From positions 124,868,001 through 124,932,000 of the forward strand of contig OZ024741.1 of NCBI GenBank assembly GCA_964016885.1: DNA of 64,000 bases, written 5' to 3'. Within the stretch, counting starts at the first letter, position 1, and every line of letters starts with the position of its first letter. Below, one piece after another: positions 1-64,000 of this stretch. The position numbers and the translations under genes are program-made. Source of the DNA: Eledone cirrhosa (Eukaryota). The notes beneath the pieces are model-generated. The model did no database searches, was not told where the DNA came from, and was given only the letters and a program-made list of their open reading frames with translations.

Positions 1-381
1 TTATCTAGAAAATTGCAATGTTTTGTCATTTTAAAATAATTGAAACTGATATAATATTTCCACGGTGAAGCTTATTTTGTCACTTCCTGGAGAGATTCGA
101 CGATAAATCAAGGAATTATAACAGACCGTGATATATGTTTATGTTATTCAATAGTCGAAGATTGTATTCGCATTTAGTCGGCTTCAGCGGAAATCTATTT
201 ATCGTTCATCGTTTGATATTTGAAGTAATTTAGAAACAGACACTGAAAAGTGATATACAAAGATATTCCGCCAAACCGAGATGCATAACTGATATACTGT
301 ATTTGTGGTAGGTATAAATGTATGAAAAAAAAAGATATATATATATGTATACGTCAAGGGTGAAAGCACCGATTTTTTGCT

Positions 382-444
<63 letters not shown>

Positions 445-458
445 CTTATATATATATG

Positions 459-632
<174 letters not shown>

Positions 633-800
633 GTGAGAGAGAGAAAGAGAGAGAGATTAAAGAGTTAAACAAGATTCAATGAGTATATCAAAGAATGAGT
701 TTTACAGTAGATTGGAAGCATTCTACGGGAAATAATATTCCAGACTTATTAATATTAAAATACAAATATTAATAAAATAGATGTTCTTTTGATCAATTAC

Positions 801-853
801 ATTTTATTATACATATTTCGGATGTACAACAGTACGTCCTCATCAGACAAAAT
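801..853 (-). ncRNA. Type I hammerhead ribozyme motif (inverted copy of 920-972)
   Basis: Reverse complement of 920-972. Confidence 0.8.
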
Positions 854-919
854 ATAATGATACATGACATACCCTGAGATGTTAAATGGTTAAGATTTAA
901 TCAAGGTAGTACCTTGAAT

Positions 920-972
920 ATTTTGTCTGATGAGGACGTACTGTTGTACATCCGAAATATGTATAATAAAAT
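920..972 (+). ncRNA. Type I hammerhead ribozyme motif
   Basis: Reads ATTTTGT-CTGATGA-GGACGTAC-tgtt-GTACATCC-GAAAT-atgt-ATA-ATAAAAT. The core is intact, stem I is 7 bp, stem II has one mismatch and the cleavage triplet is AUA. Confidence 0.85.
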
Positions 973-1012
973 GTAATTGATCAAAAGAACATCTATTTTA
1001 TTAATATTTGTA

Positions 1013-1081
<69 letters not shown>

Positions 1082-1381
1082 AACCCAAGAAGCTAGATTT
1101 ACCATCTTTCTAGTGGGTCCGGGTAAGCTTCTTACATTCATATGATTTATTGATTTATTGATATTTTATCTGAGTGACCCGAATCTTCCTGATCGTAATT
1201 TTTCGGTCGTATGGGTGATTTTAGACATAATCTTTGTGTGTTGGTATTTTAACGATAGTTATAGCTCTAATTTATCTGAATTATTGAGCCCTCTGCCACT
1301 CATGTCGAATTTGTTTATCGTGAACTCGTGAGCCGATTTTTCGATACTCGATTATTCTACTATATATATATATATATATAT

Positions 1382-2263
<882 letters not shown>

Positions 2264-3224
2264 TATATATATTTGTGTACGTGTCTATGTATGTATAAAT
2301 ATGTATATTGCTGTGACTCGATTTCGAGTAACACCATCACTTCGTACTTAAGCACGTGGATTTTGCTATTTTAAAAGAAAATGGTTTTCAGAATATGGAT
2401 AATTATTATTTATTTAAATATGGGGAAAATCTTTTTCTGTTAACGAAAGTTGTTTGTGTGTTCATGTTGTTGTGATTGTGGTGCTGTCTTATTTTCTTAC
2501 TGCAGCAACTTGACAGGAATCTATTTCGTTGGTTAGTGGTCACAGAAGAATGTAGATATATATCAGAAGAGCTATAAGACTCTTAAATTAATTTCAATCC
2601 GATCAGCGTATTTTGGAATTTATAAATGATGATGTGATAATGAACAGGTTAGCTAATCAGTTTACACTTAATTAACATCTAGTGTCACCTGATATAGACG
2701 GTAATGGCTGATACTGACATCCAGTGCAATTACTGTTAATTTCTGTAAAAATCATGACAGAGTCTGATTGCATTAGGTGTCAGAGCATGGATATTCCAAC
2801 TCACTCACATGAATTTTCCAAGCCACCAAATTTTAATGAGGTTACGAACACAAATATAACAGAGAAAAAAATCAAATTAAAATAAATCAACTTAAAACTT
2901 AAAGGATTTATATGCTACAGGCAGACGTTGCAGATAATTCAAAGCAACGCAGATTCTTTTTTATCAATTGAAAACATGTAAGAAATAAATTCTTCATTTT
3001 ATTCCAGTTAATATTATTATTTGATTTGTAAAGATTCCCTGACAATTAATTTTCATTAAATTACTTTTTTTTAATTATTCTTTTATATCGGGAAATCTAA
3101 TTAAATTTTCCACTAACAATGGCTTGGTGAGATGGCCGTAATGGTTGCTCTTTTAACATAATGCTATAAGACGGTTACTCCTACTTTGCGAATTTACATT
3201 ATAACGTCAGTCCAATATGTGATG

Positions 3225-3254
<30 letters not shown>

Positions 3255-3257
<3 letters not shown>

Positions 3258-3972
3258 AAAACTTGGACGGGAACAAAAACAGAGAGGCAGTACAAATAAA
3301 AGTTTATTAGGTTCACGCTCTTCAGAGTGGTGGGGTGGGGAACGACGTTTCGTCGCATAAGGCCTTCATCAGGAGAAAAGTGGGTAGGAAGAGAGTTCCG
3401 AGGGTGTGTGGGGGAGTGATGGGAAGACATTTAGAAAAAATGGGGGGGGGGGATAAAAGGGATGAAAAACGGTGGAAGGGGTACAAATGAAAATAAAAAT
3501 AAACATAAAGATAAACAAGTGGGGGAAGGGTGTGAGGCGTGTAGGGGTGGTGGCGGTTGGAGTTGGGAGACGGAGGCGGGGGTCCGAGCGGGGAGGGCTG
3601 AAAGTGGTGTTTGTGTATGTGTGTAGGTGTGGATTCCGGAGGCTGAGTGTGTATATGTGGGGGCAAGCACGTGTACGTTTGTATTTATACGTGGTGTGGA
3701 TGTAGATGGCGTGGTTCGAAAGAAAACTGTGAGTGTATGTCCGTGGGTAAGTTCCTAAGGTAGTTCCGTCGAGTGTGCGATGAGTGGTGGATATTTTTCA
3801 TGTTATGGAGTGGATAGCTGGAACGATGACCGGTGGTGTGGAATCCATTGGTTGTGGTGGTCGGATGTGGAGAGAAATGGGGTGTGCGCGTAACAGGAAG
3901 TGTTCAGAGGATCAAGGCAGGGTGAAGTGATAGCAGTAGAGGAGGATGACAGGTGGAGAAAAGGTCAGTGTG

Positions 3973-3975
<3 letters not shown>
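3255..3975 (-). mobile_element. Decayed PLE-related terminal element between (TA)n tracts, related to 46070-46960
   Basis: Shares several blocks with 46070-46960 (ccttcatcaggaga, tccgagcgggaggg, ggggtgtgcgc..aacaggaag). A decayed HHR core lies at 3341-3372 (CTGATGAAGGCC..GAAACGTCGTT). Confidence 0.6.
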
Positions 3976-4023
<48 letters not shown>

Positions 4024-4460
4024 AGAAAAAAAGGAAAATCCGCTTCGTATAAGAAAATACTCTTCGTAGAATCAAGACGTATTTGAGAACCTTGCGATTT
4101 TCAGAGTCAGGTTCGATCATCAAATCGATCGTCGTGCCTCGCCAGAAAAACGAATGTAATATGTCCAATAAATTCCATTCGTCGCAACACTGATTCCCTT
4201 TTTTTCTGTGATATCATAGTCTGCTCTATGAGAGCATCGAGTGCTCATACGGCGTACCGCATACGGACGCTTTAAGCATCCAACACCAATTAAATATATA
4301 TTTACACGGGTCCGGGTATATTTTTCAATCATATTTTATTATTTGTTTGACTCGAATAGCTCGCTCGCTTCTATAGCTTTGCGGCTAATGGTGTGTTTGG
4401 CCTATTAACGTATGTTTATGAGTTCACTCGTTTCTATTGAGCGCTTGCTACACATTTCGG

Positions 4461-4992
4461 AAAATTGATTGACATATATATATATATCTAAAATAAACAC
4501 ATAAAACAATCACAGGGGATAATTTGTAAAGTGTGTAAGCACACACAGCTAGGTAGGTAACTAACTAATTAAAGTTTAACTAGAACTTTAAAATGATTAA
4601 TCTTCCTTGTATATATTTCATTAAAGAAATATATTTCACCATTAATCCGTAAACTCACAGTAGTCAAAGCCGTATCTTCAGCAAGGGAGAAGATTTAACT
4701 ATCTGTGTTTACACATCAAATGCAAATCTGCGAATGACCGTCGCACGTGTTGCATTTATAAAACTACACACATCTCGTACCAGCGGGATTTGACTACTGT
4801 GAGATTACGGATTAATGGTGAAATATATTTCTTTAATGAAATATATACAAAGAAGATTAATCATTTTAAAGTTCTAGTTAAACTTTAATTAGTTACCTAC
4901 CGAGCTGTGTGTGCTTACACACTTTACAAATTATCCCCTGTGATTGTTTCATGTGTTTATTTAGGTATTTATGTATATAAGTCAATCAATTT
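4461..4992. mobile_element. Fold-back element: ~205-bp inverted arms (4461-4668 / 4789-4992), with a decayed HHR at 4605-4686 (-)
   Basis: The arms are reverse-complementary with few mismatches. The minus strand reads CCTTG-CTGAAGA...GAAAT-AT-ATA-CAAGG, giving a 5-bp stem I but a poor stem II. (TA)n follows at 4998. Confidence 0.7.
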
Positions 4993-4993
4993 C

Positions 4994-5081
<88 letters not shown>

Positions 5082-5234
5082 GTACTGGAGTACCCATGCC
5101 CCGTTGGGTCACTTTCACATTAATATATATATATATGTATGCGTGTGTATGTGTATGTATGTGTGCGGGTGTATGTGAACTATATACACTAATCACAGAC
5201 ACACACACATATACACATACGCACATATATATGT

Positions 5235-5333
<99 letters not shown>

Positions 5334-5548
5334 TATATATATATACACATATACATACAAACATAGACATCCTTCCTATTTAGCAGGAAATATTCGCTAC
5401 ACACATCCTAGATATGACTAAATATTTATCCAAATTTTGCCTAGATACAGTAATGCTGTATTCGATTCTTTGAAGGCACCTATTATAATTTCATTCAGCT
5501 CTCTATATATATATATGTGTGTGTGTGTGCGTGTGTGAGTGTGTGAGT

Positions 5549-5609
<61 letters not shown>

Positions 5610-5630
5610 AACACTCACACACACACACAT

Positions 5631-5671
<41 letters not shown>

Positions 5672-5672
<1 letters not shown>

Positions 5673-5900
5673 AAATGGGAAAAATGAAACGAAATTTCAT
5701 TTCTCACTCTTAGTACAGCTGTTACTTAAATATAAGTATGTATACGTACATACATATATGTATACAGACGTACAGTAGTATGTATATATATACATACATG
5801 CACACATAAATCCATACGTACATATATATATGCGTGCCTGTATGTATATATATGCATACTACTGTACGTCTGTATACATATATGTACGTATACATACTTA
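5672..5900. repeat. Dispersed TA-associated repeat (second copy at 55224-55365) with an internal palindrome at 5729-5900
   Basis: gaaaaatgaaacga.atttcatttc.cactcttagtac.gctgttacttaaatataagtatg occurs at both loci. Confidence 0.75.
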
Positions 5901-6448
5901 TATATATATATATATATATATATATAAGTATGTATACGTATATATATAAGTATGTATACGTACATATATATACGTACATATATGTACTTTATTAACAAAT
6001 ACGGACCCCGTCTAAACACTTCTCCCTAAGACGAACCCACAACATACACACGTCAACATACATACCTACATCAGCATACATCCTACATACATCTCTATTC
6101 ACATATAAACACAATGACATACGTAACCACACATGTTCTATGGTGCAACACAAATATACACAAATTTGCATACCTTTTGATGTCTATAGATATAAACGTG
6201 CCGACACACACACATACACATACGCACACATGCATTACACACTGATGGTCACATACATATTTGTACACAAGTATTCCAATACGGCAAGGCCTAATGGATT
6301 CCCCTTGCAGTACGTACAATCTGGACACTCACACACACCTTCAACACACACCGCCAATACTATATATCATTTAACACCTTTTATTATTAAGGTTTTTGAT
6401 GTTCTATTGAGAGAATCGTTTTTACTGAAAATATCGAATAATGTACAC

Positions 6449-6486
<38 letters not shown>

Positions 6487-6921
6487 CACACACACATACA
6501 CACGCGTACATTAAGATACAAAGAGTCATATATACACACACACACACTTCTCCGTATAAGACAAGAGCTCAAAAATATCTTTTAACATGTTAAAATATCC
6601 CCCACACACGTACAGACACATTCCTACTGACCGACCCGACCCCTCTACCACGAATTACTCTGCTATACACACACACACACACACACACTTGTCTTAATAG
6701 GCATTTGAACTGTCAGCAGGCTGCGGTTCGCACACACATCCCTGCTGACCATTATCACAACAACGAACCTCTTTACTACTACACACACCGACGAATCAAA
6801 ATTGTTTTGACCACAAGAATTTTTTCATACATCTGGAGCCACTTTTTTTACATAAAACAGGTAGAATTTCCAAAACTAATCAGATTAGAGCAAACATCAC
6901 GGGCGCTCTATCTCAAAATTA

Positions 6922-6957
6922 TTTTTGAAAAGCATTAGAAATGCGCAACCGGTAAAA
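6922..6957 (+). ncRNA. Variant (U3-A8) minimal hammerhead-like motif, decayed
   Basis: Reads TTT-TTGAAAA-GCATT-aga-AATGC-GCAAC-CG-GTA-AAA. Relatives lie at 40526-40563 and 43588-43623. Confidence 0.5.
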
Positions 6958-7087
6958 CTTAAAACCAATACTATTACTAATTTTTACATATTCCTAATTC
7001 AACTATTTTTCACTGGGAACAATTTGTCAGCATTTTCTTTTCCTTTTACCAATATATCATAACTCGTGTGTTACACCTCTATTCTTT

Positions 7088-7162
<75 letters not shown>

Positions 7163-7330
7163 TATCGGAGAAAGCTTTTTAGCGATACTCCGGCCAAATT
7201 CTAACTCACTCAACAAACATTAGGAAATAAATGAGTATATTCCTAATTAAGCGTTCGGGGTGCTAACTAAATGTATTGCGTGGCAAATTGGCTGTATTAT
7301 TTCATATGAGACATATCGAATATATCTCTT

Positions 7331-7457
7331 CCCAGACGGCCGTCTCGTTTCATTATAGGATTCCTACAATTTGGGTGAAATTATACCAATTTATGTAGGA
7401 GCTTGTATACCATCAATATATATATATTCAAGTGGGCTCCTATAATTCATCAGTGGG
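7331..7457 (-). ncRNA. Type I hammerhead motif with very long stem II
   Basis: Reads CCCA-CTGATGA-ATTATAGGA-(~80 nt)-TCCTATAAT-GAAACG-agacggc-CGTC-TGGG. All three stems pair and the triplet is GUC. Confidence 0.8.
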
Positions 7458-7770
7458 TGCCCCAATAATACTAATATTGATAATCTAACCAACATCAGTA
7501 TTTAGCCATAATCATCATCAGTGTCTGAGGTATCTGTTAGGTTGCTAGTCCAGCAGTTCTACAGAAATACTCAAACTGATTCAAAAATGAGGAAATAAAT
7601 TACCGCCAAAAAAACAATACATGCGCATGACAATGAACTCTAAAAGGAATTCAGGCCACGTGCTAGAACACAATTGGAACTTGAAAAAATATCTGTGTGT
7701 ACAACGTTTGATGACACGCAGATATTTTCTCGGGCAAAATAACAGAATGAGATATAAGAAACAATCAATA

Positions 7771-7830
<60 letters not shown>

Positions 7831-8024
7831 TTAGTTAAGCAAAAGAAGACCACAAATTTCACAAGGGAGACATTATTAAAAGATTGTCAACATAGTTTTA
7901 GTTTAATGTAAAGAATGTAGAGAATAATAATAATAATAATATTAATAATGTCCGTTTACAATTGTTTCGCTACTCCATATGATGTTTCTGGATCAAATGA
8001 TTATAGATCATTATTGATCTGGTT

Positions 8025-8106
8025 CATCCTTACGGGGTCGATAAAATAAAGTACCAGTAATGTACTGGGTAGTTGCTGGCCTTGTGCCAATAGTAGAAAC
8101 AATTAT
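8025..8106 (+). mobile_element. SINE 3' fragment (family of 27612-27803)
   Basis: ttcatccttacggggtcgataaaataaagtaccagt..gctggccttgtgccaa..gtagaaacaattatt. Confidence 0.8.
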
Positions 8107-8687
8107 TGATCTGGTTCAGTTGAAGATAATTAACTTAGGTAAAATTAGAGCAGCTCATCGGAACTTCAAAAGGAATATAAATTAAAATATAGAAAGAATG
8201 TTACATGAATGTAATGTTCCATATATTGGTATTTCACTATGGTGTCCTGGGTATATCTATTGTCTGCCATAGTTGAGCAATATTCTTCTGTCGAGGCTGC
8301 ATCGTGTGAGATCTGCCTATGGGTAACTAATGAATATTTCCAGCTCTGTGCACCTAACCTCTGCATGAACCCAGTTACCTAGCTGCCTTGCGCTGCATAT
8401 TGCACATTGAGCACATGCCATTACGCTTTGGCTTCTAACTAATTCACCAATCTCTCTTCTCTTCTCCTATCTCCTCTCCTATCTCCTCTCCTATCTCCAT
8501 CTCTCTCTTTAAGATTGTGGTTACTCTTGAACTGTGTATATATATATATATGTTCGATCACCTGTGACACGTTGGGTCACGTTAACTTAAGAATATTTTT
8601 TTTAAATCATGTTCAATTAAAAATAATTTTGAAACAGTTAAAATATACACCAATATGTATATAATGCAAAATGAAATTAGAAGGCCC

Positions 8688-8753
<66 letters not shown>

Positions 8754-8936
8754 TGTGATATATAATATTACTTCAATATCGGTACATATTCTTTAAACAG
8801 CTTTTAGGTATTTGGTGTTTAACCGATCATATGGACCACAGTACTTCTTTTTTCAAGTCTGATACTTCCCTCTTGTCTTGTGTGTGTACACACTAACACA
8901 CACGCACACACACAAACACACGCACACACACACACA

Positions 8937-9020
<84 letters not shown>

Positions 9021-9028
9021 CACTCACT

Positions 9029-9070
<42 letters not shown>

Positions 9071-9071
9071 A

Positions 9072-9106
<35 letters not shown>

Positions 9107-9424
9107 TGCGTGTGTGTGTAGAAAGAGAAAACGTCATATATCGTTTGAGAAACAGTATTTTGAGTATATATATATATACAAAGCAAACAATATTCAGGAA
9201 AAAACATTTAGAAGGTGGAAAAAGTCATATCTTCATTACAGTGCAGTTTCATAGTCCAAATACCGAAGCGAACGATAGAGCTAAGTAATTAATTATCGAT
9301 TACCAACTATCGATTTTGGTAAAGCAACAAAAGACAAGGATCTGACCATCAGAGGATTTGTCATTATATACATCCCACACTACAAAATACCTTTATATTT
9401 GTCGAAAGAGAGAATTTGTTTATA

Positions 9425-9752
9425 TATATATATAGTAAAATAAAGCAAGGACAATTGGTTACTCCTTCATTACGTTTATTGGTTGGTGACGCGCGTTTCG
9501 CCACTGATCAGCTCAAGTTTCGATCTGTATCGATCTAGCCCGTCTCTGTAATCTACGGCCCATCAGAGCCCTTATAATGGTAATGAAAACATTTTCATTA
9601 CCATTGTAAGGGATCTGACGAGCCGTGGATTTCAGAGTCGGGTTAGATCTATACAGATCGAACCTTTAGCTGATCAGTGGCGAAACGCGCGTCACCAACC
9701 AATAAACGTAATGAAGGAGTAACCAATTGTCCTTGCTTTATTTTACTATAAT
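9425..9752. mobile_element. Spacer-less ~330-bp palindrome carrying a long-stem-II hammerhead (9615-9693 +, decayed copy on -)
   Basis: The symmetry centre is at about 9590. The plus strand reads CTGACGA-GCC-(~55 nt)-GGC-GAAAC-GCGC-GTC with an imperfect stem I. Short TA runs flank both ends. Confidence 0.8.
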
Positions 9753-10395
9753 ACACTCTGCCTAGCTCTACACCTCGACACAGAAGTGAACCTAAACATC
9801 AAGTTACCAATACGTATTTAATATATATGATGATATTTTGTCTCAATAAATAAGCTCAATTAACCTTGGTTCGGAGCATCAATAACTCAAGTTAAAAGAT
9901 ATATGTAAAGAGAGAAAGAAGCATATATCGTTTAAGAACCACACAGTATTTTGTACTCATATACAAAGAAAATAATATTCATGAAAATACACGTACATTA
10001 AAGTGAAAAAGTCATATCTTTCTAATGGCGCTGTTTCATAGGCTGTTAAAGCTTTTTTTGTCCCTATGTGAAGTAGAGATTTAAACAAATTTATATTTTG
10101 ATGGAGGGTGTTAACAGGCATGGAGTTGAGCTCAATGGCATAGAGAACTCAGTCGGAATTTGAGAGGTACAGATTTCAATATTCTAGAGGCTGTTGGTCA
10201 GCGTTTTCCTTTTATAAGGTGTATTTTATCATTTAGTCTAAGCTATTATTTTATATCAGCGTACGGTGTTTGCAGTTATCTTATGTGATCGAGATTATAA
10301 ACACACATACCCATGCACACACACATACACACACACACACACATGTATATATATATATATGTGTGTATATGGACACACATACATACACACACACT

Positions 10396-10433
<38 letters not shown>

Positions 10434-10439
<6 letters not shown>

Positions 10440-11027
10440 AAATCAAGGGAAAGCAAATAAAGAAAACATTTTAAAATAAATTTCAAAACATTCACTGTAC
10501 TTACTATATGTGCCTTTACCGCCGTTTCAGATCCCCAAACAAATAGATAATCCAAGCGGATTTCCATTGATAAAGAGATCCTCGTCAGAAGGCTTTTCAC
10601 TCTCAGAGAATATAAAATTCCCGAGTTCAAATTACAAACTGGCGCCATACAAAACTGCCCCAGCAAATGAATGATGAAACAATTTTGTCTAGTACCGTGT
10701 GTAAAGACTGAAAGCAAGGTGGACAGGTCAATCTCTTGCTACTAAAAATAGCAGCCGTTCAAATGACCAAAGGTTTCTCTACCGTTAGGGAGAATAATAA
10801 TAACAAAAATATGTGTTCCTACATGTCAATAATACACATAGGGATACAAGTATAGTCCGACCGTACAGTGAATTTTTTGAAATTTATTTTTAAATGTTTT
10901 CTTTATTTGCTTGCCCTTGATTTTATATGCTCTGGCGTGTTAATTTATTAACTTGTCATTGAACCACACTGGCATACGGTGGGACTATACGTGTATCCCT
11001 ATTTACATGTAGGAACACATATTGTTT

Positions 11028-11032
<5 letters not shown>
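10434..11032 (-). mobile_element. Retrozyme-like element: ~479-bp monomer plus an inverted arm spanning the end-to-start junction
   Basis: The reverse complement of 10863-11032 equals a copy of 10797-10865, then ~47 novel nt, then a copy of 10434-10500. The element has one HHR and (TA)n on both sides. Confidence 0.75.
10512..10593 (-). ncRNA. Type I hammerhead motif with extended stem II
   Basis: Reads GCCTT-CTGACGA-GGATCTC-(~40 nt)-GGGATCT-GAAAC-ggcg-GTA-AAGGC. Confidence 0.85.
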
Positions 11033-11064
<32 letters not shown>

Positions 11065-11224
11065 ATGCATGACACGTTATCCTACATGAGACATACCTCA
11101 GTCGTCTTGTAGAAAGTAACTGGAGATAGATGATTCAGTAGCACATACGTATGAATGTTTTTTAATTTACGTCATCTCATTATTTTAACATTACTCCATT
11201 TTGCGTTGCTACAATGGAGTCTGT

Positions 11225-11489
11225 GCTACTTACTGTACGGGTCTGAGACTTGGACACTAGCGAAGAAACTCACTCAGGTGGTGGATGGATGCTACACAAA
11301 AATGCTGGGGATTGCTCTAAATATTAAGAACTCAGAGCTGTACGAGAGCCTTCCAAAAGTCAGCTCCAAAGTAACACAGAGGTGATTGAGGTTAGCTGGA
11401 CATGCTCACCGTCATTCTGAGTTGACACTGCACTCAGTGCTCCTGTGGGATCCCCTACACGGACACACTAGAAGAGGGAGACTGAGATT

Positions 11490-11490
<1 letters not shown>
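11225..11490 (+). pseudogene. RTE-like non-LTR retrotransposon ORF C-terminal fragment
   Basis: LLYGSETWTL...DGCYTKML..ALNI...ELY..LP...QR*LRLAGH..RH...VLLW.P.HG..RRGR is typical of the post-RT region of RTE-clade LINEs. It contains an in-frame stop. Confidence 0.75.
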
Positions 11491-12348
<858 letters not shown>

Positions 12349-12659
12349 GGAATGTTTGACCCCGATGGCAGAGCTCTGCCGGTAAGGAACCAGATGGACC
12401 ATAACGCAGCAGAGTACTCAATACTTAGTGTAGTAGAGTGGGTAATAGGAAAGTGTGTGACCCCGACGGCAGAGCTCTGCTTATGTGGTTGATAGCTTCT
12501 TAACCGCTGTCTCAGTTTCTATGGCCTTTATAACATGTTTATTGCTCTGGCCACTTTTGGTCCATGGAGCGCTTGCCAGTATAAGTCGGAAATTGCGTTT
12601 CGCTTATTTTCTACTCGCCGAAATACGATTCCCGCTAATTTTATATTTATACACACACA

Positions 12660-12782
<123 letters not shown>

Positions 12783-12837
12783 AATAAAATAAATAAGTCA
12801 AGTGTTTAAAATTTGGCTTCGTTTATTACTGCTATAT

Positions 12838-12888
12838 TGCTATATATATTTCGGTGACAGCCTTCTTTGGCTGTGACCTCTTCAGGCA
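12838..12888 (-). ncRNA. PLE terminal hammerhead (left arm)
   Basis: Reads TGC-CTGAAGA-GGTCACAGCC-aaagaa-GGCTGTCACC-GAAAT-atat-ATA-GCA. Confidence 0.85.
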
Positions 12889-14206
12889 GTTCCGAATTAG
12901 TGTGGTAGAGACAAGTACACATGTTGTTGAGGTGTTTAACTTTGTCAATACTCTGATATGCCCAGTTCCTGGTTGGGTTGTTATTTCACTGAGGAACTGG
13001 AATCATATGAATTTAAACAAACGAATTTCAGCGTCAAAGGGCCTCTTCTCCTCTCATTGGTCAGTTGTTAGAACATTCCTCAGTCAAAAGTCTATAGAAA
13101 TTCGTTCTGAGGCAAGCCAATCTGTAGTGGTTGTTCTTGTTATTGTTAGGTACATCTGAACTCTATACTTATGTTGGTAGTGGTGTTGGTGTTAGAGTCA
13201 GCTAAAAAAAATGATAAAGTGGTAGAAAGAATAAGATGGTAAAGGAACAAAATAAAATAATCGAATAAAATGTTTGTTATACCCATCTCAATGTTATAAA
13301 GATTTGTAAGGTCACTCTTCTCATTGGTCAGTTTTGAGAGCATTCCTCAGTCAAAAGTCTATAGAAATTCTTTCTGTGGTGAGGCTCCCTGTAGTGTTTG
13401 TGTCTGCTATTGTTAAGTACATCTGTCCTCTACCCATATTTTGGTAGTGTTGTTGGTGTTATGGTCAGCCTATGTCTTGCTGCTTCTGACATTTAGAAGT
13501 ATCTGTGTGTGTGTTTCTTTATCCCTCCTGCCACCATCTCCCGTGGTGGTGGTGGTGGGGAGGGGGGGTCAGTTCTGCCATGTATATGAAGAAATAGAAG
13601 GCGATAAAATGAAGAAAACAGAAAATAAATAATAAATAGAGAATAAATGAAAAATTAATGAAAAAGTAATGAAAAATGAAAATGAAAAATGAAAAATGGA
13701 AAATGGAAATGAAAAGTGAAAAATAAAAATGAAGATTCAAATAAAATAAAATGTGTGTGTGCTATAACCAATCTCAAGGTCAGAAATATGTTGGATAAAG
13801 TGGTAGGAGGAACAAGATGGTAAAAGAATAAAACGAAATAGGATAATCAAATAAAATGTGTGTGTTATATTCAATCTCAACTTAAATATAAATATGAGGT
13901 GATAAAGTGAAGAAAACAGAAAACAAATAACAAATGAATAATGAAAAATCAAAAATGAAAGATCCAGTAAAATAAAATTTGTGTGTGTTATAAAGATGTT
14001 GGCCAAATTGTAAAGGCTGTGTCAGAATCAATCTCTAGGCTATCATGGTGTCTGCTCAGTCTGGGTTGGTCCCTATGGCTTGGGGGAGTTCCCAACCTAT
14101 GGTGTTGTTACTGCCCATATAGCTTGAGGGAGGTCTGGCCGAGAGGTGTCTACATGTTCTGGAGAAGTCCCTATAGCTTGAGGGGAGTTCACATCTTATT
14201 GTGTTG

Positions 14207-16868
14207 CTACTGTCCATATATCTTGAGGAAGGTCCCGGCCCTGAGGTTCCTGCATGTCCCGAAGAAGTCGGTTCTGTGGTTTATCATGCGGCTTCCACCT
14301 CTTAGTATCTCACGGGTCTCGTTCAGACATAGTTTGCATATGCCAGATCCCCCTTTATCGGGTGGTACTTTCCTGATTATGGACCAGGCCAGAGAGTACG
14401 GGGTCCTGTCCAGCTTAAGCTTCCAGATCAGGTTGGAGAGAGTCGTACTTTTCCTTTTGGCCTCCTTATTGAAGGAATGGCGATGGTTATACCAACGGTC
14501 TTTAAAGTCCGTTGATGTGGCTCCTATGTAGAGGTGTTCGGAGTTGGTGGTTTTAACCCTACAACCATATACTAGGTTCTTCTTAAGGCATTCATTACTA
14601 AAGGGGCATGATTCGAGGTTTCTGCAGTTGCGGAGGGTAGTCGATCTCTACGTGCCTAGGGTGGGGTTCCCGTTAAGTGTTACATGGCGGTCTTCGCCCG
14701 GGCACGGTGGAGGGGGAGGGTTCCCGGGTCTGTTTGGGTTTATTGGGTGGGCACTGGGTCCCCCCCTTCTCTCCTTCCACATGGTTCTGCTGCGTGCTTT
14801 TATTGCCATCTTCTGGTTCTGTATGGTTTTTAAGCCTACTCCTATTGATGCTAGCTATGTGTTGGGCCAGATTTCTCGTGGTGGAATACGAGAGCTTCAC
14901 AGTGTGTCTGTTGAAGATATTGTGGTATCTATGGTCCCTCGGGAAGCATTTATCAAGTGCTCCAAAGAATGATCGGGCCAAGCTGTTCTTTAGGGCCGCT
15001 GAGTAGGGTGGGTTGTACCACGTGATTTTTCTGCGTCTCCTCCTATATGGGTTGGTTGGGGGCGTCGTGAGTTGATGGAGATATGTTGGCTTGCTGGTGG
15101 TTCCCCCATTGCTGCTTCTCCTTTGGGCGCTATGCGTTTTGCTATTTTCACGGCCCTAACTATGGGGTGGTCGTTGCCCGCGCTGGAAGATCTATCGTTG
15201 GGTGGTCCCCCACATGCCCTGGGGTTGGGGTCGTTGTGCCCGGGGTGGTTAGCATCACCCCTGAGACTGCTACTCATATTGGGTTTCATCTCATGGTTAA
15301 GCGTACTCGTCACCAACGCCCGTGTGGTGGTGTCGGGCTCATGGTGCTCATTCTTTTCTGTTCTGCCTGTATTGTTAGGGTTCGCCCCCTCCCGGACAAC
15401 GCGGATGTGGGTGTCCGTTGGACCATCCCCATCCCGGCGTTTCGGACTATATGTTATATTTTGACCATGTGCCGCCTTATTTAGAGCTGCGTTGTAATAT
15501 TCCGCGTTGTTATAGAAGATTTCCTTACTTGTGGACAGGCTGGAGATCCTGTCCAAGACACTCTTCAGCACGGCCTTGGTTGTGGATCTAGGGTGGTTTG
15601 ACTTGGCGTTAACCTAGACAAGTTTCTCGTTGGGCTTGTGGTAGGGGTAGTATTGTTCGGTGTTCAGGTTTAGGGTGGTGTCTAGGAAGTTAACTACCTT
15701 TCTATTTGGGTCTAGTTCGATACTGAGCCCCTGGTTCTTAAAGAAATGGCGAATACGCCTCCTCATTCCCTCCAACATATTGGTGCTGTGGTAATATACT
15801 GTGAAGAGATACGATATAATCCGCCGCCCAAGCAGGGGATTTCATCTTTTATCTGCATCAGCAGGAAGAGCCCAACCAGATCCGTTACCTGTGCTGAGTC
15901 GCTGGAGCCCATCGTGATGTCAAAGTTATTTGGCCAATCACTCCTGGTCCAAAGGTCTGCATCGAAACGGATTAAGGTCTTTCTTGCGGCGTGGATGATG
16001 CTCACCTCCTCTCGGGTTATGTCCGTATTGGACATCGCTATAAATAGGGCCTTATTGAGAACTATGGGCAAGATTGAGGAGTAGTAGCCTGCGATATCCA
16101 GTTGTATAAAGCTGGTCTTACTTTTCTCATGTAGTATCTTAAACCATTCTATTAGCTCTCCCGTGCAAGACCATTGCTGTAATCTGGTTTTTTGCCGAAG
16201 CTTGGGCAAAATCCTATCTAGTATTCTTTTACTGACGATCCCTAGGTCAGATTTGGAGGGGGCTATTAGTCTGACAGGGAGGTCGGACTCAAAGTTTGGC
16301 TTGTGATCTTTAAGGGTGATCCACGGCTCCCTTTGTTGAAATGGGGCCGTCCAGTCCTCTATGCCGAGTCCAGATATAATCCTGTAAGCTGTGGCATGAT
16401 CTCATCCAGGGTAAATCCAAATGTTTTTTTTGTAGCACTTCCTCAGTTCCCTGAGATTTAGCTTATTATACAGTTCAGTGTTCATGCTGTAGAAGTTGTT
16501 GGTTTTGACAGCATGGACACGTATTCCAGTTGTCTCTTTAAGTACTGTAATCCGGTTTCTCAGGTGTCTGTGGTATTCCTGACTTCTGGTTGTGTTTCTG
16601 GAGAATTTGAGGTTGGATATGATGTTAATCATCTGTTTTCAAACTCCTCCATTAGTCTGTTGTGGGCGGGGGGGAATTCCTCCTTGTCGAAAAAAGTACT
16701 CCATGTTTTGTGTGTTGGTAATTTATTGCGTTCCACTTTCGAAGTGGAAAGCCTTCATCTCATCCTACGGACAAAGGAGTTCGTACTCCTGATGAGATCG
16801 CTGGTGTATTCTCGTTTTTCAGGTAGGGGGATATCCTTCAGTGACGCTAAGGTTGCCAGTTTTTCCAT
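14207..16868 (-). pseudogene. PLE RT + GIY-YIG endonuclease ORF, disrupted by frameshifts and stops
   Basis: ATG at 16868. Motifs: ITLKDHKPNF..PVRLIAPSKSDLG, FIQLDIAGYYSSI, FDITMGSSDSAQV, a damaged GLYR[DD], WYNPP, CNCRN.ESCP...CL, LYIGAT, CKLCLNE. Stop at 14207. Confidence 0.9.
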
Positions 16869-16949
16869 AGTGACTTAAGTCCGCTACTGTTTGAAGCGCT
16901 CAACCCGTGGGGGAGCTAGATAAATTTTGAGTATATGTTGGTTGTATAC

Positions 16950-17555
16950 CAACCAACCAGAAGATGGCAATACAAGCACCCAGCAAAACCATGTGGAAGG
17001 AGAGAATGGGGACCCAGTTCCCACCCAAGAAACCCAAACAGACCCGGAGACCCCCACCGTGCCCGGGCGAAGACCGCCATGTAACACTTAACGGGAACCC
17101 CACTCTAGGCACGCAGTGGTTGATCACCCTCTGCAATTGCAGAAACCCCGAATCATGCCCCCTTAGTAATGAATGCCTTAAGAAGAACCTAGTATACGGT
17201 TGTAGGGTTAAAACCCCCAACTCCGAACACCTCTACCTAGGAGCCACATCAACGAGCTTTAAAGACCATTGGTATAACCATCGCCATTCCTTCAATAAGG
17301 AGGCCAAAAGGAAAATACGGCTCTCTCCAACCTGATCTGGAAGCTTAAGCTGGACAGGATCCCGTACTCTCTGGCCTGGTCCATAATCAGGAAAGTACCA
17401 CCCGATAAAGGGGGATCTGGCATATGCAAACTATGTCTGAACGAGACCCTCGAGATACTGAGAGGTGGAAGCCGCATGATAAACCTCAGAACCGACTTCT
17501 TCGGGACATGCAGGCACCTCAGGGCCGGGACCTTCCTCAAGATATATGGACAGTA
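16950..17555 (+). pseudogene. Inverted duplicate of the PLE GIY-YIG region
   Basis: ORF 16964-17335 contains CNCRNPESCPLSNECLKKNLVYGCRV...LYLGATSTSFKDHWYNHRHSF, with a frameshift near 17315. Confidence 0.88.
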
Positions 17556-18036
17556 GCAACACAATAAGATGTGAACTCCCCTCAAGCTATAGGGACTTCT
17601 CCAGAACATGTAGACACCTCTCGGCCAGACCTCCCTCAAGCTATATGGGCAGTAACAACACCATAGGTTGGGAACTCCCCTCAAGCCATAGGGACCAACC
17701 CAGACTGAGCAGACACCATGATAGCCTAGAGATTGATTCTGACACAGCCTTTATAATTTGGCCAACATCTTTATAACACACACAAATTTTATTTTACTTG
17801 ATTTTTCATTTTTGATTTTTCATTATTCATTTGTTATTTGTTTTCTGTTTTCTTCCCTTTATCACCTTATATTTATATTTAAGTTGAGATTGGTTATAAC
17901 ACACACACATTTTATTTGATTATCCTATTTCGTTTTATCAATTTATCCAACATATTTCTGACCTTGAGATTGGTTATAGCACACACACATTTTATGTTAT
18001 TTGAATCTTCATTTTTATTTTTCACTTTTCATTTCC

Positions 18037-18068
<32 letters not shown>

Positions 18069-18862
18069 TCATTTTTCATTACTTTTTCATTAATTTTTCA
18101 TTTATTCTCTATTTATTATTTATTTTCTGTTTTCTTCATTTTATTGCCTTCTGTTCTTCGTATACATGGCAGAACTGCCCCCCCCCGCTCACCACCACGG
18201 GAGATGGTGGCAGGAGGGATAAAGAAACACACACAGATACTTCTAAATGTCAGCAGCAGCAAGACATAGGCTGACCACAACAACAACAACACTACCAAAA
18301 TATGGGTAGATGTCAGATGTACTTAACAATAGCAGACACAAACAATACAGGGAGCCTCACCCCAGAAAGAATTTCTATAGACTTTTGACTGAGGAATGCT
18401 CTCAAAATGACCAATGGGAAGAGTGACCTTACAAATCTTTATAACATTAAGATGGGTATAACACACACACACACATTTTATTTGATTATTTTAGTTCATT
18501 TTGTTCCTTTACCACCTTATTCCTTCTACCACTTTATCATTTTTTTTAGCTGACTCCAACACCAATACCACTACCAACATAAGTATAGAAGTCAGATGTA
18601 CCTAACAATAACAAGAACAACCACTACAGATTGGCTTGCCTCAGAACGAATTTCTATAGACTTTTGACTGAGGAATGTTCTAACAACTGACCAATGAGAG
18701 GAGAAGAGGCCCTTTGACGCTGAAATTCGTTTGTTTAAATTCATATGATTCCAGTTCCTCAGTGAAATAACAACCCAACCAGGAACTGGGCATATCAGAG
18801 TATTGACAAAGTTAAACACCTCAACAACATGTGTACTTGTCTCTACCACACTAATTCGGAAC

Positions 18863-18913
18863 TGCCTGAAGAGGTCACAGCCAAAGAAGGCTGTCACCGA
18901 AATATATATAGCA
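18863..18913 (+). ncRNA. PLE terminal hammerhead (right arm)
   Basis: Reverse complement of 12838-12888. Confidence 0.85.
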
Positions 18914-19112
18914 ATATAGCAGTAATAAACGAAGTTAAATTTTAAACTTTTGACTTATTTATTTTATTTTTATTTTACATTACTCCGGAGTAACCAAACC
19001 AACCTGTACACTTCGTCGAGTGGTCCAATCTGCATACTGAGGTATTGGTATATAACCAACATATACTCAAAATATATATATATATATTTATATATATATA
19101 TATATATATGTA

Positions 19113-19190
<78 letters not shown>

Positions 19191-19292
19191 AATGAAGTAA
19201 TTCCATCGGAAAAGTCCAGGAAAAAAGAGTGCTCTATGTAGGCAACAGAGCTTAATTATTATTATTATGTAATAAACAACATAAGGCAATTA

Positions 19293-19352
19293 TTCCATTT
19301 ACCAGTGGTTTCTTAAAAGCAAAAGGTTTTGCTTTCAATCCTCAGAATGAAA
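19293..19352 (-). ncRNA. Type I hammerhead motif in a ~200-bp island between (TA)n tracts
   Basis: Reads TTCATT-CTGAGGA-TTGAAAGCAAA-acct-TTTGCTTTTAA-GAAACC-act-GGTA-AATGGA. Confidence 0.8.
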
Positions 19353-19390
19353 AATCCTGGTTTGTTTATTGAATATGGATTCTAAAAACA

Positions 19391-19586
<196 letters not shown>

Positions 19587-19615
19587 TATATATATATATT
19601 TTGAGTATATGTTGG

Positions 19616-19659
<44 letters not shown>

Positions 19660-19852
19660 ATATATTTAGAAACACACAGATACATGCGGACACACACATA
19701 TACATGAATGCATCCGCACCCAACTGTGAGTTAAGGGTGCCAACTTCACCGATGTCGCTCAATGAATGACTGGGACAGACCAATACATTTTATTACTAAT
19801 TATATCTAAATGTTATTACTAATTATATCTAAATGTTTCTTCTCTCTTCATA

Positions 19853-20024
<172 letters not shown>

Positions 20025-20044
20025 ATATGTATATATATATATAT

Positions 20045-23000
20045 ATAAAAACAAATAACGAAACGAAATTAAATTTCGTTTCGTTTGTAACTCACATTTG
20101 TATGACTGACGCTCAAACAATTAAGTCAAAGATGTACATCCATATATGTATACTGAAATACTAGTATGTATATGAATACACACACGTATACATATGTAGA
20201 TGTACCAAGTTTTTTTTTTTCACTGATCACTTTACTGTGAGTGGCCAGCTATTCTGTATGTAAACACACAGACAAACCGGTTTTTAGAGTCATACTGGTT
20301 TTTGAGGAAACACCTTTCCTCTATTCTCCAGAAAGCCAGACAAGGAATATTGAACTAGTTTCGTTGTTGTTACAACTCATCAGCAATATTTACCTATCTT
20401 CCGGCCTCTCTAGAGAATCGTAAAAGCACATATCGCTATATGCTTTTTCTATGAAAATTAGTAGTGGGCAGACCAACTTGCATAGAGTGTGAGTAAGTAC
20501 CGGTTCAACGGAGACGATAAAAACAAATAACGAAACGAAATTAAATTTCGTTTCGTTTGTAACTCACTTTTGTATGACTGACGCTCAAACAATTAAGTCA
20601 AAGATGTACATCCATATATGTATACTGAAATACTAGTATGTATATGAATACACACACGTATACATATGTAGATGTACCAAGTTTTTTTTTTTCACTGATC
20701 ACTTTACTGTGAGTGGCCAGCTATTCTGTATGTAAACACACAGACAAACCGGTTTTTAGAGTCATACTGGTTTTTGAGGAAACACCTTTCCTCTATTCTC
20801 CAGAAAGCCAGACAAGGAATATTGAACTAGTTTCGTTGTTGTTACAACTCATCAGCAATATTTACCTATCTTCCGGCCTCTCTAGAGAATCGTAAAAGCA
20901 CATATCGCTATATGCTTTTTCTATGAAAATTAGTAGTGGGCAGACCAACTTGCATAGAGTGTGAGTAAGTACCGGTTCAACGGAGACGATAAAAACAAAT
21001 AACGAAACGAAATTAAATTTCGTTTCGTTTGTAACTCACTTTTGTATGACTGACGCTCAAACAATTAAGTCAAAGATGTACATCCATATATGTATACTGA
21101 AATACTAGTATGTATATGAATACACACACGTATACATATGTAGATGTACCAAGTTTTTTTTTTTCACTGATCACTTTACTGTGAGTGGCCAGCTATTCTG
21201 TATGTAAACACACAGACAAACCGGTTTTTAGAGTCATACTGGTTTTTGAGGAAACACCTTTCCTCTATTCTCCAGAAAGCCAGACAAGGAATATTGAACT
21301 AGTTTCGTTGTTGTTACAACTCATCAGCAATATTTACCTATCTTCCGGCCTCTCTAGAGAATCGTAAAAGCACATATCGCTATATGCTTTTTCTATGAAA
21401 ATTAGTAGTGGGCAGACCAACTTGCATAGAGTGTGAGTAAGTACCGGTTCAACGGAGACGATAAAAACAAATAACGAAACGAAATTAAATTTCGTTTCGT
21501 TTGTAACTCACTTTTGTATGACTGACGCTCAAACAATTAAGTCAAAGATGTACATCCATATATGTATACTGAAATACTAGTATGTATATGAATACACACA
21601 CGTATACATATGTAGATGTACCAAGTTTTTTTTTTTTCACTGATCACTTTACTGTGAGTGGCCAGCTATTCTGTATGTAAACACACAGACAAACCGGTTT
21701 TTAGAGTCATACTGGTTTTTGAGGAAACACCTTTCCTCTATTCTCCAGAAAGCCAGACAAGGAATATTGAACTAGTTTCGTTGTTGTTACAACTCATCAG
21801 CAATATTTACCTATCTTCCGGCCTCTCTAGAGAATCGTAAAAGCACATATCGCTATATGCTTTTTCTATGAAAATTAGTAGTGGGGAGACCAACTTGCAT
21901 AGAGTGTGAGTAAGTACCGGTTCAACGGAGACGATAAAAACAAATAACGAAACGAAATTAAATTTCGTTTCGTTTGTAACTCACTTTTGTATGACTGACG
22001 CTCAAACAATTAAGTCAAAGATGTACATCCATATATGTATACTGAAATACTAGTATGTATATGAATACACACACGTATACATATGTAGATGTACCAAGTT
22101 TTTTTTTTTCACTGATCACTTTACTGTGAGTGGCCAGCTATTCTGTATGTAAACACACAGACAAACCGGTTTTTAGAGTCATACTGGTTTTTGAGGAAAC
22201 ACCTTTCCTCTATTCTCCAGAAAGCCAGACAAGGAATATTGAACTAGTTTCGTTGTTGTTACAACTCATCAGCAATATTTACCTATCTTCCGGCCTCTCT
22301 AGAGAATCGTAAAAGCACATATCGCTATATGCTTTTTCTATGAAAATTAGTAGTGGGCAGACCAACTTGCATAGAGTGTGAGTAAGTACCGGTTCAACGG
22401 AGACGATAAAAACAAATAACGAAACGAAATTAAATTTCGTTTCGTTTGTAACTCACTTTTGTATGACTGACGCTCAAACAATTAAGTCAAAGATGTACAT
22501 CCATATATGTATACTGAAATACTAGTATGTATATGAATACACACACGTATACATATGTAGATGTACCAAGTTTTTTTTTTTTTTTTTTTTTTTTTTTCAC
22601 TGATCACTTTACTGTGAGTGGCCAGCTATTCTGTATGTAAACACACAGACAAACCGGTTTTTAGAGTCATACTGGTTTTTGAGGAAACACCTTTCCTCTA
22701 TTCTCCAGAAAGCCAGACAAGGAATATTGAACTAGTTTCGTTGTTGTTACAACTCATCAGCAATATTTACCTATCTTCCGGCCTCTCTAGAGAATCGTAA
22801 AAGCACATATCGCTATATGCTTTTTCTATGAAAATTAGTAGTGGGCAGACCAACTTGCATAGAGTGTGAGTAAGTACCGGTTCAACGGAGACGATAAAAA
22901 CAAATAACGAAACGAAATTAAATTTCGTTTCGTTTGTAACTCACTTTTGTATGACTGACGCTCAAACAATTAAGTCAAAGATGTACATCCATATATGTAT

Positions 23001-26000
23001 ACTGAAATACTAGTATGTATATGAATACACACACGTATACATATGTAGATGTACCAAGTTTTTTTTTTTTCACTGATCACTTTACTGTGAGTGGCCAGCT
23101 ATTCTGTATGTAAACACACAGACAAACCGGTTTTTAGAGTCATACTGGTTTTTGAGGAAACACCTTTCCTCTATTCTCCAGAAAGCCAGACAAGGAATAT
23201 TGAACTAGTTTCGTTGTTGTTACAACTCATCAGCAATATTTACCTATCTTCCGGCCTCTCTAGAGAATCGTAAAAGCACATATCGCTATATGCTTTTTCT
23301 ATGAAAATTAGTAGTGGGCAGACCAACTTGCATAGAGTGTGAGTAAGTACCGGTTCAACGGAGACGATAAAAACAAATAACGAAACGAAATTAAATTTCG
23401 TTTCGTTTGTAACTCACTTTTGTATGACTGACGCTCAAACAATTAAGTCAAAGATGTACATCCATATATGTATACTGAAATACTAGTATGTATATGAATA
23501 CACACACGTATACATATGTAGATGTACCAAGTTTTTTTTTTTCACTGATCACTTTACTGTGAGTGGCCAGCTATTCTGTATGTAAACACACAGACAAACC
23601 GGTTTTTAGAGTCATACTGGTTTTTGAGGAAACACCTTTCCTCTATTCTCCAGAAAGCCAGACAAGGAATATTGAACTAGTTTCGTTGTTGTTACAACTC
23701 ATCAGCAATATTTACCTATCTTCCGGCCTCTCTAGAGAATCGTAAAAGCACATATCGCTATATGCTTTTTCTATGAAAATTAGTAGTGGGGAGACCAACT
23801 TGCATAGAGTGTGAGTAAGTACCGGTTCAACGGAGACGATAAAAACAAATAACGAAACGAAATTAAATTTCGTTTCGTTTGTAACTCACTTTTGTATGAC
23901 TGACGCTCAAACAATTAAGTCAAAGATGTACATCCATATATGTATACTGAAATACTAGTATGTATATGAATACACACACGTATACATATGTAGATGTACC
24001 AAGTTTTTTTTTTTCACTGATCACTTTACTGTGAGTGGCCAGCTATTCTGTATGTAAACACACAGACAAACCGGTTTTTAGAGTCATACTGGTTTTTGAG
24101 GAAACACCTTTCCTCTATTCTCCAGAAAGCCAGACAAGGAATATTGAACTAGTTTCGTTGTTGTTACAACTCATCAGCAATATTTACCTATCTTCCGGCC
24201 TCTCTAGAGAATCGTAAAAGCACATATCGCTATATGCTTTTTCTATGAAAATTAGTAGTGGGCAGACCAACTTGCATAGAGTGTGAGTAAGTACCGGTTC
24301 AACGGAGACGATAAAAACAAATAACGAAACGAAATTAAATTTCGTTTCGTTTGTAACTCACTTTTGTATGACTGACGCTCAAACAATTAAGTCAAAGATG
24401 TACATCCATATATGTATACTGAAATACTAGTATGTATATGAATACACACACGTATACATATGTAGATGTACCAAGTTTTTTTTTTTCACTGATCACTTTA
24501 CTGTGAGTGGCCAGCTATTCTGTATGTAAACACACAGACAAACCGGTTTTTAGAGTCATACTGGTTTTTGAGGAAACACCTTTCCTCTATTCTCCAGAAA
24601 GCCAGACAAGGAATATTGAACTAGTTTCGTTGTTGTTACAACTCATCAGCAATATTTACCTATCTTCCGGCCTCTCTAGAGAATCGTAAAAGCACATATC
24701 GCTATATGCTTTTTCTATGAAAATTAGTAGTGGGGAGACCAACTTGCATAGAGTGTGAGTAAGTACCGGTTCAACGGAGACGATAAAAACAAATAACGAA
24801 ACGAAATTAAATTTCGTTTCGTTTGTAACTCACTTTTGTATGACTGACGCTCAAACAATTAAGTCAAAGATGTACATCCATATATGTATACTGAAATACT
24901 AGTATGTATATGAATACACACACGTATACATATGTAGATGTACCAAGTTTTTTTTTTTCACTGATCACTTTACTGTGAGTGGCCAGCTATTCTGTATGTA
25001 AACACACAGACAAACCGGTTTTTAGAGTCATACTGGTTTTTGAGGAAACACCTTTCCTCTATTCTCCAGAAAGCCAGACAAGGAATATTGAACTAGTTTC
25101 GTTGTTGTTACAACTCATCAGCAATATTTACCTATCTTCCGGCCTCTCTAGAGAATCGTAAAAGCACATATCGCTATATGCTTTTTCTATGAAAATTAGT
25201 AGTGGGCAGACCAACTTGCATAGAGTGTGAGTAAGTACCGGTTCAACGGAGACGATAAAAACAAATAACGAAACGAAATTAAATTTCGTTTCGTTTGTAA
25301 CTCACTTTTGTATGACTGACGCTCAAACAATTAAGTCAAAGATGTACATCCATATATGTATACTGAAATACTAGTATGTATATGAATACACACACGTATA
25401 CATATGTAGATGTACCAAGTTTTTTTTTTTTTTTTTTTTTTTTTTCACTGATCACTTTACTGTGAGTGGCCAGCTATTCTGTATGTAAACACACAGACAA
25501 ACCGGTTTTTAGAGTCATACTGGTTTTTGAGGAAACACCTTTCCTCTATTCTCCAGAAAGCCAGACAAGGAATATTGAACTAGTTTCGTTGTTGTTACAA
25601 CTCATCAGCAATATTTACCTATCTTCCGGCCTCTCTAGAGAATCGTAAAAGCACATATCGCTATATGCTTTTTCTATGAAAATTAGTAGTGGGCAGACCA
25701 ACTTGCATAGAGTGTGAGTAAGTACCGGTTCAACGGAGACGATAAAAACAAATAACGAAACGAAATTAAATTTCGTTTCGTTTGTAACTCACTTTTGTAT
25801 GACTGACGCTCAAACAATTAAGTCAAAGATGTACATCCATATATGTATACTGAAATACTAGTATGTATATGAATACACACACGTATACATATGTAGATGT
25901 ACCAAGTTTTTTTTTTTTCACTGATCACTTTACTGTGAGTGGCCAGCTATTCTGTATGTAAACACACAGACAAACCGGTTTTTAGAGTCATACTGGTTTT

Positions 26001-27228
26001 TGAGGAAACACCTTTCCTCTATTCTCCAGAAAGCCAGACAAGGAATATTGAACTAGTTTCGTTGTTGTTACAACTCATCAGCAATATTTACCTATCTTCC
26101 GGCCTCTCTAGAGAATCGTAAAAGCACATATCGCTATATGCTTTTTCTATGAAAATTAGTAGTGGGCAGACCAACTTGCATAGAGTGTGAGTAAGTACCG
26201 GTTCAACGGAGACGATAAAAACAAATAACGAAACGAAATTAAATTTCGTTTCGTTTGTAACTCACTTTTGTATGACTGACGCTCAAACAATTAAGTCAAA
26301 GATGTACATCCATATATGTATACTGAAATACTAGTATGTATATGAATACACACACGTATACATATGTAGATGTACCAAGTTTTTTTTTTCACTGATCACT
26401 TTACTGTGAGTGGCCAGCTATTCTGTATGTAAACACACAGACAAACCGGTTTTTAGAGTCATACTGGTTTTTGAGGAAACACCTTTCCTCTATTCTCCAG
26501 AAAGCCAGACAAGGAATATTGAACTAGTTTCGTTGTTGTTACAACTCATCAGCAATATTTACCTATCTTCCGGCCTCTCTAGAGAATCGTAAAAGCACAT
26601 ATCGCTATATGCTTTTTCTATGAAAATTAGTAGTGGGGAGACCAACTTGCATAGAGTGTGAGTAAGTACCGGTTCAACGGAGACGATAAAAACAAATAAC
26701 GAAACGAAATTAAATTTCGTTTCGTTTGTAACTCACTTTTGTATGACTGACGCTCAAACAATTAAGTCAAAGATGTACATCCATATATGTATACTGAAAT
26801 ACTAGTATGTATATGAATACACACACGTATACATATGTAGATGTACCAAGTTTTTTTTTTTCACTGATCACTTTACTGTGAGTGGCCAGCTATTCTGTAT
26901 GTAAACACACAGACAAACCGGTTTTTAGAGTCATACTGGTTTTTGAGGAAACACCTTTCCTCTATTCTCCAGAAAGCCAGACAAGGAATATTGAACTAGT
27001 TTCGTTGTTGTTACAACTCATCAGCAATATTTACCTATCTTCCGGCCTCTCTAGAGAATCGTAAAAGCACATATCGCTATATGCTTTTTCTATGAAAATT
27101 AGTAGTGGGCAGACCAACTTGCATAGAGTGTGAGTAAGTACCGGTTCAACGGAGACGATAAAAACAAATAACGAAACGAAATTAAATTTCGTTTCGTTTG
27201 TAACTCACTTTTGTATGACTGACGCTCA
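20045..27228 (-). repeat. Tandem array of ~15.15 near-identical 472-bp units, each with a hammerhead (non-LTR retrozyme-like)
   Basis: The ORF track gives periods of 471-473 bp, or 487-488 where the T-tract is expanded. Units differ only in T-tract length and one or two SNPs. (TA)n lies at the left end. Confidence 0.97.
20346..20390 (-). ncRNA. Minimal type I hammerhead, first of 15 identical copies (last at 26987-27031)
   Basis: Reads AATATTG-CTGATGA-GTTGT-aaca-ACAAC-GAAAC-ta-GTT-CAATATT, with a 7-bp stem I, 5-bp stem II, palindromic stem III (AACTAGTT) and a GUU triplet. Confidence 0.92.
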
Positions 27229-27398
27229 GTATGACTCTAAAAACCGGTTTGTCTGTGTGTTTACATACAGAATAGCTGGCCACTCACAGTAAAGTGATCA
27301 GTGAAAAAAAAAACTTGGTACATCTACATATGTATACGTGTGTGTATTCATATACATACTAGTATTTCAGTATACATATATGGATGTACATCTTTGAC

Positions 27399-27403
<5 letters not shown>
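27227..27403 (+). repeat. Inverted 175-bp piece of the array unit, terminating the array
   Basis: Reverse complement of the unit segment aattaagtc...agtcatactg (about 20119-20297), followed directly by (TA)n. Confidence 0.95.
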
Positions 27404-27461
<58 letters not shown>

Positions 27462-27500
27462 TACATATATACATATATATATATATACATATATACATAT

Positions 27501-27600
<100 letters not shown>

Positions 27601-27611
27601 GCGTAGCATCA

Positions 27612-27803
27612 ATTGGCACTATCGGTCTATCGGTAGAGGGTCGGGCGCCATGCTTTGCAGCACAGTTACGTCCCTTTACGGACTGACTTCAAATCCCGCC
27701 GAGGTTAACTTTGCCTTTCATCCTTACGGGGTTGATAAAATAAAGTACCAGTAATACACTGGGATAAATGCTGGCCTTGTGCCAAAAGTAGAAACAATTA
27801 TTA
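27612..27803 (+). mobile_element. tRNA-derived SINE with (ATT)n tail
   Basis: Head ttggca.tatcggtagagggtcgg.cgccatgct, B-box-like acttcaaatcc, then body and ATT tail. About 10 copies or fragments occur in the window. Confidence 0.85.
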
Positions 27804-30037
27804 TTACACTGAGATATCACATTAAGTGGAGACTAGAGTCTTTTCACTTTAAGATTTTGACGAAATATTTGAATATTTATATTTATTTATTTTATAACTT
27901 CTTTTTCCAATGAAAATATTTTCTAGACATTCGTAAACACAAATCACAGTATATCCATTTGTTAAAAAGTGTGGAATTTTATTGAAATAATTTCAATACA
28001 AAAATATATTATATATCGTATTAATGTATGAGGTGTATATGGAGAGGCAACAAACTATTTCCACTTTCCGGTATGCACCTTAGCTACATATACTAAAGAA
28101 GAAGATTACTATATATCTAGTCATCCTATCCACCCACTACCTTATTATTTACTTGGCACTTAAATATTAAAGGCCTGGAGAAGAGGAGATGGGGTGATGA
28201 CATCATGAAATATGTGAAGGTGATCAGAGGTGAAACACTACCAGTTTAGACAAGAATAGTAAAGGACAGTTGGGGGTTGAAGGGGCTTGGAAAGTGATAA
28301 TTCAGCAGTAAACTTTTATAACCTAAAAGAGAAGATTACTATATATAAAGAAGGAAACATGTTATTATAGAATCAAATAACTTTGATACTTTTGTTTTCA
28401 GCTATGAAATGATGTTATTGAGATCTAAATCGATTTTATGTCTTTTATTAGGGTCTGTGCAAAACTGTATATTACATGCAACAATGCTGCAAGTTTGTAG
28501 AAAGCAATCAGCAATAGCTTGATGTCTAATTCAAAGTAGATGCCTCTTACATGCTGCTATACGCTTTATACTACGAACGTGTCTAATGTCTTTGATAAAA
28601 GTGTGATAATCCCAGCTTATAATCATACTTCCTATTTATCGAGCCATAAATGTATACCAAAGTATACGAATATCCCATTTGTACGAATTTAGTTTCCGAA
28701 AACAAAACGTTGATGATACTCATCTGTAGATAGCTAAATGTCCAATATATACGTATGTGTGGAGGAAAGGATCAGATTGTATGCTACAAGAACGTTGTTT
28801 TGCAAAATTGTCGTAGTAAAGGCTTGCCAACCCATATTAATTTCATGTGTTATGACATAAAGCCACAACTGTTGATTGAAAATACACCACATATATTTGT
28901 TTTGATTTTTTGTTATAATTTTTTCTCGGCTTTTGTCTGGAGTGGGAACCCTTTCGCCTGCTAGTGAAATAAATGTGCCATTTAGCTAAGAGTTCCAATG
29001 AGACATGTATTCTTACCTAATTCTCAACAAGATTCATCGTGACACAGAACGCTGCAGTTTTGATTTTTAAATACAAGTCATCCAACGAGTATGAAACCGT
29101 TTCCGTCTACCCAAATTCACACACATTGTTTCGATCCACTCAATACTATTAAAAATGACACTTGTCAAAAATTCCACATAGTGGAACGTTAACCGTTCGG
29201 CTATGCTGCATATTGCTCTAGAACAATCTTTTGGGGCCACTACGCTCCTCATGGCCACGTAATTGCCTCAGCACCCCCCTCTCCTATTTCGAGAGAGATC
29301 TGCCTGCACGCAAATTGTAAATAATATATAAATAGAATCGTTAATGTATAGATAATAAATATAATATATACTATGTATAAATAAATATATTTTATTATAT
29401 TTATATATAGTATGAACCATTTGATATTTAATATAAACTATATCATCTCTAACGCCCCCACCAACCCCTTACACCCCACTTCCTGACCTTCTCAACGACC
29501 CTCGTGGCGTGGTAGCGCCTACTTTTAGAACCTCTGATCTAGAGTAAAGATGTGACCGCCTGCAATCCAAAACGTTTAGTTCACATCACACACGTAGGAT
29601 TTTTTCTGTTACGCATTTATTCCTGGGATTTTTCAAGAGTAAAGGAGATGCTCAATGACTCCCATACTTTTATTTAACCCTTCATTTACCAACAATGCAC
29701 ACTTTTTATGAGAACGTGGCTCAACAATTTTATTTTCTCGCTTTAGTAAAACGGAAATGTATTATTTAAGATATGTACAGTGAATTTAATTGACCATTAA
29801 ATTTGATAGGTGTTTAAGTGATCGACCTCTAAGGAGTTATGAAATATATATCAATCTCAGTAAAGTCTCACCTCATAATTTCTCAGTACATTAATCACTC
29901 CACGGTACATTATGATATTAGATACATTTGGACGATTTTCTCATCTTTATTCTATCTCTCTATCCTTTCAGTTATGATTTGAATCAGAATAGAACTATGG
30001 ACATAGGACATTGTAAATCTAACGGTCTTTTCATCTT

Positions 30038-30113
<76 letters not shown>

Positions 30114-33100
30114 CCCTCTCTCTCTCTCCTGTCAGTTAAGAGTTGGATCCGATTAGAATTATACATATACGAAATATAAACTAAATGATCAGCTTTAATT
30201 TTAATAACATTTGTGAATAAACCATTTTTAGAAAATGTAGAAAAAAACTTGAACGCAGAAATCATGCAGGGGCGTTTGTGTGTGTGCTTCTAGAGAGAGA
30301 GATATTAAAATTGGGATGGGCAGTTTCAGGACAGGGCCTCCGTTTTCCAAACAACAAATCGGCCTGGTCGTGCAATTGTCATGCAGGTGTCTAAGTATAG
30401 CACAGACGCGTGCAACCTCAACAATGTCTTCAAGGCTAGAAGTATCTTGAAGTAAAGTATCTTACTCACTAAGTTACGATCACATCTCTCTTTGGCCACT
30501 TAGTTTATCCAGCACGTAAAGATGAAATGTAAAGTTGACCGGGATAGACGTTAGAAGCTAAAAACATTACAGTAAATTCAAATATATATATTCTAAGAAC
30601 GTACTGTCAACCTAAAATATTTTTACTTCACTGAAATGCTATTAAAATTTTCAATTTAATAATTTAATATTTGTGTGTATATATTTTAAGATGTTAATTT
30701 AAATCCAGAGAATATGATTGAATTTAATTGAAATTTTGAAAATCATTAATAAATGCGTTTGAAATATATTTTCGGGACAGTTTTGTATTTTACTTTAACG
30801 GTGAGCTAATGGAATTTACCGTGTGATTCTCTATATTGTTTTAGGCATTTTATTATGGATATTACGATACCACTATGTTAAATAATTACATAGCATAGAT
30901 TCGTTTTCGTGGCAAATGGAGTTAAATTTCCTTAAATGAACAATTGCTATTTTAAGATCAAATGTGTTGTTATAACTTAATTTTCGCATTTCTCGATACT
31001 TAATTGTAATTCTTTGCTTGGATGAGATAGAAAACTAAAAATAACATACAGAATATAATTGGATGAGGTGTAAATTTATGAAATGAAATCTAAAACGCTA
31101 TATTGCCTACGGAGGTGTACAATAGTGAAACCTAAGAGTTGTTTGATATTTTATGAAATTTTATTTTAACTCAGAAATACGTAATTTTCATTTTACAATT
31201 CTACGACACCATGCCATTTTTCGTTGGATGCCATATTGGGGAGTGTTCTGTTACAACACTTCAGTTTGTTAATTCCATTTGATGTTATCGTAAATGATTA
31301 AAATTTTGTTCAGAGACCTTGTTTCCAACTAGGTGCTAGCTTGAGGTGTTATAAATAATACCAAGATATCCCTTAAAATTGCATCCTGGTTTCTCAGAAA
31401 GAAATGACAGTGGATATTGTAGTCTTGCTGCGAACGTCACACGTATTGGAGAATTACTCGGTACCGTACCGTAATTGAGCTAATGTGTGTATTTAGCCAT
31501 GTTTTCGTCTCGGCCAGGATAAGACAGCTACAAAAAGAGAAGGTTGCATAGGTACTGGGCTAGTGTTTTTGTTGTAGATTCTAAAACAAATAGACATCGC
31601 CAGGATTGGAATGTATAAGATGGGGAACCAGAACAAACACCGTGACACGTTATGTCCTGTGCTTTAATGACGTTACCAAATCGACCACAATACTGTATGT
31701 AGTCCACTTAGTTCTACGCAACCCCAAAATGTATTTGGTCATATGACTGTCTCAATCATGTGTAATCTAGGTCTAGCCGACTACAACAAATAATAAGAAC
31801 GCCGAGGGATGAAAACCTGTTGAGGTTATCTCGCAGACGCCACACGGTTGAGTCACTAATAAATTTGCTTCGTTATTATTAGCTGCAGATTTTGATATCA
31901 CTTCCTGGCATATTGAAAAAATGTTATTTACCATGGCCTCGGGTCAACCCAAGCCTTGTCAGTAAAATTGAATGGACAGACTCTATTACAAAACTCACCT
32001 GTTGGATTGTAGCTGAAACTTAAATGGCCAGCCTTGTCACACACTGCATCTCTCTGAATCACTTTGGAAATTAGATTAACGGTTCACATGTGTGTATAAT
32101 TTTCACCCCCTTATAGGTTGATTTCGTGAGCAGACTGTTCCGTACATAGAACAGCTAGAACACTCATCACCGAAACAGACGGAACTCCATTCCGATGAAG
32201 TCATCGACATTGAGGTGGTTCGGTATTGCAAGAAAAATAAATATAGGAAATTCTTTGAAGTAAAACTAAATGTATCTTTTTTCAAGATAACTGTCACAAC
32301 AAAGAACACAGCACTGATTTACCATTGCTTTTCGTATTCTCCTTGCAACCAATTACTAGATATCTTTTAATTAACAGCATCTTGGAGCCAAAGACTTTCT
32401 ATTGTTCGTGCAAATAACATTTGTCGTATGAAGATTAGATTAGTTGATGTCTTTGGTAATTAGAATAAATGTTGATATGCTATATTAGAGTTCACTTTCT
32501 GTGTTGTGGTGTGCAAAATTCTAACGTGATCAGAAAAGTGTGCATTGAAAATTTTTAATTTTCGTCAACCATTGAGTGGACTGACTTCATACATTTCTAT
32601 ATTTAAATACAAAAACGTATGGAGTGGCTTTTCACTTCCATTCGCGTTTTCAATGGGAAACTTGAAGTGGATTAGGTACAAACTCCACTTGCCCATAACT
32701 GATGTACTTGTCTTCAGCAATTCAGGAATGTCAGCTATTACTGAATATAAGAATAGGATAATTGTGTCACATATTAGGCGTAGGTATAGCTTTGTAATTA
32801 CGTAGTACGCGTTACATCCAAATGTTCCCAGATTACCTCACACTGAGTCACATCGATTTTCTACACTAAGAACAAGTGGATCAATTTCACTCATGTAGAG
32901 AAATAATTGAGTGTTGGCGCTTCAATATTTCCGGTGCATCTAATGAAAATCTAAAAACCAGTAGTTATCTTTACATTACATTTACCTTATATATTCGAAT
33001 ATATGCTGTATTCAAATATAAATATTTATCATTAAAAAAATTACGCCATTAAATATATACTCATCATCCAAAACAAACAGATCATTTCAGCTTGAAAGTA

Positions 33101-33321
33101 TTTACATCATATTCTTATTAATCAATAACAACTTCGAATTAATAAACTAGATAGATTTACCATATATCTTTAAATATACTCAGTGATCTAACACACACAC
33201 GCACACATACACACTCACACACACACACACACGCACACACATACACACACACACTCACTCACACGTATATATCCAAATTTATATATATGTATATGGTTAT
33301 ATGAATATATATATATATATA

Positions 33322-33368
<47 letters not shown>

Positions 33369-33385
33369 ATGATATATATATATAT

Positions 33386-33940
33386 TGTTAGGTTGAGATA
33401 CAAATTTGGCTGTATTGTGCTGTGCTTTCTAGCAAAAACCCACCAGCCGTAAGTAACTTACCACACTCTTTCCAACCTGACCGCTGCTACGTCACGATTC
33501 TTAGCCATTTTTGAATGTATTCTTGGCGCGATCACTTTGGAAAATGTATTGTCTAGATTTGAGCAAACACCTGAAGAGTCCGGTGCTCGAGTTTCCGAAG
33601 TTATTGGAAATCTCAAAATGCGGACGAAACCATGGTCGAGGTAAATAAATGTATTCTCTTTTCTCCTAGTTTATTTTACACCTAATTCGGTTTAATTGAC
33701 TGTATATCTGAGCGATTACGCTGTCAAAATATTCGATACATATTCCGTCGCAGCCGACGCGAAGAGCTAGTTTTGGTTATTTGTTGGAGATTCTTTCATA
33801 GAAGCCTTATTCTTATAACCTGGTCTATTCCATTTTTTATATGGTTAATTATGCTAATTGGGAGAGGAAATGGTATATATTTTATCTGGTGATTCTATAG
33901 ACATGTTTTATAATATATAGCTCTGATTATTTAATTTATT
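33386..33940 (+). mobile_element. Diverged monomer of the 678-bp HHR family, between microsatellites; HHR core at 33571-33637
   Basis: Collinear with the reverse complement of 55680-56240 (acgtcac.attcttagccattt; ggttaattatgctaattgggagaggaaatggt). The core reads CTGAAGA-GTCCG..CGGAC-GAAAC-catg-GTC, with a weak stem I. Confidence 0.8.
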
Positions 33941-34019
33941 AACTTTTCATTGAGCCACAAGGTGACCCGTTGCAAAACACGTATATGTATATATGTATAT
34001 ATATATATATGTAAACCTT

Positions 34020-34152
<133 letters not shown>

Positions 34153-34515
34153 GTGTATTTATATATGTATATATACATGTATAAAAAGATATATAATATT
34201 GAATTAGAAGGCATTATATTTGAATTTCACCATATTTCATTTATTTCTTAATCACTGTTATACTTATAATGATGACATATGTTATGTCATACTCAGATAC
34301 TATATTATCAGGCAATCTTTTACTTGCATAATGTGACATAAGTTCTTACCTGATATGCTCTCTGGCAGGTTTTGGTATTGTTTCATCAACACTCATCTAG
34401 CATAACATGATGGGGCACCATACTACGTTAAGTGCTCAATCAGGCTTAATTGTGCTTAAACAAGTATCTATTTGTCGATAACTTAAAATTAGTAATTTAT
34501 TAACACGGAATTACC

Positions 34516-35211
<696 letters not shown>

Positions 35212-37491
35212 CATATATATGTATATATAGTTTCAAGATACGCTAGTACGCCCATACACCTACCTTCTGGAGACCGAATGAAGCAAATCAAACCGCACTG
35301 GCTACCAATATATAAAATCCATACCCTTCACTCTATCTGGCGCGCTCATACATTGGTGGCAACGGGGCCTGCGGTTTATGTGTCTTTGAAACTTACGAGA
35401 TACTATTCGCCAAGCGCCTTATTCTAAACACACTCACTGAACGCTGGCTGAACTATGTCACTTACAAACTCTATAAATCAGTTCAGCTTCCAGAAAGGTA
35501 AAACACGGAAATACTACATCATTCGATAAATTAACCAACCCTTCACCCACCCACTTCTTATTCCCTACCCCACATGTGACTGGCTTCCTACGGCCTTCCC
35601 CGCTCTAGCCAACCCCCATTACATTGTATATGTATGTTGCGCGCCTATACGTGTATATATTTGTGCGTGAGTCGATTTGATTTTGTGTATGTATATTAGT
35701 GCATAAATGTAACTATATATATATGTGTGTGTGTTTGTGTGTATGTATATATGTGTGTATGTATATATGTTTGTATGTATGAACGTGTGTATATGTGTGT
35801 GTGTCTGTGTGTGTGTCTCTGTGTGTGTCTCTGTGTGTGTGTCTGTTTGTGTGTGTGTACACTCTTTTATTACGGCTTTGTGTGGAGTTCCTTCGACTTC
35901 TTTGTAATTGCATCAGGTACAATGTCTTTCCAAGTTGTTAATACTCGGTGTCACTTCTCATAGAAATAAAGTGATTTGTAATCCTTAATTGTGGTTGAAA
36001 AATTAAACCCATTTGTTAGTATCGTTGTTGGTGTTATTGGTGTTTTAGTCATTGCTCCTTCTGTTCTAGTTGTCCTTCAGATCAATCTTGTATAAGTATA
36101 ATTACGATACGTTTAAAAAGGGGGCTTTACTGGTGATCACGAAGCCGACATATACCTGTTTGCAGGAAACCATAAACACTTTCTTCCAAGCCCTTTCTCA
36201 AAGTCGATATGAAGAGGATTTGACTAATATTTCTTGCACATTAGACTACCACATAGAAGCTCCTTCATTGGTTCTTTTCTTCGTGTTCCAATTATTTGCA
36301 ATAGCGTCGAATTATTTTTTGTGAGATCCGTATGCAATCTGTATGAAAGTTAATGTTTAGCATTCTATAAACTTTAAAGTATTTGCTTGGAAATGCTAGA
36401 AATATGGATCCCATTAGCGTGTTGAAATGATTCTTATTGTTGCGTATAACGGCACCTAAATCAAAGGCGAACAATGCAGAAACCAAATCATCAATAGGAA
36501 CAAGCTGAAACATGTACGAGTTCAATAGCAGTGTGCGTGGGAAGCATGTATTAAAGGAAGTTATTTTCGCAATAAACCTGTAACTATTATCCCATTTACA
36601 CTAAATAGGATATAGAAAATAATCTGAAATCAGGAATCAATTTGCTTTCACAACGAACGAAATGTTTCTAAAGATCTGATTTTTTTTAGGCTTTAGACGT
36701 GAGTGTTTTTTGAGATGTTGATTTCATTGCAAAATAATGTTAAACTTTCGTTTTAAAATATGCTACCATTTCAGAAAAAATAACTATGATTATTTATATA
36801 AAATAGAATTATAGTGGAGACAATTCTCTTCATTTCATAAAATAATAACCTATAGTAATACTTATATAAGATATTCAAAATGTTTTCCTTTTTTAAAACA
36901 TGCTACCACTTCATTAAAACAGCAAAAGCAGCAGGATATCTATATAAAATAGAAAGATAGCCAGGAATATCTTCCGCTTGAAACATGCTACCATGATATT
37001 ATATATAGAAAATAGATAGTAAGAACGAAAGCCAGTAGATATATTCATTGTTCTAGTGACATGTACAGTGATATAACGTTTCTAAATATATGTGCACGCT
37101 GTAACACTGTAGGAAGCCGGTTGTTCAATATAAAATTGCATGCATTATTAATGATGTTGTTTATAAATGATTGTTTTAAAACATTATTCAGCAAACATAT
37201 TCTGCCTCAATTTACATATGAAAGAAAAAATAACGAACGTATTCATCTTTCTACTTCAGTGCAGACAGTTGTAATAAGAAAAGAATGTATTTTTCAATCA
37301 CCAACATATTTATGCATTGTGTCATTTCTAAGTCGGTATTAAAAAGAAAGGCATTGCTTTAAAATAAATGCATGGTGCATGTAATTGACGTCTGCGTACA
37401 TATTCATCACATTAGACAATGGCCGAAGATTGTACTAAGAACTATTGCATAAATTATATCCGTGTGTTGCCGTCTTTACTTACATCATACA

Positions 37492-37567
<76 letters not shown>

Positions 37568-37696
37568 TATGTACATCTCAATCTCTCTACATGTAGGTTG
37601 ATACCTACACATCTAACTTGCTTCTTATTTATCATTTATCTCTATGTCTATCATCTATTTCTACATCTGTCATTTCTCGCTCTCCCGCTCTCTCCC

Positions 37697-37729
<33 letters not shown>

Positions 37730-37876
37730 CCTCTCTGTTTTTCTCTCTCTCTTTCTTCCCCTGTTTCTATCCCTCTGTTTGTCTGTCTATCTATCTGTCT
37801 ACCTATCTGTGTACAAGATTATTTCTAATTAAAAACATTTTCCAATAATCGGGTACCATGTATATCGGAAGAGAGT

Positions 37877-37978
<102 letters not shown>

Positions 37979-38915
37979 CACACAGAAAACATCGTTGGAA
38001 GAGAACGATATTTGGAATACCTCATCACATCTGTCTTTCTTACATTTGTGTCCCATGAATTCAAAATAACAAATTTTGTCAGGCTTTTAAATAGAAGGAC
38101 GAAATGTGTGTAGATTCTTATGATATAAATTAAAGATGTATAATTATCCGTTACCAGACAGAAATATATTACTGGAAGTTTTCTATTAATGAGGACACTT
38201 ACAAACCCTGTCCACGTTTCGTGTGATTTATTATTTAATACAATGTGGAGAATTTACCAACATGATTTGCTCAAACCAACATCCAAAACAACGCCCACGT
38301 CCAAAACCTTAGAGATAGATTTTTAGAAAGATTCCATTCACAACATAAGATGTAAACAAGAATTCCTACTCTAAATTTATAAAATGAATAGATAAGATGT
38401 ATAAGTCTTTCTAACTAGATTAAATTCCATGATACTATCACAGAAAAACCACCTACACTAGGATATGAAGCTACAAGTAACTGCTTACGTCAATGAGCAT
38501 AGGTGACCCTACTACTTAATCAGAAGTTACCGGTTGATACATACATGATGGCTGCCCCCTTATTATCAAGTATGGCTATTTCACGATATACCATTATTAA
38601 TAATTATTAATTCATTCTATCGTGCAGTGCCTGTTCGTGAAGGCTGTTTTTAAAGTAAGGAAGGACTGTGCACTGAGCCAATTCCACTCTCTGAGCGACA
38701 CTATCTATAACCTGAAAAGAAAAAAAAGATCAACATTATCGGTAACATCGGAATACATACATACGTACGTACATACATACATAAAGGATAAAGAATAAAG
38801 ATCCCATATTTAAACCTGGCGGAGCTCAACCCTCTCCAGTTTTCAACACATCCGATATTTCTATAGTGGGAGAATCGACCCAGTACTGGCCTGATTTGAA
38901 CGCACAATGAGGTGT

Positions 38916-39205
38916 GACGAATACCGTAAATCATTCTATGCGACGCCTTAACGTCTCTGCCAATTCGCCGCCATACATGTTGATTGCTATTTCTTGTCAG
39001 AAGAGTGCCATCCCTTCATTGAAAATTGCGAAGTCATGTGCACGCAAGTGACTTTTCAGACCCGCTTGTTTTTTTGCAGGATGTGACACTTGAACTGTCT
39101 ACCTCCTGCCATTAGCGGCTGGGGTGTGTTTTCATGCAGGTGGGACGAATACCGTAAAGCCTTCTATCCGAGGTCTTAACGACTCTGCCAATTCGCCGCC
39201 ATACA
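38916..39205 (-). mobile_element. Two SINE head fragments (38916-38975, 39144-39205)
   Basis: Both read ggcggcgaattggcagag.cgttaag.c.tcg.atagaa.g.tttacggtattcgtc on the minus strand. Confidence 0.65.
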
Positions 39206-40215
39206 TACAAACATACATACATGCATACAAACGTACATACATACATACATACATACATACATACATACATACATACATACAGTTACGGAATACTTAACAT
39301 AATTATACGCATGTACACTTTTTTATTGGATGACATTTAATAATTTTAATAAAGTGAAGGAGGAAAAGGGTTTCACAGCTGTATCCGTAAGTCCAATATT
39401 TTGATAATGGTTATATCTTAGCAAAACTATAGTGCTAAGCAACATCCACAACAACAACTAAACACACGAATTCCAAATATAAACGTTTCTATTATTATAC
39501 AAAGATATATTCATGATTTGATTTCTTACCTGTCTATTAAAGATAGTGACAGAGAGAGAATGATCGAAGCTGGAGGAATTAATGACAGGAGAGAAATATG
39601 AGTGTAAGTTTGATATTTAAAAGTCTATTAAATGATTCGTTAATAAATATCAAGCAATGTTTGTTATTGACAATATAATGAGGGGCGGAAGTGCAAGCAA
39701 GCAAATGTTAATGTTAAATCAAATGAAATCTACTCCGAGATTTCCACTTTATTACGAGATTGTGACTTAACTGCCATGTTTTATATCATCATAAATGTTA
39801 AATAGAAAAACAAGATATAAACAAAATATTGACATCCAAGTTGAATCTAGCTGAAACAGGAAGTGTGCTGAATATTATGAAGGAAAAAAAAACACCGGAA
39901 ATAAATTAATCTGGCTGTTGTTGTTGATGTGGTTCATGTGAAAAATTATTCGTTCCGTTTGGTATTAAAATCTGAAGAACTAACAAAAATATATAATTGG
40001 GTGACGTGGGTGATATTTCCGATTTGGAAATATCTTGTGAATAGTTAAATTGTAAATTTTGCTTAATCAGATATAAGTAAAGCTTTTCTTTGAGCACACA
40101 CGCACACACACACACACAGACACGCACACACATATACACACACACGCACGCACACACATGCACACATACGCACAAACGCGCACACATACACACAACATAC
40201 ACACACACACAACAT

Positions 40216-40361
<146 letters not shown>

Positions 40362-40720
40362 GATTATTAGGAAGGAAAATGTTTTCTTACCGTTATTTTT
40401 TCCGGGGTTAGAACATGTTTAAAGCAAATTATTTTACTTTCTGTGAAGTGTCAAACCATTAATTTATTTATTTTTAATTGACAATAACATTAATTTATTT
40501 ATTAATGTATTTATTTATTTTTTAACAATTACCGGTTTCAGCATTTTATGCATTTTCACATTGTGTGAGTGGGAGAGAAAAAAAAGGAATTTGTGTTTGT
40601 ACAAAATGTAGAACAGAAATTAAGGTGATGTTAAACATGGTAGAGGAAGTAATGGAGGTAATGGGGAAGAGGAAATAATATTATTTACAACTTGTACTCT
40701 GTTGTTGTTGTTTTTAACTT

Positions 40721-40749
<29 letters not shown>

Positions 40750-40752
<3 letters not shown>

Positions 40753-43398
40753 TTCAGTCGTTTGGAAGCCTCGACAATGCAAATGGGTAAATCTCCGGGT
40801 AACAAGGTCCGGTGGTGGAGAGAGAGATGTAAGTGGGTGTACGTTGAGATGCGTGGTGTGTATAAGATGTGTGAGATGTGTAGAATGAAGGGAAGAGTAT
40901 AAAGGATAAAAATAAAAATAACAACACAAGAGAGAGTTACCTTGGGAGAGATTTAATAGTCCCTATATATTTCATATTCACATCCATCAACTGGGGTTTT
41001 TTTTCCGGGGTGGGGGAAAAGGTTGTCTGTCGGACAAGTCCGGAACGCGACTTTCGCTGTTTGTGGTTTTGAATATCAGAGATAGTCGGCAGACCGCGCG
41101 TGCGCGTGAAATGGGGTCGGTCGTACAGAGGTCAGCGGCCGAATGAGGGAGTGGGATGGCGCTAGCTGTCAGTCCATTCTCTGCCTGTTTGTTAAATGTT
41201 ACTGTGTGTGTATGTGCGTGTGTTGTTGTCTCGCTTGAGTGTGTGTGTTGTGTGTGTGTTGTTGCCTTGTTCATCTGTATTGGCAGTGTAGTATGTTCGT
41301 ATGGTGGAATGCTACTGTGTGTGTGTGTAGTTGTCTCGTTTGCGTGTGTGTATGTGTGCGTGTGTTGTGTGTTGTTGCATCGCTTGTTAACTTAAACCAG
41401 CCATTTCATTTCGCTTCTCTCTGATCGGTTGTTTATTTGCGGTTGCAGTCGTTTGATAAAAAGCGCTTCCTTGATACGTAACGTTTCTTTGAGTCGCTAG
41501 AATTGTGACAATGGGCCTTCCGTCTATGTTTCCGCATTTGTCTATGTGTTTCCGGAAAGACGAGGCCCTGTTTTTAGTGTGTTCCTTGATCCGGATGTGC
41601 AAAGTTCGAATTGTGCTACCTATGTAGTATTGGTTGCACCTGTCACATTCTATCTTATGCACGACGTATGTGCGTAGTCAACAGTTAGCATGGCGTATCG
41701 GGCAGTCTCTGAGGGAGCATGCGTCAGTAGATTTTTCGGGTTTCCTGGAGAGGCATCTTCGCAGGGAGGGGCCCGAGTGGGCCAGGTGGATGTCGAGGCC
41801 CTCTCTCCGTATAGCTTTGCGGATAGCGTTGGTGGTTTGCTCGCCCAGGTGTGGCATTTTAAGGAAGCACTTGTCTTGGGTGCTTCTCTGTCTCTTGCGT
41901 CTGGTGTCTCCTATTCTGTCTGTGATCGAGGTAGGGTACCCGTTCGTCTCCAGCACCTCGAGGAATCGCTTGGTATGAGTGACACTACTCGCGCGATCAC
42001 TGCATCTGTTTTTGATACGCTCGATCTCGTTCGTGATGTATCCTCTTTTGGCACTGTTAGGGAGGGCGGACTTGTAGTGAACGAATAGGTCCCTGCGGGC
42101 TGCCTTTCTGTAGAAGTTGCAGTGGATCCCTCCTTGTTCCGTGATGTTGATTCGGAAGTCGAGGAGGGCAAGTGACCCGTCTTCGTTGGGGTGTTCAACA
42201 CTGAAGTCAATGTTCTCGTCCGTGCTGTTGAACGTCTCATAGATTCTGTTCGCCGTGTCTTGGGATGATGTGAGGATGAGGATATCGTCCACGTATCTTG
42301 AGAAAAAGGCTGCGGCGTTGGGGTGGCAGGCGTTGAGTGCCTTGCATTCGAGGTTGTCCATGTAGGAGATCGCTAGCACACCTGATAGGCTTGATCCCAT
42401 GGGCAATCCCGAGGTTTGTTGGTATATTTGGTCAAGGAATCCGAAGTAGGTGTTGTCGACGACGATGGATAGGAGTTTGTGGATGTCAGTGGTGGTGAGC
42501 CCGAAGCAGTGTAGGTCGGTGGATTGGACGCGTTCTATTAGTACATTGACGGCCGGGAGTGCCGGGACCGAGGTGTAGAGAGCGACTACATCAAGGCTGA
42601 AGGCATATCTGTTATTCCTTCTGGTGTCGGGATCCATTTGATGCAGGCGCTTCAACACCTCCTCGGAGCTGTTAACGTGTCCCGGCAAGGTATCTAAGAT
42701 GGGTTTGAGTATTCTGGCTAGGAGCCATGACATTTTGTAGAGTGGTCCCTCCACGCTCGATACGATGGGCCTGATTTTTAGGTCAGGTCCCTGTTAGTGT
42801 GTTTTCACGAGGTGGTAGAAGGCGGGTAGTCTGCTGTTCCTCGTGAGGAGGTTGTATCTCAGCTTCTTCGGGAGCTTCCGCCGGTCGCAGATGTTGGTCC
42901 AGGCGGAGTTGATGTGTTCTTCTATCTGCGCGGGAGTGATTCCTGTGACCTTGGAGTAGAGGTTGTCATCGTCAATGTGTTGGAGGGCCAGGGTGTTGTA
43001 GGCCTCTCTGCTGCTGACCTCTGTACGACCAACCCCATTTCACCAGCACGCGCGGTCTGCCGAATACCTCAGATATTCAAAACAACAAACAGCGAAAGAC
43101 GCGTTCCGGACTTGTCCGACAGACAACCTTTTCCCCCACCCCGGAAAAAAAAAACCAGTTGATGTATGTGAATCCGAAATATATAGGGACTATTAAATCT
43201 CTTCCAAGGTAAATCTCTCTTGTGTTGTTATTTTTATTTTTATCCTTTATACTCTTCCCTTCATTCTACACATCTCACACATCTTATACACACCACGCAT
43301 CTCAACGTACACCCACTTACATCTCTCTCTCCACCACCGGACCTTGTTACCCGGAGATTTACCATATTCATTGTCGAGGCTTCCAAACGACTTAAAGA
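40750..43398. mobile_element. 5'-truncated Penelope-like element (minus) with an inverted ~390-bp terminal repeat
   Basis: Segment 40755-41140 is the reverse complement of 43010-43395. RT and EN lie between, and TA tracts flank the element. Confidence 0.9.
41390..43005 (-). pseudogene. PLE reverse transcriptase and GIY-YIG endonuclease, truncated and disrupted
   Basis: PAFYHLVKTH*..LKIRPIVS, AFSLDVVALYTSVP, YQQTSGLPMGSSLS, FSRYVDDIL, LALLDFRI, FYRK; then IECDRCNQYYIGSTIRTLHIRIKEH. This is a different PLE lineage from 12772-19075. Confidence 0.92.
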
Positions 43399-43735
43399 TA
43401 TTTACTTATTGTTCCACAATGCTTCAAGCTAACTTCAATACTCTCATATATATATATATATATTAGAAAATGAGTTATTTTTTCCAAAATCAAAAAAGAC
43501 GACATGTCCTACACGAGTGAAAGTATAAGGAAAAAAGATGAAATCGAGAATGCAACTGGAGTCTTTTTAAGAATATTTATTTGGTTCCTTTACCGGTTTT
43601 GCAGTTCTTATGCTTTTCAAAAGTAGAATTGAGATGGAGGGTTTGTGGTTTTTCTCGCATCTAGTTGATGTTCGAATGTTACTTCTGTTTTATGCGGATA
43701 AAAGTGGCTCGAAATGGTAGGGGTTTTTTTTAAAG

Positions 43736-44045
43736 TAATTTGGTTGGTTGATGGCTCTCACGTGAATAAATATAATAAAAATCTCGCCAGTTCGCATTAC
43801 AAAGTTCTTATTATATTTGCCTTTAAAAAAAGGGGTGGCGGGCTCAGATTGTTTTTTCATATATGAGTGTAATTTGGTTGGTTGATGCAGTCACGTGAAT
43901 AAGCACATCAACTTTCGAGCCAGTTCGTATTTGAGGGTTCTTTTCACTTTAAAAAGTAGCTCAAAAAAGTTTTTTTTATAAATGTAATTTGATTGTTTAT
44001 GACTGTCACGTGAATAAGTACATTAAATTTCGCGCCCGCATTTGG
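43736..44045. repeat. Three diverged ~60-bp repeats, spaced 115-135 bp apart, each with TCACGTGAATAA
   Basis: taatttg.ttg.tt.atg....tcacgtgaataa at about 43736, 43870 and 43985. Confidence 0.8.
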
Positions 44046-45019
44046 GAATGTTTTGTAGCCATTTACAGAATTTTGTGCCAAACAAAAGATAATGGTCAAG
44101 AAAGAAGGGATGGGGAGAATTGTTCTAGATCAGTGAGTATGGCTTATGTGCTGAGGTGTCAAAATTCAGACTTTCTATTGAAATAAAGAAAGTAGAGATA
44201 TGTATTTTTATGTGTGCTGGTGTTGTGTGTGTGTGTGTGTGTAGGAAAATGATTCCGTTAGTAGAAATGGTGGAGGGAGTTATGTGTATGATGGGGTATG
44301 GTTAGCATGTTAAGGTTTTAGAGTATTAACGTATGTTAAGGTTTATTTAGCTCTGGTTTTTATTTTCGAATATAGAATACGTTATGTGTGTGTGTGTGTA
44401 TGTATGTGTCTATTTTGGATGGTTAGCATGTTATGGTGTTAACATAATGTATATTAAACTATATTTAATGCTGGTCTATATTTTTGAATAAACATATTTT
44501 TCCTTATATATTCGTATTTGTTCTGTTGTATTGTCAGCGCAAAGACTTGGAATTTGGGTGTCTTATCGCTTGCGCAAATGTCTAGACTTAGTCATGACAT
44601 ACTTATGTATATGTATATATATATATATATATATATTGTTATACCACTTAATACCAGTATGAAAAATAGCTCAATGTAAATACATCTGATGTCTTACAGG
44701 TCAGGAATATAAATTACAGAATAATCAAAAATATGTTCAAATCATTTGATTGCTGACAATCGTTTCTTCCAAACTCTCGTTTTGAATCATATGAGCATTA
44801 GCAAAGTTTAGACATATAATTAACCTCCTATTCCACAGAACAATCGTAAAGACACGTAGATATTACTGTTGTCACCAACGGTGCCATATTTAAAGAGTGA
44901 AGGTCGTGTGGTTAGTATCATTGGATGCGACAAAGATTATAAAAGAATAATACAACAATTATAGAAGAATTAAAGAAGAAAGTTACTCGCAAAATGAGGA
45001 CTTTAGCGGTACATAGGCA

Positions 45020-45117
<98 letters not shown>

Positions 45118-45614
45118 GCAAGATGACGCTACCTGGTGTCAGGCTTTAAAAACAGACTATTAACTGCTCTTAGTTCTGACGTCACGTTCTGACGTCATTA
45201 GCTAAAGGCTGTCTCTTCCGACCTTTACTTTCAAGCCAACAAGACGTGTCTGTTGGCCTGTCGCATCTATAATGCACCATGCGGTCAACGATACATTTCA
45301 ACGCATTCCCTTTATGACAATATCTGACACGAAGTCAAGGAGCAACAGATGTAGTAACCTGTCTCGTTTATTTTCAGTGATTAAAATGCTTATGTATATA
45401 TATCATCGAGGTAGTCTTTCATGAACTGTTTGTTGCGCATACACTTACAAAAAACTGGGGAAAGTGAACAAATCCTCTAAATATATATATATATATTGCA
45501 GACTCCTGCAAGCGGAATTTGTCGATCTTGCATTTGCAGAAACCTAGCGTTGATGTTGTGTGCTGTATGTGATGTATATCGTATGCTATACGATATGCAT
45601 TATATATTTTGCAT

Positions 45615-45750
45615 AGTTACGTCCCTTTACGATCTGAGTTCAAATCCCGCCGAGGTTGACTTTGCCTTTCATCCTTACGGGGTCGATAAAATAAAGTACC
45701 AGTAATGCACTGGATAATTGCTGGCCTTGTGCCTAAAGTAGAAACAATTA
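45615..45750 (+). mobile_element. SINE, 5'-truncated
   Basis: Matches the body of 27612-27803. Confidence 0.85.
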
Positions 45751-45992
45751 TATATTTTGCATTCAACCTTATCGTTTTGTCCAGGTCAGTCTAAAATCTT
45801 TTCCTGAGTCCTGTATTTTCGTTGCTCTAGTGATGCGGCTGGACTGCCGATCGCTATATTTGATTTGCTAAGCTGTCAAAACGTATTGTTATTACTCTGG
45901 GGTACTTTTCCCATCCGAGTGCTAAAGCTACAGACCGAGTTTGCATTCGTTAGCTTGGCCGCGAACTAAAGCTTCGTTAATGCTGTACTAGA

Positions 45993-46069
<77 letters not shown>

Positions 46070-46070
<1 letters not shown>

Positions 46071-46462
46071 TGGAAAGTTAAAAACAACAACACGGGAGTA
46101 CAAGTTACAAAAGGTATTAGATTCACGCTTAGTGGGAGTGGTGGGCGTGGGTGCAGCATTTCGGGCATGAGCCCTTCATCAGGAGAGTGGGGGAGGAGGA
46201 AGTCCGAGAAGGCGTGAGGGGAGAGTTAGTGGGGAAAAAATAAAACGTGAAGTGGAAAATAAAAGTTAAAAACGAGTTGTGAAAAGAAGTGAGGCGTGTA
46301 GAGGTGGTGGTGTGTGGGGATGGAGGGAGGGAGGGGAAGGAAAAAAGGGATCCGAGCGGGGAGGGTGGAAGGTGAGGTGTGTGTGTGTGTAGGTGTACGG
46401 GGAGAGCGAAGTTGCGTGCTTGAGTTTTGGAAAACCATTGTGTATGTTGGGGTGGAGTGTAA

Positions 46463-46540
<78 letters not shown>

Positions 46541-46960
46541 GCGTGTGGATGGAAAGGGGTCTGATGGGGTGGGGGAGAGCGTGCGGAATCCGGAGGCAGA
46601 GTGGGTGTATGTGAGGGTACGCAGGTGTGTGTGTGACTGTTTGTGTGGTGTGGATACGTTGGAGTGTATGATTGCGTGTGTGCAAAAATGGTGTAAGTGT
46701 TTATGTGTGTGTAAAATGATGGCACTGTTCCGGGTTGTTATCTCATAGATATCCGAGCCTGTAAACTCTGCGACAGCGTCCATGGGAATGGTGAGGAGGT
46801 GGTAGAAAGTTGTGGGGTGTGCGCAACAGGAAGAGGTCAAGATGATCAAGTCAAGGGGTGGAGATGACAGGGCGATGTGTGAGAGAGAGGGAAGGGAGGA
46901 GGTGAGCAGTCCAAATTGGTGAGATGTAGTGACAGAGTTGTCAAGTGGTAGGCAGATAGA
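46070..46960 (-). mobile_element. Decayed PLE-related terminal element; HHR-like core at 46153-46182
   Basis: Core reads CTGATGA-A-GGGC-tcat-GCCC-GAAA. The terminus ttggaaagttaaaaacaacaac also occurs inverted at 40703-40725. Related to 3255-3975 and 59820-59900. Confidence 0.6.
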
Positions 46961-47954
46961 TATATACATATGACTTCTACAGGACTAGAACGGTTTCATT
47001 CGTATGAATTCATCAGGAATGAAACAGCTCTAGTTATTTCTATATATAGTAAGCCTATAATCTAAATAAGTATTGAGTACCTTATTTATCTGTGGTTAAC
47101 CCCGGCACTACTCTGGAACCTACATATTATATATATGTGTGTGGGGGGGGGGTATGTGTGTGTGTGTGTGAATGTATATGCATGTATGTATGTGTGTATC
47201 TGTATGTAAATATATAAGTGTGTATTGTATATATGTATGTGTGTGTTTGTTTGTGTATGTGTGTGTTTGTTTGTGTATATGTGTGTTTGTGTGTGTATGT
47301 GTATCTATACATTGCAGTGGATTGTCGGAGCCTTTTGAGCATCAGACATGTTCCATGCAGTACCTGTTCTGGCTTGTTACTTTCCCATCTAAAATTGTGC
47401 TTTGCGATTTATATCCCACTGATGGCGAAACTAAGAGTGAATAACCAGATTACTGAACCACTGTAATAGTGTGGGGAGGACAATAGCTCTCTGCTACTGC
47501 AGTAGAACAATAATTATGTCTTTGTCTTATCTCTTACCGTAAAACATTTTCAAAACGTCTGATAAGTTTCAGTAAGACGCTACAATGCTGCAGAAATATG
47601 TTTTACCCAGTGTATTTGTTATTTTATTTGTCATCCATTAACCTTTATATATTTCTACCGCATTGTACCAGTTTTCTCGAACTTATTCATTTATTACATA
47701 CCTCACGATGCTCCGTATTAACTCTGCTACTTTATTTTCAAATTATTTAATCAATAAACTTTTTAATCTATCTTGTCTCGGATTTGTCTATAATTACTCC
47801 CACCTACAAGGTCTTTATAAGTTTTCTTTCATAGATTTGATGCGAATTTTATTTCATCTTCGAGTTCTTAAAAGTAATAACCATGCTTAATTCTTCCATT
47901 TTATCAAGATTTCAGATGATTTATACTTATTTAGATAACATATAAGATCGGTGC

Positions 47955-48168
47955 GTAGAGAGTATCGGTGGAGCGTCGAACAACATGCTTCGCGGCAAAG
48001 AGTTACGTCCCTTTGAATTCTGAGTTCAAATCCCACCGCGGTTGGTTTTGCCTTTCATCCTCACAGTGTCGATAAAGTAAAGTACCAATAACGCACTGGG
48101 GTCGATTTAACCGACTCTCACCTCCCCAAAAATTGCTGGCCTTGTGCCTAAATCAGAAACCATTATTA
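47955..48168 (+). mobile_element. SINE, diverged longer subfamily
   Basis: gagttcaaatccc..ttttgcctttcatcc..aattgctggccttgtgcc. Confidence 0.75.
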
Positions 48169-49038
48169 GATCAAATACACCCATTCTACCTCTAATTTAT
48201 CTTAATGCCAGTGGCCTTGTGCCAAAAGTAGAAGCAGTTTATCTTAACGCCTTCTGTCTTACCGTTTCCATATTCATCAGCATCATCATGACCACCATCA
48301 TCAAAGGCATCATCATTTTACATCCGTTTTTTTTCTTCTTTTTGCGGGGTTTCCGGCTTTCATAGGCTTTATCGATCGTTACAGTCATAGTAATTCCTTA
48401 TTTAAAGTCACTAGAAACAGCTGGCCACGCCTCATTTAGATACGTGGCATCTTTGATAGGGGCCTCCACGGCCAGATGACTTTCCTAACATCAATCACCA
48501 TACACTATGTATTCATTGCATTTTATCGAGCCACCAACAGGAAAGTTACTCTTAAAAGACTAAAGAGCCTGATTTTAGTGCGTTCAATCGTTAGCCACTG
48601 TACCGGATGAACTGAGGACATTTCAATCATGACACTAACATTAGATATTAGAGAGATTGCTTTGTCCCTTGCTAATCTAAGCAGTCCCTATCTCTTCCGG
48701 TGTCAAAAATTACATTTTTTTTTTCTTCCCCCTCTTTTATCTGAAATGTTTGCAAATGTATATAGTATTTGCCACATTATATTATTAACTCTTCGATCAA
48801 CTATGTTATATATTTTCTACTAACCTTAACATTTTTCAAATAAATTTACCGCAATTACTAAACTAAGAGCTAAGATGCACGATAATCTAAATAGAAATAG
48901 TATCAAGCTGTGTAACGTAGCTATAACACATTAACCAGAAATGTTCCATTTTCCAGTTTACCTATCGTATATATTAAACTAATGAAGTAAACGAAAATTG
49001 TAAAGGACCCGAATTAAAATATTTCAATTACGAACCAT

Positions 49039-49071
<33 letters not shown>

Positions 49072-49076
<5 letters not shown>

Positions 49077-49263
49077 TGTATCTACTTTTGGCACAAGGCA
49101 AGCAATTATCCCAGTGTATTACTGGAACTTTATTTTATCGACCCCGTAAGGATGAAAGGCAAAGTTAACCTCGGCGGGATTTGAACTCAGTCCGTAAAGG
49201 GACGTAACTGTGCTGCAAAGCATGGCGTCCGACCTTCTACCGATACTGCCAATCCACCGCCCT

Positions 49264-49332
<69 letters not shown>

Positions 49333-49443
49333 TGTTTCTACTTTTGGCAGAAGGCCAGCAATTATCCAGTGTATTACTGGTACTTTATTTTATCAACCCC
49401 ATAAGGATAAAAGGCAGAGTTAACCTCGGCGGGATTTGAACTC
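49072..49443 (-). mobile_element. Two SINE copies (49072-49265 full, 49330-49443 truncated) in (AAT)n
   Basis: Reverse complements of the 27612 family, separated and flanked by (AAT)n. Confidence 0.88.
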
Positions 49444-49514
<71 letters not shown>

Positions 49515-50014
49515 CTTGTGGAACTTTAGCATCCAAACAGACCGAAAAATAGATGCAAATAGACCTGATATAATATTGAACGACTTTCAAAGGAGGGTAT
49601 GCCTGCTAATTGATATGTCTGTTCCAATAGACAAGAATGTATCTATAAAAACATTTGAAAAATTGAGCAAGTATAAGGACTTGGAGATTGAAATTGGAAA
49701 AATGTGGAAATTGAGAACTAAAACAATACCAGTGGTTGTAGGCGCTCTGGGAATGATACCTAAGGGGTCTAACGACTACTTATCGCAAATCCCAGGAAAC
49801 CCACGTATAGGAGAAATACAAAAGATAGTACTAATGGGAACTGGCCATATACTAAGGAAGATCCTGTCAATATAAGTACATCACAAGTCTAAACACTAAG
49901 GATGCATGTGTGAATATGTATGTTCTTTCTTGAACATGGCGGAACTTGTTGTCTCTTGAGGTCACTGGTTGTGACTTGGTGATAACTCGTATGAACATAA
50001 AGCAAGATAAATGC
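49515..50014 (+). mobile_element. 3' end of an R4/Dong-type non-LTR retrotransposon (restriction-like endonuclease, ORF 49516-49875, plus 3' UTR) in (TAA)n
   Basis: WNFSIQTDRKIDANRPDII...LLIDMSVP.D......EKLSKYKDL..EI..MW....IPVVVGALG is a PD-(D/E)xK-type RLE. (TAA)n lies on both sides, the known target of Dong elements. Confidence 0.9.
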
Positions 50015-50015
50015 A

Positions 50016-50046
<31 letters not shown>

Positions 50047-50200
50047 GTTTCTGATTTAGGTACAAAGCCAGCCATCTTGTGGGGGCGGAGAAAGTCGATT
50101 AAATTCACCCCAGTGCGTTACTGATACATTATTTTATCGACTCAGTAAGGTTGAAAGGCAAAGCTAGCCTCAGTGAGATTTGAACTCAGAGCGTAAAGAG
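50047..50200 (-). mobile_element. SINE fragment after (AAT)n
   Basis: Reverse-complement match to the 47955-48168 subfamily. Confidence 0.75.
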
Positions 50201-50819
50201 CCATAATTCTATTCCACAAAACTGTGGCTACGGTCACAACTATACACTCTTCGATTACACAGCCAAAAGACAAGCAATAATTTCATGTTCTTAATTATAG
50301 TTGAATAAATATATATTGGGAAATTCTGTACATAATAATAAAAAGTGAATTTTGTAAAGTATCACAACTATATATTACCCTTAAGTTACCTTGGATGTAA
50401 AATACGTTTTGCACAAACAGCCACACGTTTCCTATTAATTAGTTCGTTAAATTGAGGGTTTGCAGCAATATGCGGACGGAGTTTTTTCTGATTTGAAAAT
50501 ATTACCTGTTTTTTCTTTCATTCTTAAAACTGTATTTGTTGTATGTTAAATGTAATCTATTCAATCTATATATAGCCAATAACGTTCTCAAATCTTCATT
50601 TTGCTCCAAGCTATTACCATTTGCAAATCCTTACTTGTCATAAATTTATTTTAATTAAGGACACTTTTGTTAAACATATCACCATTCTAGATAACAAATG
50701 GCTGACGAAAATATATTGCTGTTTATAGATTCTATCTGTATCAAATATTTAATCACCACAAAAGATTTTGAATAGTTTACTATAAGTGTACGTTAACTAG
50801 GCATCCGTCGGGGTCCTAC

Positions 50820-50876
<57 letters not shown>

Positions 50877-51434
50877 ATAAAATAAGTCCCTCATCAGTGA
50901 TTTGCCGAAGATCATAGATATTTCATTGCATTAAAAATCATATATCTCACGTCGGTGCAATAATAACCAAAATAAGTTATTAGGACAATTAAAACGCGTA
51001 AAGCGAGTGAGACAGGAGAACAACAAAAAGTATAGCTAACCGTAGAGGACAGAAACAAGCTTCAAAAATTATTCTGTTTAGCGTAAGCTAGGTGAATATA
51101 TGAGCGCTTAGAGAATAGATCCTACACGAACGAAGACTATGAGCAGAGAGAGAAAAATAGCGTTCGTGGTGTGCAGGATGAAATGAAGAGAAGAGAGAGA
51201 AAAACAGTGAGTGAGTGAAAGTGTGAGGAAGAGTTAACGGACATGACAGAGGGGGAGAAACAGAGAGAATGGGGGGAACAGTAAGAGAGAGAGAAAAAAA
51301 CACAGAATCGCAGTGGTAAATATATGTATTAAAATATAGAGAAAAATACTGCAGGTAGCACATGGATAACATGTATAATATATATATATATCAAAATGAA
51401 AATCCGAAGGCAAGGTAAAATTCCAATCATTTAA

Positions 51435-51508
51435 TCACGACACATGTTTCAGTAAGAGATAGATCGATTGTGAAGCCATGATCGATTATCACTGATCTCA
51501 TCAGGTGA
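51435..51508 (-). ncRNA. PLE terminal hammerhead with extended stem II
   Basis: Reads TCAC-CTGATGA-gatcAGT-(hairpin)-ACT-GAAAC-atgt-GTC-GTGA. The base of stem II is irregular. Confidence 0.75.
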
Positions 51509-52839
51509 AAATAAATTGTCTTCAAATTCTTGATATGAGGGAGAGAAAAAACGATGTTCTTTCACATAATTCATTCCCTCATATGAAGACACACCAGTCA
51601 GTCAGAGACAAGGCGACTGCTATTAGCTTTAGTTGAGGTCATAAAAGTTTTCAGACTTCTATCGCTGCAAAAGTGGCTGGACATCAAACAAATCCGTAGG
51701 GATACAGTCAGTCACAGTTAGAAGTGAGTGGGTACACACACACACTCCACACCCGCATACATCGGCTCGAGGTCAAAGAAAAATAAAAATAAATACATAT
51801 ATATACACACATCAACACAGTATTAAATCCGCAGAATTAGCGTGGGTGGGTACACACACCCCCCAACACACACCGAAGCGATATCCGAGAAAAAACACAT
51901 ATAAGAATGTACCAACACAGCAATCACCGAAAAGTTAGTTCGCAAAGCAACAGAAGTTATGTCGGTCAAATCTCAATATGACGATGTAAATCGGAAATAT
52001 TGGGTTAACCAACGCTACATACATACATACACACACGCGCGCGCGCGTGCGCGCAGGTAAGTTCAGTTCAGTGTTCTGCTGTACGTGTATAGATCCAATT
52101 GTAACATCCATATCTTCAAGTGTGTGTTATGGTAAGTGGTATATACACATCCGAATCGTCCAAAAAATGTGGGTGGGTGGTCCGGGTATATACTCATCCA
52201 TGTGAAGAGCAAGCAATCAGCTCATGTCGAACTCCTTGTGTACCGTTGTCCAGTTGAGAATCAGAATCACCAAATCCGTGCGTGCAAGCAACTGCAATGT
52301 GGGCCGGCAAAGGGCTCTAAGTAGGGTTGGGTATAGGGTAAATGAGTCCGCAAGTGCGATCTCCCGCCACATGAGCCAATGAGCTTTTAAGATATAGAAG
52401 GTGAAGTAAGAAAATACAGGATAGTGAAAACCAGAGGATGTGTGTAGGCCCATTAATGGTGTGTCAGTATCGTTGTTCAATCCGTAACGGTGAGTCCTCC
52501 ATGGTTAGATGATCACGCATCAAAACCTGGTGTAGTGTTCAGTCGGTAGGAACGTGACATTCGTAAAAGTGGGAGCTCAATGTCTAAAGGAAGCGGGTAC
52601 TGTGTGTAGAGCTATGTATAGGGAGCGTAATCGGTCCTAACTGGGTGTGTAATCAATCTAACTATTTACTAGCTAGGTATTCTAAAAGAGAGCACTCAGC
52701 TGTGAGAACTCCGTGGAAACAGGCCGATATCTTTGCAAGTGCGCAAACAATCTTAGCCGTCTAACTACCTAAGTGTGTGACTGTCCGTTTATTGAGAGAA
52801 CTCTATGGCTAAAGTAAAGAGGGAGGAGTTATTGGTAGG

Positions 52840-53667
52840 TTACCTTCCAAAAATCCTGCGGAAGGTTTTCGAGGTTCTATGTTGACAGTTGCTGAAAAAA
52901 TCTGCTCTTCTATTAATTAATAGGGGGCCGCCTCTAATAATATTGAAAGTTTCAACTATACATAAATTGCACACGCCAGTGCTACCGTTATAAGGTTGGG
53001 CTGAACAAACTATGGACCAGGATAAGGAGTGCTCTATATTCTGACGTTTAAGCTTCCAGACTAATTCCGAAAGTGCCGTGCTATTTTTCTTATCAAATCT
53101 ATTAAAGGTATGGCGGTGAATATACCATCTATCCTTAAATTCCGTGGCAGTTGCCCCAACATACCTAAAGGTTCTATCAGGAGTGGAGACCTTACAGTCG
53201 TAGACTATGTTTTTGGTAAGGCATTTCCCAGCCAAGGGGCAGGTGGCGGTACTTCTGCAGTTGCATTTTTTGCTATCAATCTGGGTGGTTCTGGATGGAC
53301 CACGGTACCTTTGGAGTCGGGTCTCAGTTCCAGTCTGCTCTATGGGTAAATTCCCTGGGGTAGGGGCGACCCGACTCGCTTCACGTGTATGAGTCAGTTC
53401 CTCAATAGAGCTGCCATTGTTCCTGCCATGCCTAATTCCCTCATTGGCTGTCTTAAGTCTACTATAATTCATCTTAGCTATATTCTGAGCTATGTTTCTA
53501 GTTGTGGAGTAGGACAGCTTGATAGTATTTCTATTGAATATTTTATAATATCTGTGCGATCTAGGGAAGCATTTGTCTAAGGCTCTAAAGAATAGCTTAG
53601 CTATACTAGTGGTCAGGCCAGTGGAGTAAGGGGGATTATACCACAGGACTTTTCTGGTCCGAACCAC
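52840..53667 (-). pseudogene. PLE C-terminal linker and GIY-YIG endonuclease (open 275-aa fragment, no RT)
   Basis: WYNPPYS, FNRNTIKLSYST, KCNCRSTATCPLAGKCL, VYDCKV..RYVGAT..EFKDRW..HRHTF, CNLCIVE, LINRR...CQHR. Confidence 0.9.
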
Positions 53668-54314
53668 CCTAGAATAGTCACTAACGGTATTACCAAAAGC
53701 GTCTCTAGTAGAATTTCAGGACTATCTTCCAATGTAGATACCTTTAATAAGATCTCGAATTACTATAATAGCGCCTAGGAACGCGCAGGTCATAGCGAGA
53801 GAATCTCATTCAAACGTCCATTAAATAGAAGTAACTTTGTTCGCGATAGCTTAGGCTTAAATCGTGACACTCTAGTTAACAGCAGGCGGGATACGAGGGA
53901 GGATTCACATAGTCTTCATGCTGTACTGCCGCCTAGTCCCAATGCTGTCGGTACTAATAGAAACAGCCACCCAGGTAATAATACTGGGTCTGAGCAACAT
54001 AACGCCAGCGGAAACTCTAATAGTAACCTTAATTGTGGAACCGATAGAACTACCGCTGAACGCAGTATGGAACGAGGGTCGAGTAGGGTGAATTGGGTCA
54101 GGTGTAGCAGACGCATAGGTGATACAACCCCAGCTATCGAGGGTAAACCCAATAGCCGCACGGGTGGGTACACCGCCCTGGAGACTTGGGACGATTCCGA
54201 ACACAATCGTGACACCCCAGGACACCACCGACCCACAGGTAATTTCCAGTTACAATATACTAGTAACTACTAGGGAGACAGGTAGTTCTAATATAGTTAG
54301 TAGGAACAGGAGAC

Positions 54315-54895
54315 ATCGGACCAGAAAAGTCCTGTGTATAATCCCCCTTACTCCACTGGCCTGGCAACTAGTATAGCTAAGCTATTCTTTAGGGCCTTAG
54401 ACAAATGCTTCCCTAGATCGCACAGATATTATAAAATATTCAATAGAAATTCTATCAAGCTGTCCTACTCCACAACTAGTAACATAGCTCAGAATATAGC
54501 TAAGATGAATTATAGTAGACTTAAGACAGCCAATGAGGGAATTAGGCATGGCAGGAACAATGGCAGCTCTATTGAGGAACTGACTCATACAAGTGAAGTG
54601 AGTCGGGTCGCCCCTACCCCAGGGAATTTACCCATAGAGCAGACTGGAACTGAGACCCGACCCCAAAGGTACCGTGGTCCATCCAGAACCACCCAGATGG
54701 ATAGCAAAAAATGCAACTGCAGAAGCACCGCCACCTGCCCCTTGGCTGGGAAATGCCTTACCAAAAACATAGTCTACGACTGTAAGGTCTCCACTCCTGA
54801 TAGAACCTTTAGGTATGTTGAGGCAACTACCACAGAATTTAAGGATAGATGGTATAATCACCGCCATACCTTTAATAGATTTGATAAGAAAAATG
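54315..54895 (+). pseudogene. Inverted, 3'-truncated duplicate of the GIY-YIG region
   Basis: ORF 54334-54945 is nearly identical to 52840-53667 up to FDKKN, then fuses to the terminal repeat. Confidence 0.88.
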
Positions 54896-55124
54896 GCTTC
54901 ACAATCCATCTATCTCTTATTGAAACAAGTGTCGTGATTAAATGATTGATTGGAATTTTACCTTGCCTTCGGATTTTCATTTTGATACTTATACTCCGTT
55001 TTACATCATCTAGCTGTTCCCTCGAATGGAATTGGAGATATACAAAAGCGTGGAGAATTTAATATTGCTAACATAAAGTTATTGGACCATTTTACACAAC
55101 CAATAATGCACCTTAATATATAAC

Positions 55125-55222
<98 letters not shown>

Positions 55223-55984
55223 CGGAAAAAATGAAACGATATTTCATTTCCCACTCTTAGTACGGCTGTTACTTAAATATAAGTATGTACACGTACATAC
55301 ATATATGTATACCGACATACAGTAGTATGTATATATATATATACATACATGCACACATATATATATGCACGTATGGATTCACCGAACATTTATTATAATG
55401 CTCGGTGTGTTTGTAAACAAACATCCCGTATTAAGCCGTAGTGTCTAGCAACCACCGTTGCTCGTTTGTTCAACACTGACAAAGGATATATATATATATG
55501 TAGGACCCCGAGGGCTGACCTAGTTAACGGAGATTTATAGTAAACTATTTAAAATCTTTTGTGGATATATATATATATATATAAAGATTTACATATACAC
55601 AAACTAGACAAAGTCACAGAAATATATGTGTTTTGGCAACCATTCACGATGTGTCTCAATGAAGAATTAATAAATTAAATAATCAGAGCAATATACTATA
55701 AAGTATGTCCATGGAATCATTTGATAATATATATACACCATTTCCCCTCCCAATTAGCATAATTAACCACAGAAAAAATCAATTAGACCAGGCTATAAGA
55801 TTAAAAGGCACCTATGAAGAAATAGTAGATAAATAAACGACAGCAATCTCTTCGCGGCCAACCGCCATAGAATTTCACCCAACATTTCAACAGCACGTGG
55901 AAATCGATAAAATATACCGTCAACCATACACAATTAGGTATAAAATTAAAGTTAGCAGAAATGCTTATACACATACCAGGATTG

Positions 55985-56065
55985 TGTCCCAACCCTCGGG
56001 TTTCGTCGCATTTTGATATATCCTATTAAGGATAAAATCTCGAGCTTCGAACTCATCAGGAGACA
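55985..56065 (-). ncRNA. Type I hammerhead with extended stem II
   Basis: Reads TGTCTC-CTGATGA-GTTCG-(~40 nt)-CGAC-GAAACCC-ga-GGGTT-GGGACA. Confidence 0.8.
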
Positions 56066-56718
56066 AACTCGTTAGGACAGATTATTTTCTAAAGTGGTCC
56101 CCGCCAGACACGAATTCAAAATGGCTAAGAATTGTGACGTGGCAGTGGTCAAGTCAGAAATAATGTGATTGGTTGCTTACGGCGAGTGGGTTGGTTACTA
56201 GAAAGCGCAGCCCAATATTGCCCAAATTGCATCTCAACCTTATGGGAGATTATTAAATATAAAGATTTACATATACACAAACTAGACAAAGTCACACAAA
56301 TATATGTGTTTGGCAACCATTCACGATGTGGCTAAATGAAGAATTAATAAATTTATCAATGAAGAATTAATAAATTAAATAATCAGAGCAATATACTATA
56401 AAGTATGTCCATAGAATGATAATATATATACACCATTTCCTCTCCCAATTAACATAATTAACCACACAAAAAATCAATTACACCAGGCTAGAAGATTAAA
56501 AAGCACCTATGAAGGAATAGTAGATAAATAAACGACAGCAATCTCTTAGCGGCCAACCGCCATAGAATATTTACCCAAAATATTTACCCAACATTTACTC
56601 GCCGTAAGCAACCAATCACATTCTTTCTGACTTGACAACTGCCACGTCACAATTCTTAGCCATTTCGAATTCGTGTCTGGCGGGGACCACTTTAGAAAAT
56701 AATCTATCCTAACGAGTT

Positions 56719-56800
56719 TGTCTCCTGATGAGTTCGAAGCTCGAGATTTTATCCTTAATAGGATATATCAAAATGCGACCGAAACCCGAGGGTAGGGATA
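56719..56800 (+). ncRNA. Type I hammerhead (inverted-arm copy, GUA triplet)
   Basis: Reads TGTCTC-CTGATGA-GTTCG...CGACC-GAAACCC-ga-GGGTA-GGGATA. Confidence 0.78.
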
Positions 56801-57086
56801 CAATCCTGGCATGTGTATAAGCATTTCTAACTTTAATTTTATCCCTAATTGTATATGGTTAGCGGTATATTTAATCGATTTCCACGTGCTGTTGAAATGT
56901 TGGGTAAATATTCTATGGCAGTTGGCCACGAAGAGATTGCTGTCGTTTATTTATCTACTATTTCTTCATAGGTGCCTTTTAATCTCATAGCCTGGTCTAA
57001 TTGATTTTTTCTGTGGTTAATTATGCTAATTGGGAGAGGAAATGGTCTATATATATTATCAAATGATTCTATGGATATACTTTATA

Positions 57087-57123
<37 letters not shown>

Positions 57124-57601
57124 GGTACATGTGCATATGGTTATGCGTATGTGTGAGTTTTGCGTCTGTGTGAGTATGCGGGTTCGTACGTATGTAGGGT
57201 GTGTGTATATGTGTACTTTGTGTTTTGGTTGACGTCGTCTGCGTACATATGTGTATTTACAGGTGGTATGTGTGTGAGCGCGTTTATACGTATTTATGTG
57301 TGCATATTTCTATACGTTTATATAATTATATGTATACACGCACACTCACACACACATATTTTTTTATATATATTGTATGTGTAATTGGTGTATACGTTCG
57401 TATGCGTGCGGGTACAGGTGTTGCGTGGGGTCTGTATGTTGTTGTTTTTTTGTTGTTTTTTTGTGTACGTGCTTGTATTGGCATACCCATTGTGGGTGTT
57501 TTAGCGTAGAAGCCTTTTCTATATTAAATATTTATACTCTGCTTTATATTGAGTACCTTACTTACTGTGATTACCCCCGGTTGAACCCGGGATGAACTCA
57601 T

Positions 57602-57668
<67 letters not shown>

Positions 57669-57810
57669 AGTTGACGGACCCAGCATATTTAACAATGCCA
57701 AGACCGGTTGTATTTCAGTGTACTCAATAGATAATGTAGAACACATTCCAGAGTATACACATGGTTATTCGCTACAATACAACACACGTAAACCGGTGTC
57801 TATATTAGTT

Positions 57811-57921
57811 CCAGGACTCGAGTTTTGGCCACACTTAATGCAACAGTAGGGTGCACTGCACCCTCTGTCTGCATATATTATGCAACAATGCATAATCGGC
57901 GCATGTGGATTCATCAGCGGG
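57811..57921 (-). ncRNA. Decayed long-stem-II hammerhead in a ~300-bp island between (TA)n tracts
   Basis: Reads CCCG-CTGATGA-atCCACA-(~70 nt with hairpins)-TGTGGcc-AAAAC-tcga-GTC-CTGG. G12 is mutated. Confidence 0.55.
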
Positions 57922-58532
57922 CATGGCCTAATCAATAACCAATCGATCGACAGATATATATCAATATATATATATATATATATAAAAGTATATGGAGAGA
58001 GAGAGAAAGAGAGAGTATGTTCTTAAATTGTATATTTACACATTGTTTTATTAAACAGTTCACTTCACAACTACGTTGTTGTGGATTGACTTCTACTATA
58101 CAGCAACCCGGTCAAGTGTATTTCACTATAACCTCGGGTTGATCTCTCTCTTGTGAGTGGAATGCAGTAATGAAAGAAAGTGACATACTCAATCGTGTGA
58201 ATATGTGTGAATCCGTTTGAATCTCTTTCTACTTCTGTGTCTCTGCCTGTCTTCCTCAAAAAAGATCGGTAAAATATCTACTAAACATGAAAATATAAGT
58301 GTTGTTTAATATATTCGACTAAATCTAGGCGTTGCTCCGGCATGGCCGGAACGTCGCGACTAAAACCAGTAAAGGAATAAAAGAGTCTTATTTAACTTCC
58401 TACGCATTAAGAAAAAATATAGCAATCTAAATCGGATATATATTTTTTATTTGTATATAAAGAAATTTAAAGCTACTTAGCGATTACGAAGAAAACACGA
58501 GAACTTAATGAGATTAGGTACAGTAAGTAATA

Positions 58533-58623
58533 ATTGTTTCTACTTTAGGCACAAGGCCAGTAAATACCCAGTACATTACTTGTACTTTATTTTATCGAAC
58601 CCGTAAGGATGAAAGGCAAAGTT
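58533..58623 (-). mobile_element. SINE 3' fragment
   Basis: Reverse-complement match to the 27612 family. Confidence 0.8.
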
Positions 58624-59749
58624 ATAATGAAAATATATCCACTGTATGAAAACTGGTTAGGTGAAAAATACTGAATGAAAGTATTGAATGGACATACAGA
58701 ATGAAGAGAATAAAATAACTGATTCAGAAACCGGATATAATTTTGTATTATTGGCAGAATCGTTATATCATCGGGCGAATTTCCTTGTTTTATATGCTCC
58801 AGCTCTGCTGGAAATTGTTTTTGAGATGGACCTCTCTCAGTTTCGACGGGAGGTGTTCCAGTTGCTTGACCAATGAAAGAGCATGTTCATGAAATTAACA
58901 TCTAAGAGGCTAACATTTCTCAAACATGTTTACCCTTAAGGTTGACTCAGATCAGAGAACAGAGAGTTTGAACGACTGTTCAAAAAAAAATCTTTTCAAC
59001 GTTCTAACGAGTCAGCCATTTCGCCGCCTGGTGTAAAAAGAAAACTTAACAGAAATAGAAATTACGTTCAAGTCACATACGCAACTTAAACCCGCTCCAG
59101 AAAGATTGAACAAAGAAAGTTTGTTTACATGTTCTTATGTCCTAGCAATGTTTCGTATGATTCTCAGTTGAACACAGTTATTCAATAAATAATTCAATAA
59201 ATAATTCAATAAATAATTCAATAAACAAGAAAAAACATTTAATATATAAAAATATTTGTTCAATATTTTCGAAAAAAAATCACATTCAATATCAGGTTTA
59301 TATGAGTCAAGTGGATAAAAGTAATTAATTAGATTCCTAATTAGATTTAATTATTAAAAACGTGAAAAAATAATTTTCATTGTTTATATACATCGAACTA
59401 AGTTTCCAATATATCACACATTTTAGATCCCTATGGCATTCAAATTTAACAAGCCAATTCAACAGATATCGATTTCTTTTAATATCCAATGATACACGAG
59501 TACTCTCACACGCACACGCATATATTGTATATATATGTAAACACACACACATACACACTCACTTACACACACGCACACACACGCACACAGACACACACAC
59601 ACAGACACACACACACATATATATATATACACGCACGCACACATACACTGCGGAAAACAACAGATACATGTATTTCAAAATAACATGTTTGCGGGATCTT
59701 CTGTATGTTCCTAATAGAATCTCAACCATAATCATAAGCTATGTGTGAT

Positions 59750-59803
<54 letters not shown>

Positions 59804-59956
59804 AGTTGAGACAGTAAACAGAAAACAAATAAACGTGGAAGCGAAGAGGCAGTACAAATGTTATTATTAAATTCATGCTTGAGAGTGGGGTGCGGGTTAG
59901 GTGCGGTGTGGGTGTGAGAGGGGGTGTGCTATGGAGTAGGGCATATAGATACATAG

Positions 59957-60012
<56 letters not shown>

Positions 60013-60030
60013 ATGAGTGGGTAATATGAG

Positions 60031-60141
60031 AAGAGCCAGGACCACGACGGCTAGGCTCCGGCCGTTTCGACAGCTAGATCCGAACAGTTTGGATCTAGCT
60101 GTCGAAACGGCTGGAGCTCAGCTGTCGGGGTCCTGACTCTT
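60031..60141. repeat. ~110-bp hairpin between (TA)n tracts
   Basis: gccgtttcgacagctagatcc-gaacagttt-ggatctagctgtcgaaacggc forms a perfect 21-bp core with imperfect outer arms. Confidence 0.9.
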
Positions 60142-60335
60142 TTATATATATATATATATATATAATAGAATTAGGATTTAGCTTCATGCATAGCTATATA
60201 CAGATATGTATAGAAACTTCGTATTTCTAAAGAAACACGGTATGTTTACAGGTAAACATTTAGAAAGCCGTAGCTATGCAAAAAACACCGGGGCTAACGC
60301 CGTCTGCTCATGTCCAGTGAAGCAAGGAAGACAAT

Positions 60336-60375
60336 CGTCGATGCATTTCGGACTTAACTAGTTCTCATCAGGACG
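60336..60375 (-). ncRNA. Minimal type I hammerhead
   Basis: Reads CGTC-CTGATGA-GAACT-agtta-AGTCC-GAAAT-gc-ATC-GACG, with a palindromic stem III (ATGCAT). Confidence 0.8.
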
Positions 60376-61371
60376 GTTCCTCCCACATTTGCGACTGCTA
60401 GACTTGAAAACAGTCGAGAATATATAGTTTTCTCGTCTGTGTAAATGAGGTGATTAATCTCATTTGCATATGAAGCTGCATAATTTGGCTGTAGCTCATT
60501 AAATTTTACACATATCTACAAACAATACCTATATATCAAGCATACTGCTACAATAAGATTGTTTTTTTCTATCACAAATATCAAAGTTCTGAATCTACAT
60601 ACCTCCCCGAAAATATATTTTACTCCAAAGTTAATCGAGCATTTATATGCATATGCCGGACATATTTTTCATGTATACGCATATATTGGCCATATATGTA
60701 ATTCTGACATAGAACTGAATTAATACAATTCAAATTGTTAATTACTTATACGTGTCAGTAATCGCATATGTTCAGATTTTTCCCTCACCAAGTGTACGTT
60801 AATTGATTTTCAACTAATATTTATATTTTTAAATAATACTTATATTGAACGAATATTACCATGGGTATTTGTGATCCGACAGCTACATATCAAATCTCAA
60901 ATGTTCAAGTCAATCTCACGCTTCCAATTTACATATATAGTTGAAAAGTTTCCTTTTACTAAAAAGAGGGGAACTAAAGTAAGGTACACCATACATGATG
61001 AAAGCATTAAACTTATTTTGTTGTGAAGTGAATTTTGCATAACTAGTTTCATTTTTATATTGATAACAGGCCTGGTAGGGTTTCACAGGAGTTGAGATGG
61101 GTTAAAGACATTTCATTTTTAATGATTAAAATGGCAACCAAAAAGAAGGAACGGAGGGGAGAGTTGTGATGGAGAAGTGTATATTAACATTCGAAAATAA
61201 TGAAACACGTGTATCAGTTTCCTCCGTATCCATTTAACATAAAAGGAAAGAGGTGCTGACATTAAAAGAAGATAAAACTAATAAATTGGATTGGATATCG
61301 TTGGAAGCATTAAGGCATTAACAGGAAATTCTATAGGAAAAGTCATGAGTACAAGAATAATAAATATAATA

Positions 61372-61720
61372 ATAATTGTTTCTACTTTTGGCACAAGGCC
61401 AGCAATTACCCAGTGTATTACTGGTACTTTATTTTATCGACCCCGTAAGGATGAAAGGCAAAGTTAACCTCGGCGGGATTTGAACTCAGAATGGCAAGGG
61501 CCGTAACTCTATGCGTCAAAGCATGGCGTCCGACCCTCTACCGATACTGCCAATCCACCGCCCTTATAATAAATATAATTGTTTCTACTTTAGGCACAAG
61601 GCCAGCAATTACCCAGTGAATTACTGGTACTTTATTTTATCGACCCCATAAGGATGAAAGGCAAAGTCAACCTCGGCGGGATTTGAACTCAGATCGTAAA
61701 GGGACGTACGCCCTTATAAT
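61372..61720 (-). mobile_element. Two tandem SINE copies (61372-61566 full; 61576-61716 internally deleted)
   Basis: Reverse complements of the 27612 family, with ataataaatataat repeated at the boundaries. Confidence 0.88.
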
Positions 61721-61806
61721 AAATATAATAATAATAATTCCGGGAGTCCCAAACAAATGTATACACATTTCAATAGCATTCTAATGAATATTGCCTGTAC
61801 AGGTAA

Positions 61807-61840
<34 letters not shown>

Positions 61841-61854
61841 CAAATATGTATATA

Positions 61855-61912
<58 letters not shown>

Positions 61913-62014
61913 GTGGTAACAAATTATTGTTATAGGTAGTCCACTTAAGTGTAGTAAAATCCTTTCTTGTATAGCAAACCGTGTCACTCTTCTTTCCTGA
62001 TTTATATATATATA

Positions 62015-62768
<754 letters not shown>

Positions 62769-62974
62769 ACAATAACAACTCATGCACTGAAATATATTTT
62801 TTTGTATATGTGTGTGCGTATATGTATGTGAAGGTGTGTATATGAGTGAGAGAGTGTGTGGGTGTATGTGTGAGTGAGAGAGAGAGTATTATACATTAAT
62901 ATCATAAACAAAACAACCAGCACTGTAAAACAATAACAATATATCAAATTATACATACACTGAAATAAATACGA

Positions 62975-63030
<56 letters not shown>

Positions 63031-63035
63031 GTACA

Positions 63036-63115
<80 letters not shown>

Positions 63116-64000
63116 TATAAATTATATATGGGGTGAACCTGTATATGTGAGTACGTGTAATATACATTAATGGATTAAACAACCTAAATTGTGTAACAAT
63201 AACAAGTCAGGTTTCATTTCCACTGAAATGTTTATCCAATCCAATGTAATCAACGGCTTTCTCAATCCTCTCGGTGTAACCCTTCCCTGGTTGACTTTCA
63301 CCGCTTCTGTTTAGTTTTGGTCATATCTTGAGATGTATAGCAGTACTTACTACGCTTGGCCAATTGCGGATTGGTGAAGCCATTTAACCCATAGTTGGGG
63401 TGGGGTGTACAGCCATTAACTCTGAGAAGTTCATCCGCTCTTTTAACAGCTCTTGATTTTTTGTGCTACTAGGTTTCACGTACCCTCATCACCTGACTAG
63501 GGTCTGGTGTGGGAGCCATTTGGCCATATATGGTCCTAGTAGCAGGCTCAAGCTGACCTGTCGAAATATATGTACACCTGATATATTATTCCTTATCATA
63601 GTTCATAGTTATGTGTAAAGAGCCTCTACACTTCGTTTATGTCCCAAGGCTTTATCTATCTATATATATCTATTCATCTATCTATCGATACGGCGATACT
63701 CTTTCGCTCGCACACTACACAGGCAGGCGAAGGCATACTCTGACATGTACAAGTATCTCACTTATTCTCTCCTTCCCTCTCTTTCTCTCAGGAGTCACTC
63801 ATAATCAAGTATGACTTGCTGTTAGATTTATTTTTCAAATTATTATAATTAAACAATAAAAAAACTCCATCAACCATGCTTTGCTCATTCATGAAGATGT
63901 AGACCAAAGCCACTGGCACAACTATGCCTGCAAATATGGCGGTGCCCCAGCTTGGCCTCAGCCGGGTGGCTGGAACGGGTAAAAGAGTAATACAGATGGG

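What the first reader, a model, noticed from the sequence alone, without database searches (positions are those of the whole stretch)
10434..11032. Inverted arm preserves an end-to-start junction: footprint of a circular or multimeric ~479-nt template
Read in reverse, the arm at 10863-11032 runs through the end of the direct segment, then ~47 nt absent from it, then into its start (atataaaatcaaggg). The template therefore joined tail to head, and it holds exactly one intact HHR. The left insertion boundary coincides with an ATATA in the monomer, a microhomology with the TA target.
Basis: partly seen in the sequence, partly recalled or inferred. Interest (0 to 1): 0.75.

Follow-up and report, generated by a model that had tools for sequence, protein, structure and literature searches.

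The report
Two-armed hammerhead retrozyme insertion
This is an old copy of a 474-base non-coding repeat with a predicted self-cutting RNA, inserted in a TA repeat as two back-to-back arms ending at two fixed sites, likely written by a borrowed Penelope-type enzyme and probably from an RNA circle, a known kind of element.

Summary
The inverted arm reads the end of the direct segment, a 46-nt bridge, then its start. The bridge belongs to a dispersed ~474-nt family (bridge in 26 of 30 top copies). The copies are not random circular permutations. Their 3' ends sit at two fixed sites 112 nt apart (A = 10435, B = about 11033). Of 73 head-to-head insertions, 55 have both ends at A or B, and 52 of these pair A with B. 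A protein-coding Penelope-like family in this window shows the same two ends and tail-to-head junction, so the junction alone does not prove a circle. Indirect support for a circle: arms read through the ribozyme cut site without piling up there. Also, a young sister family (69% identical) has arms of up to 10 identical units, with insertion-specific variants fixed on both arms. Against: this family's arms never exceed 1.84 units, a few sister variants mark only some units, and no RNA data were available. Verdict: a new family of a known kind (animal non-LTR retrozyme, non-autonomous Penelope-like element). The scan has already noted this architecture in several other families and genomes.

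The parts
10424..10439 (.). Left (TA)n target tract, after a (CA)n run; its last ATATA is shared with the element end
   Evidence: sequence
10435..10865 (-). Arm A: 431 nt of the unit in ribozyme-sense orientation, 5'-truncated at 10865, 3' end at fixed site A (10435)
   Evidence: 100 of 230 family arms end at site A
10512..10593 (-). Predicted type I hammerhead: stem I 10593-10589 with 10516-10512, core 10588-10582 and 10528-10525, 7-bp stem II with a long loop, 2-bp stem III (palindrome broken in this copy)
   Evidence: not found by Rfam; activity untested
10516..10517 (-). Predicted self-cleavage site (after GUA)
   Evidence: hammerhead core geometry
10863..10865 (.). Head-to-head junction: 3-nt microhomology shared by the 5' ends of the two arms
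   Evidence: 27 of 44 simple A+B pairs overlap by 1-13 nt
10863..11033 (+). Arm B: 171 nt in ribozyme-sense orientation; runs through site A and ends at fixed site B
   Evidence: 89 of 230 family arms end at site B
10929..10974 (+). 46-nt bridge: first part of the tail between sites A and B; its motif is shared with at least two other hammerhead families
   Evidence: 1405 exact matches of a 29-nt degenerate motif genome-wide, 0 for the reversed control
10975..11033 (+). Second part of the tail, identical in register to the 5' end of arm A (10865-10798): the tail-to-head junction
11031..11060 (.). Right (TA)n target tract
   Evidence: sequence

Best explanation
The element is a non-coding ~474-nt repeat unit with one hammerhead motif, inserted in a TA tract as two back-to-back arms that end at two fixed sites, likely copied by a Penelope-type reverse transcriptase/endonuclease supplied in trans, and probably from a ligated circular monomer RNA. 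Shown: the head-to-tail unit, two fixed 3' ends 112 nt apart, A+B pairing, TA targets, short junction microhomology, read-through of the cut site, and the same geometry in a protein-coding Penelope-like family. Inferred steps: (1) tandem copies are transcribed and the hammerheads, probably acting as dimers, release monomers that are ligated into circles; (2) the borrowed enzyme nicks both strands of a (TA)n tract; (3) one DNA end primes at site A and the other at site B; (4) each cDNA runs on around the unit and stops at random; (5) the two cDNA ends are joined through a few shared bases, giving the inversion. In this copy arm A stopped after 431 nt and arm B after 171 nt. The short arms of this old family may be long arrays that later collapsed, or may reflect a less processive enzyme.
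For: A+B pairing in 52 of 55 head-to-head insertions with both ends at A or B (p 8e-13 against independent pairing); 18 more of the 73 had an unclassed end; in the position-sampled subset 36 of 39. 139 of 195 A or B ends are followed by (TA)4 within 12 nt. The coding PLE family (RT Pfam E 9e-11) has two 3' ends, A+B in 4 of 4 loci with both arm ends in view, and a tail-to-head junction in 12 of 30 loci. Two internal initiation sites, nicking of both strands and an AT-rich target were shown in vitro for an anole PLE (PMC11167929). 18 of 230 arms cross the cut site twice (two are one duplicated locus). There is no excess of 5' ends at the cut site (7 against 6.7 expected). Duplicated stretches inside one insertion share rare variants (27 against 3.2 by chance within arms, 53 against 6.1 between arms) and show no recurrent first-unit/second-unit difference (112 against null 115.5, p 0.66). 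Sister family (69% identical over 488 columns): in 21 young insertions, arms reach 10.1 identical units, and 9 variants seen in only one insertion are fixed in all its units (5 insertions), on both arms in L298, L304 and L305. Stem pairs are kept, with a G-C to A-U change in 17 of 142 copies and compensatory changes in the sister family.
Against: In this family no arm exceeds 872 nt (1.84 units), and the stopping rate about doubles after one unit (A arms 4.1 to 9.0 per kb, p 0.0009; B arms 5.6 to 11.0, p 0.014). Only 4 of 44 simple A+B pairs fit on one circle without overlap, so two templates or strand displacement are needed. Three 15-nt duplications and one 14-nt deletion start at the cut site in about 186 passes, hinting that some templates were nicked there. 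In the sister family three substitutions mark some but not all units (L301 one, L308 two), which a single monomer circle does not give. 'Seen in one insertion' is relative to only 21 sampled. The anole PLE uses uncleaved linear RNA in vitro (PMC11167929). No coding partner with matching ends was found. The strongest circle evidence is from the sister family, not this one.
Confidence: 0.62

Rival explanations
1. Same Penelope-type two-site priming, but the template is an uncut linear read-through transcript of a tandem genomic copy, with no circle.
For: Uncleaved RNA is the main substrate in vitro and no RNA-seq ends were found at the cut site for the anole PLE (PMC11167929). The coding PLE here has the same junction. 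This family's arms stay below two units and stop faster after one. Variants in some units only (L301, L308).
Against: Variants fixed across up to 11 units on both arms need a single-unit bottleneck. There is no recurrent unit-order difference in this family (low power). A linear-only cycle cannot regain length, while 10-unit arms exist.
Confidence: 0.2
2. The template is the ribozyme-cut linear monomer; the enzyme reaches its 5' end and jumps to the 3' end of the same or another molecule, mimicking a circle.
For: 3 of 4 complex tandem duplications of 9 nt or more found in all arms start at the cut site, although the unit has 106 comparable 4-nt repeats. One 14-nt deletion begins there.
Against: About 182 of 186 passes are clean and 5' ends do not pile up at the cut site. 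No change at the cut site in any multi-unit sister array. The duplicated stretch is flanked by a 4-nt direct repeat, so slippage or pausing at the fold could also make it.
Confidence: 0.13
3. The structure arose at DNA level, by fold-back replication or unequal crossover in a satellite, without reverse transcription.
For: The junction has short microhomology, and local tandem expansion is proposed for retrozymes (bioRxiv 10.64898/2026.07.22.740005).
Against: Copies are dispersed on many contigs with two fixed 3' ends, variable 5' ends, TA flanks and A+B pairing shared with coding PLEs.
Confidence: 0.05

Closest known systems
Metazoan non-LTR retrozymes (PMC7229834: passages and Discussion read; bioRxiv 10.64898/2026.07.22.740005: parts 1-3 of 5 read)
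   Same: Non-coding head-to-tail unit with one type I hammerhead, G+C 36%, short palindromic stem III. Circular RNA intermediates and mobilisation by PLEs are proposed for this class.
   Different: Mostly dispersed, 5'-truncated, half-inverted copies under two units rather than arrays. The unit is larger than the ~300 nt typical in the first paper. Loop II is long. Circular RNA and cleavage are not shown here.
Insertion units of endonuclease-bearing Penelope-like elements (Penelope/Poseidon, Neptune, Nematis, Hydra; PMC8557442 passages; PMC11167929 parts 1-2 of 4)
   Same: Partial tandem, inverted 5'-truncated copy, tail at one end only, hammerhead near the 3' end, (TA)n targets, two initiation sites bounding the tail.
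   Different: No reading frame. The tail is 112 nt rather than 30-40 nt. No coding parent was found. The near-strict A+B pairing was not stated in the passages read.
Non-autonomous Chlamys elements such as MRC1 (PMC8557442 passage)
   Same: Non-coding PLE derivatives with pseudo-LTRs and multicopy head-to-tail insertions.
   Different: Green algal, mostly without canonical hammerheads, and they resemble a known autonomous family at the 3' end.
L1 twin priming (recalled, no call)
   Same: Both target strands prime, leaving an inversion with junction microhomology.
   Different: Here both arms start at fixed internal sites and overlap on the template (arm B runs past site A in 35 of 44 pairs); there is no poly(A) tail.

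Membership tests
Metazoan non-LTR retrozyme | Type I hammerhead in each unit | tested here: met
   Core pattern intact in 103 of 142 copies; stem pairs kept, one compensatory change in 17 of 142; not found by Rfam
Metazoan non-LTR retrozyme | Short head-to-tail tandem units, low G+C | tested here: met
   Period 471-477 nt, G+C 36%, 51 of 230 arms longer than one unit
Metazoan non-LTR retrozyme | No protein coded | tested here: met
   Longest ATG frame 53 and 71 aa in two natural tandems; the 147-aa stop-to-stop frame has no Pfam match
Metazoan non-LTR retrozyme | Two consecutive units with complete hammerheads (criterion for an 'active' copy in the 2026 preprint) | tested here: not met
   This copy has one hammerhead. 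Some family copies have two in tandem (for example L008, L017, L020, L079), so the family meets it and this copy does not
Metazoan non-LTR retrozyme | Self-cleavage and accumulation as circular RNA | not testable with these tools
   No RNA run was listed; needs bench work
Penelope-like element (autonomous) | Reading frame with RT and GIY-YIG endonuclease | tested here: not met
   None inside the unit
Non-autonomous Penelope-like element | Partial tandem, inverted 5'-truncated copy, tail at one end | tested here: met
   73 of 140 insertions are head-to-head; 52 of 55 classed pairs are A+B
Non-autonomous Penelope-like element | AT-rich or (TA)n target | tested here: met
   139 of 195 ends followed by (TA)4
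Non-autonomous Penelope-like element | Ends homologous to a coding PLE of the same genome | tested here: inconclusive
   No match to 30 loci of one coding family; only a weak T-rich match (69% over 77 nt, E 0.001) to the PLE at 12771-19070; other coding families not surveyed
L1-type twin priming (recalled) | The two arms come from adjacent, non-overlapping parts of one RNA | tested here: not met
   Arm B is longer than the A-B distance in 35 of 44 pairs

The most novel reading that the evidence does not exclude
A paired Penelope-type enzyme primes small RNA circles from both ends of a cut TA tract, one end always at site A and the other at site B, and rolls round them for up to ten turns. The young 485-nt sister family records this directly, and old families such as this one are the collapsed remains of such arrays. 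That would be genomic proof of rolling-circle retrotransposition of animal retrozymes and would also explain the tail and inverted repeats of Penelope elements.
Probability: 0.45. Interest if true: 0.7.

Novelty: new member of a known kind. Interest (0 to 1): 0.42.

Why it matters
How retrozymes are written back into genomes, and how Penelope-like elements make their tandem, inverted and tailed insertions, are both open questions (PMC7229834 Discussion; PMC8557442 passages). The A+B rule links the two initiation sites seen in vitro to the two ends of an inverted insertion. The very young sister family, with units identical across many contigs, offers a defined RNA and two defined start sites for a direct test of circular templates. 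This particular copy is old and probably inactive, so its value is as one data point and as the lead to the young family.

Tried and rejected
Rfam: no hammerhead hit for this motif; the microRNA hits are microsatellite artefacts. RNA evidence: no RNA holder was listed, which says nothing about expression. Three runs of unrecorded kind, one sample, held as contigs, show the end-to-bridge joint in 2 of 3, which genomic tandems explain. Pile-up of 5' ends at the cut site: rejected (7 against 6.7). Random circular permutation of ends: rejected. One circle copied without overlap: fits 4 of 44 pairs. U6/U2-type promoter module, a lead from note e1-9512178: no local alignment beat shuffled controls at p below 0.05 for 5 U6 and 2 U2 upstream regions. 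Spliced form of a possible intron: 0 hits in 173 loci. Coding parent: none among 30 loci of one coding PLE family; no PLE protein match was seen joined to the unit in the element loci except one chimera, L036; the 57 sister and motif loci gave only scattered PLE fragments, not followed up. Local folding of the hammerhead alone is not better than shuffles (z -1.2); a whole natural unit is (z -3.6, 0 of 100 shuffles). Paper searches listed nothing that states the A+B pairing. Older Penelope papers cited by those read were not seen, nor were any supplements, so the rule may be in print.

Full report
Observation. The insert lies between a (CA)n(TA)n tract and a (TA)n tract. Self-comparison gives two inverted matches: 10863-10928 against 10435-10500 (63 of 66) and 10975-11033 against 10798-10865 (79.7% over 69 columns with a 9-nt gap). 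A 46-nt bridge lies between them. A type I hammerhead lies on the minus strand at 10593-10512 with a predicted cut at 10517/10516. Rfam misses it. Among 142 family copies, 103 match the intact core pattern, most keep a palindromic stem III that this copy has lost, and one stem II pair changes from G-C to A-U in 17. A related family keeps the fold with compensatory changes in stems I and II and a longer palindrome. In ribozyme-sense orientation the insert is two arms joined at their 5' ends by a 3-nt overlap: arm A (431 nt, 3' end at 10435) and arm B (171 nt, 3' end at about 11033).

The family. The 3-Gb genome holds 2683 first-look candidates for the direct segment (40 scored) and 295 exact matches of one 24-mer, against 0 for the reversed control. 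I collected 173 loci: 60 best BLAST hits, 83 from the first 100 listed places of the 24-mer, and 30 of the 81 places of a 28-mer. They reduce to 148 clusters with 230 arms, or 140 insertions after merging pieces split by indels. The bridge is present in 26 of the 30 best loci; the other four are truncated before it. The period is 471-477 nt, G+C is 36%, and no long frame exists. Of 230 arms, 100 end at site A and 89 at site B, 112 nt further on; 41 end elsewhere, some because of subfamily divergence. 5' ends are scattered. So the copies are not free permutations of a circle: they have two fixed 3' ends.

The pairing rule. Of 140 insertions, 73 are head-to-head. 52 pair A with B, 2 are A+A, 1 is B+B, and 18 have an unclassed end (p 8e-13 for 52 of 55). 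The position-sampled subset gives 36 of 39 classed pairs, with 13 unclassed. Junctions of 44 simple pairs overlap by 1-13 nt in 27, are blunt in 4 and carry extra bases in 13; 139 of 195 A or B ends run into (TA)4. A coding PLE family from the same window (RT; 30 loci) also has two 3' ends. It pairs A with B in 4 of 4 loci with both ends in view, and shows its tail running into the next unit in 12 of 30. This matches the published PLE anatomy of partial tandems, an inverted truncated copy and a tail at one end (PMC8557442, passages). It also matches the two internal initiation sites and two-strand nicking shown for an anole PLE (PMC11167929, parts 1-2 of 4).

Circle or multimer, in this family. 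51 of 230 arms exceed one unit, the longest is 872 nt, and 18 cross the cut site twice. 5' ends do not pile up at the cut (7 against 6.7 expected), so the template was usually continuous there. Duplicated stretches within an insertion differ by 6.7% (within arms) and 7.1% (between arms), against 11.6% and 11.4% to the median other copy; they are closer in 37 of 40 and 71 of 82 comparisons. They share rare variants about eight times more often than chance and show no recurrent unit-order difference. Both arms thus come from one template lineage. Against a plain circle: stopping doubles after one unit, and only 4 of 44 pairs fit one circle without overlap. Three 15-nt duplications and one 14-nt deletion start at the cut site among about 186 passes. 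These data do not decide the question. Some apparent 5' ends near unit positions 200-206 and 331 are alignment breaks in older subfamilies, which adds noise to the stopping rates.

The sister family. A colinear 482-485-nt family, 69% identical, shows 16 A+B pairs among 18 head-to-head insertions as scored by script; the one A+A is probably a truncated alignment. Its youngest branch has identical units on many contigs. In 21 insertions chosen from those best hits, arms reach 10.1 units and 9 of 11 head-to-head cases are A+B. Among variant calls covered by three or more units, 33 mark one unit of one insertion, 9 are fixed in all units of a single insertion (five insertions; on both arms in L298, L304 and L305), 32 are fixed and shared between insertions, 2 mark one unit but recur elsewhere, and 5 mark some units. 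Of these 5, one is a 2-nt insertion counted twice, one is a homopolymer indel, and three are substitutions in L301 and L308. Fixation across up to 11 units on both arms needs a one-unit bottleneck, which excision and ligation of a monomer would supply; homogeneous source arrays are the alternative. The three partial substitutions need another route, such as a dimer circle, two templates or later DNA-level change. This raises the circle to the likeliest reading, by homology, for the family in this finding.

Comparison and novelty. The element fits animal non-LTR retrozymes (PMC7229834, passages and Discussion) and their proposed origin from PLEs (bioRxiv 10.64898/2026.07.22.740005, parts 1-3 of 5). 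A circular template for more-than-unit copying was proposed in 2014 (PMC4209133, passages). Six searches listed no paper that states the A+B rule; older Penelope papers and all supplements were not seen. Earlier notes of this scan describe the same two-armed architecture in other families of this and other genomes (none near this place). They are unchecked notes, not support. Three gave leads: errors at the cut site (partly seen here), a U6-like promoter (not found here) and private variants in young arrays (seen in the sister family). The coding partner was not found, and no RNA run was available.

Verdict. Real; a new family of a known kind. Penelope-type priming at two fixed sites is well supported (about 0.9). 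A circular template is likely but unproven (about 0.6) and rests mainly on the sister family. Interest 0.42; the most novel reading has probability about 0.45 and would merit 0.7.

Noticed in passing
L282, L289-L308 (for example G000:C1:149205028-149210848): Very young 485-nt sister family, 69% identical to this unit, with units identical across many contigs, arms of up to 10.1 units, and 9 A+B pairs among 11 head-to-head insertions. The best target for bench tests.
   Followed up: yes
window 20045-27404: Array of 15.2 near-identical 472-nt units with one hammerhead each and a 178-nt inverted arm; no BLAST match to this family.
   Followed up: partly
window 12771-19070: Broken PLE with RT-like and GIY-YIG-like frames, 2-kb inverted arms and a hammerhead-like motif; one arm ends at a T-rich site and the other carries a further ~90-nt tail. 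Domains judged by eye; no Pfam hit.
   Followed up: partly
window 40744-43460: PLE with a 371-aa RT frame; large young family (110 of 110 scored matches at 91% or more), two 3' ends about 50 nt apart.
   Followed up: yes
window 33390-34038 and 55565-57092: A third hammerhead family shares the bridge motif; motif spacing is 648 and 675 nt in L287 and L288.
   Followed up: partly
window 9431-9830 and about 760-1020: Two more head-to-head palindromes, each with a hammerhead motif on both arms.
   Followed up: no
window 52840-54945: Head-to-head pair of PLE 3' ends with endonuclease-like frames.
   Followed up: no
L034, L042, L062, L170: A ~190-nt SINE-like repeat sits at or next to site B in four copies, with a 16-nt duplication in L170.
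   Followed up: no
L036:894-1697: Three tandem pieces of a PLE linker reading frame are joined directly to this unit just upstream of the hammerhead, a possible template-switch chimera.
   Followed up: partly
window 10504-10499 (minus strand) and the tail: A splice-donor-like GTAAGT lies 12 nt after the cut site, followed by about 150 nt without AG in L009; no spliced copy was found in 173 loci.
   Followed up: partly
L138, L139: One insertion duplicated with its flanks about 239 kb apart; not independent copies.
   Followed up: yes
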